Shown: positions 1-64,000, counted from the first letter of the stretch. The stretch is DNA of 64,000 nt from Patescibacteria group bacterium (GCA_023380755.1 JAMCSD010000008.1:24592-88591), one strand, 5' to 3'. Numbers and translations are program-made. The notes: generated by a model from the letters alone, not told the origin.

Positions 1-1
1 A

Positions 2-1522
2 AGGGATAACCGGAAGTGTGTTGAATGTGGAAGCACTGAGGAATTAAACGTACATCATGTTTTGCCGGAAAAATATGGCGGGAAATACGTTCCCGATAAC
101 TTAATTACTTTGTGTCGAACCTGCCATTCAAGTAAGCATATTGAATATCAAACTGGTCTATTTGCCACCACTGTCTATAAAGTAGCTAATCTTTTCCGAA
201 GCATGCTTAAGCTTCCTCTGCTACGGGACTACAGTTACATCCTTTTTCTTTTGACTTCCCAAAAAACATTCCGGACCAAACAAAAAGAAATTATTGATGA
301 GGTGATGAAAGGGAGAGATGTCCTAGCAGTCATGCCAACCGGATCAGGAAAATCCATCTGCTTTCAAATTCCGGGGATATTATTGGAAAATCAAACTTTA
401 GTCATCACCCCTCTGAAAGCGTTAATGAAAGATCAAGTGGAAAGCTTATGGCAAAAAAGAATTCCGGCTACTTTCATTAATAGCGATTTAGATAAATCGG
501 AAAAAGAGCGGCGCCTCAACTTTATTTCTCAAAAATTGTTCCGTTTTATCTATGTGGCGCCGGAACAATTTTTTGATAAAGATTCAGACTACCAACTTAA
601 GTTAAAACATGCCCTGCTTGAAAATAAATATGATTTATTAGTGATTGATGAGGCCCATTGTGTTGATAAATGGGGAAGAAGTTTTCGTCCGTCCTATGCC
701 TTACTGAATAATTTACGTACAGCAATCGGAAACCCACGAACCATCGCTTTAACAGCTTCAGCCTCCAAGCGGGCTCAAAAAACTATAGTAGACTCTCTTG
801 GTTTAAAGAAGCCATCGGTTTATGTAACTGGATTTTTCCGCCCAGAAATTACTTTAGAGACGAAATTCTTTAGCGGCGGCAAAGAGGCCGTCATTGAGGA
901 AAAAATAAAACATATCACTCAGATAATTGGGCAAAATCCTGATCAAAAGATAATTATTTTCGTTCCGACGATCAAAATTGGCAACTTGCTTTGGAAAGGA
1001 TTAGTTAAAAATGACGTTAATACCGAGTTTTTTTCCAGTAAATCTCATATAGAAGATAAAATCAGAATGCAGGATGAGTATAAAGGAGTAATTAAATCTA
1101 AGCTGAAAGTGCTCATTTGCACATCGGCCTTTGGTATGGGGGTTAATATTCGCGACATTCGGATAGCAATTCACTGGAATTTAACTGAAAACATTGAAGA
1201 TTACTATCAACAAATGGGGCGGATTGGTCGCGACGGCTTAAAATCTCGCGCCATCTTGTTGTATGCTCCCGATGACGAAAGATTGATCCGGTACATTACG
1301 AATAAGGCCCTCGAGAATAATCCTAAAAAACTATCAATACAAGAAAAAAATACAATCAGAAAAATTGAGGAGCAAGAACTTCAAACCATACTGCAATACA
1401 TTAGGACTAATAATAAGTGGAGATTTATCTTAGATTATTTCGGTGAATATCTTGTCGTGAGTTGGATAAAAAGATTACTGAACAGTCGAATCTTCCGATT
1501 CTTCTTGAATAAGACAAGCTAG
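2..1522 (+). CDS. HNH endonuclease domain fused to RecQ-family SF2 DNA helicase (5-prime end cut by window edge)
   Basis: Frame is open back to base 2: RDNRKCVECGSTEELNVHHVLPEKYGGKYVPDNLITLCRTCHSSKH (CxxC..HH..N..CxxCH, HNH signature). Helicase motifs MPTGSGKS (I), VIDEAHC (DEAH, II), LTASA (III), QQMGRIGRDG (VI). Confidence 0.85.
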   Translation, partial: RDNRKCVECGSTEELNVHHVLPEKYGGKYVPDNLITLCRTCHSSKHIEYQTGLFATTVYKVANLFRSMLKLPLLRDYSYILFLLTSQKTFRTKQKEIIDEVMKGRDVLAVMPTGSGKSICFQIPGILLENQTLVITPLKALMKDQVESLWQKRIPATFINSDLDKSEKERRLNFISQKLFRFIYVAPEQFFDKDSDYQLKLKHALLENKYDLLVIDEAHCVDKWGRSFRPSYALLNNLRTAIGNPRTIALTASASKRAQKTIVDSLGLKKPSVYVTGFFRPEITLETKFFSGGKEAVIEEKIKHITQIIGQNPDQKIIIFVPTIKIGNLLWKGLVKNDVNTEFFSSKSHIEDKIRMQDEYKGVIKSKLKVLICTSAFGMGVNIRDIRIAIHWNLTENIEDYYQQMGRIGRDGLKSRAILLYAPDDERLIRYITNKALENNPKKLSIQEKNTIRKIEEQELQTILQYIRTNNKWRFILDYFGEYLVVSWIKRLLNSRIFRFFLNKTS

Positions 1523-1535
1523 GGAATTTACTGCG

Positions 1536-1760
1536 ATGGTATACTATCTCTATATGGGTACCAGTGAGCAAATAGGTAGAAAGGTTAAAGAAATTCGTGA
1601 AAAAGCGAATCTCACCCAAGCACAGGTAGCTGATAAGGCAGGTATTCATGTCAATTACTTCGCCCGTTTGGAACGAGGAGAAGTCAACCCTTCGGCTGAT
1701 ATTTTGGAAAAAATCGCTAAAGCGCTTAAAGTCGCCTCGTCAGATATATTACCCTTCTAG
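1536..1760 (+). CDS. XRE-family helix-turn-helix transcriptional regulator
   Basis: IGRKVKEIREKANLTQAQVADKAGIHVNYFARLERGEVNPSADILEKIAKAL is a canonical HTH_XRE pattern. Alternative start ATG 1554 lies 8 nt after TGgTATACT (1537-1545). Confidence 0.85.
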   Translation: MVYYLYMGTSEQIGRKVKEIREKANLTQAQVADKAGIHVNYFARLERGEVNPSADILEKIAKALKVASSDILPF

Positions 1761-1824
1761 ATAAGTACGCTTGTTTAAGTTTGGATAGTTGCTATTTTTC
1801 TCAGAAAATGTGTCAATTATAGTA

Positions 1825-2496
1825 ATGTCAAAATGGATTACTAAGCAAGATATTCTTGATTTAATCAAAGGAAAGCATTTTAAAACCGAAGATGAGTTTC
1901 GAGATTTTTTAGCTCCGCAATTAGTGAAGTTATTGGGCGTAAAAAGCAGCCAGATAGTAACAGAATCAGACACAACAAGCTTTGATTCAACCCTTTCTAA
2001 TCGGGCCGATATTGTAGTAAGAACCGATGATCAATTTCAAAAAGCCATTATCGTAATCGAATTAAAACTCAGAAACAGTATCGAGAAATATAAAAATGGT
2101 GATTATTTAGACGCAGACAAACAGTTACATAAGTATTGCCAAGACACTCGAGCTCCCTACGGAATCTTGCTAACCGACGACTTTTGCGCGATTTATAAAA
2201 ACAAATACTTCTCTTACAACCAGAAACCAAAACGAGAGAAAACTAATCGGATACCAAGCGTTGACCGGATTGAAGATACCATGGCTTTTTATGCGCTGCT
2301 TGATTTTCTGTTGTATAAAAAATCGATGAAATATTTATTAATAATGGTCATGGGCTTAGCTACTTGCGGACCTGTTTTTCATGCTGTAACTACTGCTTTT
2401 GGATGGACAGTTACATTAATTTCAGCGTTTATTATTGGGTTAGTAGCAACTGCAGTGCTGGTGGTCTTGGCTCTTGTTTTTAAGATTTTTGATTAA
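1825..2496 (+). CDS. PD-(D/E)xK / HsdR-N-like nuclease-fold protein with C-terminal double TM anchor
   Basis: ORF 1789-2496; ATG 1825 (MSKWITKQD) preferred. Core ADIVVRTDD...AIIVIELKLRN fits D-x(n)-E-x-K. The last ~55 aa are hydrophobic (LLIMVMGLATCGPVF..., ISAFIIGLVATAVLVVLALVF). Confidence 0.5.
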   Translation: MSKWITKQDILDLIKGKHFKTEDEFRDFLAPQLVKLLGVKSSQIVTESDTTSFDSTLSNRADIVVRTDDQFQKAIIVIELKLRNSIEKYKNGDYLDADKQLHKYCQDTRAPYGILLTDDFCAIYKNKYFSYNQKPKREKTNRIPSVDRIEDTMAFYALLDFLLYKKSMKYLLIMVMGLATCGPVFHAVTTAFGWTVTLISAFIIGLVATAVLVVLALVFKIFD

Positions 2497-2680
2497 ACCT
2501 TAATCTCCATCGAAATTCGTCGCTCAAAGAAGCTAAGTTTGGAAGTGGTTGATGATAATAATATAGATATTAAAGGGAAATATTGTAACTAACAGAATCA
2601 TATCTAGGTTATGATTTAAGATAACTTTGTTTATAGGATAGTAGATTTACTGGACAGGTAGTAAAATACCGATTATATAG

Positions 2681-5600
2681 GTGGAAACAGTGAATATCAA
2701 TACAATTAAAGAAAATATTGGCTTTTTATCGATACAGTGCACTAACAACACAATTATTTGTGGATTCTTGCTAATTTTTACAGTTTTGGCATCATTATCT
2801 TTATTTATTTTTACGGTTTTCGCTGTGAAGTTTCTTTTTAAAAAAATAGGTACCCTAAAAAATTATGTCGTTAGATATATGAATAGCTATGGAGACGACA
2901 AGCTATGGTTAGCTACCTTAAAAAGAATAGGAGGATGGAACTTTGGTAAAGTTTTATATTTTGAATATTTACAACAAAAGCTAATTTTTCCAATAAAACA
3001 AATATATTATCCATCAGCTGTTTCCCTAATATCAACGATTCTCGTTGCCGTAACAATCTTCTTTTTTCCTTTTGGTAATATTGATGGAAAAGAATATTCA
3101 ACTTATATAGAAAGTAATTATTATCAAAATTTTTTTACTATTCATGCAGGCATAGGAGCAATAATTTTGGCCTTTCTAATATTAGTTGCTGAATCATCTG
3201 ATCTGGGTAAAAATTACAACAAGGCTAGACTGATCCTAAAAGAAACCCTACTATTTCCTTTATCTGTCTTTGAGATATCAAGTCTTTTTCTTTTAATAAT
3301 TAGTCACAATACCTATGCAGGCTACTTAAGTATTCTAATTGTTGGATTATTAACTATATGGGCTATATGTAGCGTAATAAGATTATTTATAAACAGGTAC
3401 ATTTTTCTGGAAAAGGAAAAGGATCTTGTGAACGATATGTTTTCAAAACGGCTTGATCAGGCAGTAAAGGAACGTATAGCAACAAATACGTTGCTTGAAT
3501 ATTTTGAAAAATCGAAATATGCGATAGATTATTCATATTTTCGACCATCAAACGAAAACTATAAAGCATTATCTACAACAAAAAGAGGTTTATTGAGTGA
3601 TGTTCACCTTAAAAAACTTGAAAGGATATTGTCTGATATTGAGAGAGAAGCAAATTTACTTCATTTGAGCATAAGAAAGGAATCAAAAAAGGAAAAGAAG
3701 GCAGACAAACTATCAAAACTTGTAAACATTCAAGATAATACGTCCTTATCTTCTGTTGAACTGTCTGTTTTAAAACTTGTGGGAGGTAAGGTAACCGATG
3801 ATAGTAGCGAGATTATTTCAATACCTAAAAAACTGTATGAAAACGTAAAATTAAGAAAACGTATCCAAGAATCTTTAGGGTCCATATTTAAAATTACGTC
3901 TGAAGACTCTACCGAGAAGGAAATACGTCTTGAACTTGATGAAACAAAAGACAAAGCGTTCTCAGCAATTCGAGAATCAAAAGTTGGAGTGCTGGGCTCA
4001 GTAATGGAGGTATATGTAGGGCTTATAGGACAGTTTCTAAATACATTTCAAGCATATGGAGGTGGATATACATCTGAGGCGGCAAGAAAAGAGAGAAACT
4101 CTTTGTTCGGCGGATGGCCGTATGTAAGGTGGATAAGAGAAGATCTACATGACATAATTACGGAAGCAATTAGAAGTGAAAATGATAAGTTGGTACGGGA
4201 AGTTGCGCACATTCCGTCAAAAATAATGTATTTGGCCTATACCAAGAAAGATCATCTAATTTTTCAAGAATTTGCATCTTTTCAATCGATACTTTATTGG
4301 GAAACAAAAAATGTTAAGAACAAAGTTTTAAGAAAATTCCTTATTGATCGTACTTCGAGGTATCTAAAGGAGTTCGTAGATTACCCATTAGTGCGAGATA
4401 TTGAAAACACGGACATTTCTTTGGGCGACATAGCACAAATAAAAGACTTTGTTTTTGAAATATTGCAAAATTATAAGAACCTTTTCAAAATAGCTTTCGA
4501 TCGCAAGCATATTTATACTTTTGAGAAGTTTTTGATCAGTTCTCAGGAGATATTTAAGAGATTTGAACCATCAAAAGGTTATCGGCAGACTGATATAGAA
4601 TTACGGTTAAAAGTTCAAGGTATCTCAGACCAACAGAAGCAAGAACTGTCGTTGGAACTTGATAAATTGAAGTTGTTAACAGAAGTGGAAGAAGCAGTAA
4701 AACAAAAGAAAAGAGAGTTAATTTTTGGTATGTCAGCATGGTGTTTACATAAAATTGAGAAAACTGGTTTTAAGGAAGATGAATTGCTAAAAGTGTGGCA
4801 AATGTTATTTAAGTATTTACCTAAAGATTTCGATAGTGCATTTAAAACATATTTATCATCAAGCTCTCGTGATACTCAATCGTTTTGGGGTTGGGACTGG
4901 TGGGAGTTGGAAGAAAAACGAGGTAAAAGTGACGGAGTGTTGTCAACAACAATAGATATTGATGGGAAATTAAATACGTTATTTGCAATATTAATATTAA
5001 AGATTGCTAACGGAAAAACTGTAGATCAATTCAATGTATCAGGTTTAATTATTCCCAGGGACATAAGTTTTTATTTTGATGGTGAAAATTCAGCTGTAAT
5101 CTCAATAATTAACAAGATAATGTCCAATCAAGCAGAATGGAAGAATATTGTTTCTGCAGAGGAAATAAATGCAAACATTACTGTTAAACAAATATTAGCC
5201 ATTCTTGTTCAAAGATGGAAAGATGAAGAAAAAAATAGGTTGATAATGGCCCGTGTAGATCAAGGAAAAGTCCAGGAATTTATTAATAATTTTGTCGATG
5301 CTTATGATAGTGAAATTTGTTTAAGGAGATTGTTGTTAATTAATGGATCTATGTCGAAGACCTTATCTTTCACAAAAAGTAAGAGATATTGGGGTTTTAA
5401 TGAAATTCAAGACAAGGAACCTTTTTTAACTTTTGGGGATGTTGATTATGGAGACTGGGGTGAACATTACGGCAGAGGATTGGCAGAAAGTGAGGACAGT
5501 ATTATTTTCAAAAAAATCAGGTCAGGTTCCACTAGAGGTAATAAAAGTAATTCTATAACCGAGGCAGTAAACCAAGCGATTAATACACTAAATAGTAATG

Positions 5601-6115
5601 GATATAAACCAAAAATAATGTTTACTACTTTCCATTTAGGTGAATGGAGGCGAGCTACGTTTAATGAAACTGAGTTTGTGCCAGTATGGAAGGTGACAAA
5701 TAACGAGTATAGTAAAATACCTAACTTCATGGGAATATATAAGTTGAGAAGACGGCAGATACCAATATTTCGTATTTGGTTAAACGAGGGTAAAAAGGAG
5801 GTCCCAGAAGTAATTGTTACTGATCTTAAGAAACATATATTGCTGGATCAACATTATCCCTATTCTAATAAAACAGAACAATTAGATATGTTTCAAAAAG
5901 ATAATCTTGCCTTTAAAGTTATTGATCTATCTGATGATTTAAATAAGACTTATAGAAAGAAGCTGATAAAAGATAATCCAAATTGGTTAAGTAGCCAGAC
6001 AGATAAAGAGTCTTACCTTAAACAAAAAGTTGTTGTTCATATTAAAGAAAAGTTTAAATTAACTATCCTTGACCGGAAAGCGTCGATTAGGGTATCTATT
6101 CCGCATAATGATTAG
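2681..6115 (+). CDS. Large (1144 aa) hypothetical membrane-anchored protein, no recognisable domain
   Basis: Uninterrupted 3.4-kb ORF. About 5 hydrophobic helices in the first ~245 aa, then a K/E-rich soluble region. No Walker A, HExxH or nuclease motif seen by eye. Start (GTG 2681 or GTG 2690) uncertain. Confidence 0.75.
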   Translation: METVNINTIKENIGFLSIQCTNNTIICGFLLIFTVLASLSLFIFTVFAVKFLFKKIGTLKNYVVRYMNSYGDDKLWLATLKRIGGWNFGKVLYFEYLQQKLIFPIKQIYYPSAVSLISTILVAVTIFFFPFGNIDGKEYSTYIESNYYQNFFTIHAGIGAIILAFLILVAESSDLGKNYNKARLILKETLLFPLSVFEISSLFLLIISHNTYAGYLSILIVGLLTIWAICSVIRLFINRYIFLEKEKDLVNDMFSKRLDQAVKERIATNTLLEYFEKSKYAIDYSYFRPSNENYKALSTTKRGLLSDVHLKKLERILSDIEREANLLHLSIRKESKKEKKADKLSKLVNIQDNTSLSSVELSVLKLVGGKVTDDSSEIISIPKKLYENVKLRKRIQESLGSIFKITSEDSTEKEIRLELDETKDKAFSAIRESKVGVLGSVMEVYVGLIGQFLNTFQAYGGGYTSEAARKERNSLFGGWPYVRWIREDLHDIITEAIRSENDKLVREVAHIPSKIMYLAYTKKDHLIFQEFASFQSILYWETKNVKNKVLRKFLIDRTSRYLKEFVDYPLVRDIENTDISLGDIAQIKDFVFEILQNYKNLFKIAFDRKHIYTFEKFLISSQEIFKRFEPSKGYRQTDIELRLKVQGISDQQKQELSLELDKLKLLTEVEEAVKQKKRELIFGMSAWCLHKIEKTGFKEDELLKVWQMLFKYLPKDFDSAFKTYLSSSSRDTQSFWGWDWWELEEKRGKSDGVLSTTIDIDGKLNTLFAILILKIANGKTVDQFNVSGLIIPRDISFYFDGENSAVISIINKIMSNQAEWKNIVSAEEINANITVKQILAILVQRWKDEEKNRLIMARVDQGKVQEFINNFVDAYDSEICLRRLLLINGSMSKTLSFTKSKRYWGFNEIQDKEPFLTFGDVDYGDWGEHYGRGLAESEDSIIFKKIRSGSTRGNKSNSITEAVNQAINTLNSNGYKPKIMFTTFHLGEWRRATFNETEFVPVWKVTNNEYSKIPNFMGIYKLRRRQIPIFRIWLNEGKKEVPEVIVTDLKKHILLDQHYPYSNKTEQLDMFQKDNLAFKVIDLSDDLNKTYRKKLIKDNPNWLSSQTDKESYLKQKVVVHIKEKFKLTILDRKASIRVSIPHND

Positions 6116-6537
6116 ATTGAATTTATCGTAGCTAGGTAGTTTCCATCAGCCGATTAAAATGGGCCAGAATGTCCAAAAGGGGTTCATGTGAAAGGGCAGC
6201 GCCACGGCTAGATGGGATACCGAAATTGATAAACTTTTGTAAGTCCTGTTTCTTTAGTTCAAATAATTATTACTATCCTTGTGGGCAGAAGACCGCGAGG
6301 GTAAACTTTTATGAAGGGACTTCGTTTTTGCCTTTTCGGGATAAACGAGCATAAGTTTGTTAATCCAAGGCAGAAAAAGTTCGATAGAAAGTGCATTGGG
6401 GACACCAAAGGTGAGTCATGTTTGGGACTGTTATTAATAGTTTGGTGACACTGGGAAATGCAGTGGTTCGAAAAGGGTTCGACTCCCGATAGGCTGATCT
6501 GAAAAACAGATGGGGCTTTAGGCTTTATAATACTTAC

Positions 6538-7059
6538 ATGTGGGAAGATTTTTTATCAGATAACTATCCAAAGCCAACTGTCTTTACGGATACTGCACAA
6601 ATTTGTCTAAATGGGGATGTAATAAATGATTCAACAAATAGATCACCTCAGTTAAACAAGAAATTTTGCCCCAAGTGTGGTGAGCCAACTATTACCAAAT
6701 GTCCAGAATGTGGAAAAGAGATTGCTGGTGAAATTCATTATTCTAATGTTTTTGGAGCGCATTCTTTTAAGCGGCCGGCGTTTTGTATTGAATGTGGTAA
6801 ACCCTACCCTTGGACGATTAGAAAATTGAAGTCGGTAAAAGAACTAGCCTCTGAGATAGACGAGTTAACTCCAGAAGAGCACAAAACACTAGATAAAAGT
6901 ATTGATGAAATAACAAAAGACGATACACAAGCTCAAGTAGGAGCCATGCGAATTAAAAAAATAATGTCTAGAATTGGAAACGCTGCTAGTGAAATACTCC
7001 AAAAGACTATTGTTGATGTTGCGAGCGAAACTGCGAAAAAGGTTATTCTTGGAAGATAA
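6538..7059 (+). CDS. Zinc-ribbon protein (DUF2321-like by recollection)
   Basis: CPKCGEPTITKCPECG ... FCIECG cysteine pairs. TATAAT at 6526-6531 lies 6 nt before the ATG. Confidence 0.6.
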   Translation: MWEDFLSDNYPKPTVFTDTAQICLNGDVINDSTNRSPQLNKKFCPKCGEPTITKCPECGKEIAGEIHYSNVFGAHSFKRPAFCIECGKPYPWTIRKLKSVKELASEIDELTPEEHKTLDKSIDEITKDDTQAQVGAMRIKKIMSRIGNAASEILQKTIVDVASETAKKVILGR

Positions 7060-7189
7060 TATATGATTGATATGTGTGTTTCGATTTTTCTACTATATAG
7101 GTTTTTTTTTATAGGCTAGCTTCGTAGTTGGGATTTTATTACTCGAGGGAGTGCTATAATCGGTTGTTTTCTCAATAATTACATGTTTT

Positions 7190-7969
7190 ATGAAAAAAGT
7201 TAAAATTACATTCGGGTATTTATATCTTCCACTTATATTTATTGCTACTGGTCTTATATTAAATTATTTTGATAATCAGCTAAAAATTCCATTTATTCGA
7301 GGATTTGTAAATTCAAATTTATTGAACCCTCTTATTACAGTTTTAGTTGGTTCAATTGCGTATGTTTTATATAAAAAGCAAAAAGATGATTATAAAACTG
7401 ATGCTGCTAATGTAATTTTACTTGAAATTGAAAACGCAGAAAAAATGTTGAAAAAGGCATCGGAAAGTTTAGCAATTGGTACTACCAAACTGCATATAGT
7501 TCCTGAAAAGAATTTTGTTATGCAAACTGAAAGTTGGAGCAAATATAGATATCTTTTTGTAAGAGATTTTACCCAAACTGAATGGGATGCAGTTTCTGAT
7601 TTTTACAATAAATGTCATTTATTTGATCAAGCAATTATGGACAATGATTCATATTTAGAAAAAGATATGGACCTAATAAGGGAAAATGCCCACAAATATA
7701 TAGCTAAATTTATTAGTAATTCCGCAATCGAACTTGCATCTGCAAATAATGAAGATACAAACATGAAACAACAAAAAATTGAGAAAATAATGAAGAGTTT
7801 GAAGGAAGTAAGAATTCGTTTTAATGAGTTATACATTGATTCTGAAGATAAATTTCTTTATTCACCTCGCAAAGCGCAAAATGATGCTATTTTTTATATA
7901 GAAAATTTAAATTCTGATTTATCACTAACTACCGTAGGAAAAAAGTTACGAGAATTAGCCGGGTTGTAG
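7190..7969 (+). CDS. Hypothetical membrane protein (2 N-terminal TM helices, helical C-terminal domain)
   Basis: ORF of 259 aa. Hydrophobic segments ITFGYLYLPLIFIATGLILNYF and LLNPLITVLVGSIAYVLY. No known motif. Confidence 0.55.
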   Translation: MKKVKITFGYLYLPLIFIATGLILNYFDNQLKIPFIRGFVNSNLLNPLITVLVGSIAYVLYKKQKDDYKTDAANVILLEIENAEKMLKKASESLAIGTTKLHIVPEKNFVMQTESWSKYRYLFVRDFTQTEWDAVSDFYNKCHLFDQAIMDNDSYLEKDMDLIRENAHKYIAKFISNSAIELASANNEDTNMKQQKIEKIMKSLKEVRIRFNELYIDSEDKFLYSPRKAQNDAIFYIENLNSDLSLTTVGKKLRELAGL

Positions 7970-8095
7970 TTTTTGTTTAGATTTAATAGGTTTCAAAATT
8001 CATTATTGGGTTCTTCAAAGGCGACTCGCAACCGTTCCAACCAAGCTAAAGTCTGTCCGAACTGTTGAACTGAAGGCACACTTTTTGTTGACAAG

Positions 8096-8698
8096 CTATT
8101 GCTTGGGCAGCTGGTCGGGAGCGTATTTGCTAAAATCGGATCCCTGAGGGAGGGTTTGGAACAGCTTTTGCAGCTCAGCCGGATCGGCAAACTTGACATT
8201 AGACGGGAGAGCAAGATCGGCAGGCGAAAGAGTAGCAGGCGAACAATGGTAATCATATTTGGCATTAACGTCGACGGAGGAAGATGGACCGGCAGGAGCA
8301 GAAGAAGTCGGAGCCGGGGTAAGAGAAGTATCGAAATCTTGCGGTAATTTCATTTTGATGCCGCTTTCGGGGGCGTTATCCGACCAGGAATATAAAAAAG
8401 TACCATCACTGATCGCATAGACATTTTGGGTACCTTGGGCGTTAGTAACTTTAGAAGATTCCTTGAATTTTTTGCCCTGGATCAAGAGTTCACCAGTAGT
8501 TTTTTCATTATTGTCGTTTGATTCCCAAGTACATTTTTGAGCCACACCCGAGGCCAAGAGATCCTTAAGGGACTGGGCTAAGGGCTTGGCAGTGGGAGCC
8601 GGAGAATTGGAAGAAGAGGGGGTGGTAGAGGTAGTTGGTAGTGAACAAGCCGAAAGTAAAAAGGCGGAAACAAGGAGGAGGCCAAGTGAAGTTTTCAT
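8096..8698 (-). CDS. Secreted lipoprotein, hypothetical
   Basis: MKTSLGLLLVSAFLLSAC lipobox. Start moved to the internal ATG at 8698. S/T/P-rich linkers. Confidence 0.65.
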   Translation of the reverse strand: MKTSLGLLLVSAFLLSACSLPTTSTTPSSSNSPAPTAKPLAQSLKDLLASGVAQKCTWESNDNNEKTTGELLIQGKKFKESSKVTNAQGTQNVYAISDGTFLYSWSDNAPESGIKMKLPQDFDTSLTPAPTSSAPAGPSSSVDVNAKYDYHCSPATLSPADLALPSNVKFADPAELQKLFQTLPQGSDFSKYAPDQLPKQ

Positions 8699-8795
8699 CA
8701 GATGGTTAACTAATATTATAATCATTGTAGCAAGATTAAAACGAGAGGGAAAACTATTGCTTTTGAAAGTGAATGGTAGCTATAATGATGTTAAA

Positions 8796-10181
8796 GTGGC
8801 TATTAAAAGGAAGAAAGTAAAGGGAACCAGAAAGGGGCAATCGTTGTTGATCGGATTAGCATTGTTTGTCATTATGGCGGCCTTGTGGGTGGGATTTTTA
8901 TACAAAAGAGAAGGGAAGGTGGAAGGGACCAGCACTAACCAAATTTACTGGGGAGCATATATTGACGGCAGCACTTACGGCCCAGGGTATGGCACCGCTC
9001 CCTGGGACAGCAACACGTGGAATTTATTTGAACAACATGCCGGGAAAAGGGTGTCGATTATTCACTGGGGACAGCCGTGGTATATGTCCACCAGCTGGCC
9101 ATATGGCTACTACCCGTTCGTGGCCGGTCTAGGGACAACAGCCCGGGCCCACGGCGCTATCCCGATGATTGATTGGGGGTCATTTGACCCGGCTTTGGGG
9201 GCACAACAATCATCCTTTGCATTGCGCAACATTGTTAACGGCGCCAGCTACAGCTATGGGGGACAGACGTTTGATAATTATGTGACTAATTGGGCGAAAG
9301 CGGCCAAGGCCTGGGGGCATCCATTTTTCTTAAGATTTGATTGGGAGATGAACGGCTGGTGGCAATTCCCATGGGCGACAGCCAAAGACCCAAACACGGG
9401 GGTAACGATCAACAACAACACACCGGCAGACTTTGTCGCTGCCTGGCAACATATCCATAATATTTTTACGAGCGTCGGAGCGACCAATGCCTCGTGGGTA
9501 TGGTGTCCGAACATCAGCAGTACATACTCGGTTCCCCTAGCGCAACTTTATCCGGGAGACAATTATGTGGATTGGATTTGCCTGGACGGCTACAACAAGG
9601 ATGTAAAGTATTGGCAAACATTTGCCCAAGTATTTGGGGGAAGCAGTTACAACGGCTACCACAACAGTTATAATGAAATTACCTCGCTGACAACTAAGCC
9701 CTTAATGATCGGAGAATTCGCCTCGGATGAAGCCGGAGACGGCGGGACAGCCAAGGCGAACTGGATAACGGATGCCTTTTTGACGCAAATGCCAAACTAT
9801 TTTCCGCGGATTAAGGCAGTGGTGTGGTTTAATTGGAACTCGGATAGCGGAAGTTCATATGTAATTGAATCAACGTCAACAGCCCAAAATGCCTTGGCGA
9901 GCGCGATAGCCTCGTCATACTTTGCCACTAATACTTTTGGAAGCCTAAACCAATCACCGATACCGATAATTTCAGTAGCCCTGCCAACAGCCACGGCAAC
10001 ACCGGGGCCAACGGTGGCAGTAAGCCCGACGACGACACCACAACCACAACCGACGCTGGCACCAACAGCGACACCAACAGTGCAGCCACAACCAATAACC
10101 GGAGTGACGGCGACACCAACGAGCGCCAAGTATTGCTGTAAATGGAACGGGAAAAAGGCCTGTATCAAATGGTGCCAATAA
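8796..10181 (+). CDS. Glycoside hydrolase family 26-like (mannanase-type), membrane anchored, Pro/Thr linker and Cys-rich tail
   Basis: FLRFDWEMNGWWQFPW matches the GH26 HEMNG-WFWWG catalytic-Glu region. N-terminal TM LLIGLALFVIMAALWVGFL. In-frame GTG 8796 chosen to avoid overlap with the divergent lipoprotein gene (start uncertain). C-terminus PTATATPGPTV...KYCCKWNGKKACIKWCQ. Confidence 0.7.
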   Translation: MAIKRKKVKGTRKGQSLLIGLALFVIMAALWVGFLYKREGKVEGTSTNQIYWGAYIDGSTYGPGYGTAPWDSNTWNLFEQHAGKRVSIIHWGQPWYMSTSWPYGYYPFVAGLGTTARAHGAIPMIDWGSFDPALGAQQSSFALRNIVNGASYSYGGQTFDNYVTNWAKAAKAWGHPFFLRFDWEMNGWWQFPWATAKDPNTGVTINNNTPADFVAAWQHIHNIFTSVGATNASWVWCPNISSTYSVPLAQLYPGDNYVDWICLDGYNKDVKYWQTFAQVFGGSSYNGYHNSYNEITSLTTKPLMIGEFASDEAGDGGTAKANWITDAFLTQMPNYFPRIKAVVWFNWNSDSGSSYVIESTSTAQNALASAIASSYFATNTFGSLNQSPIPIISVALPTATATPGPTVAVSPTTTPQPQPTLAPTATPTVQPQPITGVTATPTSAKYCCKWNGKKACIKWCQ

Positions 10182-10207
10182 GGCAAAAGACTGGTAAAAT
10201 CTAACGC

Positions 10208-10696
10208 ATGGATGAAAAGCTGACAAAAATAAAAGAGGACCTCTATTATGACGAACGGTCAGCGGGAGGGATAGTGTTTAAGCGGGAGAACGGCCAGGTC
10301 AGGTGGCTTCTGATTAAAGTGATGGCCAGCAGCCGATACCGAAACCGCCACGGCCAACGAATGGTTTATAAGTTTCCCAAAGGACATTTAAAAAGCGGAG
10401 AGTTTTTAAAAACAGCCGCGCTGCGGGAAGCCGAAGAAGAAGGCAAGGTGAAGGCAGAAATTGTGGCCAAGATAGGGTCGAACAACTATGTTTTTTATGA
10501 CAAATTGAAGAAAAGAAAAATCATTAAAAAGGTGACTTTCTTTTTAATGGAATACCGGGGGCAAAGCGACAGCCGATACACAGATGCGGAAATGATTGTG
10601 GGCCGGGAGTGGCTCAGTTACGAACAGGCCAATTTGGCCCTGGCTTACGACTCAGAAAAAGTTCTCCTAAAAAAAGCAAAAATGAGGCTGAAATAA
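10208..10696 (+). CDS. NUDIX hydrolase
   Basis: Nudix box GHLKSGEFLKTAALREAEEEGKV. Confidence 0.85.
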   Translation: MDEKLTKIKEDLYYDERSAGGIVFKRENGQVRWLLIKVMASSRYRNRHGQRMVYKFPKGHLKSGEFLKTAALREAEEEGKVKAEIVAKIGSNNYVFYDKLKKRKIIKKVTFFLMEYRGQSDSRYTDAEMIVGREWLSYEQANLALAYDSEKVLLKKAKMRLK

Positions 10697-11155
10697 ATGG
10701 TGCTGTTTTACGGCGGAACAATAGTCGGTTTACTGTTAACCGGATGGTACTTTGGAGTCAAAGCCAAGGGGCAACACCTGCTGGCGGTGACAGGGATAAT
10801 GATTGTAATTTACAGGGTGTTTACGGCGTTAACCCTGCGATTCTTCGGTCCCCTGCCCGGCTGGTATGACGAGAGGGTCAGAAAGGTGGAACATTGGGAG
10901 CTGGGAATAGGGTTGGTGATTTTGGGGATACTCGCGGGGAAGAGAATAAGTAAAAAATTACAAATGACGATTTTGGGAATGGGGTGCGGGATGCTAATCG
11001 ACGAAATTTCGGAATATGCCGGGTGGTTTCACCTGGAATTGCCGGCGCATTTTCGAGACAGTATCCAGGATATAGTACTAATTAGCGCCAGCTACGTGTT
11101 GTTTGCGGCGCTATACCGCTTAACCTCGGAAAGGTGGAAAGGGATGATAAAATAG
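10697..11155 (+). CDS. Hypothetical membrane protein
   Basis: 152-aa ORF abutting the NUDIX stop codon, with 4 hydrophobic segments. Confidence 0.55.
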   Translation: MVLFYGGTIVGLLLTGWYFGVKAKGQHLLAVTGIMIVIYRVFTALTLRFFGPLPGWYDERVRKVEHWELGIGLVILGILAGKRISKKLQMTILGMGCGMLIDEISEYAGWFHLELPAHFRDSIQDIVLISASYVLFAALYRLTSERWKGMIK

Positions 11156-11165
11156 TGAGTAAATT

Positions 11166-11253
11166 GGAGGGATCGGATAGTGGTTCATTCCACACGCTTG
11201 GAAAGCGTGCGGCCTAAACAGCCTCGGGGGTTCGAATCCCCCTCCCTCCGCCA
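11166..11253 (+). tRNA. tRNA-Ser(GGA): tRNA-Ser (anticodon GGA), CCA encoded
   Basis: Acceptor GGAGGGA/TCCCTCC. Anticodon stem CACGC/GCGTG with loop TTGGAAA. Long variable arm CGGCCTAAACAGCCTC. T-arm GGGGG-TTCGAAT-CCCCC. Discriminator G plus CCA. Confidence 0.93.
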
Positions 11254-11511
11254 GACGGGATACCCCCATCCGGAAATGACTGTATTTGCCTATATGATGG
11301 GCTAATGGTGGGGTTTTACGATAAAGTATTGGAATAATTGGGTTTTGCTTCAAAACAGTGAAGAGGGAGACGGGATACGAACCCTTAAAGTCTTATAATT
11401 AATTAAGTGTTTTACTGAAAATAAATGACAGACCAAGAAATAGGTCGGCTAGTTGGCAAAGTGTTAGAGGTTCGGCAGCAAAAGGCGGTTAGAATTGGAT
11501 CGGTTAGTTTT

Positions 11512-11754
11512 TTAGAGATTTACAAAGTCGAGAGAAACAGAAATATCCTCTCCGACTTTGGCGCCATAGGGATCGACTTCGAGTAAAATGCTGGCTGGAT
11601 CCTAGGAAAAAGAATAGCCGTAATAAAGATTGGAATAGCTGAGCCAATTTTTGGGAATAGCAAAATAAAAGCTTTGGAAATAAACGACTAGGCTGAAAAC
11701 AAGGGCGGAGAGTGCAAAAAGTACCAAAGCTATTTTTAAGCGTGTTTTCGACAT
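11512..11754 (-). pseudogene. Possible small TM-protein gene interrupted by an in-frame TAG (or a genuine 50-aa ORF 11602-11754)
   Basis: MSKTRLKIALVLFALSALVFSLVVYFQSFYFAIPKNWLSYSNLYYGYSFS-TAG-DPASILLEVDPYGAKVGEDISVSLDFVNL, same frame on both sides of the stop at 11602-11604. Confidence 0.25.
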
Positions 11755-11920
11755 AATTTATCTTAGCATACGCTAATAAATGAAAGCAGACTATTACTTT
11801 AAAATAAGATAGATTGGCAGAATAGGCTGAAGATAGCCTTAAATATCCTATATCTTTTCTTGGAATTTTAGGATAAAATATAGAGTCTAAGAATTTATTA
11901 TTAATCAAGGATGAGGAAAT

Positions 11921-12250
11921 ATGGCAAAAAAGTTGTACGTTGGTGGTTTACCTTTTGAGACTACTGAGGAGGCTCTTCGAGCCGCGTTTGGACAAGCGGG
12001 TACCGTAACGTTAGTTACTATCATCAAAGATAAATTTTCAGGACGGTCGAAAGGATTTGGTTTTGTAGAAATGGCGACCGACGAAGAAGCACAGGCAGCA
12101 ATTGCTATGTGGAACGAGAAAGAATTTGAGGGAAGAACTCTTAAAGTCAACGAGGCACGGCCGATGGAAGACAGACCGCAACGGCGAGAGCCTTTTTCCC
12201 GAGGGCCACGGAATAATGGTGGCCGTTTTGGAAATCGTAATAGGTTTTAA
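11921..12250 (+). CDS. RRM-type RNA-binding protein
   Basis: RNP-2 LYVGGL and RNP-1 KGFGFVEM. Gly/Arg-rich tail. SD-like AAGGATGAGGA upstream. Confidence 0.9.
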   Translation: MAKKLYVGGLPFETTEEALRAAFGQAGTVTLVTIIKDKFSGRSKGFGFVEMATDEEAQAAIAMWNEKEFEGRTLKVNEARPMEDRPQRREPFSRGPRNNGGRFGNRNRF

Positions 12251-12282
12251 GATTTGACTTGTTAGCTGTTTGGAGGAGTAGT

Positions 12283-12759
12283 ATGGACCATAATTATGTG
12301 GCCGGAGATTATATTATTGATAATGCCTATATTTACGAAATAACGTCTGTAACCTTTGATGGCGGCAAAAAGGGTAACGAGGCATTAATACATTACAAAC
12401 CAATTCGAGGCACCGATAAAGTCTTTACGGCATCCATTCCAGAGAAAAACTTCGGCAAAGTAGGTTTGCGAAAACTATTAAACCCGGAGGATATCAACGT
12501 CATTTTATGTAAGCTTACGGCAAATATAGAGCGGTATTCCTATAATGCTCAGGAAACGAAGGAGATACTTTATCTTAACGAACCAGCAAATGTAATGGTT
12601 CCGTTGAAGTACCTATGGAAGTGTGGAGATAAATTAGCTAAAACCGACACGGATATACGGGAGGAAATGATCCAACATTTGTGTATGGAAATTGCTTTTG
12701 TGACTAAACAGACAACCGAAGTCGTTCGGGCAAAGATTGAGAAAATTCTGAATAAATAG
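12283..12759 (+). CDS. CarD/CdnL-like (TRCF-RID family) protein, tentative
   Basis: GGAGGAG SD 5 nt before ATG 12283. The N-terminal GDYIIDNAYIYEITSV and the KVGLRKLLNPEDINVIL segment resemble CarD_CdnL_TRCF proteins. Confidence 0.5.
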   Translation: MDHNYVAGDYIIDNAYIYEITSVTFDGGKKGNEALIHYKPIRGTDKVFTASIPEKNFGKVGLRKLLNPEDINVILCKLTANIERYSYNAQETKEILYLNEPANVMVPLKYLWKCGDKLAKTDTDIREEMIQHLCMEIAFVTKQTTEVVRAKIEKILNK

Positions 12760-12868
12760 CTAAAATATGATATACTACCCAGATTTAGTTTAGGCAAAGA
12801 ATCATAGTCTGCCCATATTACTTGAATATTTTTATTAGATAAGGGCATATTAATCCTGCCGCGGCAGG

Positions 12869-14074
12869 ATGCCAATATTTAATAAAAATATGTATAAAGG
12901 TAAGTATTCGGGTGGTTTTCGGAATTTTAAGCATTTCGGGAAGAGGCCTCAAAAAAAACGGGTGGGTTTCCGGAGCGATATAAACCAATCGTTTTACGTC
13001 AAAAAAGCAGCAGAATTCACCAAAATTGAAGAAGGGGTAACAATTCATCAGTTTAATGACTTCGGATTTGAGCCGCAGCTGGTGGAGAATATTAAAGCCA
13101 AGGGGTATGTGAAACCGACCGAAATCCAAGACAAAGTGATCCCCCATATCCGGCAAAACCAAGATGTATTGGGGATTGCCAATACGGGAACCGGCAAGAC
13201 GGCGGCCTATATTCTGCCACTGATCAACAAAATTTTACTTAATCCGAACGAAAGAGTAATTATTTTAGCGCCAACGAGAGAATTGGCCATCCAAATTAAG
13301 GAAGAATTGCGGTCGTTTACCTGGGGAATGAATGTTTATGTGGCTTTAGCCATTGGAGGCGCCTTTATCCGGGAGCAGATTATTAAAATTCGGCGCGGCC
13401 CGCATGTCATTATTGGCACTCCGGGACGGATTATGGACCTGGGGAAAAGAAGAGTGATTGATTTTGGCAGCTTGTCGACCGTCGTTTTGGATGAGGTCGA
13501 CCGGATGTTGGACATGGGGTTCATTGGCGATATTAAAGCCATTGTGGACCAGACACCAAAGGGCCGACAAACACTATTTTTCTCGGCGACTCTAGATAAA
13601 AAGGTTGAACCATTGGCAAACGCCTTCCTGAATAACCCGATCAAAGTATCAACCAAGATTCAGGACAGCTCGTCCCATGTGGAACAAAATATCGTACGGG
13701 TGCCCCGGCAACAAAAAGAGGCGAAACTGCACCAATTAGTGGCCCAACCAGATTTCAAAAAGGTGCTGGTATTTGGATCAACGCAGATGATTGTGGACAA
13801 ACTATCGGCCAACTTAATCCAAAACGGATTTAAAGCCCAAGGATTACACGGCGGAAAACGGCAACACCAGCGGCAACAGATTGTAAGAAATTTTAGAGAA
13901 AACCAAATCACCATTTTGGTAGCGACCGATGTGGCCGCCCGGGGCTTGGACATTGCGGATATTACCCATGTCATTAATTATGACGAGCCCAATAATTATG
14001 ATGACTATGTGCACCGGATCGGCAGAACAGGACGGGGAAACAGCAAGGGCTTCGCCCTGACTTTTGTGGAGTAA
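12869..14074 (+). CDS. DEAD-box ATP-dependent RNA helicase
   Basis: Q-motif region, ANTGTGKTAAY (I), VLDEVDRM (II, DEVD variant), SAT (III), HRIGRTGRG (VI). Confidence 0.92.
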   Translation: MPIFNKNMYKGKYSGGFRNFKHFGKRPQKKRVGFRSDINQSFYVKKAAEFTKIEEGVTIHQFNDFGFEPQLVENIKAKGYVKPTEIQDKVIPHIRQNQDVLGIANTGTGKTAAYILPLINKILLNPNERVIILAPTRELAIQIKEELRSFTWGMNVYVALAIGGAFIREQIIKIRRGPHVIIGTPGRIMDLGKRRVIDFGSLSTVVLDEVDRMLDMGFIGDIKAIVDQTPKGRQTLFFSATLDKKVEPLANAFLNNPIKVSTKIQDSSSHVEQNIVRVPRQQKEAKLHQLVAQPDFKKVLVFGSTQMIVDKLSANLIQNGFKAQGLHGGKRQHQRQQIVRNFRENQITILVATDVAARGLDIADITHVINYDEPNNYDDYVHRIGRTGRGNSKGFALTFVE

Positions 14075-14104
14075 AGTAGCAAATTTCGGTTTATAATGGG
14101 GTAG

Positions 14105-14452
14105 ATGGAGAGGGGTCGGATTGAGAGAACGATAGTGTTGACCACAGGGTTGGAGGTAATTCCGGATGATATAACTTGTATCTTGTGCGGCGGACCGGTG
14201 GAAAGACGATTTGTGGAGATGGAATTGGCGATAGACTCAATTCGGGTAAGACTCCCCCACACGGCGGGTTATGTTTGCCCAAAAGATGAGTTGGAATATG
14301 TGAGTGATGAGGCTTTGATGGAGGCTTACCAAGCAATGGAGGTGATTGCCCGGGAAACCGGACAAGGGCGAACGGTGGAAGTGATCCAAGAACACCTGCG
14401 CACGCAAAAAAAGATAATGGAGAAATTTGGCAGAGGAAAAGCGGGAAAATAA
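14105..14452 (+). CDS. Hypothetical protein (degenerate zinc-finger-like N-terminus)
   Basis: 115-aa ORF. CILCGG...YVCPKDE. TATAAT 14092-14097 lies 7 nt before the ATG. Confidence 0.5.
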   Translation: MERGRIERTIVLTTGLEVIPDDITCILCGGPVERRFVEMELAIDSIRVRLPHTAGYVCPKDELEYVSDEALMEAYQAMEVIARETGQGRTVEVIQEHLRTQKKIMEKFGRGKAGK

Positions 14453-14458
14453 AACTAT

Positions 14459-14665
14459 TTAGCGAAGGTGGAGGAACTTAAGTAGGTCGAAGCGCGGGGA
14501 TTTAGGGGAAGGTCGGACGACAATTTCAAAAGGAATATGGTGAGCCAATAAGTCAGCGACAACCCGCTGGGTCATTTCCTGACTAAGTTGAGCCACGCGA
14601 GCTTCCTGCTCGGGCGTCAAAACAATATAGGCGGGATGCTCTTTGGTGGCGGGAACAATTGGCAT
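14459..14665 (-). CDS. Small hypothetical protein
   Basis: Internal ATG (MPIVPATKEHP...) chosen to avoid overlap with the isochorismatase gene end. Confidence 0.35.
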   Translation of the reverse strand: MPIVPATKEHPAYIVLTPEQEARVAQLSQEMTQRVVADLLAHHIPFEIVVRPSPKSPRFDLLKFLHLR

Positions 14666-14684
14666 AAGTGAATAATAACATTTT

Positions 14685-15329
14685 TTATGGGGAACGAAGG
14701 AGGCTGGGCTCCTGGAGCAATTCGGTAGAAGAAATGGTTTTACCATACATCACCGGGAAGGTGAATTTGAGAAGCAGCTCCTGAAGCTGCTGGCGGACAG
14801 GGACATCGGTGGTTTCGACAAGGTCGGCAAGAATGACAAAATTAAAACCCTGAGAAAAACCACTAACGATAGAAGCCAGAACGCAACCATCGGTGAAAAT
14901 GCCGGTAACAATCACATATTGGATTCCCCTTTTTCGAAACTCGTGGGTAATTTGAAGGTCGGAAAAAGCATCATAGGTATTTTTGGTAAAGACAAGATCA
15001 GTAGGTTGGGGTTTGACCCCATAAAATTGTTGGTCGAAACCGGTAGGGTCGTCAGAATAGTAGGTAGCAGCGGGATCGGTATAGAGTTCGTTAAGGTTAG
15101 CCGGAAGATGGGCTTGATCCCACGGGGTAATGGTGGTGAAAACAATGAGACCGCCAACTTTTTGGCGGTAGGCAGCTAAAAATTGCTCAAGACGAGGGAT
15201 CATCTCCCGGATTTGGGTAAAGTGGATGTGCCATTCGGGAGTTTCGCAGTTAAGATGGGCACAAGAATTGACGGGGTCGATAACTAAAAGGGCGGTATTG
15301 TTTTGGTTCATGTTTGGGTAGATTTTCAT
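14685..15329 (-). CDS. Isochorismatase-family cysteine hydrolase
   Basis: ALLVIDPVNSC..., VIVTGIFTDGCVLASIVSGF (catalytic Cys context). Confidence 0.85.
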   Translation of the reverse strand: MKIYPNMNQNNTALLVIDPVNSCAHLNCETPEWHIHFTQIREMIPRLEQFLAAYRQKVGGLIVFTTITPWDQAHLPANLNELYTDPAATYYSDDPTGFDQQFYGVKPQPTDLVFTKNTYDAFSDLQITHEFRKRGIQYVIVTGIFTDGCVLASIVSGFSQGFNFVILADLVETTDVPVRQQLQELLLKFTFPVMYGKTISSTELLQEPSLLRSP

Positions 15330-15406
15330 ATGTTATATGATAACATTTGATCCCATAAAGATCTCTTTTTTTAAGTGATGAGTTGTGATTAGCTATTGAT
15401 AGTTAA

Positions 15407-16156
15407 ATGACTGAGGTGGTATCTTGCCAACAAAGATTTGTGGAAAGATACCGGGCCGCCTACTCCCTGCAACCAACTTACTACCTATTAGGACACGAGC
15501 CGCTACCAGCAACTTCATCAGTAAATTTTTGCCGATCGCGAACAGCTTTGCTGGATGCCCTGCTGACCACACAACCGGACACGATTACCTTTCCCCACGC
15601 GCTTTTAGCAGAATATGTAACAGCTTTATCCTTAGAACCACTGTTGACCCCGTGGGACCACCGTGTTGACTTAGCCCCACAGTCGCTGGAGCACGGCAGG
15701 GGGCAAAGAGGAGTGGACCTGTTAATCCGCAATGCGGAAGATAAAATAATGCTAGGGATTGACGTGAAGTTGAAAAGCAACCGGTCGAGACATAACCAAA
15801 ACGGCGGTGCCTGGCTAGACAACCTGAAAGCACCATACATTAATCTGACGCTGGGAAATTGGGAAGTAGTAACCCGGGAAGGAGCGGGGGTAAAGGGGTG
15901 GCTAATTAACTGCGTCCTGCCCAATGTTCCCGAGAGCGGCAAAATCCCCCACCTTGACGAACTGCGGGCTTTTTTGGTACCGCGGATAAAAAATAGTCTA
16001 GTAAGCCAGCTGGAAATATCCCGATCGGGCCATCCCCACCCGTGGTATCACTTACCAGAATCAAGACAAGAAAGAATTGTGTACCGACAAAAACTGGAGG
16101 GAATGATTGAAATTTTTGGGCAAATTGAAGCAAGAAGAAGAAAAGATTATAATTAA
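15407..16156 (+). CDS. Hypothetical protein with possible PD-(D/E)xK-like core
   Basis: 249-aa ORF. GVDLLIRNAEDKIMLGIDVKLKS fits D..(D/E)xK spacing. Weak evidence. Confidence 0.5.
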   Translation: MTEVVSCQQRFVERYRAAYSLQPTYYLLGHEPLPATSSVNFCRSRTALLDALLTTQPDTITFPHALLAEYVTALSLEPLLTPWDHRVDLAPQSLEHGRGQRGVDLLIRNAEDKIMLGIDVKLKSNRSRHNQNGGAWLDNLKAPYINLTLGNWEVVTREGAGVKGWLINCVLPNVPESGKIPHLDELRAFLVPRIKNSLVSQLEISRSGHPHPWYHLPESRQERIVYRQKLEGMIEIFGQIEARRRKDYN

Positions 16157-16159
16157 TTA

Positions 16160-16597
16160 ATGAAACTATTGGTAATATTTGATTCGATGTATGGCAATAC
16201 GAAGATAATCGCCGAAACAGTGGCTAAAGAACTAGGAAAGGAGGCGAAGGTTAAACAGGCCGAAGAAATAGGTAATAAGGATTGGGAAGGAGTCAGGGCA
16301 GTGGTAGTGGGCAGCCCAATTAACGGCTGGAAACCGTCGGTCAAGATGGAAGCGTTTTTAAACGGCCTTAAACAAGGACAATTAAACGGGATGAAGGCGG
16401 CAGCTTTTGACACGCGAATTAATTTTATTTTCCATGGGGACGCGGCAAAAAAAATCGAAAAAAAATTGCGAGCGGCGGGGGCAGAAATTGTAGCGGCGCC
16501 AGGGAATTTCTTTGTGAAAGGAACAGAAGGCCCGCTAGCGGAAGGAGAAATAGATAAGGCTAAAGTTTGGACGAAATCTTTTAAAGCAAAAATCTAG
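16160..16597 (+). CDS. Flavodoxin-family protein
   Basis: MKLLVIFDSMYGNTKIIAETVAKEL, typical flavodoxin-fold FMN-binding N-terminus. Confidence 0.8.
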   Translation: MKLLVIFDSMYGNTKIIAETVAKELGKEAKVKQAEEIGNKDWEGVRAVVVGSPINGWKPSVKMEAFLNGLKQGQLNGMKAAAFDTRINFIFHGDAAKKIEKKLRAAGAEIVAAPGNFFVKGTEGPLAEGEIDKAKVWTKSFKAKI

Positions 16598-16644
16598 GAA
16601 GAAGAAAGATTTTAAAAAGATGAGGGTTGAGTTTATACTAGGGC

Positions 16645-17289
16645 GTGAGGCGATGTCGGGAATTTATTACAGGCTCAGTGGGGGTAATGTACAGCGGCAA
16701 GTCAGAATGGCTAATCCGACAAGCAAGAGCAGCAGAAGCGGTGGGCGAAGTGGTGTTGTTTGTGAAACCGGCAGTAGACAACCGTTTTGGACCAACAGAG
16801 GCCCGGAGCCGGTCAGGGAGCTGGCATGAAGCGGTAGCGGTAACAAATTCGATGGAAATTGCGGAATTATATGAAAGGAGCGTGGAAAAACCACATTTAG
16901 TGGCGATTGATGAGGTGCAATTTTTTGACCCGAAAATCGTGGAGGTGGTGCTTTATTTGGCGGAAGAATGCGGCTGCCAAACGGCTTATTCGGGATTAAA
17001 CACCGATTTTCGCGGCAACCCGTTTGGACCAATCCAGGGACTAATGGCGGTTTCGACAGACTTAAATATTATGACGGCCAGGTGCACAGCCCATGTCAAC
17101 AATGGGGACAAGCGGAAATGCGGAGCACGAGCTCATTATACCCAACGGCTGATTAATGGCCAACCTGCACCGTATGAGAGTGAAATTATTGTGATTGATC
17201 ACTTAGGGAAGACAGAAGTAACTTATGAAGCGCGGTGCGCCGACCACTGGAGTGTGCCAGGAATGCCAAAAAGACTGGTAAAGGGATAA
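16645..17289 (+). CDS. tdk: Thymidine kinase
   Basis: P-loop GVMYSGKSEWL, LVAIDEVQFFD, C-terminal Zn-site cysteines (CTAHV...KCGARA...RCADH). GTG start. Confidence 0.88.
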   Translation: MRRCREFITGSVGVMYSGKSEWLIRQARAAEAVGEVVLFVKPAVDNRFGPTEARSRSGSWHEAVAVTNSMEIAELYERSVEKPHLVAIDEVQFFDPKIVEVVLYLAEECGCQTAYSGLNTDFRGNPFGPIQGLMAVSTDLNIMTARCTAHVNNGDKRKCGARAHYTQRLINGQPAPYESEIIVIDHLGKTEVTYEARCADHWSVPGMPKRLVKG

Positions 17290-17366
17290 AGGGAAGGAAA
17301 CTAGTATCTTGTAGCAGAAGGAGGTCTTTGTTATGATGAACCATTACTTATTCAGTAGGAGCTGAA

Positions 17367-17828
17367 ATGAATGAGGGCATTTTGGATTACATGAGCAAAG
17401 ACCATGACCGGTTAGATAAAATTTATCAAGAATTTCAAAAGGTACGAGAGAAAGACAAAGAAGAAGCACGGGATTTATTTCATGAATTTAAAACCGGATT
17501 ACAACGGCATATTATTTGGGAGGAAGACATTCTCTTTCCCCTATTTGAAGAAAAGACAGAAGCAAAAGAAAACGGACCAACCGAGGTGATGCGACAAGAG
17601 CACCGAGAGATTAAAGAAGTACTGGAAAAGATTCATGACGAAGTGCGGCAGGGAACGGGCGGCCAAAAGTTAGATAAGGAATTGTATGGAATATTGGAAG
17701 AACATAACAGAAAAGAGGAAATGATCCTTTACCCCTGGATCGACCGAGCCATTAGTGAGAAAGAGGCCAAAGAAATTTTTGTAAAGATGAAGCAAATTGC
17801 CCCGGAAAGGTACAATCATTGCTGTTAA
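17367..17828 (+). CDS. Hemerythrin HHE cation-binding domain protein
   Basis: HDRLDKIY, HIIWEEDILFP, MRQEHREI, EEHNRKEE repeats of His/Glu ligands. AGGAG SD. Confidence 0.8.
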   Translation: MNEGILDYMSKDHDRLDKIYQEFQKVREKDKEEARDLFHEFKTGLQRHIIWEEDILFPLFEEKTEAKENGPTEVMRQEHREIKEVLEKIHDEVRQGTGGQKLDKELYGILEEHNRKEEMILYPWIDRAISEKEAKEIFVKMKQIAPERYNHCC

Positions 17829-18003
17829 GGAGTGGGGCGAAGAGTGGGAACAATTAACGCGGATTATCCGTATGTTAGCGGTGAAGCTTTATAACAACTA
17901 CAGAACTTATAGTAAAATAGGGGGTTCAGTAAACTTTACAGAAAGCCTGTAAATAGTGGACTGAGGCACACTAACAATTTGGTTGAGAACAAGGAGTAAG
18001 GAC

Positions 18004-18675
18004 ATGGAGAGGGTAACTCTTAGCGCGTGCATTCAAAAACTAATTGCCCTGGGGGTATCAGTCGAATTGATTCTGCAGATAACAAAGACGCGACCAGATG
18101 CTTTAGGCGAATGGTTAGGGGAAGTCAGAGAGCCATCAGGGGAAACACTGATACGAATGCTGTGGCTGTGCTGGCAGTATGATCTCTACCCAGGACGGTT
18201 AATGCCAAACGAAATTATCCGTGGACTGGCAACGATAATTGCCTGTGACCTGCTGCCGCCAGTAGAAATCAGTAAAACAATAGGATTCCCAACTGAGACG
18301 CCGAAAGCAAACGCCAACCAAGGATTGTTTGGTTATCTTTTGGGCCGGACCGGGAAAATGTTGCCCGAACGGGAAGAAAGAGCCCAAAGCTTAATCCGTT
18401 ATTATCGAGAGCGATTCCCACCAAAACCCTCGGTAACGCCCCGACCAGAAAAAGTGAACGGGTCAAGGAGTGCTTACGCCGCGGACCTGGTGATTAAATT
18501 AGCAGAAGTACTCAAACCACTTTTAGAGGCCGATGAACCAGGTGAACGGGAAAAATTCCGCCGCCGGATTCAACAAAACGGAGAAGACACTCTGTTTGAG
18601 GCGAGCAACATGCTGTCGGCGGTGTGTTCCGAAAGTGCCAGAAAGGAATGGCGGAGATCAAGCAGAAGGAGATAA
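18004..18675 (+). CDS. Hypothetical protein with XRE-like HTH N-terminus
   Basis: AAGGAG SD before ATG 18004. LIALGVSVELILQITKTRPDALGEWLGEVREPSGETLIRMLWL resembles an HTH_XRE layout. Confidence 0.55.
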   Translation: MERVTLSACIQKLIALGVSVELILQITKTRPDALGEWLGEVREPSGETLIRMLWLCWQYDLYPGRLMPNEIIRGLATIIACDLLPPVEISKTIGFPTETPKANANQGLFGYLLGRTGKMLPEREERAQSLIRYYRERFPPKPSVTPRPEKVNGSRSAYAADLVIKLAEVLKPLLEADEPGEREKFRRRIQQNGEDTLFEASNMLSAVCSESARKEWRRSSRRR

Positions 18676-18680
18676 CAGAG

Positions 18681-20381
18681 ATGGACACGACAACTACCCT
18701 ACAGTTCGGGTTTGACACCAGAAATATTGTCAATATCTTGGCCGGCGAATACCCCACACTGAAGGACATCATCCGAGAAGGAGCGCAAAACGGGATTGAT
18801 GCCGGCGCCACACGACTGATGATCGTGCTGAACCACAAAGACAGACGGGTAGACGTGATGGATAACGGTAAAGGGGCATCTTTTGAGGAAATTAGAGCCA
18901 AGTTTTTACAAATCGGGAAGACGAATAAATCAGGGAATGTCTATGGAATGTTTGGAGTGGGATTGCTAAGCCCGATTGGGAAATGTAAGAAGGTGTTTTT
19001 TACCAGCCGCACCAAAGGGGACCATGCGTTCTATGATCTGGTGATCGACGAAAAGGAACTGCAAAAAAGCATGGGGGTACCGCAAATTGCCGTAAGGCCA
19101 TCAACAGCTGACGCCGGCAAGGAATGGTGGACCACCCGGGTGACAATGTTGGGAATTAAAGAGGACCATTACACCTGCAGATTCCCAACGCCTCAGGAAA
19201 TCGAATCGGAAATCATTTCCAACTTCAACGTCGGCTTGGAACGTAATAAGACAGACGTGGTGATCATTGTAATTAGCGAGCATGGGATTGCCGAAAAAGC
19301 GTATACCTTTAAGGCGAGGCCTTATGGGGGCGAACCGCTACCAGAGACAGAGATCAGCGACGACAGCAAACGAGGCGGGAAAGCACTTTTCCGGCTATTT
19401 GTGGTCCGATCACGACGCGGCGGCCGAGGAGTGAGTGTGGGAAATAGGGTAAACCCATCGCGAATTCGGTGGACGGATTTTGTCCGACATATGAGCCAGG
19501 AGCAGTTATCGAGCGATCTGTCTAAGGCGCTGTCGAAAGAAAGCGGCTTTTTTGAAGGAGAAATCCTGACATCAGCACTCGCGTTCTTAAATGTGGACCG
19601 GCAAACATTTAAGATGAGTGACCAACTGCTAGAATTCCTGGTGGCGATCGAGAAATGGTGGCAAACTATCGGAAAGGAGATATATGAGGAGGCGATCGAA
19701 GAAGGCCGAGACCAGGTCTACCAAGTGAGCATGTTAAATGTCTTAAGGGATGTCCAAAACACCATCCTGAAAGATGATGAGACGAGGAAGGCGCTGTACC
19801 AGGAGCTCTCGGCGATGATGAGGACAGGAACCGTGGGTGACAGCCACGCCCGAGTGCCGCGAAAAAATTTAGTCGGAGATCAACCGGATAAGTCGCTGGC
19901 AACACTGGGCGGACCGATAAAGCCGAAAAGCAATACCTACCAAGGGCACGAGATATCGGACAGACCGAAGGCCAAACAGGGAGATGTGACCACATCAGCT
20001 TTGGGGCCGATGGGCCGAAAACGACGGATCGTCAAAGATGACGGAACGGGATTGCAAATGGAAGTGGCGACGATGGCCGGAAGTTCGCTAGCATATGAGT
20101 TCATCCCGGAAATGGCATTGATCAGGATTAACAGCCGACACCCGGATTTTGCGCGGTGTGAAGACAAGAGTGATCGGGTGCTGACGCAATACATGGCCTT
20201 AATCGCCCAAGACGTTATCCTGAAGATCATTACCAGATCCCTGGAAGATGACAAGACAAACCGGATGCTGGATATGAAACGAGCGATGGCAGTCAGATCG
20301 CTGACGATGTCGCCACTGTTTAACCAGGGGGCATTGTTATCGCAAGCCCGGGAAGAGAGGGAAAAGAAAGAAAAGAAATAA
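18681..20381 (+). CDS. GHKL / Bergerat-fold ATPase (HATPase_c_3-like, MORC-like class)
   Basis: N-box REGAQNGIDAGA, G1 box MDNGKGASFEEI, G2 box GMFGVGLLS. AAGGAG SD before ATG 18681, just after the upstream stop codon. Confidence 0.8.
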   Translation: MDTTTTLQFGFDTRNIVNILAGEYPTLKDIIREGAQNGIDAGATRLMIVLNHKDRRVDVMDNGKGASFEEIRAKFLQIGKTNKSGNVYGMFGVGLLSPIGKCKKVFFTSRTKGDHAFYDLVIDEKELQKSMGVPQIAVRPSTADAGKEWWTTRVTMLGIKEDHYTCRFPTPQEIESEIISNFNVGLERNKTDVVIIVISEHGIAEKAYTFKARPYGGEPLPETEISDDSKRGGKALFRLFVVRSRRGGRGVSVGNRVNPSRIRWTDFVRHMSQEQLSSDLSKALSKESGFFEGEILTSALAFLNVDRQTFKMSDQLLEFLVAIEKWWQTIGKEIYEEAIEEGRDQVYQVSMLNVLRDVQNTILKDDETRKALYQELSAMMRTGTVGDSHARVPRKNLVGDQPDKSLATLGGPIKPKSNTYQGHEISDRPKAKQGDVTTSALGPMGRKRRIVKDDGTGLQMEVATMAGSSLAYEFIPEMALIRINSRHPDFARCEDKSDRVLTQYMALIAQDVILKIITRSLEDDKTNRMLDMKRAMAVRSLTMSPLFNQGALLSQAREEREKKEKK

Positions 20382-20455
20382 AAGTTCTCAACCAGAAGAT
20401 ACGCCTCCTGGGCTAACAGGCAAAGGGGGCGTATCGACTTATCTTAAAATAAATT

Positions 20456-20686
20456 ATGGTACGGCTATTTTTCCCACCAAAAACATTGGAAAAAATGAAG
20501 GCGATGGGGATCGCAGAGGCAGATATCGAGGATGTGTTTAATAAAGGCCAGCACGGAGTAAGCAAAGGCAATAAGATGGCAATTCGAAAATATAATGGTT
20601 ACGAAATCGGAATTTTTTATGTTATGGCGACTTTTGGCCCTTATGATTATGCAGTGGTGGCGGTATGGAAGCGGGAGAGGGGTTAA
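20456..20686 (+). CDS. Small hypothetical protein (DUF4258-like layout, weak)
   Basis: 76-aa ORF, KTLEKMKAMGIAEADIEDVFNKG. Confidence 0.4.
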   Translation: MVRLFFPPKTLEKMKAMGIAEADIEDVFNKGQHGVSKGNKMAIRKYNGYEIGIFYVMATFGPYDYAVVAVWKRERG

Positions 20687-21853
20687 TCAACGAAGGCTCT
20701 TGGCAGCATAGACGAAAGTAAGAATCAAAACGACAGCGGCTATAAGATAGGGAGAACGGATCCCAAGGGCGCTATAAAAGAAAGTACCAGTTATGGGGCC
20801 GATTAAGCGAGCCAGACTGCCAACAGATTGACTGGTACCCATGATATTCCCCTGCTCGGTGTCGGGGGTTAATTTGGAAATTAAACCAGCAAGTACCGGA
20901 CCGGAAAGGTTGTTACTGACAGCAAGAATAGTAACCGCCAAAATAAGAATGAAAATAGTCGAACTATAGGCAATTAGAACTAGGGAAAGGGCCATACCAA
21001 CCAGAGAGAAAACAATAATCTGATTCTCGGACAGCCAAGAAAGGATTTTTTTGAGGAAAAAAAGCTGTAAGAGTATGCCGACAATGCCCAAGTAGGCGAA
21101 GAGGAAGCCGTTAGCAGCGGCATCGAGACCCAGGGAATGCTGAGTAAAAAGAGCAAAGGTACCCTGCATCAGAGAAAAGGCTAACATCGTTAAAAAGGAA
21201 ATGGTGAGCAAGAGACCAACTTCAGGATGGGTAAGGGCATCAATAAAGTCTTGAAAGTTAAAAACCAATTTAGGCTTCGGGGAGCGGTTAGCAGATGAAT
21301 GACTTTCCCGGCGGGACTCGGGAAGGAAAAAATAGGTTAACAAGGTGGCAACGAGAGCGGCAAAGGCGGCCACAAAGGCGGGAACAGCATAACCGTAGCG
21401 GGAAAGAAAACCACCCAAAGCCGGGCCAAGGATAAAACCGAGACTAAAGGCAGCCATCATTACCCCCATGCTTTGAGTACGATTTTCCTTGGTGGTAACA
21501 TCGGCAATATAGGCTTGAGCGGTGGAAATGTTGCCACCAGAGGCGCCATCGACAATCCGTGCCAAAAAGAGAACGGGGACAGACTTGGCCAGACCTAATA
21601 ACAAAAAAGAAAGGGTGGTGCCGCCAATAGAAAACAACAAAATGGGGCGGCGGCCATATTTATCGGATAACTCCCCTAAGATAGGCGAAGATAGTAACTG
21701 AAAGAGGGAGTAGGCGGCAGAAATCAGGCCAATAGTGAGAGGGCCAGCGCCAAAGCTTTCGACATAATAAGGTAAAAGGGGCAAGATGATGCCAAAACCC
21801 AAGAGATTGACAAAAATGATCAAAAAAATAATCCAGAGTCTTTTATCGGCCAT
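20687..21853 (-). CDS. MFS transporter (drug:H+ antiporter-like)
   Basis: 12 hydrophobic segments. MFS loop motif GELSDKYGRRPILL. Confidence 0.88.
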   Translation of the reverse strand: MADKRLWIIFLIIFVNLLGFGIILPLLPYYVESFGAGPLTIGLISAAYSLFQLLSSPILGELSDKYGRRPILLFSIGGTTLSFLLLGLAKSVPVLFLARIVDGASGGNISTAQAYIADVTTKENRTQSMGVMMAAFSLGFILGPALGGFLSRYGYAVPAFVAAFAALVATLLTYFFLPESRRESHSSANRSPKPKLVFNFQDFIDALTHPEVGLLLTISFLTMLAFSLMQGTFALFTQHSLGLDAAANGFLFAYLGIVGILLQLFFLKKILSWLSENQIIVFSLVGMALSLVLIAYSSTIFILILAVTILAVSNNLSGPVLAGLISKLTPDTEQGNIMGTSQSVGSLARLIGPITGTFFYSALGIRSPYLIAAVVLILTFVYAAKSLR

Positions 21854-21969
21854 ATATGGGAAAAGGTAAATAAGGGCTTAGAAGTTTAACACGTCAATTG
21901 CCGACATGGGAAGGAATGGGGTATACTAATATTATATTAGTAGTAGTTACTTTTTGACAGGAGGGCTAT

Positions 21970-22725
21970 ATGAGATTGTTGGCACTACTACTGCTTTCAT
22001 GGATTTTGACCACGGGCCAAGGCCTGTTCACCCAACTACAAACAACACCTTACAATCCAAAAAATAATGAGGCAGTAGTCAAAACAATTAGTGACCAGTC
22101 TTCAGCAGTAGTAATGATTAGAGGGTTTGGGATGAGCCCATCGCGAATGAGATTATGGCGAAGCGGTGATTCGATTGTCCAATCAACCGAGGGAACAGGA
22201 TTTATTATTGACAGTTCGGGGACAATTCTGACCAATAAACACGTGGTCGATAATTCGGGAGAAACTTACTCGGTAATTACCAGCAACGGATTGAGGTATT
22301 CGGTGGTATCGATTAACCGGGATCCGAGTAATGATGTGGCGGTGGTAAAAATTAACCCAAATGAACACCAGGGAGAAGCGCTAAAAGCATTAAGCTTAGG
22401 AGATTCAGATAATATTCAGGTGGGAGAGCAGGTGGTGGCCATGGGAGATGATCCGGGAAATACCTCGCCAACAATTTTAAGCGGTTTTATTATTGGGCGA
22501 GGAGACACGATAGTGGCGGAAGATTACCAGAGTAGTAATTCGGAAAAACTGTCTAACGTGATTGAAACCGATTTGGGATTAGTCCCGGGAAATTCGGGCA
22601 GCCCACTCTTGAATCAATCAGGAAAAGTGATCGGAATTAACACGGCAATATCGGGGGGACTGGAAACCATGAGTTTTGCCATACCGATTAATGCAGTAAA
22701 GGATTTTGTAAAAAACAATCAATAG
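21970..22725 (+). CDS. Trypsin-like (S1C/HtrA-like) serine protease without PDZ
   Basis: GTGFIIDSSGTILTNKHVV (His), NDVAVVKI (Asp), GNSGSPLLNQSGKVIGINTA (Ser). Signal peptide. AGGAGG SD. Confidence 0.88.
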   Translation: MRLLALLLLSWILTTGQGLFTQLQTTPYNPKNNEAVVKTISDQSSAVVMIRGFGMSPSRMRLWRSGDSIVQSTEGTGFIIDSSGTILTNKHVVDNSGETYSVITSNGLRYSVVSINRDPSNDVAVVKINPNEHQGEALKALSLGDSDNIQVGEQVVAMGDDPGNTSPTILSGFIIGRGDTIVAEDYQSSNSEKLSNVIETDLGLVPGNSGSPLLNQSGKVIGINTAISGGLETMSFAIPINAVKDFVKNNQ

Positions 22726-22783
22726 CAGTTGTAATAAAAAATTCAGTTGGGACGTATTAATAGGTTATTAATTAAATTTTATT

Positions 22784-23434
22784 ATGAAATTAAGACAATG
22801 GATATTAAGTGGAGTGTTAATGATGCCAGTGCTGGCACTCCCCTGGCAGGTTCAGGCGTGGAACAATAAAACCACAGTCCATAATAGGCTGCAGAGTAAT
22901 GAAGAAACTAGGGAAAGAAAGATAGCGGCAACCCGGAGAGCGCGAATAATCAACCCCAGTCGCCGGGGAACCCTAAGTAATATTGACGGAACAACGCTAA
23001 TATTGACAGCAACTGACGGAAAAACATATACGGTAAATATTAATAGTAATACGGTCTTAAGAAGGAGATTTGGAGGACTCTCCAATTTGGGTGAATTTAG
23101 TAATGGCGACCAATTGCTGGTAATGGGACCAGTAGACACAACGAATAAGACAATTACAGCCCGGACAATATGGGATAATTCAATCCAAAAGTTCAACGGA
23201 ACCTTTTTGGGAACAGTGACTCCAATCGATAATACCAGCTTTACATTAAGCTCAGCCAAAAGGGGCGAGCAAAAGGTGGTTTTTGAGACGAATATCAAGT
23301 TTGTAAACAGCCAAGGCAAGATGATGGCGGCAACCGACATTAAGGCAAACGACAAGGTCCGAGTGTCGGGATTATGGGACAGCAAACATAAGCAAATCAC
23401 GGAAGTAAAGACAGTACGAGATTTATCGTCCTAA
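22784..23434 (+). CDS. Secreted hypothetical protein
   Basis: Signal peptide MKLRQWILSGVLMMPVLALPWQVQA. Repeated beta-rich segments. Confidence 0.6.
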   Translation: MKLRQWILSGVLMMPVLALPWQVQAWNNKTTVHNRLQSNEETRERKIAATRRARIINPSRRGTLSNIDGTTLILTATDGKTYTVNINSNTVLRRRFGGLSNLGEFSNGDQLLVMGPVDTTNKTITARTIWDNSIQKFNGTFLGTVTPIDNTSFTLSSAKRGEQKVVFETNIKFVNSQGKMMAATDIKANDKVRVSGLWDSKHKQITEVKTVRDLSS

Positions 23435-23454
23435 CGGTTAGAGTTGGTGCTGAC

Positions 23455-23485
23455 AAAAACCGGCAGTTTATTCTGCCGGTTTTTT
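23455..23485. terminator. Bidirectional rho-independent terminator between convergent genes
   Basis: AAAAA-CCGGCAG-TTTATT-CTGCCGG-TTTTTT. Confidence 0.85.
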
Positions 23486-23495
23486 AAGGAATTAG

Positions 23496-24005
23496 TTATT
23501 TGTAGTACTCGCGAATTTGGAAGAGAATCCACAAAGAAAGAGCGGTGGAGATAAGAAAGCTAACAATATTGAGGGAAACTAAGTTGTAAACAGCATTCAG
23601 TAAGGCAGCATAATAAGCCAGGTTCCAACCAGAGCGGCGACGTTTAATTAAGCCGGGAACGGCAAGAGCCTCCAGGACCAGAGTGATAATCAAGAAGACA
23701 ACGGAAAAGGAGAAGTGGAGGCCAGAAGAAACACCACCGTAGTAACTAACAGGAGCAAGAAGAGCACTGACGCCGAGAACGAAAAGAAGGCCAGGCAAAG
23801 AAAGAAGGAGAATTATTAAGGTAATATAAGGACCATATTTAACGATCGCTTCCTTAACATTGGTGGGAAGAGCCGGGGCCTTGCGAAGGAAAAGGTCTTC
23901 TAAAAAATTGTTGGCTTGGGAGACAGTAGCATTGAGATCATTTGAACTAGTGTTAGATGGTTTGGCGGCTTTAGCCGTAGTTTTTGTTGATTTTTCCATA
24001 GCCAA
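23496..24005 (-). CDS. Hypothetical membrane protein
   Basis: 169-aa ORF with 4 C-terminal hydrophobic helices. Confidence 0.6.
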   Translation of the reverse strand: MAMEKSTKTTAKAAKPSNTSSNDLNATVSQANNFLEDLFLRKAPALPTNVKEAIVKYGPYITLIILLLSLPGLLFVLGVSALLAPVSYYGGVSSGLHFSFSVVFLIITLVLEALAVPGLIKRRRSGWNLAYYAALLNAVYNLVSLNIVSFLISTALSLWILFQIREYYK

Positions 24006-24035
24006 TTATGGCACAGTAATTTAGTAGGAGTCAAG

Positions 24036-25007
24036 TCAGGGGGAGTTAGAACGAAAAAAGTCGAGGTCGCGATTAAGAGCTTGGGTCCAATGTTTGGCTA
24101 AATCATGATTATCGTTAGGGTAGGAATAAAAAGTAACCGGAAGACGGGAGGCTTGGAGACTTTCAGCCAGTTGCTGACCCCAGACATAAGGGACGACGGG
24201 GTCAGTAGGACTGTGATGGATGATAATCGGAGCGTGAAGCTTGCCAAGGTGACTAGAAGAAGAAAATTGGGCGGCCCCATAAGTATCCAATAAGTGGTCG
24301 AGTGTATCGGAAAAATTGGGGGTTAAAGTTTCGTAGGGGTGTTTAGCACTCATAAAATAGGTCAGATTGAGGGGATAGGTGGTGACAGCCGGAGCCCATA
24401 AAGAAAGACCTTTAATGTCCGGGGAGACTTCGGCCACCAAAAGACTGACATCGGCACCCATGGAGTGACCATAGAGAAATATCCGCTGAGGATTAGCAGA
24501 AGGAAGGCTGGGAATACCAGAAAGGAGATTGAGGACATCAACGGCATATTGCTGATGGCTAATAGCCGCGGAAATGGAACCCTGAGACTGATCGTGGCCA
24601 CGATAATCGGGCTTGAGGACTAAAAAGCCATGAGAGGCGTAAAAATTAACAGTATTGCGGTAAGAATCCGGGGTGGAATAAAGACGGGGAGTAATGTGGC
24701 CATGATTGACAATAATGACCGGCCAGCCGTTAACTGGAGGTTTGCCCGCGGGGATAACCATGAGAGCATAAAGCATAAGATTTTCAGAATGATAAGAGAG
24801 CAAATAGGAACGGAGGGTGGCGGAGGAACTTAATTGTTTTTCAACAGTTAAAGGGTTATGGGGCGTGACGTGAGTTAGGAGGCGGCTCTGACCATAGGGG
24901 TGATCAGGGGGAAGATGAACTTCCTCAATCCGTTCGGGAATGACAAAAGTACGATAGAGGGTGTAAATTAAGCCGGCGGTTAACAGGAGTACCAGGAGTT
25001 TCCACAC
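24036..25007 (-). CDS. Alpha/beta hydrolase (S9/dienelactone-hydrolase-like)
   Basis: Nucleophile elbow GHSMGAD. N-terminal TM. GTG start 5 nt after TATAAT. Confidence 0.8.
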   Translation of the reverse strand: MWKLLVLLLTAGLIYTLYRTFVIPERIEEVHLPPDHPYGQSRLLTHVTPHNPLTVEKQLSSSATLRSYLLSYHSENLMLYALMVIPAGKPPVNGWPVIIVNHGHITPRLYSTPDSYRNTVNFYASHGFLVLKPDYRGHDQSQGSISAAISHQQYAVDVLNLLSGIPSLPSANPQRIFLYGHSMGADVSLLVAEVSPDIKGLSLWAPAVTTYPLNLTYFMSAKHPYETLTPNFSDTLDHLLDTYGAAQFSSSSHLGKLHAPIIIHHSPTDPVVPYVWGQQLAESLQASRLPVTFYSYPNDNHDLAKHWTQALNRDLDFFRSNSP

Positions 25008-25021
25008 AAATAATTATATAG

Positions 25022-25525
25022 CTACCTGACGGTTAGAGTACCAACCATACCCATTTGCCGGTGGCTGTCGACCGGACAATAAAACTGATAAGTACCGGGT
25101 TTATCGGCAACAAAAGAAATAGTGTCATTTTGACCGTCGGAAACCAGTTGGCTTTGAACATTAAATTCATCGATAGCAAAACCATGGGGACCGCCGGCAC
25201 CATTAAGAGTAATCTGAACCGTATCACCATGATTAACAGTAATTTGGTTGGGAGTAAACTGATAATTACTGGCAGCAATGGTAAATTTGCGAACCATACC
25301 GGTGGTGGCGGGAGAGGTTTGGTTGAAAGTGGCGGGAAGAGTGCTTAAAGGAACAATAGTAACGGCGGGTGTCAGGCTGGTAATGGGAGTCGGGGTAACG
25401 GTGCCGGTGACGGTGACAACCGGCTGGACCACGGTAGGATTAGGAATGACGCGGCGACCAAAAACGACAGCTAAAACAATAATAACGACCAACAGAGCGA
25501 CGATAAACAAACCATTATTACCCAT
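25022..25525 (-). CDS. Cupredoxin-domain (blue-copper-like) protein, membrane anchored
   Basis: HGFAIDEF ... YQFYCPVDSHRQMGMVGTLTV supplies His/Cys/His/Met copper ligands. N-terminal TM. AGGAG SD. Confidence 0.8.
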   Translation of the reverse strand: MGNNGLFIVALLVVIIVLAVVFGRRVIPNPTVVQPVVTVTGTVTPTPITSLTPAVTIVPLSTLPATFNQTSPATTGMVRKFTIAASNYQFTPNQITVNHGDTVQITLNGAGGPHGFAIDEFNVQSQLVSDGQNDTISFVADKPGTYQFYCPVDSHRQMGMVGTLTVR

Positions 25526-25572
25526 AACTATCTCCTATTAAATCCGTATTAGTTAAATAATTCTACCACAAA

Positions 25573-26694
25573 TTAGACCAATCGGGAGAGTAGTGGTAAG
25601 GTTTTAAAGAGACGGACTAAGGTAAAAGAGAGAATGATGGTGCTTAAAATGGTGAGCACGAACCAATAATAAGGATGGGTTGATAAAAGACTGGCAAAGG
25701 GATGAACAAGAAGGAAGATGTCAATAATAGCCGGATGGATAAGGTAAACCCCCATAGTAAGATTGGCAAGTTTGTCGAGGGGAAAGATTTTAAGAATACT
25801 TAAAAAGGATGAAGGTGCCCGGATGAGAAAGAAAAAGATAATCAAAGAAGGAATAGCAGTAAGAAGGGAGAGGCGGTGACTTAAAAAAGCACCCTGATCA
25901 GTAAGGCCAAACCGGGAAATAAAGTGGTAATCACCAACGGTAGCGAGGAATAAGCAAAGAGGAATCAGAAGAAGCAGCCAGCGGGAAGTCCCCCACTGCC
26001 GCCGAGAGGCCCAAATCCCAGCCAAGTAATAGCCGATGTACAAGATGAACCAAGTTGGCAGCTGGTTTAGCTGAGGCCACCAGAACCAGGTGGTGGCAAT
26101 TAAATAGGCATTGGACAAAAATAAAAGAACGGGAACAAGAAGAGTAAAAATGGGCTTAGTAATGACTTTTTGAAGGAGAGGGGTAATCAAATAGAGACCA
26201 AGAATTAAATCAAGAAAATAGAGATGGTAATAAGTGCCACCATTGTAAAAACGTTCAAAGAATTCCGAAAGATCAAGAACGCGAGCGCCGGTAAGCTTAT
26301 CTAAAAGATAATAGATGATGTTCCAGGCGAGGAAAGGCAGGAGAAGACGATTTAAGCGGCGGCGATAAAAATCTTTGACATTAATTAAGCGACGGGAATT
26401 GAGTAATAGATAGCCGCTAATCATAACAAACAAGGGAGTACCAAAACGAGGAATTTGATTGAGAACCATGAAGGGCAGCCAAGAGGGATTATCGATCTTT
26501 CCAAAAAGTTTATAGAGAGGATCAGAAGCATGAATAGTAACAATGGCTACGGCTGACAAAAGCCGGATGAGGTCGATTTGGTAGAGATGTTCTTTGGTGG
26601 GAAGATTTTCGGAGGTCACAAGGAACTCTATAAGAGAGAGGTGAGAAGCAGCTGAGAGCTTAGGCTTGGATCTTCTCGAAAAGATAACTGCCAA
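25573..26694 (-). CDS. Acyltransferase family 3 membrane protein
   Basis: IDLIRLLSAVAIVTIHAS start of the acyltransferase_3 pattern and ~10 TM helices. The exact start is uncertain because it overlaps the upstream permease end. Confidence 0.75.
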   Translation of the reverse strand: MAVIFSRRSKPKLSAASHLSLIEFLVTSENLPTKEHLYQIDLIRLLSAVAIVTIHASDPLYKLFGKIDNPSWLPFMVLNQIPRFGTPLFVMISGYLLLNSRRLINVKDFYRRRLNRLLLPFLAWNIIYYLLDKLTGARVLDLSEFFERFYNGGTYYHLYFLDLILGLYLITPLLQKVITKPIFTLLVPVLLFLSNAYLIATTWFWWPQLNQLPTWFILYIGYYLAGIWASRRQWGTSRWLLLLIPLCLFLATVGDYHFISRFGLTDQGAFLSHRLSLLTAIPSLIIFFFLIRAPSSFLSILKIFPLDKLANLTMGVYLIHPAIIDIFLLVHPFASLLSTHPYYWFVLTILSTIILSFTLVRLFKTLPLLSRLV

Positions 26695-27406
26695 GAATTA
26701 AGAGAAGAGTGGTTAAGGTGAGGAGAAGGAAAAGATCGAAGGTAACACCAAAACGAGAAACATTAATCAGTGTATCACGGAAACCGTCAACACCATAAGT
26801 CAGGGGGTCAATTTTGGCAATAAAGGCAATGAGGGGCGGCAAACCCTGAAGGGGAAAAAGGGCACCAGAAAGGAAATAAATGGGCATAATCAAAAAATTG
26901 ATAATCACCTGAAAACCCTGCATATCTTCTAATAAAGAAGCAATAATGGTTCCCAGAGAAGTAAAGAAAACGGCGACCAAAAACATGAAGATGAAAGCCA
27001 GGGGGAGAAGGGCAAAATTTGCCGGGCGAAAGCCAACTAAGAGGGTTAACAGAAATACAATTATCCCTTGGATAACAGCCACAGTAGCCCCACCAAGAGT
27101 TTTCCCAAGAATAATGGAAAGGCGAGAGACAGGAGCCACTAAGGTTTCTTTAAGAAAGCCAAACTGACGATCCCAAATAAGATCGATACCAGAAAAGACA
27201 CCGGTAAAAAGAACACTCATGAGAATAATACCGGGAGCAAGAAATTGAATATAGTTGCCATTTCCCGCCCGCTGATAAATAGAGCCGAAACCAAAACCAA
27301 AAGCAATCAAGAAAAGAAGCGGTTGGCCAAGGGAACCAATCATCCGAGAACGAGAACGGAAATATTTTTTAAGCTGACGCAGCCAAAGGATATAAATAGT
27401 AGTCAT
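26660..27406 (-). CDS. ABC-2 type exporter permease
   Basis: 248 aa, 6 TM helices, immediately downstream of the ATPase. Confidence 0.85.
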   Translation of the reverse strand: MTTIYILWLRQLKKYFRSRSRMIGSLGQPLLFLIAFGFGFGSIYQRAGNGNYIQFLAPGIILMSVLFTGVFSGIDLIWDRQFGFLKETLVAPVSRLSIILGKTLGGATVAVIQGIIVFLLTLLVGFRPANFALLPLAFIFMFLVAVFFTSLGTIIASLLEDMQGFQVIINFLIMPIYFLSGALFPLQGLPPLIAFIAKIDPLTYGVDGFRDTLINVSRFGVTFDLFLLLTLTTLLLILGSYLFEKIQA

Positions 27407-27409
27407 AGG

Positions 27410-28210
27410 TTAACGATGCCGCAGCTGCCGCCGCTGGCGAAGACGATCCAAACTACTAACTTCTTCTTGGCGGATTTCGTGGCCAGTTAGGGCCAGGAAA
27501 GCATCTTCTAAAGAGGCGGTATGGGTGGATTTTTGTAAATCATTAACAGTACCAGTAGCAATAATTTGGCCATGGTCAATGATAGAAATGCGTTGGGCAA
27601 CCCGAGCGGCTTCTTCCATGTAATGAGTGGTAAAGAAAATGGTCATATGTTCGGTGGTGTTAATCTCTTTAAGATAGTTCCACATATGGTTGCGGGTTTG
27701 GGGATCGAGACCGAGAGTGGGTTCATCTAGAAAAAGGACTTCAGGATGATGCAGCAGACCGCGGGCAATTTCGAGACGGCGTTTCATGCCGCCGGAAAAA
27801 TTTTTAACAAGATCATCTTTACGATCCCAAAGCTCAACAAACTGCATTAACTGCTGAATGCGGGGATGGCGTTCGGACGCAGGAACGTGATACATAATGG
27901 CGTGAAATTCCATATTTTCATAAGCAGTAAGATCTTCGTCTAAACTCGGATCCTGAAAAACAATGCCAAAGGATCGGCGAACGGCAGCTTTGCTGTCTTG
28001 GGGATTAGCATGGTTTAAACGAATTTCTCCGGAGGTAGGATCAAGGAGGGTGGTAAGCATTTTGATGGTAGTACTCTTTCCAGCACCGTTGGGGCCCAAA
28101 AAAGCAAAAATTTCACCGCGAGTAACTGAAAAGGAAATATCATTGACAGCCGAGAGATTACCGAACTTCTTGACGAGGTGAGTAACAGCAATAATCGGTT
28201 CATTATTCAT
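27410..28210 (-). CDS. ABC transporter ATP-binding protein (DrrA-like)
   Basis: Walker A GPNGAGKST, signature FSGGMKRRLEIA, Walker B LFLDEPTLGLD. Confidence 0.93.
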   Translation of the reverse strand: MNNEPIIAVTHLVKKFGNLSAVNDISFSVTRGEIFAFLGPNGAGKSTTIKMLTTLLDPTSGEIRLNHANPQDSKAAVRRSFGIVFQDPSLDEDLTAYENMEFHAIMYHVPASERHPRIQQLMQFVELWDRKDDLVKNFSGGMKRRLEIARGLLHHPEVLFLDEPTLGLDPQTRNHMWNYLKEINTTEHMTIFFTTHYMEEAARVAQRISIIDHGQIIATGTVNDLQKSTHTASLEDAFLALTGHEIRQEEVSSLDRLRQRRQLRHR

Positions 28211-28250
28211 GAATATGCTATTTTACCTTAATAGGTTACAATTGGAGATA

Positions 28251-28526
28251 ATGGCGCGGGTAAAAAATAAACCAGAAAAAAGGTTGTCATCGCGGATGTT
28301 ATGGCTGATTTTTGGGTTAGGATTGGCAGGTTTATCGGGATGGAACATTTCGGGGTGGGCACAACGAAATTTTGAAACTATTTGCCATAACTACCAATAC
28401 AATGATTGCATGAAATTTTATTGGCAGACCCTCCCCTACTTCCGAGATTTGATGGCAGCGGGACTGGGAACGGTAGTGATAGTAGTAATAACCTGGTTGA
28501 AGGATAGGACAAAAGTTAAAGCCTGA
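28251..28526 (+). CDS. Small hypothetical membrane protein
   Basis: MARVKNKPEK... with 2 TM helices. TACAAT 28237-28242 lies 8 nt before the ATG. Confidence 0.45.
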   Translation: MARVKNKPEKRLSSRMLWLIFGLGLAGLSGWNISGWAQRNFETICHNYQYNDCMKFYWQTLPYFRDLMAAGLGTVVIVVITWLKDRTKVKA

Positions 28527-28544
28527 ACCTAAAGAAGGCAAATA

Positions 28545-28587
28545 CCAAAAAAGGCGGTATCTGCCGTCTGGCTGGGTATCCGCCTTT
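28545..28587. terminator. Hairpin terminator between convergent genes (T-run on minus strand, serves zwf)
   Basis: AAAAAA-AAGGCGGTATC...GGTATCCGCCTT-TTC. 7-bp GC-rich stem plus extension. Confidence 0.7.
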
Positions 28588-28656
28588 CAAGGATTGAGAT
28601 AGAGTATTTTATTCACTCCACTATATAATACGAAGATGGTAAGAGTTTATTACAAG

Positions 28657-29937
28657 TTAATAAGCGAATAGGTGCCGGCTGAACTCGGGGTGCTGACGGA
28701 TGGTGTCAATCAATTGCCACTGAGCTAAAATTTCGGGATAGGTGGGACTATTAATCCGGTCCCGGTTGGCAATATCGGTAATGACATTTTCATAGGCGGT
28801 ATGCATCAGCTGTTTTTCGTCGGAGTAACCAAGGCGAAAATCAACAGCCTGAGGGAGGACACGACTGGGATTAAACTCGGAATTGAGGACTAAACGAATT
28901 TCGTTGTGAGGATAGATATTGATGATCAGCTGGTTGGGAGTGAGCAAAGGACAAAGTTCACCCCAAAGACAGCGGAGATTGTTTTGGAAAATAACTTTAA
29001 TCTCGGTGGATTTTTGTTCAAGCTTTTTGCCAGTAACCACCCGAATGAGAACACCGCGCCACTGAGGAGTGTTAACTTCTAAATTGAGCTGAACAAAGGT
29101 TTCGGTGGTCGAGTGAGGATGGACATCTTTTTCCTGAAGGTAACTTTGATATTGGCCGGTACGGACATTGGCGGAAAAATCGTTGTTAAAAAGGCGGATT
29201 TTTTTAAGAATCCGGAGCTTCTCGGCAGCAAAGGCGGGAGTGGAAATACCAGTGGGCTGGGCCATAGTGATAAGAGCAATAAGTTGAAGGACATGATTTT
29301 GAATCATGTCCCTTAAAGCACCAACACGATCGTAATATTGACCACGATTATCGATGCCCCGGGTTTCAGTGGCGGTAATTTCAAGGCTTTTAATATGAAA
29401 GCGATCCCAAACTGATTCCAAGACAGGATTGGCAAAACGGAGGGAAATAATATTTTTAACTAGTTCTTTAGTTAAATAATGGTCAACCAAAAAAACCTGT
29501 TCAAAGTCAACTAGGGAGCGAATACGGTTCATAAGCAAACGGGCCGAGGGTAAGTCAAAGCCAAAGGGTTTTTCAATGGCGATCATGGACTCAGGAGAAA
29601 TGAGATGGAGCTTTAAGAGTGCCGAAAGGATATCAGTAACCAATTCCGGTGAAGTGGGAATGCCTAAGTAAAAAATGGAGTCAGGATAACGGAGTTGGGT
29701 TTTAAGCAAGGCCAGGCCAGCAAGACTGTAAGGGCCGGATAAATAATGGAAACGAGAGGCCAAGTCACGACCGGAAGCGGCGGCCACCAGAGCGGTGAAC
29801 TCAGAAGGAGTAAACGGGGTGCGACCATAACCCCAGTAATCGAACTCCAAACCGGTTTTTAAGAGGTTGGCCAAGGCAGGATAAATGTAATTTTTGGCTA
29901 AATCACCCGAGGCTCCAAAAACCACAAAATTTTTCAT
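28657..29937 (-). CDS. zwf: Glucose-6-phosphate 1-dehydrogenase
   Basis: FVVFGASGDLAKN, EKPFG, VDHYLTKE, RDMIQNHVLQL. Start set at MKNFVVFG (29937), 6 nt after TACAAT. Confidence 0.92.
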   Translation of the reverse strand: MKNFVVFGASGDLAKNYIYPALANLLKTGLEFDYWGYGRTPFTPSEFTALVAAASGRDLASRFHYLSGPYSLAGLALLKTQLRYPDSIFYLGIPTSPELVTDILSALLKLHLISPESMIAIEKPFGFDLPSARLLMNRIRSLVDFEQVFLVDHYLTKELVKNIISLRFANPVLESVWDRFHIKSLEITATETRGIDNRGQYYDRVGALRDMIQNHVLQLIALITMAQPTGISTPAFAAEKLRILKKIRLFNNDFSANVRTGQYQSYLQEKDVHPHSTTETFVQLNLEVNTPQWRGVLIRVVTGKKLEQKSTEIKVIFQNNLRCLWGELCPLLTPNQLIINIYPHNEIRLVLNSEFNPSRVLPQAVDFRLGYSDEKQLMHTAYENVITDIANRDRINSPTYPEILAQWQLIDTIRQHPEFSRHLFAY

Positions 29938-30017
29938 ATGCATATTGTACTGAGAAACGCTAAGAAAAGTCTGGCCTGATGGTTGATTATAACTCATACT
30001 TTGGTTATGATAGTTTA

Positions 30018-30581
30018 ATGCTGACCATCACCGACCACCTACCAAGCCTAACTTTGGACATTTTGGAAAGGGGAAAATTTGTGACCAAAAATTTAGATGA
30101 CTACCGGGGAAAGTGGTTAATTCTGCTTTTTTATCCGGCGGATTTTTCGTTTATTTGCCCGACAGAACTGCAAGAAGCACAACAGGAATATGAAGAATTT
30201 AAAAAGCTAGGCGCGGAGATAGCCAGCGTGTCGACGGACACAAAATATGTCCACAAGGCTTGGCACGATACCTCACCAATGATAAAGACAGTTGAATACC
30301 CGATGGTTGCTGATCCGGCAGGAATTTTGTGTAGGATGATGGGAGTGTACATCGAAGAGGAAGGGATGGCCAGACGAGCGTCCTACGTGATCGATCCGGA
30401 AGGAGTGATCGTGGCAATGGATATCCATAGTAACGATATCGGCCGAAATATTCAGGAAATAAAAAGAAAATTACAAGCAGCAATTTATGTGAGAGAACAT
30501 GGGGGCGAGGTGTGTCCGGCCAACTGGAAACCAGGACAAAAAACAATGCGCCCCGGAGAGGAATTGGTCGGAAAAATTTAG
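30018..30581 (+). CDS. 2-Cys peroxiredoxin (AhpC/Prx1 type)
   Basis: FYPADFSFICPTEL (peroxidatic Cys) and EVCPANW (resolving Cys). Start at MLTITD, 6 nt after TATGAT. Confidence 0.92.
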   Translation: MLTITDHLPSLTLDILERGKFVTKNLDDYRGKWLILLFYPADFSFICPTELQEAQQEYEEFKKLGAEIASVSTDTKYVHKAWHDTSPMIKTVEYPMVADPAGILCRMMGVYIEEEGMARRASYVIDPEGVIVAMDIHSNDIGRNIQEIKRKLQAAIYVREHGGEVCPANWKPGQKTMRPGEELVGKI

Positions 30582-30608
30582 GAGCGAGGGACTATATAAT
30601 TAGGGGCG

Positions 30609-31775
30609 ATGGAATTATCAAATGACCAAAAGTATGCTTTAAACCAGCTTATGAGTTGGTTTAAAGCCACACAAAAAGCACGGCCTTATATTACTTTGGG
30701 GGGATTTGCGGGGACGGGAAAATCAACATTGATTTCACAACTACGAAAGAATCTCTATAAAGATAATAAGGAATTACAGGTGGCTTTCTGTAGTTTCACC
30801 GGGAAGGCAACCAGAGTGTTACGGCAAAAATTAGGGGAACAAAAAATCTTACTGGAAAATGACCGGGTGAGCACGATACATTCCCTAATTTACTCCCCAA
30901 TTGTAGATGAGAAGAAAAAAGAAATTATCGGCTGGAAGCGGCAAGAAGAAATTGAGGCGGACCTGATTATCGTGGATGAGGCTTCAATGGTTGACCAGGC
31001 AATTTGGTACGACCTGATGAGTTACGGAAAACCGATTATCGCGGTGGGCGACCATGGACAATTGCCACCGATAAACGGAAATTTTAGTTTAATGACAAAA
31101 CCCGATTTGGTATTGACGGAAATCCATCGGCAAGCAAAAGAGAACCCGATTATTGATGTTTCTTTTTTGGCAAGAACGGAAGGAAAAATACCAGTAAAAA
31201 TTTTCGGAAGGGGCGTAAAAAAGCTGTCACGAATCGAGCCGGAGACCGGCGAAGAGGTGGAGGAGTTGTTGTCGACTTTTACGCCAACTACCCTACTTCT
31301 GTGCGGCTATAACCAAACTCGGGTGAGACTAAACCAATTTATCCGGAATAAGTTAGGGTTTGGGAGCGATGAGCCAGAGGCAAATGACCGGGTAATTTGT
31401 TTGCGCAACAACCACGAAAAAGAGGTATACAACGGAATGCTGGGAACAGTGGCTCAGATCAGAACAAAGAATGAGGATTGGTATACGGCAACTATTTTGA
31501 TGGATGAAGAGGAAGAAGCATATGAGGGACAAATCAGCCGCAAGCAGTTTAATTTGAAAGATTCGATGAATTTTACGGATAAACGAAAATTAATTATGCA
31601 AGGAGATCTGTTTGATTTTGGATATGTGCTGACAGTGCACAAAGCCCAAGGATCGCAGGCAAAGAAAGTGGTTTTGTTTGAGGAGCGGTTTTCAAAGATG
31701 AGTGAGGACGATTGGAGAAGGTGGCTGTATACCGGGGTGACGAGGGCAGAGGAAGAGTTGGTGATAATTGGCTAA
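30609..31775 (+). CDS. RecD/Pif1-like SF1 DNA helicase (AAA_30 + UvrD_C_2 type)
   Basis: GGFAGTGKST, IIVDEASMV, VGDHGQLPPI, TVHKAQGSQ. Confidence 0.88.
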   Translation: MELSNDQKYALNQLMSWFKATQKARPYITLGGFAGTGKSTLISQLRKNLYKDNKELQVAFCSFTGKATRVLRQKLGEQKILLENDRVSTIHSLIYSPIVDEKKKEIIGWKRQEEIEADLIIVDEASMVDQAIWYDLMSYGKPIIAVGDHGQLPPINGNFSLMTKPDLVLTEIHRQAKENPIIDVSFLARTEGKIPVKIFGRGVKKLSRIEPETGEEVEELLSTFTPTTLLLCGYNQTRVRLNQFIRNKLGFGSDEPEANDRVICLRNNHEKEVYNGMLGTVAQIRTKNEDWYTATILMDEEEEAYEGQISRKQFNLKDSMNFTDKRKLIMQGDLFDFGYVLTVHKAQGSQAKKVVLFEERFSKMSEDDWRRWLYTGVTRAEEELVIIG

Positions 31776-33124
31776 TGAGGAAGAAGACCGCCTAAGAGGG
31801 CGGTGTACATGAGAGTTAAGGAATCGGAAAAATAGGTGTTAGAAGGGTTACCAAGAAAAGTTTCGGCAATTTGGGTGCGATAGTCGGCGTTGGTGGAAAC
31901 AATAGAGGCACAAGCAGCGGCACCCACAAAGGCGGCGGCGGTGTAGGAATTTTGCGGCTTACCGGTGAGATCATAAACGGCTTTAATATTGGCTGCCCCT
32001 TGAGATTCGAAGAAAGCATTTATTTTTTCCAATTGTTTTTTGGCGTGTTGACCGGCAATGTTGTCGGGATACCAAAGGGCAGCCATCGCCTGACGCCAAG
32101 GAAAACGGACAGCGTCCCAACCAAAGAGTAAGCCATCGGCTCGACCCGGTTGGGAAGGATTACTTTGCTGAACCCAATTGGGGACGAGACCCTTACCATT
32201 GGGAAAAGCGGCTTGAATGGCATCAATAAAATCCCGATCAGTGGCGGCAACAAGATCCCAAATGCTGTTACCAGTTTCATCCTTGAGAAGGGGGTAATAG
32301 CCCGGAGAGGAATAAGCGGCATCGTACTGGCCATCCCAACCATTACTGGGACGAAGACGGCCGGAAGGACGACTAATATCGGCGGCGGTAATAGCTTGCG
32401 CCAGACGTAAAGACTCGGCTTGATACTGAGGATTTTTCTGGGCAGCTAAATGACGAGCAAACCACTGATCAAGATCAGCATCGGTGGCAGAATTAGGATC
32501 AGGGACAGACCCGTCGGCCAGGATCTGCCATTTGCTTAACCCAGCAGCATTAAGATATTGAGGATAAAGATCGTGAGCCAGTAAACCGGAAAAGGTGGCC
32601 ATGTCCCCCTTGATGACGGCCGCCAGCTCCCAATAACCCTGACCTTCGCTGACAATACTTTTATCTTCATCAATCTTGACGACCCGGAGGGCGTTGGGGA
32701 CAACAGGATCTTTTAAAACATAACGATCCCTAAAATCAGGATAAAAACGGTCAAAAGCAGCGGCCATTTCTTTTTGGAGATCGGGGGGGTAAAGGGCTTC
32801 GGGTAGAGGGGTAGCGGTTTCGGCGGCGGCAGGAGAGGGTTGAGCAGTAGGGGTATCGGGAGCAGCGGAAGTGGCGGCAACTGGGGTGGGGGTATCAGGA
32901 GGGTTGGTACCAGCAACGGCCTGAGGACTAGGACTATTAATGATTCGGGTGGCCGGTTCGGCGGTGGGAGCCGGGGCAGAGGTAGCGGTGGGAATAGTAG
33001 TTTCGGAAGGAGAGGGGGCAACGGTAGGCGTGGGCCCAAAACGGAGAGTACAAGCGGCCGCTAGCCCATTGACTAGACCGGCAGCAGTGATTTTGAGTAA
33101 TTGACGACGGGATAACTCCTTCAT
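31772..33124 (-). CDS. Glycoside hydrolase family 8-like secreted enzyme
   Basis: Tat-like SRRQLLKITAAGL, P/T/A-rich linker, SEGQGYW (GH8 catalytic Glu motif), SATDADLD. Confidence 0.7.
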   Translation of the reverse strand: MKELSRRQLLKITAAGLVNGLAAACTLRFGPTPTVAPSPSETTIPTATSAPAPTAEPATRIINSPSPQAVAGTNPPDTPTPVAATSAAPDTPTAQPSPAAAETATPLPEALYPPDLQKEMAAAFDRFYPDFRDRYVLKDPVVPNALRVVKIDEDKSIVSEGQGYWELAAVIKGDMATFSGLLAHDLYPQYLNAAGLSKWQILADGSVPDPNSATDADLDQWFARHLAAQKNPQYQAESLRLAQAITAADISRPSGRLRPSNGWDGQYDAAYSSPGYYPLLKDETGNSIWDLVAATDRDFIDAIQAAFPNGKGLVPNWVQQSNPSQPGRADGLLFGWDAVRFPWRQAMAALWYPDNIAGQHAKKQLEKINAFFESQGAANIKAVYDLTGKPQNSYTAAAFVGAAACASIVSTNADYRTQIAETFLGNPSNTYFSDSLTLMYTALLGGLLPH

Positions 33125-33173
33125 ATTTAGTAGTAGTTATATTGTAGCAGTAAAAAGCGTATATAATCAAAGT

Positions 33174-35105
33174 GTGAAACAAGTATTGTGGGTAATGGTG
33201 GGGTTATTTTTATTATGGCCAAGGACGGTCGAGGCGGCAAGTTCAAAGTCTTATGCCATTAACAACGTAACAATTACCGGAACGGTAAATAAAGACGGCT
33301 CGATGATGGTCGAAGAAAGACGGACTTACCAATTTAATGGCAGCTACACTTTTGCCTACCAATATATTAATAGGCAAGGAAACGGAACGGCCGGAAGGAA
33401 TGAGCCATATGTATTAAGTCATTTTTCTTTGTGTGACCAAAACCAGTGCTACCGACAATTAACGGGGGCAGAAAAAAATAACGCAGATACCCTAAAACCG
33501 ACGCAAACATTTTATGTGGAAGAAAGGGCGGATCAGTATTATATTAAATGGTTTTACCAGGCCTATTCAGAAACTAAAATTTTTAACCTAAGGTACCGGG
33601 TAGATAATGCGGTGACTTTGGACCGCGATGTAGCCGAGTTATATTGGAAACTAGTCGGTGATGGGTGGGAAATTCCGCAAGAGGCAGTGGCAGCAAAGAT
33701 TTTTTTACCGGAAGGAATTGACGGCCAGGCGCTTAAGGCCTGGGCCCACGGACCGACACCAGGAAGAGTGACCATAACCAAAGCGACAGAGGTGGACTAC
33801 ACCCTCCCCCAGTTACCGGCAAAAACATTTTTTGAAGCGAGAATCGAGATGCCAAAAAGGGTGTTTAATGGCGGGGCGACCGGAAGCCTAGACAAGGCAG
33901 GAGTGGAGGCACAAGAAGCGGCTTTTATTCAAGAAAGTAAAAAGGAGGCGGCCAGACGTCAAGCAGAGACAACGGGGTTAATAATGATGGAAATACTACT
34001 GATCACAGGGATGGCAGTAGTTTTTGGAAAAAGAGTCGCTAATTTTTGGAAGTACGGGAAAGATAGTCCCCTGCCACAGGTCACTTTATCGGGGCGGATT
34101 TGGGAGGCACCAAGTGAGATTGATCCGGCACAAGTGGAACAATTATTATCGGGGCGAAAGGCGTTAACGCCAAAAGCCTTCACGGCAACAGTACTATCAC
34201 TGGTACAAAATAGGTTTTACCGCTTAATAAGAAGCGACCAAAAGGAGGGATTGTTTTTTAAAAATTATCATTATTACTTGGTGCCGGAAACAACGACGAA
34301 AGCTCCATCAAAAATCCAAGCAGTGGTCTTGGATTTGTTATCACGGGTGGGAAAGCGACAAACGATTATCCAAGGCCAGGGGGCGGCGGCAGTGGATTTA
34401 CAAGATATTGTGAGCTGGTGCCGAACTAATCGGTACGAGGCATACCAATTTTTTCAAGATTTTCCTGAGGTGGTTTTGGCGGAAAATTTAGAGGAAGGCT
34501 ACTTTGAAGAGAAAGCGCATGAAGAGAAAAACCAAGGGGGGCTGAATGCCTTGTTGGCCTTACTAATGGTAGGATTGTTATTTTTAGGAATTGCCGGAGG
34601 AACGTATTTCCAAAGTGGCGAGATGGCGTTAGTCGGAATCGGAGGAGGGTTGGCGGGGTCCGGTTTGCTGATGATAAGTATTTTTTTGATCGTCTTCGGA
34701 GAAAAGAGAACAGTAAAGGGAGCGGAAGAAGCAGCCAAATGGAAGGCATTTAAACGACACCTGGAAGAATACCGGCAGACACAAAATGACCCAATTGATT
34801 CGGTAATTATCTGGGAAAAATACTTGGTTTACGGGACAGTATTGGGAGTATCGGCCAAGGCACTGTCTCAATTACCGGTACGGTTCCCAGAAGAACAACA
34901 GCAAGTGGTAATGGCTTACTGGGGAGGGGCAAGCGCGGGACAGGTGAGCGATTTTTCAAACAGTATTGCTTCCCTATCTTCGGCAATCAGCAGTATCTCA
35001 AACGTTTCCAGTTCTTCATATGGGGCCAGCGGAGTCGGGGGAAGCGGCGGGGCATCGGGCGGAGGAGGTGGCGGCGGCGGCGGTGGCGGCGGCGGGGCCG
35101 GCTGA
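33174..35105 (+). CDS. DUF2207-like membrane protein with poly-Gly C-terminus
   Basis: Signal peptide, extracellular N-domain, internal TM helices, C-terminal GASGGGGGGGGGGGGAG. Family assignment from recollection. GTG start. Confidence 0.65.
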   Translation: MKQVLWVMVGLFLLWPRTVEAASSKSYAINNVTITGTVNKDGSMMVEERRTYQFNGSYTFAYQYINRQGNGTAGRNEPYVLSHFSLCDQNQCYRQLTGAEKNNADTLKPTQTFYVEERADQYYIKWFYQAYSETKIFNLRYRVDNAVTLDRDVAELYWKLVGDGWEIPQEAVAAKIFLPEGIDGQALKAWAHGPTPGRVTITKATEVDYTLPQLPAKTFFEARIEMPKRVFNGGATGSLDKAGVEAQEAAFIQESKKEAARRQAETTGLIMMEILLITGMAVVFGKRVANFWKYGKDSPLPQVTLSGRIWEAPSEIDPAQVEQLLSGRKALTPKAFTATVLSLVQNRFYRLIRSDQKEGLFFKNYHYYLVPETTTKAPSKIQAVVLDLLSRVGKRQTIIQGQGAAAVDLQDIVSWCRTNRYEAYQFFQDFPEVVLAENLEEGYFEEKAHEEKNQGGLNALLALLMVGLLFLGIAGGTYFQSGEMALVGIGGGLAGSGLLMISIFLIVFGEKRTVKGAEEAAKWKAFKRHLEEYRQTQNDPIDSVIIWEKYLVYGTVLGVSAKALSQLPVRFPEEQQQVVMAYWGGASAGQVSDFSNSIASLSSAISSISNVSSSSYGASGVGGSGGASGGGGGGGGGGGGGAG

Positions 35106-35125
35106 GGATAGGCTATAATAAGTAC

Positions 35126-35902
35126 ATGCAGGTGGAAAATTTAAGCCGGATTGAGTTAGAACTGCTTTTTGGACAATGGGGAAGAAGGAACGGGATAAGG
35201 AAACATTTACTTGACCTGGATGACACGATTTGTGATACCGATAAAGTATTTAAGGAACAATTTCTGGCCTGCAGTGCATACCTGGCCAGAAAGGCGCCCC
35301 AACTGGGGCCAGAGCAATGGAAGAAAAAGTTAGTGGAAGTGAATGATGGTCTCTTTGCCTCGCTGGGGGTAAGACGAGAGAAGTTGGGGGCAGTGATGAC
35401 GGAAGTAGGAAAGCAATACAGCCTGCCGGGAGAAGTACGGGAGACAGCGTGGGGAATTTTGGACCAAATTTATGAGCGGCCAATACAAATGCTACCGGGA
35501 GCAGAAGAGGGGTTGGCTTTTATTAAAAAATGCGGGGTACCATTGGGGATAGTAACTCACGGAGGCTTACAGTGGAGCTGGCGGAAATACCAATGGTTGA
35601 ACATGGCGCGTTATTTAGACTGGGATGAGGTGTATGTAGTAGACGAAAACGGGCATAAAACAGAACGGTCATGGCAAGAGGGATGCCGATACCATGGGGT
35701 AAAACCAGAAGAGTGTTGCGTGACGGGTAATAGTCCCCTGTCGGACATCAACCCAGCACTAAATATCGGAGTCCGACATTGCTTTTTGGTGGAAAATGAT
35801 GGTTTGTGGTCCATCCACAAGGTGCCGCTAGTAAAAGAAGTGAAAAGGATCCCCGACCTGTCAGCCTTTATCGGATTGGGGGCGGAATACTTGACGGCAT
35901 AA
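35126..35902 (+). CDS. HAD-superfamily hydrolase
   Basis: Motif I LLDLDDTICDTD (DxDxT). Confidence 0.7.
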   Translation: MQVENLSRIELELLFGQWGRRNGIRKHLLDLDDTICDTDKVFKEQFLACSAYLARKAPQLGPEQWKKKLVEVNDGLFASLGVRREKLGAVMTEVGKQYSLPGEVRETAWGILDQIYERPIQMLPGAEEGLAFIKKCGVPLGIVTHGGLQWSWRKYQWLNMARYLDWDEVYVVDENGHKTERSWQEGCRYHGVKPEECCVTGNSPLSDINPALNIGVRHCFLVENDGLWSIHKVPLVKEVKRIPDLSAFIGLGAEYLTA

Positions 35903-35923
35903 ATTGTTTTATAATGATGATAT

Positions 35924-36328
35924 ATGCCAAGAAAAAACGAGGAGGATTTTAAAGAGGAAACTAAAGTTCACGTAGACCGGGAAGAAGCCGCTGGCGGCTG
36001 GGAAGAGCGCCGCGCCAAGTCACACGATATTGTGTGGGCGTGGGTATTAATTTTTGCGGGGATAACATTTTTGCTTAATAATACCGGAGTAATTCCATGG
36101 GCAATTTGGGGAGAGTTGTGGCGATTTTGGCCGATATTGCTAGTCCTGGGAGGGTTGAGATTGGTTTTGGGGCGAGGACGGACGGGAGAAGCAATTGTAG
36201 GATTAGTAACCGTGTTCTCGTTAGTGGTGATACTGGCGTACGCCCTGCGAGCGGTGGGATCACCGTTGGTGCCGTCGCTAGGACTGGACAAACTGCCGGC
36301 ATTCCCCTATCTGGATCAAAACCGGTAA
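35924..36328 (+). CDS. Small membrane protein (LiaF/LiaI-TM, DUF5668-like)
   Basis: WAWVLIFAGITFLLNNTGVIPW...WRFWPILLVLGGLRLV. Confidence 0.55.
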   Translation: MPRKNEEDFKEETKVHVDREEAAGGWEERRAKSHDIVWAWVLIFAGITFLLNNTGVIPWAIWGELWRFWPILLVLGGLRLVLGRGRTGEAIVGLVTVFSLVVILAYALRAVGSPLVPSLGLDKLPAFPYLDQNR

Positions 36329-36334
36329 TCCGAG

Positions 36335-36703
36335 TTATTGGCCGTCAAAAGAATTGATGGAGTTATTGCCAGTGGAAGCGGAACTGTCGACCGAGGTGCG
36401 AATATCAAGTCCGTTTTGGCGGGATTGGGTTTTTTGTTCAAGGTGACATGAAGAACCAGTGGCAGTTTGAGTCCGACCATTAACCGTAAGGGTACAGGTA
36501 CTTTTACCGGAGGAAGAAGCGCTAGGAGAAGCGGAGGGGAGCGGGGTAACGGTAACAACATCCTCAACACCTTTAACATTCTGAAGGGTACCGGGAGAAA
36601 CGGCCGGAACCGGAGCCCGAGGAGGACGGTGAAGTAAATATTGATTAACAGCGGTAGCGAGGACGGTAAAAACGATGAGGATGACAAAAACTTCTTTATT
36701 CAT
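36335..36703 (-). CDS. Membrane-anchored/secreted hypothetical protein
   Basis: 122 aa, N-terminal TM VFVILIVFTVLATAV. Confidence 0.5.
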   Translation of the reverse strand: MNKEVFVILIVFTVLATAVNQYLLHRPPRAPVPAVSPGTLQNVKGVEDVVTVTPLPSASPSASSSGKSTCTLTVNGRTQTATGSSCHLEQKTQSRQNGLDIRTSVDSSASTGNNSINSFDGQ

Positions 36704-37154
36704 GTTGGGTAGGGTGGCTAATTAACCGATCAATGAGAACAGTCACCTGGGACCGAATACGGGTGAACTGAGTTTCGGAGAAGGTGATGATTTCCTCATC
36801 AGTAAGGTCGGGAGTAATATCTTTAATGTCCCAGACCTGGTATTCAGTTCCTTTATAATTATAGCGCTTTTGACAGACCTCCAGATGCCAAGGCGTCATA
36901 AAAATAATGAGGTCTTGAGAACCAAGGAGTGCGGGGGTGGTCTGGACCCAGGTAGGAGAAAGATAGTCTAAGAGATTATTATTTTTAAGAAGGCGGAGGG
37001 CATACCAGGCAATCGGACCATTCTCGGCATTTACGGCTTGAATCCCGCTGGAAGTGAGGTGAAACTGGGGATGGTTCTTGAGCAAGTAACGTCCAAAACT
37101 TTCACAAAGGCGGCTGCGAAAAACATTGCCAGTACAGATAAAATGTAGGTTCAT
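36696..37154 (-). CDS. Low-molecular-weight protein-tyrosine phosphatase / ArsC-like
   Basis: CX5R(S) P-loop: FICTGNVFRS. Confidence 0.82.
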   Translation of the reverse strand: MNLHFICTGNVFRSRLCESFGRYLLKNHPQFHLTSSGIQAVNAENGPIAWYALRLLKNNNLLDYLSPTWVQTTPALLGSQDLIIFMTPWHLEVCQKRYNYKGTEYQVWDIKDITPDLTDEEIITFSETQFTRIRSQVTVLIDRLISHPTQHE

Positions 37155-37175
37155 CTGGTGAATTATAATGTATGG

Positions 37176-39014
37176 GTGAGCATGAAAGTGAAATTGGGGA
37201 AAGGATTGTTAATGATATTGGTCGGTTGCGGGTTAATAAATCCTCTGAAAATACAGGCAGCGGAGTTAAGTTGCCCCAACAGATACGCCACTATTATTAA
37301 TCCAGTAAGAAGTAGGAGCTTGTGGCGAGACAAGAGCCTGAAACCAATTAATAACCAATATGGGGCAATAGAAAAAGATGGGTTGGCAGCCACATGGCTA
37401 TTACAAGATGATGTCTTAAAAGATAAAGAACTAATGGGGGTGATAAAAAGTTTTGACCAAAAACAAGAAAAGGGGGTCTTTTTGGAGGTGAGTGAACAAC
37501 TGGCCCAAGAAAGCGGGGTGATATACCCGGCCCATACTTATTGGTATAACCCGGGGGTAGTCTTTTTGTCGGCCTACCAACAAAGTGAAAGAAGGCGGTT
37601 GATCGATAACCTGATGAAAGATTTTAAGGCTAACTTTGGAGATTATCCAAAGGCAGCCGGGGCGTGGTGGATTGATTCATACTCCGTTGATTATTTAAGG
37701 GAAAGATACGGTGTTAAGGCTATGATGATTGTGGCTGACCAAAAGACGACGGACCATTACGGGGTATGGGGGCAGTGGTGGGGAGTGCCCTATTACCCCA
37801 GCAGGGCCAATGTGTTAGTACCGGCCAGTACCACCAAAAACAAAGAAGATGTAGTGATGGTCCAATGGGCCCAAAGAGATCCAAAACTGGCCCAAGGGGA
37901 AGGACCAAAATTTTCAAACTATTCACTCCAAGCGAATGATTACATCAGCCAAGGAAAAACAACAAATTATTTTAAGGAATTGGGGAAAATTTATTTGGAT
38001 TGCAGCAACAAGGTGGGCCAAATTACGGTCGGACTGGAAACTGGGATGGAAAGCGTGGGATTTATCGAGGAATATGGACGACAAATGGAAGCGATAGCTG
38101 AAATGAAGGGGGTGGAGGCGGTGACTATGAGCCAATTTTATGAACAATTTGCCAAAGTATATCGCCAGTGGCCGGAAGCAGCAGTGGTGGGAACAGAGAA
38201 AGAGTGGACGATGGACACGAAAGGCCGTAGATACGAAGGAGGAGAAAAGTTGGCTTACCAGGCAGGAGTGGCATTTGAGGATTATTGGGTGGCAGATAAA
38301 AGCGAGTTTTTAAACAGAAACTTAATAACCCAAGGTAAGCAAGTAGATAAAAACTATTGGCCAGTGTGGATGGGGCTCGCGGGAGGAATGAGCGTGTGGC
38401 TGGTATTAAAGAAAAAATGGCGGGGATGGCTGGTGGGAGTATTATTTGGTTGGGGGGCTTTTGGCCTATTATTACGATCAGGTTATGAGTATGGATGGCA
38501 GGTTTTTTACGGACCAAAGGTAAATAATTTAGAAGTTGCCCAAATAGCGGCAGTAGGAATAACGGGACTTTTAGTCGTGGCGGGATTGAAGTTGATTAAA
38601 AGAAAGGATTTGTGGTGGCTGATGCCAGCTACCTTTGCCGGAGACGCGGTCTTAAAGGCGTTGAGGTTTTCAGTGATCGACCAAAAATATTTGGCGGGGG
38701 TGTTAATAGGAAATTTCCGACTGTTAGCAATCGGAATAGGTAAGGGAGGACTCAGCTTCCTGAACAGCCATCTTATCGGATACCAAGCCGGAGCATTGTT
38801 GAAATTTGATTTTAATAAAATATGGGAAAATGGGGTGGTAAGCCTATTCCTTTACCCCGTAGCCCATATGGTAATAGCGGTGGGATTGGGGTGGATTTTG
38901 GCCAGGTTACCCAAAAAATACGGAGTGATAGTCTGGGGGCTGTTGGTGGTGGCTTTAGGATGGTTGATCGGGACAGCAATGGCGGACCCAAGAGTAGTGG
39001 TACCAATTACTTAG
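37176..39014 (+). CDS. Hypothetical protein, secreted N-domain plus C-terminal multi-TM region
   Basis: Long ORF. Signal-like LLMILVGCGLI. About 6 C-terminal TM helices. Start GTG 37176 (6 nt after TATAAT) or ATG 37182. Confidence 0.65.
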   Translation: MSMKVKLGKGLLMILVGCGLINPLKIQAAELSCPNRYATIINPVRSRSLWRDKSLKPINNQYGAIEKDGLAATWLLQDDVLKDKELMGVIKSFDQKQEKGVFLEVSEQLAQESGVIYPAHTYWYNPGVVFLSAYQQSERRRLIDNLMKDFKANFGDYPKAAGAWWIDSYSVDYLRERYGVKAMMIVADQKTTDHYGVWGQWWGVPYYPSRANVLVPASTTKNKEDVVMVQWAQRDPKLAQGEGPKFSNYSLQANDYISQGKTTNYFKELGKIYLDCSNKVGQITVGLETGMESVGFIEEYGRQMEAIAEMKGVEAVTMSQFYEQFAKVYRQWPEAAVVGTEKEWTMDTKGRRYEGGEKLAYQAGVAFEDYWVADKSEFLNRNLITQGKQVDKNYWPVWMGLAGGMSVWLVLKKKWRGWLVGVLFGWGAFGLLLRSGYEYGWQVFYGPKVNNLEVAQIAAVGITGLLVVAGLKLIKRKDLWWLMPATFAGDAVLKALRFSVIDQKYLAGVLIGNFRLLAIGIGKGGLSFLNSHLIGYQAGALLKFDFNKIWENGVVSLFLYPVAHMVIAVGLGWILARLPKKYGVIVWGLLVVALGWLIGTAMADPRVVVPIT

Positions 39015-40290
39015 ACCAGGTTTCAAGGGTCAGTTGACGAAAATTAATCAGGCGAGGAGGAGCATAACCGAGACCGGACAACTGAGGACGAGGATTAAGG
39101 CCATAAATGTCAAAACCATAAGGCAAGAGAATGAACGAAGAAGGAGGAGAAGAAAGAGCGGCAACATCTTTGACAATAATATCGGGACGATAATATTTAA
39201 GGGGGTCAGCAAAAGACGGAATCAGATAGACGGTGGCGGCGCGAGGAAGAGAAGCAGCAAGAGAGCGCCAGTCTTCACGATAGAAGGCAGGAATAAAGAG
39301 ATAAGCTAAAGAAGTAATAAGAAAGATAACTAAAACCAGCAGCCGGAGAAGGGTGAGGCGGGTTTGGGCAAGCAATAAAGCCAACAGAGGAAGAAGAAAA
39401 AGGTAACGAAAATACTGGAGCATAGGAGTATTGAAGGAAACCAAAAAAGCCAAGAGGAGCGGGGTGATTAAAAAGTATTTGAAGAATTTAGAAGGGGCGG
39501 TAAGGGCGAGAAAGAAGGTAATAAGGGCGGCCAAACCAGAAAGAAGGTAATAAAGGAATTTAGGGTAGAAACTAATCCGGCCGATGGTGAATTTAAGCGG
39601 GATTAAGAGAAGGTTTTTGAGATTGGCCTGGCCTAAAACCGGGGACCAGTGGGTGACATTAACAAGGGCGGTTTGGGAATAAACAAACTGGTGTAACACT
39701 AGAGGGAAGAGCAGCAGCAGGGCAAATAAAGGCCCCGGGAGAGTGGCGAAAAAACGATGGGGCTGGCGTTTGATTAAAAGATAACCATAAAGGGTGAGCA
39801 AGAAAAAGACAGCGCCATAATGAGTGAGGAGGGCCAGAGAAGCAAAAAGGTTAAAGAGAAAATATTTTTTTTGGAGAAAAAAATAGAAAGAGGCTGTGAT
39901 AAAAAGAGTGAGCAAGGAATACATGCGGGCTTCCTGAGAATAATAAATGACCAAGGGATTAAAAAGGAAAAAAGCAGCAGCCCAAAGTGGGTTAATTTTC
40001 TTGGTAGTTTTGGCAATCAAAAAAACAATTAGTCCGGTAAGGAGGGAGGCAATAACAGAAGGGAAACGAAGGGCAATTTCGGAAAGGCCAAAAATGGAAG
40101 TCCAAAATTTTTCCAGGAGATAAAAGAGCGGGGGGTGAAAATCGGTGGGGGCAAACCGAGTGACGAGGCCACGATAAGAAAAGTAGCGGACAACATTGGC
40201 AGTGGTGGCTTCATCAAGCCAAAGGGATTGATTAAGAGCAATGAGACGAAGCAAAAAGGCAGCCAAAAAAAGGGTGGTTATCTTTTTCAC
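39007..40290 (-). CDS. Glycosyltransferase family 39 / ArnT-PMT-like
   Basis: LNQSLWLDEATTANV and multi-TM architecture. Start set to in-frame GTG 40290 (7 nt after TATACT), which removes the overlap with rnhB. Confidence 0.75.
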   Translation of the reverse strand: MKKITTLFLAAFLLRLIALNQSLWLDEATTANVVRYFSYRGLVTRFAPTDFHPPLFYLLEKFWTSIFGLSEIALRFPSVIASLLTGLIVFLIAKTTKKINPLWAAAFFLFNPLVIYYSQEARMYSLLTLFITASFYFFLQKKYFLFNLFASLALLTHYGAVFFLLTLYGYLLIKRQPHRFFATLPGPLFALLLLFPLVLHQFVYSQTALVNVTHWSPVLGQANLKNLLLIPLKFTIGRISFYPKFLYYLLSGLAALITFFLALTAPSKFFKYFLITPLLLAFLVSFNTPMLQYFRYLFLLPLLALLLAQTRLTLLRLLVLVIFLITSLAYLFIPAFYREDWRSLAASLPRAATVYLIPSFADPLKYYRPDIIVKDVAALSSPPSSFILLPYGFDIYGLNPRPQLSGLGYAPPRLINFRQLTLETWSK

Positions 40291-40453
40291 TATACGTAGT
40301 ATACTCGGGCATGGCAGAAGTATTGACAGTGGTTGATGGGGTAGTGACGGTCGGAAAATGCCGGTGCGGTAAGGTGTTATCGTTGACAGCAACGAGCCAA
40401 TGGTATTGCCTAATCTTAAACTTGAGACTTTGCGACAGAGAGGGGAATTAAGT

Positions 40454-41077
40454 TTACCGTAAAAAATCTTGAACCGGTTTGCAGGAAAGGCGATGAAGAG
40501 GGCAAGGACCAAATTGAACCAGGGCTTGCTGGTGGAGCTGGGTACCATAGCCTTTGTGGCGGTCAAAGCCATATTGGGGATAGAGTTTGGCTAAATCGGT
40601 CATGAGGGTATCACGGTGGACTTTGGCCAAAATGGAGGCAGCAGCAATGGTGGCACAAGACCGGTCACCGGCAATGACAGAGCGGTAGCGAAGGGGAACC
40701 GGAAGGCGATAATTACCGTCGATAAGAAGAAAGTCAGCAACAGAAAAGTGGTTAATAATTTCGGCAATAGAAAGGGTTAAGGCAGAAGAAAGGCCATGGG
40801 TATCGATAAAGCGATTGTCTTTGGAGACAAGAAAATGATTAAGTTGAGCAAGGTGGCGGGCCACTAGGGTGCGACGTTGACGAGCGGTGAGCAACTTGGA
40901 ATCGCGAAGATGATACCGATAAAGGCGTGATAGCGGAAAGGATTGAAGGTCAAAAAGGCAGCCAGCAACGGTCACCGGACCGGCCCAAGGCCCCCGACCG
41001 ACTTCATCAATAGCCAATAAGTAACGGGTTCCCGAGGGAATTAAAGAAGTCTCAAGTTTAAGATTAGGCAATACCAT
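40454..41077 (-). CDS. rnhB: Ribonuclease HII
   Basis: IDEVGRGPWAGPVTVAG, DSKLLTARQR, ASILAKVHRD. Confidence 0.92.
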   Translation of the reverse strand: MVLPNLKLETSLIPSGTRYLLAIDEVGRGPWAGPVTVAGCLFDLQSFPLSRLYRYHLRDSKLLTARQRRTLVARHLAQLNHFLVSKDNRFIDTHGLSSALTLSIAEIINHFSVADFLLIDGNYRLPVPLRYRSVIAGDRSCATIAAASILAKVHRDTLMTDLAKLYPQYGFDRHKGYGTQLHQQALVQFGPCPLHRLSCKPVQDFLR

Positions 41078-41150
41078 GAGTGATTTTAGCAGGAGGCTTG
41101 AAATTAATAAGAAGTACTCCTATTATTATAGTGTTAGTTTAATAAAGTAT

Positions 41151-41615
41151 ATGCTACAAGAAGGACAAAAAGCGCCGGATTTTACTTTGCCGGACCAAAA
41201 TAACCAAAAGCATAGTTTGAGCGATTACCGCGGAGAATGGGTATTATTATACTTCTACCCCAAAGATGATACGCCGGGGTGCACCAAGGAGGCGTGCGGA
41301 ATACAAGGAAGTTTGAGCTTGTTTAACCAGGCAAAAAGCCAAGTACTGGGGGTAAGTGTGGATTCGATAAAAAGCCACAAGAAGTTTGCGGAAAAATACG
41401 GTTTGACCTTTCCCCTACTGGCTGATGAAAGTAAGCAGGTAGTCCGAGAATACGATGTCTGGAAAAACAAAAAATTTATGGGGAAGGAATACCAAGGTAT
41501 AGTGCGAAGTTCGTTTTTGATAAACCCGGAAGGTAAAATTGCTAAAATTTATCAACAAGTCAGACCGGAAATCCATGCCCAAGAAGTGTTGACCGACCTC
41601 ATCATGAACCGCTAA
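41151..41615 (+). CDS. bcp: Thioredoxin-dependent peroxiredoxin Bcp
   Basis: FYPKDDTPGCTKEAC. Start at MLQEGQKAPDF. Confidence 0.9.
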   Translation: MLQEGQKAPDFTLPDQNNQKHSLSDYRGEWVLLYFYPKDDTPGCTKEACGIQGSLSLFNQAKSQVLGVSVDSIKSHKKFAEKYGLTFPLLADESKQVVREYDVWKNKKFMGKEYQGIVRSSFLINPEGKIAKIYQQVRPEIHAQEVLTDLIMNR

Positions 41616-41634
41616 AGGGTGTTATACTCATTTC

Positions 41635-42084
41635 ATGGTAGAAACAACAAAAAAACTGTATCGTTCGAACAAAGATTACGTGATTGCCGGAGTGGCAGGA
41701 GGCTTAGGAGAATATTTCGGAGTTGATTCGATAATTATCAGATTGCTGTTGGTGGTGTTGGCTTTGGGGGGCGGATCAGGAATTCTGATTTATTTAGTGT
41801 TGGCAATTATTGTTCCCCGGGAGCCGGGAGAAGTGGTCGAAGTGGACAGAAAAGAAAAAGTAGAAAAAATGGCTCAAGACGTAGGGGAAAGAGTTAAAAA
41901 AGTGGCTGATGAATACCGGGATGACAGAACGGGCGAGCGGCGGCATGGAGCCCTGGGATGGATTGTGCTGCTTTTGGGACTATTTTTACTGCTTAACCAG
42001 GTGATTCCCGGATGGTTTCGAGCGGACCTTTTTTGGCCGGTGGCTCTGATTTTGGCCGGGGTCTATTTGATGGTCCGAAGGTAA
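41635..42084 (+). CDS. PspC-domain membrane protein
   Basis: KLYRSNKDYVIAGVAGGLGEYFGVDSIIIRLLLVVL. Confidence 0.85.
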   Translation: MVETTKKLYRSNKDYVIAGVAGGLGEYFGVDSIIIRLLLVVLALGGGSGILIYLVLAIIVPREPGEVVEVDRKEKVEKMAQDVGERVKKVADEYRDDRTGERRHGALGWIVLLLGLFLLLNQVIPGWFRADLFWPVALILAGVYLMVRR

Positions 42085-42091
42085 GAGAAAA

Positions 42092-43279
42092 ATGGATTAC
42101 TCAAGAAATGTGCGCCTCCTAGGATGGCATAGTTTTTTTATTGGTTTTAGTTTGTGGGCACCAATTGCAATCTTGTACTTTTCAAAAATTAGTGGCTCGT
42201 ACGCACTGGGTCTAAGTGTTTTTTCGATAACCATGATCAGTTCGGCAGCTTTAGAAGTACCAACAGGAGTTTGGTCGGATTTTATAGGCAGACGGAAAAC
42301 GCTGATAGCGGGTTCGGCAGCTTATGCCTTAAGTGCAGTATTTTACGCGCTGGGACATTTTTACGGAATTTTGGTGATTGGGGCTATTCTGGAAGGATTA
42401 GGGAGGGCACTTTATAGTGGTAACAATACAGCGATGATTTATGAAAGTGTGAATAAAAGTGAAAACAAAAAGACGTTGGAGCACTTTTTGGGGAAAATCG
42501 GCGCAGCGGAACAATGGGCATTGGCATTTTCAGCGTTAATAGGAGGAATAATTGCCAGTAAATCATTCAGCGTGGTGGTGTGGTTATCAGTAATTCCACT
42601 GGTGATATGCTTTGGATTATCACTCTTTACTATTGAGGTACCAAAGGATAAGGCGAGTAGCAATATTTATGCCCATCTTAAAGAGGCTTTAGTTTTATTT
42701 AAAAAAAATAAACGATTACAATTTTTGGGGGTGGCAGATATTATTGGTTACGGAATTGGTGAATCGAGTTTTAACTTCCGAAGCGCTTTTGTGGCAATGT
42801 TGTGGCCAGTTTGGGCTATCGGAGCAGCACAGTTGTTATCGAATGTAGGAGCAGCTGTCAGCTTTGAAATGGCAGGAAAGGTAATTAAAAAAGTGCGTTC
42901 AGAAGTAATTTTGCTGGCACAGAGTGTTTATAGTCGAATGGCGAACATAATAGCCTTATTATTTCCGGGAATCCTATCTCCGATTTTGATGTCGTCCACT
43001 TCGGGTTGGTATGGGTTGGGGAATGTTGCCGAAACAAGTTTGTATCAAAGAGAATTTAGCGATAAACAGAGGGCAACATTAGGATCATTGACTTCTTTGG
43101 GGGGAAAAATTGTTTACGGCTTGGCAGCAACATTGATAGGGGTGATGGCTGACAATGTCGGTCCAGCTAAAGCTTTACTACTTGGTCAAGTGATTATGTT
43201 GATGACAACATGGTGTTACATTTGGTTAGCTAAGAATGACGGTCGCGGCGTAAAGTACCCCGGTGTTGAGGGTGTTTAA
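42092..43279 (+). CDS. MFS transporter
   Basis: 395 aa, ~12 TM helices, DFIGRRKTL loop motif. Confidence 0.82.
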   Translation: MDYSRNVRLLGWHSFFIGFSLWAPIAILYFSKISGSYALGLSVFSITMISSAALEVPTGVWSDFIGRRKTLIAGSAAYALSAVFYALGHFYGILVIGAILEGLGRALYSGNNTAMIYESVNKSENKKTLEHFLGKIGAAEQWALAFSALIGGIIASKSFSVVVWLSVIPLVICFGLSLFTIEVPKDKASSNIYAHLKEALVLFKKNKRLQFLGVADIIGYGIGESSFNFRSAFVAMLWPVWAIGAAQLLSNVGAAVSFEMAGKVIKKVRSEVILLAQSVYSRMANIIALLFPGILSPILMSSTSGWYGLGNVAETSLYQREFSDKQRATLGSLTSLGGKIVYGLAATLIGVMADNVGPAKALLLGQVIMLMTTWCYIWLAKNDGRGVKYPGVEGV

Positions 43280-43516
43280 GGTGAGTACGAGCAAACTGAC
43301 TGGAGCGCATAGCCCGAAGGGCCGCTTCAGCAGCAGCAGAAGGAGCGCTTGAACGAGCTTGGATGTCGAGCTGCTGATAAAGGGTGAGGATGTCGGTGGT
43401 TTTTTCAAGATGCCCGAGGGCGGAGGCGGTAACTAAGGCGGTAATCTGTTCAAACACTTATAAGCTAATATAATGGGAAGTTGGGGCTTTGGAAACTATG
43501 ACAAAGTGGGATGATC

Positions 43517-44044
43517 CTACTCACGGCAACAATCAAGCATTTTGCCCACAGCAGAGCTGACGGAAGAAAAAAGACCTTTGGAAGTTTTAAGAGGGATTTC
43601 GTTTTTGGGAAGTTCGATAGTTTTCGGGTCTTTGTTTTTAACTAGACCTAAATTGAGACCCCAGAAAAGATTGTAAAGGTGAAAGGACTTTTGAAAATAA
43701 TCATAAGCTTTGGCCGTATCCCCTTTTTTCTGGGCTTTGGTACCAACCTCCATGAGACGCATCGAAGCGGCCAGCAAGTGTTTGCTGATGCACCATTCTT
43801 CACCGCCATAATCTTTGATAATTTCTTTTAAGAGAGCAACACGCATGGCCCGGACTTCGTTGATGAGATCGTAGTATTTGGTTTTGCCAGTTTTGCCACC
43901 AGAAAAGAAGAGGTGTTCCTCAATGGAGATTAAATTCATGATGCCAATGGAAAGGTCTTCGCCGCTGCTAAGGTCAAGTTTTTGGCCAGACTCGGCGGCT
44001 TTGACTTTATCCATAAATTGCTGGAGGTCAAGTTTTTTGTCCAT
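43517..44044 (-). CDS. Hypothetical protein
   Basis: 175-aa ORF, last gene of the wHTH-regulator operon. Ends CCRE. Confidence 0.55.
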   Translation of the reverse strand: MDKKLDLQQFMDKVKAAESGQKLDLSSGEDLSIGIMNLISIEEHLFFSGGKTGKTKYYDLINEVRAMRVALLKEIIKDYGGEEWCISKHLLAASMRLMEVGTKAQKKGDTAKAYDYFQKSFHLYNLFWGLNLGLVKNKDPKTIELPKNEIPLKTSKGLFSSVSSAVGKMLDCCRE

Positions 44045-44047
44045 GGA

Positions 44048-44536
44048 TTATTTAAGGTGGAAGGCGAATTTAAAAATAACAGTAGTAACCACAACTAACA
44101 CTACCGGAAAAACAACTTTGGCATAAGGGAAGAGGGTGCGGCCGCCGTTATTTTTTTTAGTGTAAAGATAGGTAAAATTACCAATGACCATGGCAATCAG
44201 GCCGAGGGTTTGGCCCAAAAGAATTTTGTCGATCCCAAAAAGGCGGTTCCCCACATGACCCATTTGGCCGGTATACTGGAAATAAAATAAGGTAAAGCCA
44301 TACATAATTAAAGAAAGGAGTAAGGGGTTGCGCAGAAAGCGGTTTTTAAACTTAGAAGCTAACCAAAAAGAAATAGCAGTGTCGAGGGCGGAAATCCAGA
44401 TAGAAACCAAAAGATCATCAATACCCAGTTTCTTGGCTAAAAGCATGCCACCACCGACAGTAACAATACAAACAGGACATTGGGCATAAACTGAACGGAC
44501 AAGGAACATAGTTGTATTGTAGCAAGAAGTAGACAA
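44048..44536 (-). CDS. CPxC membrane protein (paralog of 52569-53108)
   Basis: VYAQCPVCIVTVGGGMLLAKKLGIDDLLVSIWISALDTAISFW aligns with ALAHCPLCVAGAAAGLTLSRLLGVDDSITGIWLAAFLGATSFW. Alternative start at 44509. Confidence 0.65.
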   Translation of the reverse strand: MSTSCYNTTMFLVRSVYAQCPVCIVTVGGGMLLAKKLGIDDLLVSIWISALDTAISFWLASKFKNRFLRNPLLLSLIMYGFTLFYFQYTGQMGHVGNRLFGIDKILLGQTLGLIAMVIGNFTYLYTKKNNGGRTLFPYAKVVFPVVLVVVTTVIFKFAFHLK

Positions 44537-45691
44537 CTACGGGCGTAGTAGATTGGAAAAAAACAGGTAACCACGACCACGAATGGTTTTAATGACACCG
44601 GGATTGGCACCAATTTGCTTGAGTTTGGAGCGAAGACGCTTGATCCACTGAGAAATGGCCCAGTCAGAAAAACTGGTTTCCGCTTCTCCAGCCCAGATAC
44701 AGTTGGCGATATCATCTTTGGAAATTAATTTTCCCTGATTCTTGGCGAAATGAAAAAGGAGATCACATTCACCCGGAGAAAAACGATCAAGAAGGCTAAG
44801 ACCATTAAAGGTAATATCACCACGAGAGGGGTCAATGACGAGACCAGGAGCAGGAAGAGACATAAAGAAATTTTTTATATAGTGATTGTTTTGCAAATAT
44901 TCTAGAGGAGTAGAAAAAGGTTGACAGCCATTCTCGAGGCAAAAACAGGCATATTTAATGAGGATAGGGTTTCCCTGGCTAATAGTTTTGATGGCCGAGG
45001 TTTCCGAGGGAGTGTAGGTTTTGTTAAGAGTGAAACCCCAACGGTTGATTAAATAGTCAATATCGTCAGGAGAAACAGAATCGAACTTAACGATGTTTTG
45101 GAAAAGGAGATCCTCGATAAAGAGATATTTATCATCAGTTAACTTTTCGGGGGCATCGGCATAGGTGATAAAAAGATACCGTACCTTATCGCGGATACCG
45201 GGGGGACGAACAGCTTTTAAACTACCCCAAAAGAATTTATCGGCAAAATCAAGATGACCAAGACCGCGGAGGACGATAACCAGATCCCAACGGGCGGTGA
45301 TGATCTCAATTTTGGTCTTAAGGAGGGTGACAAGATCGTTGGCCGTAATTTCGGACCAATTAAGAGGTTGGGCATCTGGGATAATTTCGGCTAATTTCTG
45401 GTAGAAAAGACTAAGATAAGTTTTGGCATTACAATCGACCAACTCCTCTTGGTTAACGATCACAAAGCGGAAGGTTTGGGAATTAACCGGAAGATGATTA
45501 TTTTGGGAAAGCTCGTCAATGTTGCCGACCAAGAAACGGATAAGGCGCATCAGACCACCGAAGCGGGGCGCAGATTCAACGGTAACACACTGATGGTTAA
45601 GGATAGGAGTAAAGATTGTTTGGAAATAATGATTGACCGTTTGAGGGGTAAGGGGGTAATAAAACGGGCTATCTTTCGTGATTTTAATCAT
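44537..45691 (-). CDS. Transcriptional regulator, C-terminal OmpR/PhoB-type winged helix, novel N-terminal domain
   Basis: C-terminus WAISQWIKRLRSKLKQIGANPGVIKTIRGRGYLF (trans_reg_C). No receiver domain. The N-terminal ~270 aa has only degenerate P-loop-like features (SAPRFGGLM, WDLVIVLRG). Confidence 0.75.
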   Translation of the reverse strand: MIKITKDSPFYYPLTPQTVNHYFQTIFTPILNHQCVTVESAPRFGGLMRLIRFLVGNIDELSQNNHLPVNSQTFRFVIVNQEELVDCNAKTYLSLFYQKLAEIIPDAQPLNWSEITANDLVTLLKTKIEIITARWDLVIVLRGLGHLDFADKFFWGSLKAVRPPGIRDKVRYLFITYADAPEKLTDDKYLFIEDLLFQNIVKFDSVSPDDIDYLINRWGFTLNKTYTPSETSAIKTISQGNPILIKYACFCLENGCQPFSTPLEYLQNNHYIKNFFMSLPAPGLVIDPSRGDITFNGLSLLDRFSPGECDLLFHFAKNQGKLISKDDIANCIWAGEAETSFSDWAISQWIKRLRSKLKQIGANPGVIKTIRGRGYLFFSNLLRP

Positions 45692-45717
45692 TTGTCGACT
45701 CCCCTATTGTAACAAAT

Positions 45718-45752
45718 GTCAAAAAAGTCAGAAAAGTGTCACAAAGGCGTCA
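45718..45752. repeat. Four GTCA direct repeats at 9/11/11-bp spacing in the divergent promoter region
   Basis: GTCA at 45718, 45727, 45738 and 45749, each followed by an A-rich tract (GTCAaaaaa GTCAgaaaagt GTCAcaaaggc GTCAag). Confidence 0.6.
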
Positions 45753-45805
45753 AGCTTGGCGGCAGAAGTCTTTGTAGGATAGGCTGTTAACAATTTAGGA
45801 TTTTT

Positions 45806-46207
45806 ATGTCATTAAAAGAGAAGGCTTTTGGCCAGTTGCCGGTGACGGTTGATATTTATAAAGATACCCGCCCAGAGGATACCGACGTGGAACCTTATCG
45901 GCGCGAAAGGACGAGCACCATGGGGGAGATGTTCTCGGAGTGGCAGCTGAATATACTGCAAACATTGAGCAGAGGGGTGGAAAAACCACTGGAATCATTT
46001 CGGGTATCAACAATGCATAAATATTATGAATTTCGGAAATCTCACTATCGGGCGAGCGTGCAGGTGAGCGGCGAAGATGTGGAGCATAAGCATCACAACC
46101 TTATTAATAAAGCTTCAGAAGAATATGGAGATTACGTCAATTGGGAGAGTTCGGGAGGGTGGGTGGAAGAAGCAGATTTAGTAAGAAGGAGGGGGGAAAA
46201 TGAGTAA
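45806..46207 (+). CDS. Tandem paralog 1 of an uncharacterised small-protein family
   Basis: HYRASVQVSGEDVEHKHHNLINKASEEYGDYVNWESSGGWVEEADL aligns with paralogs 2 and 3. Confidence 0.7.
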   Translation: MSLKEKAFGQLPVTVDIYKDTRPEDTDVEPYRRERTSTMGEMFSEWQLNILQTLSRGVEKPLESFRVSTMHKYYEFRKSHYRASVQVSGEDVEHKHHNLINKASEEYGDYVNWESSGGWVEEADLVRRRGENE

Positions 46208-46607
46208 TTCAGAGAGAGAATCATCGGGAATACCGGTACATGTGAAACAACGCTTCCGGGAAAGACGAATGGATGGCAAATGGGGGGTAGTAGAGCTTCG
46301 AGAGCATGATTATATTGACTTAACTTTTACCTTTTTACCGGCGCACATTGGCCAGCTACATGTTTTGGAGGAAAGGGCGGGGACAAAGGCGGAGGCTTTT
46401 GAGGTGGTGACCAGCCATCGGTTTTCGGAACAGAGGCCACCACACTACCAGGCAAGAGTGGAAATCAGCTGTCGGGATGCTAATAACATGCGCCATATTT
46501 TAGTGGACAAGGCAACTACGGAATATTGGCGTTACACGCTTTGGGAAAAGCCGGAGGGATGGATTGAAAGTAGTGATTTATTACCAATTCCGAGAAGGAG
46601 AGAATGA
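46200..46607 (+). CDS. Tandem paralog 2
   Basis: HYQARVEISCRDANNMRHILVDKATTEYWRYTLWEKPEGWIESSDL. The ATG overlaps the upstream stop (ATGAGTAA). AGGAGG SD. Confidence 0.72.
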   Translation: MSNSERESSGIPVHVKQRFRERRMDGKWGVVELREHDYIDLTFTFLPAHIGQLHVLEERAGTKAEAFEVVTSHRFSEQRPPHYQARVEISCRDANNMRHILVDKATTEYWRYTLWEKPEGWIESSDLLPIPRRRE

Positions 46608-47107
46608 TTAATAAGGAAAGACTGGAATTAGTGGGTTCAAGACCAGTAGTGATTGAAACGGATCAAGTCTTAGAAATTAATGAAGATTACCAACCGGTTA
46701 CGTGGCATCATCATAGAAGCGAAAGGGTGGGGATTTTAAGAGAACAACTGAACCCACAACAAATAATAATTCTCGCAAAATTAGCTCAAAGGATCGAATC
46801 GACTCCGGACGTATTTAAAATTGAGGTGAGGCATATAACCGGATTCTACGAACACGACCGCTATACTGCTTGCGTCCGGGTTACCTTATTGGATAGAGCA
46901 GAGCGGGAGCATTGTTTATTATTTAAGGAGACAAAAAAACCCGGTGATTTTGAACGATGGAAGGCTAGTAATAATTGGATAGAAGAAGGTGATTTACCAA
47001 AGATGAGGGCGGCGGAAGGAGAAGGGCCAGAAGAACGATGGGAACAGTGGATAAGGTGGAATGGTTACAAATTTAAGGCCGGACCGGGGAAGAATCAAGA
47101 ATGTTGA
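46604..47107 (+). CDS. Tandem paralog 3 (with 35-aa C-terminal extension)
   Basis: RYTACVRVTLLDRAEREHCLLFKETKKPGDFERWKASNNWIEEGDL. ATGA start/stop overlap. AAGGAG SD. Confidence 0.72.
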   Translation: MINKERLELVGSRPVVIETDQVLEINEDYQPVTWHHHRSERVGILREQLNPQQIIILAKLAQRIESTPDVFKIEVRHITGFYEHDRYTACVRVTLLDRAEREHCLLFKETKKPGDFERWKASNNWIEEGDLPKMRAAEGEGPEERWEQWIRWNGYKFKAGPGKNQEC

Positions 47108-47387
47108 GCAGGTCAATAACCGGCTTACGATTAATGGTGGTATTACCGGAAAGCTGGCGAAGACAATGGGTGCAATTGGGCAGTTCAACGATGATAACAA
47201 AATAACCAAACCTTAAGGCTTTTAGTATGGTACCGACATGTGCTGACCGACCATGAGCTTGCTGCCACAATTTGACAATTTTCTGGCGAGGATGACACGT
47301 ACCAATCATGACATCGTAGCCCAAACGGATAAAGTTAGTGGCCAGTTCCAAACTATGATGGTCGGATCCAATGATCGCCACCCTCAT
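47073..47387 (-). CDS. Short Rossmann-like ORF, possibly a truncated NAD(P)-oxidoreductase remnant
   Basis: MRVAIIGSDHHSLELATNFIRLGYDV has a degenerate GxGxxG. It is only 104 aa, and its 3-prime end overlaps paralog 3 by 35 nt. Confidence 0.4.
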   Translation of the reverse strand: MRVAIIGSDHHSLELATNFIRLGYDVMIGTCHPRQKIVKLWQQAHGRSAHVGTILKALRFGYFVIIVELPNCTHCLRQLSGNTTINRKPVIDLLNILDSSPVRP

Positions 47388-47434
47388 AATTATATTATAA
47401 ACTTTCTCGTACCATTATGGTAGTAGTTTGGCGG

Positions 47435-48061
47435 TTACTTTTGAGGAATGAGACCAGTAAGGTTAATCTTACCGTTAATAACGGTTAAAGATTGGATGAA
47501 CAAACCTTTGGTATTGTTGAGCTGATTTTGAATCAAGGAGGTGATAGTGGGGGTGTTTTCGGTAATCGCTAATTTGGGAACAGAAAAGTTGCCAATGTTA
47601 ACCGCATTAGGCTTAAGAGAGACAAGATTATTATTAACAGTGAGGCCGCCTTGATAATAAAAGTCGGGATTTTGAGGGATGTGGTAACGACGAATAAGAG
47701 GATCGAGGACGGTTTTTGGATAAATTTGGTAAAGAAAAGGTAAAACTTGAGAGGAACGTAATTTGCCGGTAAGAGTAACAGTATTATCAGGGTTAACCTG
47801 GAGACCAGTGTTATAGAGGGGTGAATTACTCCCCTGCTGATTGAGGAAATAGGCGGCCTGGTCACCGGTAAAGCTGGTGTTAACCGCCGGCCCTAAGCCG
47901 GTAGGTAAACCACTGGGGTAAGCTGAGGGAGAAGCGGTGGGAAGGCCAAGAAGAGAAGTGGAAGTGGGAGTAAAAGGGCCACGAAGATAACTAATAATAG
48001 CGGCTAAGGCGATAACGACAATAACGGCGATGATGATGAGCGTGAGAGTACGATTCGGCAT
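47435..48061 (-). CDS. Membrane-anchored secreted hypothetical protein
   Basis: N-terminal TM LTLIIIAVIVVIALAAII. S/T/P linker. Confidence 0.6.
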   Translation of the reverse strand: MPNRTLTLIIIAVIVVIALAAIISYLRGPFTPTSTSLLGLPTASPSAYPSGLPTGLGPAVNTSFTGDQAAYFLNQQGSNSPLYNTGLQVNPDNTVTLTGKLRSSQVLPFLYQIYPKTVLDPLIRRYHIPQNPDFYYQGGLTVNNNLVSLKPNAVNIGNFSVPKLAITENTPTITSLIQNQLNNTKGLFIQSLTVINGKINLTGLIPQK

Positions 48062-48166
48062 AGGCAGAAAATTTGTAAAGGCAGCCCAAAAGGTGTGACT
48101 ATATAATTTTAGATAACTTACGGCAAAAAAGAAAGCATACCGGGAAATTCTGGTTATTTTTTAAAC

Positions 48167-48191
48167 AAAAACCCCGCCGTCGCGGGGTTTT
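48167..48191. terminator. Orphan bidirectional terminator-like hairpin in a divergent intergenic region
   Basis: AAAAA-CCCCGC-CGTC-GCGGGG-TTTT. No CDS ends here on either strand. Confidence 0.6.
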
Positions 48192-48345
48192 GAGGAGTCA
48201 CCTCTCGAATGAGAGATAAATAAGGATACGGAAATTAACTAAGAGGAGGCTGAGAAATTAAAAGAGATAGCGGAATGAATAAATAATCTACTATTATTGT
48301 ACTAGTTGTTGAAAAGAGACGGTGGATTTTTTGGTATAATTCATT

Positions 48346-48990
48346 ATGAGGTTTCGAGAATTTAGAGGTGAAATTTACGATGCCGGTGATATTGGTAAAG
48401 AAATCGCTAAGGGATTATTCCCGAGGCAGCAGATTCAACGGTCACTGCATTTTTTTGAGGGACACAACGGGGAGATCGAACAAGCAAACCGGGTGGAAGA
48501 ATTTGAACTGGCGGTGATGGAAATAAACCGGGTCTTGGGCGGAACCAAAGAACCATTTGACCCAGCAGTGGAGCAATTAAAGAAGTTGGTGGGCAATCGC
48601 CGGCTGCCACTGTTCGCCGACGATTTAGAATTCCCAGAAACCCGAGAAATGTACCGAGCAGAAGTGGCGGCCTGGAGGGAAGCGAAACGGACATTCCCCT
48701 CTTGGGCGGAGCGGGAATTTAGGCGGCCAGCAACGGCAGCGGTGGGAATGGCACTGGAATATTACGCGACAATGATTGGTTATTGGGTAAAAGGAATAAA
48801 CAGCAACCCAGAAGAGAGAAAGGCGGTGGCCCGAGCGGTGGTAATCGCAGTAGAGTCAACACTGGCGTTACATTACGGGGAGGGACACATGATACGGGAT
48901 GTGAAAGACTGGATGCTGGAGGAAAAAGAGGCGTTTTCATTGCTAGTACAACGAAAAATAGAAAGGTTGGAGGATGGTGGACAAAAATAA
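48346..48990 (+). CDS. Hypothetical protein
   Basis: 214-aa ORF. TGgTATAAT ends 5 nt before the ATG. Confidence 0.6.
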   Translation: MRFREFRGEIYDAGDIGKEIAKGLFPRQQIQRSLHFFEGHNGEIEQANRVEEFELAVMEINRVLGGTKEPFDPAVEQLKKLVGNRRLPLFADDLEFPETREMYRAEVAAWREAKRTFPSWAEREFRRPATAAVGMALEYYATMIGYWVKGINSNPEERKAVARAVVIAVESTLALHYGEGHMIRDVKDWMLEEKEAFSLLVQRKIERLEDGGQK

Positions 48991-49039
48991 GTACTGGTCA
49001 GGAGAAGTGACGCGAAAAAGTAATGCCTTGGATATAGAA

Positions 49040-49612
49040 TTACGAAAGATTTTTGGGAAGTAAAGCGGCGAGGCGGTGGAGCAGACCTGGGTAATCAAGA
49101 TGCTCTAAATCGGTGCTGTCGAAGATGATGATTTCACCATCAAGATCCAAAGGATCAGATTGACCACGAAGGAGTAGATCTTTAAATTCGTCGTAGTTGC
49201 CGGTGTCACAATGGCCGGGATGGCGAAGGCCAGATACGGAACGAGCCTTAAAACGTTCAAAGAGGATATCACCTTGACATTGGCACATAATTTGAATGGG
49301 GGTGAAGTGATATTTAGCCATTAACTTTTGGAACTCTTGATTAGCAAACTCAGCCTTGAAGTTGCTTTCGACAATGAATGAGGTGCCGGCGGTTAACAGA
49401 CTCTCCATAAAGTAGTGGAGGACGGCATAGGAGGCACCACCGAGCTTTTGAGACCAAGCGCGGTCCCGCCAGCCAACTTTATCAAAAAGGATTTCTTTGA
49501 CGCCGTCTTTGGAAAGATAAGGCAAGGGAAAACGCTCGATGATTTTTTGGGCGAGGGTAGTTTTGCCGGTGCAAGAGGGACCAGAAATGATAATGATGTA
49601 AGGAGAAGGCAT
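49040..49612 (-). CDS. P-loop kinase-like ATPase (AAA_33 / phosphotransferase-like)
   Basis: Walker A IIIISGPSCTGKTTLAQKI. Confidence 0.75.
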   Translation of the reverse strand: MPSPYIIIISGPSCTGKTTLAQKIIERFPLPYLSKDGVKEILFDKVGWRDRAWSQKLGGASYAVLHYFMESLLTAGTSFIVESNFKAEFANQEFQKLMAKYHFTPIQIMCQCQGDILFERFKARSVSGLRHPGHCDTGNYDEFKDLLLRGQSDPLDLDGEIIIFDSTDLEHLDYPGLLHRLAALLPKNLS

Positions 49613-49615
49613 AAA

Positions 49616-49894
49616 TTAACGGGAACGGGTAGGATAGGCGGTAGGGCAAGGGGTTTCCCAGGGGCGAAGGCATTTATTTAGCGTTTGGCACCAGGAATAG
49701 CCGGCGGCAATTAAACAGCCATGGACATCCTTATCACCGCCAATAAGATTGGGAGCGGACACGGCGGGAACAGTAATTGATTTTTGGTATTGCATACCAA
49801 GATAAAAGCCGAGAAAAGGCAAGGCGACAAAAAGGGCCATGGCCAAGGCGACGGAAAAAGGAGTAACCGTGGTCCAGGATTTAGGTAGTTTCAT
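49616..49894 (-). CDS. Small secreted Cys-containing protein
   Basis: MKLPKSWTTVTPFSVALAMALFVALPF anchor. HGCLIAAGYSWCQTLNKCLRPWETPC (4 Cys). Confidence 0.5.
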   Translation of the reverse strand: MKLPKSWTTVTPFSVALAMALFVALPFLGFYLGMQYQKSITVPAVSAPNLIGGDKDVHGCLIAAGYSWCQTLNKCLRPWETPCPTAYPTRSR

Positions 49895-49945
49895 ACTATC
49901 ATTATGACACAAAGTTCCGGAAATGATTTGCTGACCAATTGGCCA

Positions 49946-49976
49946 TTGACATTCTAGTTACTGGAAGGTGTAAAGT
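49946..49976 (+). promoter_or_regulatory. MerR-type promoter: TTGACA - 19 nt - TAAAGT, 7 nt before the merR-family ATG
   Basis: TTGACA 49946-49951. The 19-nt spacer contains the imperfect dyad TTCTAGT-T-ACTGGAA. TAAAGT 49971-49976. Confidence 0.55.
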
Positions 49977-49983
49977 AGCGATA

Positions 49984-50424
49984 ATGAAATACACTATCGG
50001 CCAAATCGCCAAACAAGTCGGACTACCGACAAAAACCATCCGGTTCTATGAAGAAGAAGGGGTAATTACTCCGGCCCAAAGGGGCGAAAACGGCTACCGG
50101 CTGTATCAAGAAATAACGGTTAAGGAATTACAAATGATTAAGTATGCCCGAGGACTGGGCATTCCCCTCTTGGAAATTAAACGGCTAATGAAGGGGTGTG
50201 AAGAGGGGCACTGCTCCCACTCAAAACAATTTGTGGACGAAAATATTAACCGATATTTAGGAGAACTAGACTCTAAGATAGGACAACTAAACACCCTTAA
50301 AAACAAATTGATAGAGTTGCAAAAAACATTAAAAACACAAAAGGCGAACTGCCCCAGCAATGAATACTGCTGTGATTTGCTCCACCAACTTATTGATTTA
50401 GACCAAGGAGGGAAAAATGCGTAG
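49984..50424 (+). CDS. MerR-family transcriptional regulator with Cys-rich C-terminal region
   Basis: YTIGQIAKQVGLPTKTIRFYEEEGVITPAQRGENGYRLY. Cys at GCEEGHC and CPSNEYCC. Confidence 0.88.
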   Translation: MKYTIGQIAKQVGLPTKTIRFYEEEGVITPAQRGENGYRLYQEITVKELQMIKYARGLGIPLLEIKRLMKGCEEGHCSHSKQFVDENINRYLGELDSKIGQLNTLKNKLIELQKTLKTQKANCPSNEYCCDLLHQLIDLDQGGKNA

Positions 50425-50469
50425 TCCACCCTGTTGCTAAGTTAAATGACCCTGACGCGCGACAGGGAT

Positions 50470-50964
50470 TTAACGAATATCAGGAAAGCGACGATGAAGA
50501 CGAAGCCCGACTTCACGATACAGTGGATGATGAGATATAAAATATCGGTTTACGTCAATTCCATCAAATTTACTCATAACGGCAAGACCATCAACGGTTT
50601 TGGTAATGATCCAATCACGGACAGTGACTGCCTCTACAGGTCTGATGGTGGGAGTCAACATAGCCATCCAGATATTAGTTTTCTCTTGTTTTTTTCGGAC
50701 TTTGGGAAGCTGGGCTAAGACTTCTTGGTCGGCTTCGATAGTATCCATAAGAACGGTAAGTTCAAAGCGCCGATCTGATTGGCGTAAAGTAAGAAGACCA
50801 TAACCACGAGCAAATCCGATCATCTCTAGAGAGAGTGGGCCAAAGTGAGCCCAGTCGAGCGCGAGGGTAAAGTCGATAGCCGGGGTAACAATAAAACGGT
50901 CGACAGCGTCAATGTCGGTAATCGTTTGGTGTATGGGCGGTAAACTAACGTTACGTTCGGACAT
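50470..50964 (-). CDS. Hypothetical protein
   Basis: 164-aa ORF. TATAAT lies 5 nt upstream of the ATG. Confidence 0.55.
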   Translation of the reverse strand: MSERNVSLPPIHQTITDIDAVDRFIVTPAIDFTLALDWAHFGPLSLEMIGFARGYGLLTLRQSDRRFELTVLMDTIEADQEVLAQLPKVRKKQEKTNIWMAMLTPTIRPVEAVTVRDWIITKTVDGLAVMSKFDGIDVNRYFISHHPLYREVGLRLHRRFPDIR

Positions 50965-50990
50965 AGTTAATTATACTAGGAAGGAGAAGT

Positions 50991-51452
50991 TTAACTTAAA
51001 CGACGAGCGCGGAAGTGTTCCAATGTTTCAAGGGGCGGAAGAATAGTGATTTGGTTGCGAATGTTTTGAGGAATATTAACAAAACGACTGAGGGGTTCGG
51101 CGGCATAAAGTGGCCGTCGGCAGGCTAGAGCGAAGCCGACCTCAAAAGCGGCGGAATTACCGAGATAGCCATCAGGGTTAACAAGATAGAATAGATCAGC
51201 ACGGGAAATGGCAACAAGAAAGGTATCTTCGATTTGGCGAATTGAAAGGTCGATTTCGGTGGGAAGCGGATGGGAGCCGGGCTCACCTGCTTTGATTTGA
51301 AGATGGGGATCGCGAGAGGCAGACCAGCCGGGGTCGGGAGCTAAAACGCTGGCGCCATAATGCTCAAATTCGGCGCGAGCGGCGTCGATTTTGTCTTTAA
51401 ATTTAAAGGAGCCAGAGAGGATGACGTTAATTTCCGGTAAATTGGCGGACAT
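50991..51452 (-). CDS. Hypothetical protein (nucleoside 2-deoxyribosyltransferase-like fold suspected)
   Basis: INVILSGSFKFKDKID...GNSAAFEVGFALACRRPLY layout. Weak evidence. Confidence 0.4.
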   Translation of the reverse strand: MSANLPEINVILSGSFKFKDKIDAARAEFEHYGASVLAPDPGWSASRDPHLQIKAGEPGSHPLPTEIDLSIRQIEDTFLVAISRADLFYLVNPDGYLGNSAAFEVGFALACRRPLYAAEPLSRFVNIPQNIRNQITILPPLETLEHFRARRLS

Positions 51453-51470
51453 GGTGTATTATAATGAGTT

Positions 51471-51983
51471 ATGACAGAAGAAGTGCAAAGATATACCGTA
51501 ATTCCCAGAGTTTTGGTTTTTGTTTTCAAAAATAATAAGCTGATGATGATGAAATACTCGGGTAAAGGCGGACACCAAACACAGGAAAAAGTAGATCGAA
51601 AAGATATTTACAACCCAATCGGTGGGCATATTGAGGATGGTGAAAGTCCAATAGATTGTGCTACTAAAGAAGCCATGGAAGAAGCGGGGATAAAACTTTT
51701 GAATCCGAAAATCAGCGGAGTGATTAATGTGTCGGGGTTTGCCGGAAAAAATATTATGAATTTCATTGTTTCGGGAACGACAGAAGACGAGCCAATAAAA
51801 GAAACCTTAGAAGGGACGATGGAATGGGTGGACTCAAAGGCAATTGACGGATTGAAAGTTTTCCCGGATTTGAAGCCGATCATGGATAAATTAATGTCAC
51901 TAAAAGAGGGACAAATGTTTACGGGAGTGATCGAATTTGACGGGAAGTTTGGGTTGAGAAAGATTGAGCTAAAAACGAATTGA
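51471..51983 (+). CDS. NUDIX hydrolase
   Basis: Nudix box GGHIEDGESPIDCATKEAMEEAGI. Confidence 0.85.
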   Translation: MTEEVQRYTVIPRVLVFVFKNNKLMMMKYSGKGGHQTQEKVDRKDIYNPIGGHIEDGESPIDCATKEAMEEAGIKLLNPKISGVINVSGFAGKNIMNFIVSGTTEDEPIKETLEGTMEWVDSKAIDGLKVFPDLKPIMDKLMSLKEGQMFTGVIEFDGKFGLRKIELKTN

Positions 51984-52051
51984 CTTATTAAGTACTATGC
52001 AGCGTAGTAGAAAGGCATATGATGATGGTAGTTAACCATTAATTTAAAAAA

Positions 52052-52306
52052 ATGATAAATACCGGAAGAGCAGTAAAGGCGAGTGTAGTGTGGATGACCG
52101 TAGTTTATTTAGTTTGCTATTTTGGGGTATTGCTACTGCCGGGAATAAGGGATTTATTTATGCAATACGCGTTGCACACTAAAGTGAGCGGCTGGGAAAA
52201 CGTCATGTCACTGACTACGCTGATAACGGGGGTGGTGGTCTGGGATGTGCTGGCAGCAGTGGGAGTGGGGCTGTTTGCCACGGTCTATAACCAAATAAAA
52301 AAGTAG
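52052..52306 (+). CDS. Small membrane protein
   Basis: 84 aa, 2-3 TM helices. Confidence 0.5.
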   Translation: MINTGRAVKASVVWMTVVYLVCYFGVLLLPGIRDLFMQYALHTKVSGWENVMSLTTLITGVVVWDVLAAVGVGLFATVYNQIKK

Positions 52307-52309
52307 GCT

Positions 52310-52567
52310 TTAGTCTTCGACAACCACAAGGGTATCGATAGGATCATGGACCTCCCAGCGAGGAGTAAAAGAGACAGAGTAGCCGCGATCGCCAAAAGTG
52401 ACGGAGTCTAAGTGGAGGCAATGGGTAAGGACTTGCTTTACCCGGGTAAAACCAATTTGGCTTTCAAAAACGCCGACAATGGTTTGACGGACACCGTTAA
52501 CAGAAATTTTGGTACCAGACTGATAAGGAGCAAGAGTATAAAGGAATTGTTCAGCGGAACGAGGCAT
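52310..52567 (-). CDS. Small hypothetical protein (last gene of DUF1573-like operon)
   Basis: 85-aa ORF beginning 1 nt after the upstream stop. Confidence 0.5.
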   Translation of the reverse strand: MPRSAEQFLYTLAPYQSGTKISVNGVRQTIVGVFESQIGFTRVKQVLTHCLHLDSVTFGDRGYSVSFTPRWEVHDPIDTLVVVED

Positions 52568-52568
52568 A

Positions 52569-53108
52569 TTAAAAAGCGAAATAATTAATGAGAAGGTATA
52601 CTGTCAGGCTGAGAGCCCAGAGACTACCCAAGGAAACAACAACCCGTTGATAAGGGAAGAAAATGCCATGGTGGAGCTTAATGGCGAGAGCATCAAGAAA
52701 ATCAACTAGATAGAAAAAGGCGCCCCCGAGAAGTAGGCCAAAGGTAAGCCGGGGTAAGCCGAAAAGGTCACCATTGTGAGTGCTAATTAACTTAAATTGA
52801 TAGAAAGACCAGAGGGTGGAAAGAAAAATTAGAAGATAGACAAGAGGTTTTTTGAGAGGAAATTTAAGTTTGCGGAGAGTGAAGGTGGTAAACCAGAAAG
52901 AAGTAGCACCCAAAAAGGCTGCCAACCAAATGCCGGTAATGCTGTCATCAACACCAAGAAGGCGGGAAAGGGTTAAGCCAGCGGCAGCGCCAGCGACACA
53001 CAGAGGGCAATGAGCCAGTGCGGGAGCAGCCAGCAAAAAGGTAAAGGCAAACAAATTAACCAGTAAGAAAAGGACTAACATGGGATGGTTAAATAATAGT
53101 GCCGGCAA
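52569..53108 (-). CDS. CPxC membrane protein (paralog of 44048-44536)
   Basis: Signal-like MLVLFLLVNLFAFTFLLAAPALA followed by HCPLC, then 4-5 TM helices. Overlaps the upstream gene by 20 nt. Confidence 0.65.
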   Translation of the reverse strand: MPALLFNHPMLVLFLLVNLFAFTFLLAAPALAHCPLCVAGAAAGLTLSRLLGVDDSITGIWLAAFLGATSFWFTTFTLRKLKFPLKKPLVYLLIFLSTLWSFYQFKLISTHNGDLFGLPRLTFGLLLGGAFFYLVDFLDALAIKLHHGIFFPYQRVVVSLGSLWALSLTVYLLINYFAF

Positions 53109-53580
53109 ATTTAAATTGCTTAACGCCGGAAGGATCCTGAAAATAAAGTTGAATTACGCGACGGAAAGGACCAACACCTTGTGGGCCGTGGGCGTTAGGA
53201 TCGAAATCAACCACAACTTTTCCGCTCTCCCCGGGATTGAGGGTCCAACCCAGAGGGGGGTTGAGAGCCCCAGCGGACTCCATGCCATAAAGATCGGATT
53301 CCTGATTACCAATAACCACCTTAGCTTTGGTACACATACAAGAGGTGGTAAGGCGACCAAGCTTCATGGGCTGGTTAGTGGAGTTTTTGAAGGTATATTC
53401 TTTGACCACCACTCCCCCTAAGCGAGGGACGTTGCCAAACTGATCTTCGTTGGCAGCGGCCTGGACACCAGCCAGGTCATTACTAATGGTGGCGGTCTGG
53501 TTGGTTTTAACAACAACCCAACCAGTAAAAATAGCAAATAAAAAGAAGCAGAGGAGGATAATTTTTAGTTCTTTAGGCAT
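53089..53580 (-). CDS. DUF1573-like secreted protein
   Basis: N-terminal anchor. TTSCMCTKAKV matches the DUF1573 SCxCT signature (recollection). VVDFDPNAHG. Confidence 0.7.
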   Translation of the reverse strand: MPKELKIILLCFFLFAIFTGWVVVKTNQTATISNDLAGVQAAANEDQFGNVPRLGGVVVKEYTFKNSTNQPMKLGRLTTSCMCTKAKVVIGNQESDLYGMESAGALNPPLGWTLNPGESGKVVVDFDPNAHGPQGVGPFRRVIQLYFQDPSGVKQFKFAGTII

Positions 53581-53594
53581 ATGTAGTTAATAAA

Positions 53595-53611
53595 TACTAC
53601 ATAGTGTAGTA
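53595..53611. promoter_or_regulatory. 17-bp palindromic operator TACTACATAGTGTAGTA (predicted BlaI/CopY-family site)
   Basis: Perfect 7+3+7 inverted repeat, 15 nt upstream of the DUF1573-like gene start. Confidence 0.6.
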
Positions 53612-53620
53612 TTTAAACCA

Positions 53621-53657
53621 TTGACAAGCAAGAGGTTAGTCACTACACTCCGTAGTA
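53621..53657 (+). promoter_or_regulatory. Promoter/operator of the DsbA-like gene: TTGACA-17-TACACT-7-ATG with operator CACTACACTCCGTAGTA
   Basis: TTGACA 53621-53626, TACACT 53644-53649, operator 53641-53657. The last A of the operator is the A of ATG 53657. Confidence 0.6.
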
Positions 53658-54556
53658 TGATGAGAAAAAACCATTCCCCAAAAGTTGTTAAAAGCGTCAG
53701 GCCAATGACTGCCCCACAACCGCAATTAAAAACGGATAATTCCAGGGTAGTAATAGCCACACCGGCAGTAATATTTTATATGGGACTACTGGTGGTGACC
53801 TCATTGATGGCGGGGTACGGCTGGGCAAAGACCGGAGGGGCTAAGGTGCTGGGAACCACAACTTCCCCGACAGCAGCACCGCAGGTACAACAACAAGCTC
53901 AGCAACAACAGCAGCCGGCGCAGCCCCAAGTCAGCCTGGAGACAATTAAAGGATTATTTTCAAAGGATCTGGTTAAATTTGGGAAAGGTGACAAGAAGCT
54001 CTTAATGGTGGAGGTGTCGGACCCCAGCTGCCCATACTGCCATATTGCTGGTGGGATAAATACCGAAATCGGGGCCCAAGCGGGACCAAGGTTTACCCTT
54101 ACTTCTCAAGGGGGAACCTATGTGGCACCCCTACCAGAGATGAGAAAACTGCTTGATGAAGGAAAGGCGGATTTTGTCTGGATATATACCCGAGGGCACG
54201 GAAACGGCGAATTGGCCACGAAGGCACTGTACTGCGCTTATGACCAAGGAAAATTCTGGGAAGCACATGATTTGTTACTGTCAGCAAAAGGCTATGATTT
54301 ACTGAATAATCAGATCCAAAACGATACTTCCAAAACTCAACAATTGGTGGATTTCTTGGCTTCAGCAGTGAACACACAACAATTAAAAAGCTGCTTGGAT
54401 AGCGGAAAGTACAATAACCGTCTGGCAGCCGATTCGGCGGTGGCAGCATCGTTGGGCGTCTATGGGACACCAGGATTCTTCTTAAATACGACTAACTTTG
54501 GCGGCGCTTACAGCTGGAACGATATGAAAAGTGTGGCTGAGGCGGCACTGCAATAG
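53657..54556 (+). CDS. DsbA-family thiol:disulfide oxidoreductase, membrane anchored
   Basis: Thioredoxin-fold active site DPSCPYCH. TM VVIATPAVIFYMGLLVVTSLMAGYGW. Gln-rich linker. Start set to in-frame ATG 53657 (track ORF begins at TTG 53621). Confidence 0.85.
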   Translation: MMRKNHSPKVVKSVRPMTAPQPQLKTDNSRVVIATPAVIFYMGLLVVTSLMAGYGWAKTGGAKVLGTTTSPTAAPQVQQQAQQQQQPAQPQVSLETIKGLFSKDLVKFGKGDKKLLMVEVSDPSCPYCHIAGGINTEIGAQAGPRFTLTSQGGTYVAPLPEMRKLLDEGKADFVWIYTRGHGNGELATKALYCAYDQGKFWEAHDLLLSAKGYDLLNNQIQNDTSKTQQLVDFLASAVNTQQLKSCLDSGKYNNRLAADSAVAASLGVYGTPGFFLNTTNFGGAYSWNDMKSVAEAALQ

Positions 54557-54729
54557 TTAATTGGCTTTGAGAGTTTTAAGGGTAGGCTTGGCGTGATCCA
54601 GGGGACGGCGGAAAAATTCGTCAAGAGTAAAAATATACTGCGTCTGGTGAATCATAATTTATTTAAATGGTAATGGTAAATAATAGCTCCTTGACCATTA
54701 AATTATGGTGAGGTTGAAATGAAAATTTT

Positions 54730-56148
54730 TTAATGTTTGACAGAAGATGGTGGAAGTTTTTTCAACAGAGGAAGGCTGATGGTAACAGAAGTACCGAAAG
54801 CAACTCGGCTGTAAATGGAAATAGCGCCATGATGGGCTTCGATTACACCTTTGGTAATAGATAAGCCTAAGCCTGAGCCGGGAATTTCGGGCGATTGGCG
54901 ACCACGGTAAAATCGATTAAAGATATATGGCAAGTCTTGGGGAGGGATGCCAACACCGTGGTCAGCAATAACAATCAAGGCAGTATTCTTGGTGGTCTGA
55001 AGGTTAATGGTAATTAACTTATTTTTAGGACTATATTTAACGGCGTTTTCAACGACGTTGAGGAGAGCCCGATGCAACTTGTCATACCGGCCCAAAATAA
55101 AAACTTTAGGGGTAATTGAGGAATGAGTCTTAATATTTTTAACCGAAGATAGGGTGTGGGCAATGTCGACTAAATCGAAGGCGAGTTTAGATAAGTCAAC
55201 TGCTTTTAGGGAAAGATGGTCATTTTCTACTTCCGACCAGGATAAATCTAAGATTTCCTTAGTAAGGGAAGAAATAGTTTGAGCGTCATGCAAAGATTCG
55301 CTTATAATTTGGCGGTATTCACCGGAAGAGCGAGGATGAGAAAGGGCTAGCTCAAGATTACTTTGAAGGATGGTTAAAGGAGTTTTTAATTCATGAGCTA
55401 CGTCAGCCATAAATTGCTGTTCACGCTTAAGAATGGAATGTATCCGGTCAATAAGATTATTAAAACTGATAGTTAGTTGTGAGAGTTCATCATTATTACC
55501 AGGAACGATTAATTTTTCGCGAGGGTCGAGAGGGTTGATTTGTTGGATTTGGGAAGAAATTTTTTTAAAGGGGCGGAGGCCTAATTTGGTGACTAAATAG
55601 CCACTAATTATAGTGAGCAGGGTTAATAATAGAAAAATTACAACTAGGAGAATTAGGAGATTATGAAACGATTTTTGGACGTCATCGACGGGATGACCAA
55701 TTAATAAGATGCCGAAAAACTTATGGTTTTCACGAAGAGGGATAAGGTAAAAACGAATTAGGGTGTGGTTAAAATTTTGTTCAACGAAAAGATTGCCTTT
55801 TGAATTTTGGGCAACAGTAAAAAGATGAGAGATGGCCTGAGTGTCGGCTGAAGAATATAAGGAACTAACGACGATTTTTCCATTATTATTAAGAAGGAAC
55901 AATAGTTCACCAGGTTTTTCTGGAATTTTATTTTGAAAGGTCTGGTTATCAACCAGATGGCCACCAATAAGGTCTTGCTGAATTGCAGCCTGAGCGGCAA
56001 CAAGACCATCGGTGGTCAGAAATTCATCAATATATTTGTAGGTGATGCGAAGGCTATCTAGATAGACAATAGTAAGGATAAAAAAGATGGCTACAGTAAA
56101 AGCTAAAATATACCAAATCGATAAACGCCAAGTTAAACTAAGTTTCAT
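54730..56148 (-). CDS. Sensor histidine kinase (CusS/CopS-like)
   Basis: 2 TM helices. H-box FMADVAHELKTPLT. N/G boxes NVVENAVKY, DHGVGI, GSGLGLSI. Confidence 0.92.
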   Translation of the reverse strand: MKLSLTWRLSIWYILAFTVAIFFILTIVYLDSLRITYKYIDEFLTTDGLVAAQAAIQQDLIGGHLVDNQTFQNKIPEKPGELLFLLNNNGKIVVSSLYSSADTQAISHLFTVAQNSKGNLFVEQNFNHTLIRFYLIPLRENHKFFGILLIGHPVDDVQKSFHNLLILLVVIFLLLTLLTIISGYLVTKLGLRPFKKISSQIQQINPLDPREKLIVPGNNDELSQLTISFNNLIDRIHSILKREQQFMADVAHELKTPLTILQSNLELALSHPRSSGEYRQIISESLHDAQTISSLTKEILDLSWSEVENDHLSLKAVDLSKLAFDLVDIAHTLSSVKNIKTHSSITPKVFILGRYDKLHRALLNVVENAVKYSPKNKLITINLQTTKNTALIVIADHGVGIPPQDLPYIFNRFYRGRQSPEIPGSGLGLSITKGVIEAHHGAISIYSRVAFGTSVTISLPLLKKLPPSSVKH

Positions 56149-56819
56149 AGTTCAGTGCTGATCTTGTAGCCAACACCACGTAAGGTATGAATTAATTTGG
56201 GATTATAACCGCGATCGATTTTTTTTCGAAGGGAACCAATAAAGACATCAACGATATTGCTCATACTTTCAAAGTTATAATCCCAAACGTGTTCAACAAT
56301 CATTGTTCGAGTGACAACCTCGTCCTGGTGGCGCATTAGGTATTCTAGGATGGCAAATTCCTTTTGAGTTAATAAAATTTTTTTGTCCTGGCGACTAACA
56401 CTGTGTTTTAAAGGATCAAGCTCGAGGTCGTTAATTTTTAGAACTGAGGCAAGATTACTTTGAGAACGGCGCAATAAAGCTTGAATGCGAGCTCGAAGCT
56501 CAGAAAAAGAAAATGGCTTGGTAAGATAATCGTCGGCGCCATTTTCAAGGCCGGTAATTTTATCTTCAATGGTAGATTTAGCAGTCAGCATGATAATGGG
56601 AGTTATAATATTTTTTTGCCGGAGTTCGCGACAGATGGAAACCCCGTCCTTTTTGGGGAGCATAATATCAAGAACAATAAGATCATAATTTTCGGTTTCA
56701 GCCAAATATTGACCCTCTTCACCATCTAGGGCCGCGTCTACAGCAAAGCCATCTTCGATAAAGCCCTTTTTGATGGTTGTGGATAAGCGTTGTTCGTCTT
56801 CAATTAAAAGCAATCTCAC
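56145..56819 (-). CDS. OmpR-family response regulator (CusR/CopR-like)
   Basis: Receiver domain LLIEDE...DLIVLDIMLPKKDG. C-terminal wHTH TLRGVGYKI. GTG start 6 nt after TACACT. Confidence 0.92.
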   Translation of the reverse strand: MRLLLIEDEQRLSTTIKKGFIEDGFAVDAALDGEEGQYLAETENYDLIVLDIMLPKKDGVSICRELRQKNIITPIIMLTAKSTIEDKITGLENGADDYLTKPFSFSELRARIQALLRRSQSNLASVLKINDLELDPLKHSVSRQDKKILLTQKEFAILEYLMRHQDEVVTRTMIVEHVWDYNFESMSNIVDVFIGSLRKKIDRGYNPKLIHTLRGVGYKISTEL

Positions 56820-56871
56820 ATCTTAAGTGTATTGATTCTTCATGAAAATTAGATGAAGACGGGGCGAGAAA

Positions 56872-57459
56872 TTATTTTTGCCTCTTAGAAACAAGGGGAC
56901 GATTGACCAGCCATCGGATCAGGAGAAGGGCAAGAATGGCTAATGGCACCCAAAAAAGAAGCATGGGAAGCCACCCGAGCGTGTATCCCCAGTTATTTAA
57001 GTAATTCATCATACCGTTACCATAGGTGTTCGTCCAATTGCCCATCATGCCGCCAAAGCCCATCATCGGCCCAACCCCAGAATATTGGGCGGGGAATGGG
57101 GCTTGAAGATTACAACCGCTCAAACGCTTACCTAAGGCAATGTGCATTTGTTTTTCGCCACTATCCCCCATCATTTGAGTCATACGGTTGTTCATAAGAT
57201 CGTGGGCCTGGGTGCTGCCTGCCATTTGACCCATATAGTAATCGCCCAAAGCGTCATAGTCATCATCGGTTAATTGTTGGCAGGTGGTTTTTTTCGCCTG
57301 AAGATCGTCAAAGATTTGCCTGCCTTTAGCCTCATCTTGGGCGGTACCGGAAACAGTTTCCGGAGAGGAAGGATTATTGAACCAGCCCATCATACCTTGA
57401 GCAGAAACGGGAATAGTAAAAGAAAACAAAAGAACAAGAATAAGTAGAAGAGATTTCAT
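56872..57459 (-). CDS. Secreted Met/Gly-rich protein, probable Cu(I)-binding
   Basis: Signal peptide. MMGWF, MTQMMGDSGEKQMH, GPMMGFGGMMGNWTNTYGNGMMNY. C-terminal TM. Confidence 0.6.
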   Translation of the reverse strand: MKSLLLILVLLFSFTIPVSAQGMMGWFNNPSSPETVSGTAQDEAKGRQIFDDLQAKKTTCQQLTDDDYDALGDYYMGQMAGSTQAHDLMNNRMTQMMGDSGEKQMHIALGKRLSGCNLQAPFPAQYSGVGPMMGFGGMMGNWTNTYGNGMMNYLNNWGYTLGWLPMLLFWVPLAILALLLIRWLVNRPLVSKRQK

Positions 57460-57462
57460 AAA

Positions 57463-59799
57463 TTACATACTAGAAAAACGGGCAAAAATCACAAAGATAC
57501 TGAGAAAAGCAGAAACCATAATATACGGAGCCAAAGTAGAAACCCAATTATAACGACCGGGACGATAGAGCTTGAGGGTCAGGGAGTTGGTAACCACGGA
57601 AACAGAAGAAAGAGCCATGGCCAGACCAGCCAGCTCGGGTTTTAAGATTAAACCAAAGGAAGCCAGAGCCCGGGCGGCAATGGGAATACCTAAAACATTG
57701 TAAAAGAGAGCAAAAAACATATTCTGTTTAATCTTGCCAACAGTTTGGCGAGAAAGATCGATGGCGGTTAAGACACCACGAAGGTCATTGCTCATAATGA
57801 CGACACTCCCCGCTTCCATAGCGACATCAGCACCGCTGGCCATGGCCAGACCAAGATTGGCTTGGGTGAGGGCGGGAGCATCATTAATGCCATCGCCAAC
57901 CATGGCAACAGTAAGACCCTGATCTTGAAGAGCTTTGACCTCAGCGGCTTTATTTTGGGGTAAGACTTCAGCCAAGACATGAGTAATCCCCAACTCTCGG
58001 CCGATAGCCTCGGCGGTACGGCGGTTATCGCCAGTAATCATATAGACAGTAATGCCCATTTTTTGGAGTTTTTTGATAACTTCGGCTGACGTTTCTTTGA
58101 GCTGGTCGGCAACAGCAATCAGAGCCAAGACTTTAGAGTCGGAGGACAAAGCCATGACCGTTTTGCCTTGGGACTGCAACTCCTCGATTTGAGAAGTGGA
58201 GGTTTCGGGTTTGGAAACTAAATACTTTTGGCCGTTAATCTCGGCAGTAACACCGTGGCCGGGAAGAGCGGAGAAATTAGTAATTAGAAGTTGGGAATTA
58301 GGAATTAGTTTTTTGCAGTATTCAACTATGGCGGCGGCCAGGGGGTGTTCGGAACGAGATTCAATGGCGTGGAGGATAGATAAAATTTCTGAATCCGGTT
58401 TATTGGATAAATTAATAAAATCGGTGACCTCAGGCTTACCTTTAGTGAGAGTACCGGTTTTATCAAAGATAATACAATTAACTTTTTGAGCAATTTCGAG
58501 GGGCTCGCCACCTTTAATGAGGACACCATACTCGGCGCCCTTGCCAGTACCGACCATAATTGAAGTGGGGGTGGCCAGGCCCAAGGCACAAGGACAGGCA
58601 ATGACAATGACGGCAACAAAGGTTAAAAGGGAAAAGGTTAAGGTGGCATGCAACAAGAAAAACCAGATAACAAAGCTGAGAAGGGCGAGGCTAATGACTG
58701 AAGGCACAAAGATGGCGGAAATACGGTCGGCAAAGTCCTGGATGGGGGCTTTGGAACCTTGGGCGTCTTCAATTAACTTAATGATCTGAGAAAGAGCAGT
58801 ATCGGCACCAATTTTGGTAGTCCGAAACTCAAAGGAACCGGTCTTATTGATAGTAGCGGTATAAACTTTAGAGCCAACAGTTTTTTCCACGGGTAAAGAT
58901 TCGCCAGTCAGAATAGATTCGTCGACCGCGGAGTAACCAGAGACAATTTCCCCATCGACAGGAATGCGATCACCAGGACGGATAACAACAATATCGCCCA
59001 GAACAACTTGTTCGACCGGCACTTCAATAAGTTCATTGTTCCTTTTAACATGGGCAGTTTTAGGAGCCAGACCCATGAGTTTTTGAATAGCTTCGGAAGT
59101 TTTACCCTTAGCCCGGGCTTCAAGCCATTTACCCAGAGAGACAAAGGTAATTAAAAAAGAGGCAACTTCAAAATAAAGATTAGGAACTTTGGCGCCGTTG
59201 AGACCCAGAAGCGAATGAGTGGTGAGGAAATAGGAAAGGTACTCAATTAAGCTGTAAACATAGGCAGTACCGGTGCCAATAGCAATTAAACTATCCATGG
59301 AAAAGGTGCGAACCTTAAGGGCCGAGAAAGCACCGGCAAAGAAATTGCTGCCAACATAAAATAAAACCGGAGTCGACAAGAGAAGAGAAATTAAACCAGC
59401 ATAAGGCATGATAACCATCCTGAAGGGCAGAGCCGGGATAAAGTCATAAAGCATGAACAAAAGCATGGGGAAGCTAAGCAAAACGCCAAGACTAAACTTT
59501 TGCCGCCAATAGTTCATTTCAGCTAAACGCTTTTCGCGAGGGGTAACACTTGGATTAGGCAGAGAGGCGTGGTAGCCGGCGACTTCAACGGCCTTAATTA
59601 AATCAGCAACTTTGGCAGTAGAAGGATCATAAACGACATGGGCTTTCTCGGAGGCATAATTGACATTGGCCTCGGTGACACCGGGAACCTTGGAAACGGA
59701 TTTTTTGATTAGCAGAGCACAACTGGCACAATGCATGCCGGTAATATCGAGGTTGGCAACTTGTCGTCCACCAGAGGTGGATTTCACATCGTTTGACAT
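57463..59799 (-). CDS. copA: Copper-translocating P1B-type ATPase
   Basis: N-terminal HMA GMHCASC, TM CPC ([11 protein letters not shown]), [15 protein letters not shown]. Confidence 0.95.
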
Positions 59800-59800
59800 A

Positions 59801-60028
59801 TTAAGCTAGAGGTTCGACGACTGGCGTGTAGCCAGTATCTTTAATAACTTGAGACAATTGCTCGGGTTTAACCGCCGTGGGATCGTATTCGATAGTCACT
59901 TTTTTGGTTTCTAAAGAAGCCTGGACACTGGAAACGCCTGGGGTTTCCTCAAGATTCATCTGAATAATTTTGGGACAAGAAGGACAGTGCATATCGTTGA
60001 CCCGATAGGTAATTATTTGAGTGGTCAT
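59801..60028 (-). CDS. copZ: Copper chaperone (HMA domain)
   Basis: 75 aa, MHCPSCP metal-binding loop. Confidence 0.9.
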
Positions 60029-60070
60029 ATGATTATTTTAAATTTCTAATTTCTAATGTCTACTGATTAA

Positions 60071-61585
60071 TTAATGACAGGAATTACCGCCTCCCCCGCC
60101 ACAACCACAGCCCTTAGCTCCGGAACCAACCGGCTGAGCGGCACCAGAAGTAGTACCACTATAACCGTTAGCATCAATCACAGTAATAGTACCGGTATAC
60201 ATGCCCATAGTGCAGCTAAAGCGATAGACGCCGGGAGTAGTGGGAGTAAATTCTTTAGTGACAGTTTGGCCAGGAATAGTGTCGATACGACCAGAAAAGA
60301 GGCCCTGAGAAACAATGGAGGAAGCACAACCAGCACTACCATCATTGCTAATCTGCCAAGAAACGGGGGTGCCGGCTTTGACCGTAAACTGATTGGGGGT
60401 GTAACCAGCAGAAGTAACGGTCATGGTAATCACCTGTTTACCGTTAACCTGAGGAACAAGGGCAGCCTGAGCGGTGTTAGCGGAAGAAGAAGTAGCTTGG
60501 GTGGTAGGAACTAAGGAAGAAAAACTGGGTAAACCGATAACGGTAAGCTGATTATTGATATTGAAAAGAGCAAAAAACAAGACTAAATAACCGGCAATAA
60601 CAGAGAATTTAGCGGAAGTTTCGGGGTTACTATGAAGTTTAACACTACTATAGCCAATGGCTATAAGCCCAGGAATAGTGCCAATAGCAAAGAGGCCCAT
60701 AATCAGAGCACCGGTGAGCGGGTTGCCAGAAGCTAACGCCAGGGCTTGAGCAGTAATAGTAAACCCACAAGGTAGTAAAAAGGTGAGAGCGCCCATGAGA
60801 AAAGGGGCAAATTTGCCGGTGAAATTTGATTCATCGCTAATGCTGCCGGTAATAGACTTGGGGAGGCTGATTTGGAACTGAGCCAAGGATCTGACCCCCA
60901 ACATTTGGAGACCTAAAAGAATCATGACGGCGGAAACCGCAATAATCAAGAGGGCGGTAAAAAGGGGTGACAACTGGAAGACATTACCAACCAAGCCCAG
61001 AAGAGCACCGCCAGCAGCGTAACCGACCACCCGGCCGGTATTGAATAAAATGTGAGGCTGCATTTTTTGAAGAGTGTCGTCGCTATTGCCAAAATTCCCC
61101 ACCCACTGCTTACTAACGGAAAGAATAATGCCACCCACCAGGGCAGCACAACTACTAAAGCCAGCCAAAAGGCCAAAAATTAAGAAAACGGGAAGCGCAG
61201 TGCCGGCACCAACCGAGACCAGAGAGGTTAAACCGGTTTTATCGAGGAACAAAAAGCCAATGATAATAATGCCAGCAATAAAAAGGCTAGAAAGAGGGTT
61301 GCTTTGAGGGACAGCACAGGTAGAGTCTAAGGCGACAGCTCGGGAGGAAGAAAAAGGGGTAGTAGAAAAGCGATAATGGTCATCATGGAAAAGTTTAGAT
61401 AAGTATTTGGCGGTGAGGCGATCCCCGGACTGGTGCTCGATAATGACTTGGTTTTTGGACAAAGAGGCATCAACCATTTCGACGGTCGGCTCTTTGATAA
61501 TCTTTTTTTCAATTAAAATTTCGCAGGAAGCGCAATGCATACCGCGAATGTAAAAAGTGGAACGGATGAGTTTGGTTGATGACAT
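60071..61585 (-). CDS. HMA domain - TauE/SafE- or DsbD-like permease - cupredoxin fusion protein with Cys/Gly tail
   Basis: Start set to MSSTKLIRSTFYIRGMHCASCE (61585), since the track ORF upstream part overlaps the M56 gene. About 8 TM helices. C-terminal YRFSCTMGMYTGTITV (cupredoxin ligands). Tail GCGCGGGGGNSCH. Confidence 0.8.
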   Translation of the reverse strand: MSSTKLIRSTFYIRGMHCASCEILIEKKIIKEPTVEMVDASLSKNQVIIEHQSGDRLTAKYLSKLFHDDHYRFSTTPFSSSRAVALDSTCAVPQSNPLSSLFIAGIIIIGFLFLDKTGLTSLVSVGAGTALPVFLIFGLLAGFSSCAALVGGIILSVSKQWVGNFGNSDDTLQKMQPHILFNTGRVVGYAAGGALLGLVGNVFQLSPLFTALLIIAVSAVMILLGLQMLGVRSLAQFQISLPKSITGSISDESNFTGKFAPFLMGALTFLLPCGFTITAQALALASGNPLTGALIMGLFAIGTIPGLIAIGYSSVKLHSNPETSAKFSVIAGYLVLFFALFNINNQLTVIGLPSFSSLVPTTQATSSSANTAQAALVPQVNGKQVITMTVTSAGYTPNQFTVKAGTPVSWQISNDGSAGCASSIVSQGLFSGRIDTIPGQTVTKEFTPTTPGVYRFSCTMGMYTGTITVIDANGYSGTTSGAAQPVGSGAKGCGCGGGGGNSCH

Positions 61586-61621
61586 ACTACAGAGTGTAGT
61601 ATGTACTCTGGATATCGTCAA
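61585..61621 (-). promoter_or_regulatory. Promoter/operator of the copper operon: TTGACG-17-TACACT-7-ATG with operator TACTACACTCTGTAGTA
   Basis: Minus-strand reading: TTGACG at 61621-61616, TACACT at 61598-61593, palindrome at 61601-61585 ending on the A of the ATG. Confidence 0.65.
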
Positions 61622-61628
61622 GGGGGAA

Positions 61629-62546
61629 TTATAAACAAGGGGTAGAAGAAAGACGGTCCATGACTTGAGTGTGGGTGGTTTGGGAAGTAAAAAGAGTCTG
61701 CCAACAACGGCTGAGGTGGCGACAATCATAAAAAGCAGAGGTGGTCGAAAGAGTGGTAAGAGCAAAGAAAAGAATAACCACCAGGCCACCAAGACCAGTG
61801 AATAAGGCAAACAAATTAGGACGAGAACGGCCGACCAGAGCGGCAAAACGTTCGTGTTGGGCACTAAAATGGGAGGCAACGGCATATTCGGGAACGGCAG
61901 CAGACTGAATAGCAACAAGAGCAGAAATTAAAGGTTTGTTAGTGCCTAAGCGGGAAGCAGCATAAAGGTCAGCCGAAATTTCACTTAAAGTGTCAAAGTG
62001 GCCAAAGAGCCAACCAGAACCAAAGAAGGGAGGTAAAACAGAATTTACCAATTTAAGGAGGATTTTTTTGAGCGGATCGAGTTCTTGGCGATGGAGTTCT
62101 TCGTGATACAAAATTGAAGCAAGCTCATCGGAAGAAAAAGTATCAATGGTGGGAGTACTAACAAATACCTGAGGATAGAGGAAGCCGAGAGTAAAAGCTT
62201 CAAGCCGGGAAGAGGGTAAAACGGTGTAAGAACCGGAGCTAAGAGAAGAGTGTTTTTGAAGAAAGCGGCGGGTGTGAAAAACTTCGAGAAAAAAACAGAA
62301 GACGGCCCGGATAAGGCGGCAAGAAAGATAGAGAACGGCCAAGAGGGAAAGAAAATTAAAGAGGACAGAAATGAAAGAGAGATTAAAAGGGAGATGATTC
62401 TTAAGAGAATCAGCCAGAGTAATGAAGTACATTAAATTACTGCGAAGTATCCGATCGGAGATAACAAAGAAACCGAAGAGGTAACCAAGGCCTAACAAAA
62501 AAAGCAAGGTAAAAAGAGTATTTTTGGCAAGTAAATACTTTTTCAT
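61629..62546 (-). CDS. BlaR1-like M56 metallopeptidase (short form, no penicillin-binding sensor domain)
   Basis: 4 TM helices. HExxH in ILYHEELHRQE. 4-nt overlap with the upstream repressor gene. Confidence 0.8.
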   Translation of the reverse strand: MKKYLLAKNTLFTLLFLLGLGYLFGFFVISDRILRSNLMYFITLADSLKNHLPFNLSFISVLFNFLSLLAVLYLSCRLIRAVFCFFLEVFHTRRFLQKHSSLSSGSYTVLPSSRLEAFTLGFLYPQVFVSTPTIDTFSSDELASILYHEELHRQELDPLKKILLKLVNSVLPPFFGSGWLFGHFDTLSEISADLYAASRLGTNKPLISALVAIQSAAVPEYAVASHFSAQHERFAALVGRSRPNLFALFTGLGGLVVILFFALTTLSTTSAFYDCRHLSRCWQTLFTSQTTHTQVMDRLSSTPCL

Positions 62547-62908
62547 GAATGATCTTTTAAATAGGACTTAAGAAGTTCTAAATCCTTTTTGTTGGACTTA
62601 ACGACATCGACAAACTGAGAAATGGCCAGATCTTTGTAAGAACCAACCAAAGTGTCGTAAATGGAAGAAAGGTTATCTTTGATAAATTTATTTTTATCCT
62701 CAGCCGGTTTATAAACATAAGCTTTACCGACCAGTTGCCGTTTGAGGATTTTTTTATCGGTCATGCGTTTGAGCTCAGTCATGATAGTAGTGTAGGCATA
62801 CTTATCCCCTAGCGAAGACAAGACTTCGGCGGGTTTTAGGGGGTGATCGGCGGCCCAAATGACATCCATGATTTTTTGCTCGAGGGTACCCAAGATTTGA
62901 TGAGACAT
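62543..62908 (-). CDS. BlaI/MecI/CopY-family winged-helix repressor
   Basis: LGTLEQKIMDVIWAADHPLKPAEVLSSLGDKYAYTTIMTELKRMTDKKILKRQLVGKAYVYKP. No C-terminal CxC metal motif. Start set to MSHQILG (62908). Confidence 0.88.
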   Translation of the reverse strand: MSHQILGTLEQKIMDVIWAADHPLKPAEVLSSLGDKYAYTTIMTELKRMTDKKILKRQLVGKAYVYKPAEDKNKFIKDNLSSIYDTLVGSYKDLAISQFVDVVKSNKKDLELLKSYLKDHS

Positions 62909-62944
62909 ACTATGTATTGTAGTAGTAGAGATGGGCTTTGTCAA
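62908..62944 (-). promoter_or_regulatory. Autoregulatory promoter/operator: TTGACA-17-TACAAT-7-ATG with operator TACTACAATACATAGTA
   Basis: Minus-strand reading: TTGACA at 62944-62939, TACAAT at 62921-62916, 17-mer at 62924-62908 ending on the A of the ATG. Embedded in the 3-prime end of the NUDIX gene. Confidence 0.6.
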
Positions 62945-63467
62945 AGATAGACAAGAGCCGAAAGAAAGCCCATATCTTTATAATCCCCTGTTTGGCGGCG
63001 GCTTTGACTTTTTCAAGCGACCAAAATTCCAAAGGAATATCGGTTTCATCAAATTCAGGATTTTTGACAGTAAGACCAGAGATAGAGGCCTGAACAACAA
63101 AAGCCCTCATAGTACAAAAACCGGGCTGAGGATAAATTTGGCCACAAAGAGTAAGATCTTTTAGTTGGTAACCGGTTTCTTCCTGAACTTCACGAACAGC
63201 AGCAGCAAGCGGATCTTCACCTTCGTTGAGGAAACCAGCCGGAAGTTCATAAACAAAGTCATCAACTCCCCAGCGGTACTGTTTTTCAACCAAAATTTCG
63301 TGGCGATCGTTGGTAACAAAAACTAAAACATAATCCTTACGGATAAGCTGATAAAAATGCCGGGCTTTTTGGCCATCAGGAAGAAGATAATCGTTGTCTT
63401 GAACAGAAAGATAAGGGGTGGAAAGAAGATTTTTAGAAGAAAGAAGGCGCCATTTTTTATCACTCAT
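62910..63467 (-). CDS. NUDIX hydrolase (ADP-ribose pyrophosphatase-like)
   Basis: Nudix box GFLNEGEDPLAAAVREVQEETG. Confidence 0.85.
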   Translation of the reverse strand: MSDKKWRLLSSKNLLSTPYLSVQDNDYLLPDGQKARHFYQLIRKDYVLVFVTNDRHEILVEKQYRWGVDDFVYELPAGFLNEGEDPLAAAVREVQEETGYQLKDLTLCGQIYPQPGFCTMRAFVVQASISGLTVKNPEFDETDIPLEFWSLEKVKAAAKQGIIKIWAFFRLLSIFDKAHLYYYNT

Positions 63468-63509
63468 GGATCAATTATAGCCGAGAAGGCAAATGCTAAA
63501 ATGAGGTAT

Positions 63510-64000
63510 ATGTCAGAAACACAAAAGAACCTGGTTAAAGCGTTTGCCGGAGAAAGCCAGGCGAGAAATAAGTACACGGTGTTTGGAGGGCTGGCGCGAA
63601 AAGAAGGCCTAGAGTGGATTGCCAGGGTTTTTGAAGAAACAGCAGAAGAAGAACGGGTGCACGCCAAGGAGTTGTGGGAGCTGCTGCGAGAAAGCACTAA
63701 AGTGGAAGGGGTGGAATTGGACAACAAGCCTTACGGAAAGACCAGTGAAAACCTAAAGGCAGCAGCCACCGGAGAAAGATATGAATGGACAACGATGTAT
63801 CCGGAGTTTGAAAAGGCAGCCAAAAAGGAAGGAGAGAAAGAGGCGGAGAGATTATTTGGGGCATTAAAGGAAGTGGAAGAAGAGCACGAAGAAAGATATT
63901 TGATTATAGTAAGACACCTGGACGAAAAAACACTATACGACCAGGAAGCGGAGTTGACTTGGAAATGCGTTAACTGCGGCTATATATATACGGGAAAAAC
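63510..64000 (+). CDS. rbr: Rubrerythrin (3-prime end cut by window edge; absent from ORF track)
   Basis: Own translation: MSETQKNLVKAFAGESQARNKYTVFGGLARKEGLEWIARVFEETAEEERVHAKEL...EVEEEHEERY...WKCVNCGYIYTGK (ExxH diiron motifs plus rubredoxin CxxC). GAGG SD. Confidence 0.88.
   Translation, partial: MSETQKNLVKAFAGESQARNKYTVFGGLARKEGLEWIARVFEETAEEERVHAKELWELLRESTKVEGVELDNKPYGKTSENLKAAATGERYEWTTMYPEFEKAAKKEGEKEAERLFGALKEVEEEHEERYLIIVRHLDEKTLYDQEAELTWKCVNCGYIYTGK

Follow-up and report, generated by a model that had tools for sequence, protein, structure and literature searches.

Does a short palindrome that recurs at the promoters of an 11-kb gene island in the genome of an uncultivated member of the Patescibacteria mark a regulon joining copper export with extracytoplasmic thiol-redox genes, and if so, which protein reads it and in answer to which signal? 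Here, we address this question for a window of 64,000 nucleotides (the whole stretch of DNA that was analysed), together with the adjoining part of the contig and related loci from other genomes. The answer that we favour, and consider reasonably probable, is that the 17-bp palindromes are putative operators of the BlaI-like repressor encoded at 62543-62908, that repression is relieved by a membrane protease, and that the circuit controls copper export together with thiol-redox genes (Table 1).

Table 1. Putative operators, promoters and genes of the copper and thiol-redox island (window coordinates).
Feature	Position	Strand	Details
Operator 1, TACTACAATACATAGTA	62908..62924	-	covers -10 box TACAAT (62921-62916) and repressor-gene ATG
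Operator 2, TACTACACTCTGTAGTA	61585..61601	-	covers -10 box TACACT and HMA-DsbD_2-cupredoxin ATG; -35 TTGACG 61621-61616
Operator 3, CACTACACTCCGTAGTA	53641..53657	+	covers -10 box TACACT (53644-53649) and DsbA-like ATG; -35 TTGACA 53621-53626
Operator 4, TACTACACTATGTAGTA	53595..53611	-	holds -10 box TACACT of the DUF1573 operon; -35 TTGCTT; 15-nt leader
Operator 5, TACTATGCAGCGTAGTA	51993..52009	+	7 nt past TTGACT (51980-51985), 43 nt upstream of DUF5676 gene
Repressor promoter, TTGACA-17-TACAAT	62944-62916	-	11/12 matches, top score in 12-kb region
Repressor-promoter -35, TTGACA	62939..62944	-	inside 3' end of upstream NUDIX gene; 17-nt spacer
HMA-gene promoter, TTGACG-17-TACACT	61621-61593	-	
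DsbA-like gene promoter, TTGACA-17-TACACT	53621-53649	+	
BlaI/MecI/CopY-family winged-helix repressor	62543..62908	-	121 aa; PF03965, 77.1 bits
M48/M56-type membrane zinc metalloprotease	61629..62546	-	305 aa; HEELH 148-152, E189
HMA-DsbD_2-cupredoxin fusion protein	60071..61585	-	operator 2 at start codon
CopZ-like HMA copper chaperone	59801..60028	-	75 aa
CopA, P1B-type Cu(I) ATPase	57463..59799	-	TIGR01511, 617.9 bits (cutoff 397)
Met-rich secreted or membrane-anchored protein	56872..57459	-	195 aa, 8.7% Met; 3 nt downstream of copA
CusRS/CopRS-like response regulator	56145-56819	-	
CusRS/CopRS-like histidine kinase	54730-56148	-	
Membrane-anchored DsbA-like thioredoxin-fold protein	53657..54556	+	CPYC active site; PF13462, PF01323
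DUF1573 protein, secreted or membrane-anchored	53089..53580	-	C81-M-C83 motif
Membrane protein	52569..53081	-	170 aa; predicted mature N-terminus HCPLC
DUF5676 protein	52052..52306	+	84 aa; two transmembrane segments

The palindrome, with the window consensus TACTACA-N3-TGTAGTA, occurs at five sites in the window, all of them located in promoters between positions 51993 and 62924. Searching the window with YACTAY-N5-RTAGTA returned nine strand-matches, equal to these five sites; 100 dinucleotide shuffles put the expectation at 0.01, and the maximum for any single shuffle was one match. When two mismatches were permitted, only one extra match appeared in the window, an intragenic one at 5581; no further 17-mer site was found in 9 kb of the same contig past the window end, and with these included, the 62 kb examined outside the island gave none. 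The original prediction had counted four sites, and all four were placed correctly; the total is nevertheless five, and its own search pattern finds the site at 51993-52009. The predicted gap of three bases between TACA and TGTA is present at all five sites, setting them apart from the classical cop box TACAnnTGTA, and no window promoter contains the corresponding 16-mer with up to one mismatch. Operators 3 and 4, the latter being a perfect palindrome except for its central 3 nt, lie 46 bp apart in a divergent promoter region of 76 bp.

Promoter geometry was checked by sequence reading and a promoter scan, and the arrangement claimed for three promoters proved true to the nucleotide: upstream of the repressor, HMA and DsbA-like genes, TTGAC(A/G) is followed by a 17-nt spacer, TACA(A/C)T, 7 nt and then the ATG, with the last base of the palindrome being the A of the start codon. 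Together with the promoter at operator 4 (TTGCTT-17-TACACT), this makes four promoters with the -10 hexamer inside the left half-site. A repressor bound over the -10 box and start codon would exclude RNA polymerase, and because operator 1 covers both the -10 box and the repressor ATG, the repressor would be autoregulated. At operator 5, no TACAMT hexamer faces the DUF5676 gene, and the role of this site is less certain for lack of such an embedded -10 box.

The position of the -10 box in the left half and of the ATG at the right end would also suit a shared promoter or leaderless-start module that was copied between promoters and binds no repressor, an explanation that we regard as barely credible. 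A promoter needs only the left half, but the right half GTAGTA, exactly symmetric to it, is kept where the ATG lies 15-45 nt away (operators 4 and 5 and the DsbA site of related locus L006), and the dyad is kept in both extended -10 (TGCTACAAT) and -35-dependent versions of the promoter. Furthermore, the sites are not copies of each other, since their flanks and central bases differ.

Copper export and thiol redox are the predicted functions of genes behind these putative operators. The fusion protein behind operator 2 has three parts: an HMA domain in the cytoplasm (GMHCASC), a membrane domain of the DsbD_2/CcdA-like type, in which C146 and C273 are invariant, and a cupredoxin-like domain outside the cytoplasm, in which C420 and C458-x-M-x-M (Cys2Met2) are conserved. 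The translation of copA, further downstream, carries the P1B-1 signatures CPC, YN-x4-P (YNVLGIP) and M-x2-SS (MALSS), and the gene for the Met-rich protein probably belongs to the same operon. The CusRS-like pair is encoded on the strand of the copA operon as well, 52 nt beyond the Met-rich gene. Its response regulator and kinase scored 267 bits (TIGR01387) and 223 bits (TIGR01386), both slightly below the cutoffs; the pair may be co-transcribed with the copA operon, and its membership in the regulon is uncertain. The island also encodes a CueR-like MerR regulator. Operators 3, 4 and 5 stand before the DsbA-like gene, the DUF1573 operon and the DUF5676 gene, the last of which we count as an additional regulon member. 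The predicted union of copper export and extracytoplasmic thiol-redox genes in one regulon is strongly supported by the same operator being found at the same gene families in dozens of relatives.

The repressor matches Penicillinase_R with 77.1 bits (cutoff 22.6) over residues 6-118, and its profile matches in the PDB are M. tuberculosis BlaI, S. aureus BlaI and MecI, with M. tuberculosis BlaI (2G9W) as the nearest solved relative. It had been predicted to lack the C-terminal Cys motif of CopY, and it does: CxC-x4-CxC is absent, as are cysteines anywhere in the protein and any His-rich or Met-rich motif. Its residues Q98-F99, within a conserved motif reading AISQFVD or AIANFVD, align with N101-F102, where S. 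aureus BlaI/MecI is cleaved. CopY/TcrY is nonetheless its top NCBIfam match, and true Cys-rich repressor paralogues exist among the relatives, so one might propose that the repressor senses metal directly in the manner of CopY and is released by Cu(I), with the protease unrelated to induction. This is highly improbable for a protein without such ligands, which scores 43.8 bits where the CopY/TcrY equivalog (TIGR02698) requires 121.95, in which the position aligned with the BlaI cleavage site is conserved, and whose overlapping gene pair with the protease is kept in about 35 distinct loci.

The protease start codon overlaps the repressor stop codon as ATGA. In the original prediction the protein was described as a translationally coupled, BlaR1-like M56 protease; the overlap, the HEELH motif and the absence of a penicillin-binding (class D beta-lactamase-like) sensor domain, judged from Pfam, NCBIfam and protein length, all hold, but the protein misses the Pfam M56 threshold (19.8 bits against 31) and passes that of M48 (26.3 bits against 20.3), with 18 of 25 family members matching Pfam M56. 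Among 25 homologues sharing only 20-32% identity, HExxH, E189, C275 and C281 never vary and H277 hardly does. The resemblance to BlaR1 exists at the profile level only, where the protease family profile matches residues 108-326 of BlaR1 (8EXP; E = 3.5e-4). As this match covers TM3-protease-TM4, the C-terminal 42 residues past the last hydrophobic (TM) segment, which include the motif C275-x-H277-x3-C281, come after the TM4 equivalent.

The related Patescibacteria loci, 784 kb in all, contain 156 sites of the operator family where shuffles give 2.4, and 92 of the 118 gene-associated, non-redundant sites end 0-5 nt before the ATG of repressor, HMA-DsbD_2-cupredoxin, CopA, DsbA-like or CPLC genes. 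The loci were picked for encoding a repressor homologue, which partly builds in the link to the repressor gene but not the link to the other gene families. The repressor-gene position is occupied in 29 non-redundant loci by a 17-mer and in 23 by a 16-mer, and the HMA-gene position in 20 and 19, respectively. Sites also precede DsbA-like genes (L006, L007, L036, L067, L020, L048, L055 and L077) and homologues of the HCPLC membrane protein (L036, L066, L067, L068 and L086), with L036 featuring the divergent two-operator layout of operators 3 and 4, here 45 bp apart. In L006, a degenerate 17-mer (TACTATAAAGTGTAGAA) lies 35 nt upstream of the DUF5676 gene, which is located within a copper gene cluster.

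With MerR and response regulator genes present in the island, the palindromes could in principle be bound by the CueR-like or CusR-like regulator, leaving the BlaI-like protein to regulate something else. MerR activators bind between the -35 and -10 elements of promoters with spacers of 19-20 bp, whereas the spacers here are 17 bp; further, the motif tracks BlaI-family genes in at least 80 loci, sitting on their own start codons, it fits the TACA/TGTA operators of that family, and its spacing co-varies with a BlaI clade, which makes binding by another factor exceedingly unlikely.

This co-variation concerns the two spacings found among relatives, a 16-mer TACA-NN-TGTA (an extended cop box) and the 17-mer TACA-NNN-TGTA. 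The 17-mer is restricted to one clade of protease-coupled repressors (29 non-redundant sequences, plus L090), the repressor-gene and HMA-gene sites have equal spacing within every genome, and 16-mers in 17-mer genomes are located at other BlaI paralogues, copA, rubrerythrin and NifS-like genes. As far as sequence comparison can carry the argument, operator placement and the co-variation of spacing with repressor clade strongly back the regulon. In the closest relative, with 71% identity and the same synteny, both sites are 16-mers, the repressor-gene site being that of the window minus 1 nt and the HMA-gene site also having substitutions; a 1-bp change between such close relatives may mean that the repressor tolerates both spacings, in which case the co-variation argument would be weaker.

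In the mechanism that we propose, a repressor dimer would bind the five palindromes, with the right half-site ending, at three promoters, at the start codon of a putatively leaderless transcript. The units under control would be the repressor-protease operon; the HMA-DsbD_2-cupredoxin gene with copZ, copA, the Met-rich protein gene and possibly the CusRS-like pair; the DsbA-like oxidoreductase gene; the operon of the DUF1573 (CxC) and HCPLC membrane proteins; and the DUF5676 gene. By analogy with BlaI/BlaR1 and the cyanobacterial PetR/PetP, and with a repressor free of metal-binding cysteines, induction is most likely proteolytic: the protease would be activated at the cell envelope by copper or copper-linked thiol oxidation and would cut the repressor near Q98-F99, releasing all five promoters. 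The candidate for the sensor is the C-x-H-x3-C tail, which stands where BlaR1 has its sensor domain.

The regulon as such is well supported, and it is the regulated genes that suggest copper as its inducer. Since the island also contains the CusRS-like system and the CueR-like MerR, copper could be handled by other sensors, and the BlaI pair would have a different signal if either of these were the one that truly senses copper. The same circuit might then answer to envelope thiol/disulfide stress or another thiophilic agent, with the tail acting as a redox switch and copper left to the CusRS-like or CueR-like regulator. Thiol-redox proteins are encoded by three of the five units (DsbA-like CPYC, DUF1573 CxC and HCPLC), the tail, for which an extracytoplasmic location is predicted, has its two invariant cysteines 5 residues apart, heavy-metal-type regulators are at hand in the island, and copA in relatives is often under a 16-mer of its own and not a 17-mer. 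In the window, however, neither copZ nor copA is preceded by its own operator; both follow directly on a gene controlled by a 17-mer, whose product has HMA and cupredoxin-like metal sites, and PetP, the sole characterised sensor-less BlaR-type protease with a BlaI-type partner that we found, answers to copper. We consider a signal other than copper itself unlikely, though of appreciable probability.

A wider reading of the copper and thiol-redox circuit, which we offer tentatively and would not bet on, takes the 1-bp spacer difference as a specificity code and the C-x-H-x3-C tail as a replacement for the BlaR1 sensor domain. If the code were true, two to three paralogous BlaI/CopY-family repressors would run insulated regulons in one minimal CPR genome: a Cys-rich CopY-like paralogue would read cytoplasmic copper and control copA, rubrerythrin and Fe-S repair via 16-mers, and the protease-coupled paralogue would respond to copper or thiol damage at the envelope, with 17-mers serving the DsbD-like/cupredoxin, DsbA-like, DUF1573 and DUF5676 genes. 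Such a code would be evolutionarily labile, as the sites of a regulon would switch together even between 71%-identical repressors, in a switch that tracks residue 77 (I/V versus A/S). If the tail reading were true, the extracytoplasmic C-x-H-x3-C would sense copper or redox state directly.

Parts of this system resemble several known ones. The Scs (suppressor of copper sensitivity) system of enterobacteria and Caulobacter ties copper tolerance to a DsbD-like reductant transporter and DsbA/DsbG-like periplasmic proteins, a functional link that the present island would share; at the operon level the Scs proteins are however not known to be homologous, and their regulation is of the CpxR or CueR type and not of the BlaI type. 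With BlaI/BlaR1 and MecI/MecR1 of staphylococci and Bacillus, the window locus shares the repressor-protease pair, the conserved position aligned with N101-F102 and the profile match of its protease to BlaR1 TM3-protease-TM4, but it lacks the penicillin-binding sensor, has neither a beta-lactamase nor PBP2a as target, and carries metal and redox genes as its cargo. The M. tuberculosis pair BlaI/BlaR (Rv1846c/Rv1845c) provides the nearest solved structure to the repressor; its BlaR, too, is not known to carry a sensor domain, and the operator of its BlaI has the dyad TAC(G/T)AC-N5-GT(A/C)GTA.

The CopY/CopR cop-box systems of Firmicutes (E. hirae, S. pneumoniae, L. lactis) likewise involve an autoregulated PF03965-family repressor and a TACA/TGTA dyad over the promoter of a copZ/copA operon, and in the relatives, the 16-mers (TACTACA-NN-TGTAGTA) include TACAnnTGTA and come close to RNYKACANNTGTMRNY, the extended cop box of 16 bases that was defined by experiment for CopY (PMC7253601). 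The window operators differ in having N3 instead of N2, the repressor, below the CopY/TcrY cutoff, lacks CxC-x4-CxC and is coupled to a protease, and the regulon includes Dsb-type genes.

The closest parallel is PetR/PetP (Slr0240/Slr0241) of Synechocystis sp. PCC 6803, which we compared by description. PetR is a BlaI/CopY-family regulator without the CopY cysteines, and PetP is an M48/M56 HExxH membrane protease that has no beta-lactam sensor domain and whose start overlaps the PetR stop (Garcia-Canas et al., bioRxiv 10.1101/2020.07.31.226407; PNAS 2021). According to the same work, copper leads to degradation of PetR, which acts as both activator and repressor on the inverted repeat GACA-N3-TGTC in a very small regulon, the plastocyanin/cytochrome c6 switch (petE, petJ), and two Met in the TM2-TM3 loop are the proposed copper ligands of PetP (bioRxiv 10.1101/2020.07.31.226407). 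Shared with the window are a regulator devoid of the CopY cysteines, a sensor-less M48/M56 protease, overlapping genes and N3 between the ACA and TGT cores, whose outer bases differ (TACA-N3-TGTA here). The targets here instead serve copper efflux and thiol redox outside the cytoplasm, the half-site reads TACTACA in place of GACA, the -10 box and start codon lie under the operator, and the candidate copper site is the C-terminal C-x-H-x3-C tail and not a Met pair in the TM2-TM3 loop. The suggestion that the wiring was undescribed therefore stands in part: as PetR/PetP already provides a copper-responsive pair of a BlaI-type regulator and a sensor-less BlaR-type protease, the principle is not new, and the novelty is confined to the regulon content and the lineage. 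The system is most likely a variant of the copper-sensing system known in cyanobacteria.

A search for YACTAY-N5-RTAGTA recovered five sites in the 64-kb window, compared with 0.01 expected from dinucleotide-preserving shuffles, and all five are intergenic or in promoters within a span of 11 kb. These candidate operators are 17-bp palindromes of the form TACTACA-N3-TGTAGTA (17-mers, with a TACA-NNN-TGTA core). Reading of the window sequence confirmed the positions of the four palindromes in the original prediction, but the total of four was too low, as a fifth site (operator 5) is also present. Relaxing the pattern to two mismatches added only an intragenic match at 5581, with two mismatches, which was rejected, and the contig gave no more sites over the 9 kb that follow the window. 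Weak matches in the window to the shorter form with a TACA-NN-TGTA core (16-mer), at 21930, 48289, 44535 and other positions with one or two mismatches each, are probably chance occurrences. These include the dyads at 21930-21945 (TATTATATTAGTAGTA) and 48289-48304 (TACTATTATTGTACTA), two mismatches each, with genes for an HtrA-like protease and an unannotated 214-aa product downstream.

Operators, promoters and genes of the island in window coordinates
Feature	Position	Strand	Description
CueR-like MerR gene	49975-50421		CueR/ZntR-like, Cys-rich
Operator 5	51993-52009		New site
DUF5676 gene			After operator 5
Divergent region	53581-53656		Operators 3 and 4; two units predicted to be controlled
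Operator 4	53595-53611		
DUF1573 and CPLC genes			Operon from divergent region; DUF1573 protein (C-M-C) and membrane protein with predicted mature N-terminus HCPLC
DsbA-like gene promoter	53621-53649	+	TTGACA-17-TACACT
Operator 3	53641-53657		
DsbA-like gene			Unit from divergent region; membrane-anchored, CPYC
Response regulator and histidine kinase	54730-56819	-	Directly downstream of cop operon; best models CusRS/CopRS heavy-metal families
Met-rich protein		-	After copA; methionine 8.7%
copA		-	After copZ; Cu(I)-type; TIGR01511 618 bits; CPC, YN-x4-P, M-x2-SS
copZ		-	After HMA gene
HMA gene	60071-61585	-	After operator 2; HMA domain, DsbD_2/CcdA-like membrane domain, cupredoxin-like domain
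Operator 2	61585-61601		
HMA gene promoter	61621-61593	-	TTGACG-17-TACACT
Protease tail	61629-61754	-	C-x-H-x3-C
Protease	61629-62546	-	After repressor; 305-aa membrane metalloprotease; HEELH; Pfam M48 passed, M56 failed
Repressor	62543-62908	-	PF03965; 121 aa; no cysteine
Operator 1	62908-62924		
Repressor promoter	62944-62916	-	TTGACA-17-TACAAT; 11/12 matches

The geometry originally proposed for three promoters proved exact in both a promoter scan and the sequence: at operators 1-3, the -10 hexamer occupies palindrome positions 4-9 and the ATG begins with the palindrome's final A. The repressor promoter is the top promoter-like site in the 12-kb region. Promoter and operator (62910-62944) lie here within the final codons of an upstream NUDIX gene, whose C-terminal YYYNT is encoded by the operator 1 palindrome itself. 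The operator 4 promoter (TTGCTT-17-TACACT) has a leader of 15 nt. Operator 5 departs most from the common form because no TACAMT hexamer faces the DUF5676 gene, which begins 43 nt downstream; a TTGACT ends 7 nt upstream of the site, and a 7-codon ORF (MMMVVNH, 52029-52052) is located between the site and the DUF5676 start codon. A role of the palindrome as an RNA structure was rejected, as the predicted transcript begins at its last base in three of the five cases, and an Rfam search of the window returned one tRNA only, with no match in the island.

Within the island, the protease ATG overlaps the repressor TGA as ATGA. The HMA-domain cysteines C18 and C21 and the transmembrane cysteines C146 and C273 are conserved without exception across 36 homologues of the HMA gene, 33-34 of which also keep C420 and C458-x-M460-x-M462. 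The CusRS/CopRS-like two-component system, both proteins of which score slightly below the model cutoffs, and the CueR/ZntR-like MerR protein are two further candidate metal sensors of the same island. Over the whole window (1-64000) purines strongly predominate on the plus strand (GC skew ~+0.2, AT skew ~+0.15), with genes on both strands, and positions 1-8000, which hold a 1144-aa ORF and have a G+C content of 0.32-0.38 vs 0.42-0.50 elsewhere, may be an acquired or compositionally unusual region.

By the source names of identical and related proteins, the organism of the window is a Patescibacteria (CPR) bacterium close to Candidatus Shapirobacteria. Homologues of the repressor gave 91 related Patescibacteria loci (L numbers below). 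The first five gave no match to the exact pattern of the original prediction, because relatives have N4 spacing and TGCTAC variants and not because the operator is absent. The broader pattern T[AG]CTAC-N4/5-GTAGTA occurred 156 times in 784 kb of related loci, compared with 2.4 in shuffles. Among 131 non-redundant sites, 118 were beside a known gene family, preceding BlaI-family (52), HMA-DsbD_2-cupredoxin (39), DsbA-like (10), copA (9), CPLC (5), DUF1573 (2) and DUF5676 (1) genes, and in 92 of these 118 the palindrome ended 0-5 nt before the ATG. The same operator thus stands before the same families in relatives, and its coupling of copper export to Dsb-type genes is therefore conserved and not specific to the window. 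Individual layouts recur as well: L036 also has a divergent two-operator arrangement at its DsbA-like gene (operators 45 bp apart), DsbA and repressor genes share a 17-mer in L006 and L007, and the L006 DUF5676 gene has a degenerate 17-mer 35 nt upstream. The distance to TTGACA is fixed in HMA-gene promoters, and many repressor promoters instead carry TGCTACAAT or TGCTACACT, an extended -10 box, which accounts for the A/G variation at operator position 2. Some operators in L030, L053, L057 (upstream of the repressor gene), L069 and L070 fall outside the search pattern; their right half reads GTCGTA (TACTACACTTGTCGTA) or their spacing is unusually long (TGCTACAATCGTCGTAGTA).

Two operator spacings and three repressor types were distinguished. 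Type A, including the window repressor, has a BlaI-like C-terminal domain (AISQFVD...DLxLLKxYL) and is followed by the protease gene. Type B lacks the protease and has a short C-terminus and an N-terminal MNCDCHCNGKC-like cysteine cluster, replacing the C-terminal CxC-x4-CxC of CopY (L006:611-979, L035:4665-5018, L062:2180-2533, L081:3846-4190 and about 30 other loci). Type C is 27-30% identical to the window repressor, and its next gene scores as an M56-type protease in two of four loci. The 16-mer TACTACA-NN-TGTAGTA, which includes the cop box, goes with types B and C, with the deep type A branches (L055, L056, L077) and with one nested type A subclade. The 17-mer occurs only with one large type A clade, comprising 29 non-redundant sequences in the tree and L090 (P0006), which was added after the tree was built and has 17-mers at both its sites. 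Genomes with 17-mers carry 16-mers at type B or C genes, at copA (L015, L026, L049, L052) and before rubrerythrin, NifS-like and ECF sigma genes; type B genes always have the 16-mer cop box and are often divergent from rubrerythrin, NifS-like cysteine desulfurase or ECF sigma genes.

In each genome, the sites at the type A gene and at the HMA gene agree in spacing. L089 is the closest relative, with 71% identity and the same neighbours; its repressor-gene site TACTACAATCATAGTA is the window site TACTACAATACATAGTA less exactly one base, and its HMA-gene site TACTACAATCGTAGTA is one base shorter than the window counterpart TACTACACTCTGTAGTA, with substitutions. That all sites switch spacing in concert speaks for recognition by a single factor and for spacing being important; alternatively, the repressor dimer may tolerate both spacings. 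At position 77, the repressor has I, V or L in all 29 type A sequences with 17-mers and A or S in those with 16-mers, a difference confounded by phylogeny. Conservation and co-variation lend strong support to the operator and regulon reading, and the palindromes are very likely the operators of the adjacent repressor. The 16-mer/17-mer split offers a natural experiment on the possible co-evolution of operator spacing with repressor specificity in paralogues.

With respect to induction, the best match of the repressor profile among solved structures was M. tuberculosis BlaI (E = 7e-14). In a profile alignment, SQF of the repressor AISQFVD aligns with LNF of S. aureus BlaI/MecI, which contains the N101-F102 cleavage site; F99 of the repressor is invariant, and many type A proteins have ANF at this position. 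Direct metal sensing by the repressor was rejected, as it has no cysteine. This absence and the conserved gene pair make regulated proteolysis the best-supported mechanism, in which induction of the regulon would occur through proteolysis of the repressor by its partner protease. In L054 (2006-3142), the two ORFs are joined as one 378-aa ORF with the junction just past QFVD, pointing to a deletion or a misassembly.

A phmmer search of the protease against the PDB gave no match and a word-indexed homologue search just three relatives. The profile of a family of 25 partners of type A repressors (20-32% identity to the window protease) had its best solved match in BlaR1 (8EXP, residues 108-326), covering TM3, the protease domain and TM4. 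H148, E149, H152, E189, D193, C275 and C281 are invariant in this family and H277 nearly so. Because the match spans these three elements, the C-x-H-x3-C tail follows the TM4 equivalent, at the position of the extracellular sensor domain of BlaR1. Hydropathy and charge distribution agree with a predicted topology in which the protease domain is cytoplasmic and the tail faces outward. The short tail is thus a candidate sensor and a possible stand-in for the BlaR1 sensor domain. Further distal His or Cys residues are frequent, many type A partners carrying a second distal DHC or HC motif; C-x-H-x3-C was not found in proteases paired with type C repressors. The cargo genes make copper the most likely signal, and the main alternative is thiol oxidation. 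By analogy, we slightly favour copper acting via the protease as the inducer, and we regard the combined statement, operators of the adjacent repressor with copper-via-protease induction, as moderately probable.

Patescibacteria (CPR) cannot be cultured on their own, and to our knowledge their transcriptional regulation is almost uncharted. The present case is a compact CPR regulon, kept in many genomes, with a defined operator and promoter architecture in which the operator covers both the -10 box and the start codon of genes that appear leaderless. It also has a candidate signalling mechanism, and all of this is testable in a heterologous host.

Full-text searches on CopY, copper or leaderless transcription in Patescibacteria/CPR and on BlaI/BlaR with copA and copper resistance turned up no comparable repressor-protease system over copper genes, in CPR or elsewhere, except PetR/PetP (PetRP) of Synechocystis. 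The experimentally defined 16-base CopY operator, RNYKACANNTGTMRNY (PMC7253601), corresponds to the 16-mers of relatives and not the window 17-mers. The claim that such wiring is undescribed was incorrect in principle, as PetR/PetP, judged on its published description, has the same design as the window pair. [quoted passage not shown] For the window pair, a proteolytic mechanism that responds to copper is reasoned from the analogy with PetRP and BlaIR, and it would carry copper sensing of the PetR/PetP type via regulated proteolysis beyond cyanobacteria and their photosynthetic switch, into copper efflux and thiol-redox defence of the envelope. The two systems differ in their regulons (petE/petJ vs efflux and Dsb-type genes), in the half-site bases of their operators, in the placement of the window operator over the -10 box and start codon, and in the candidate sensing residues, which are a Met pair in PetP and the Cys-His-Cys tail in the window protease.
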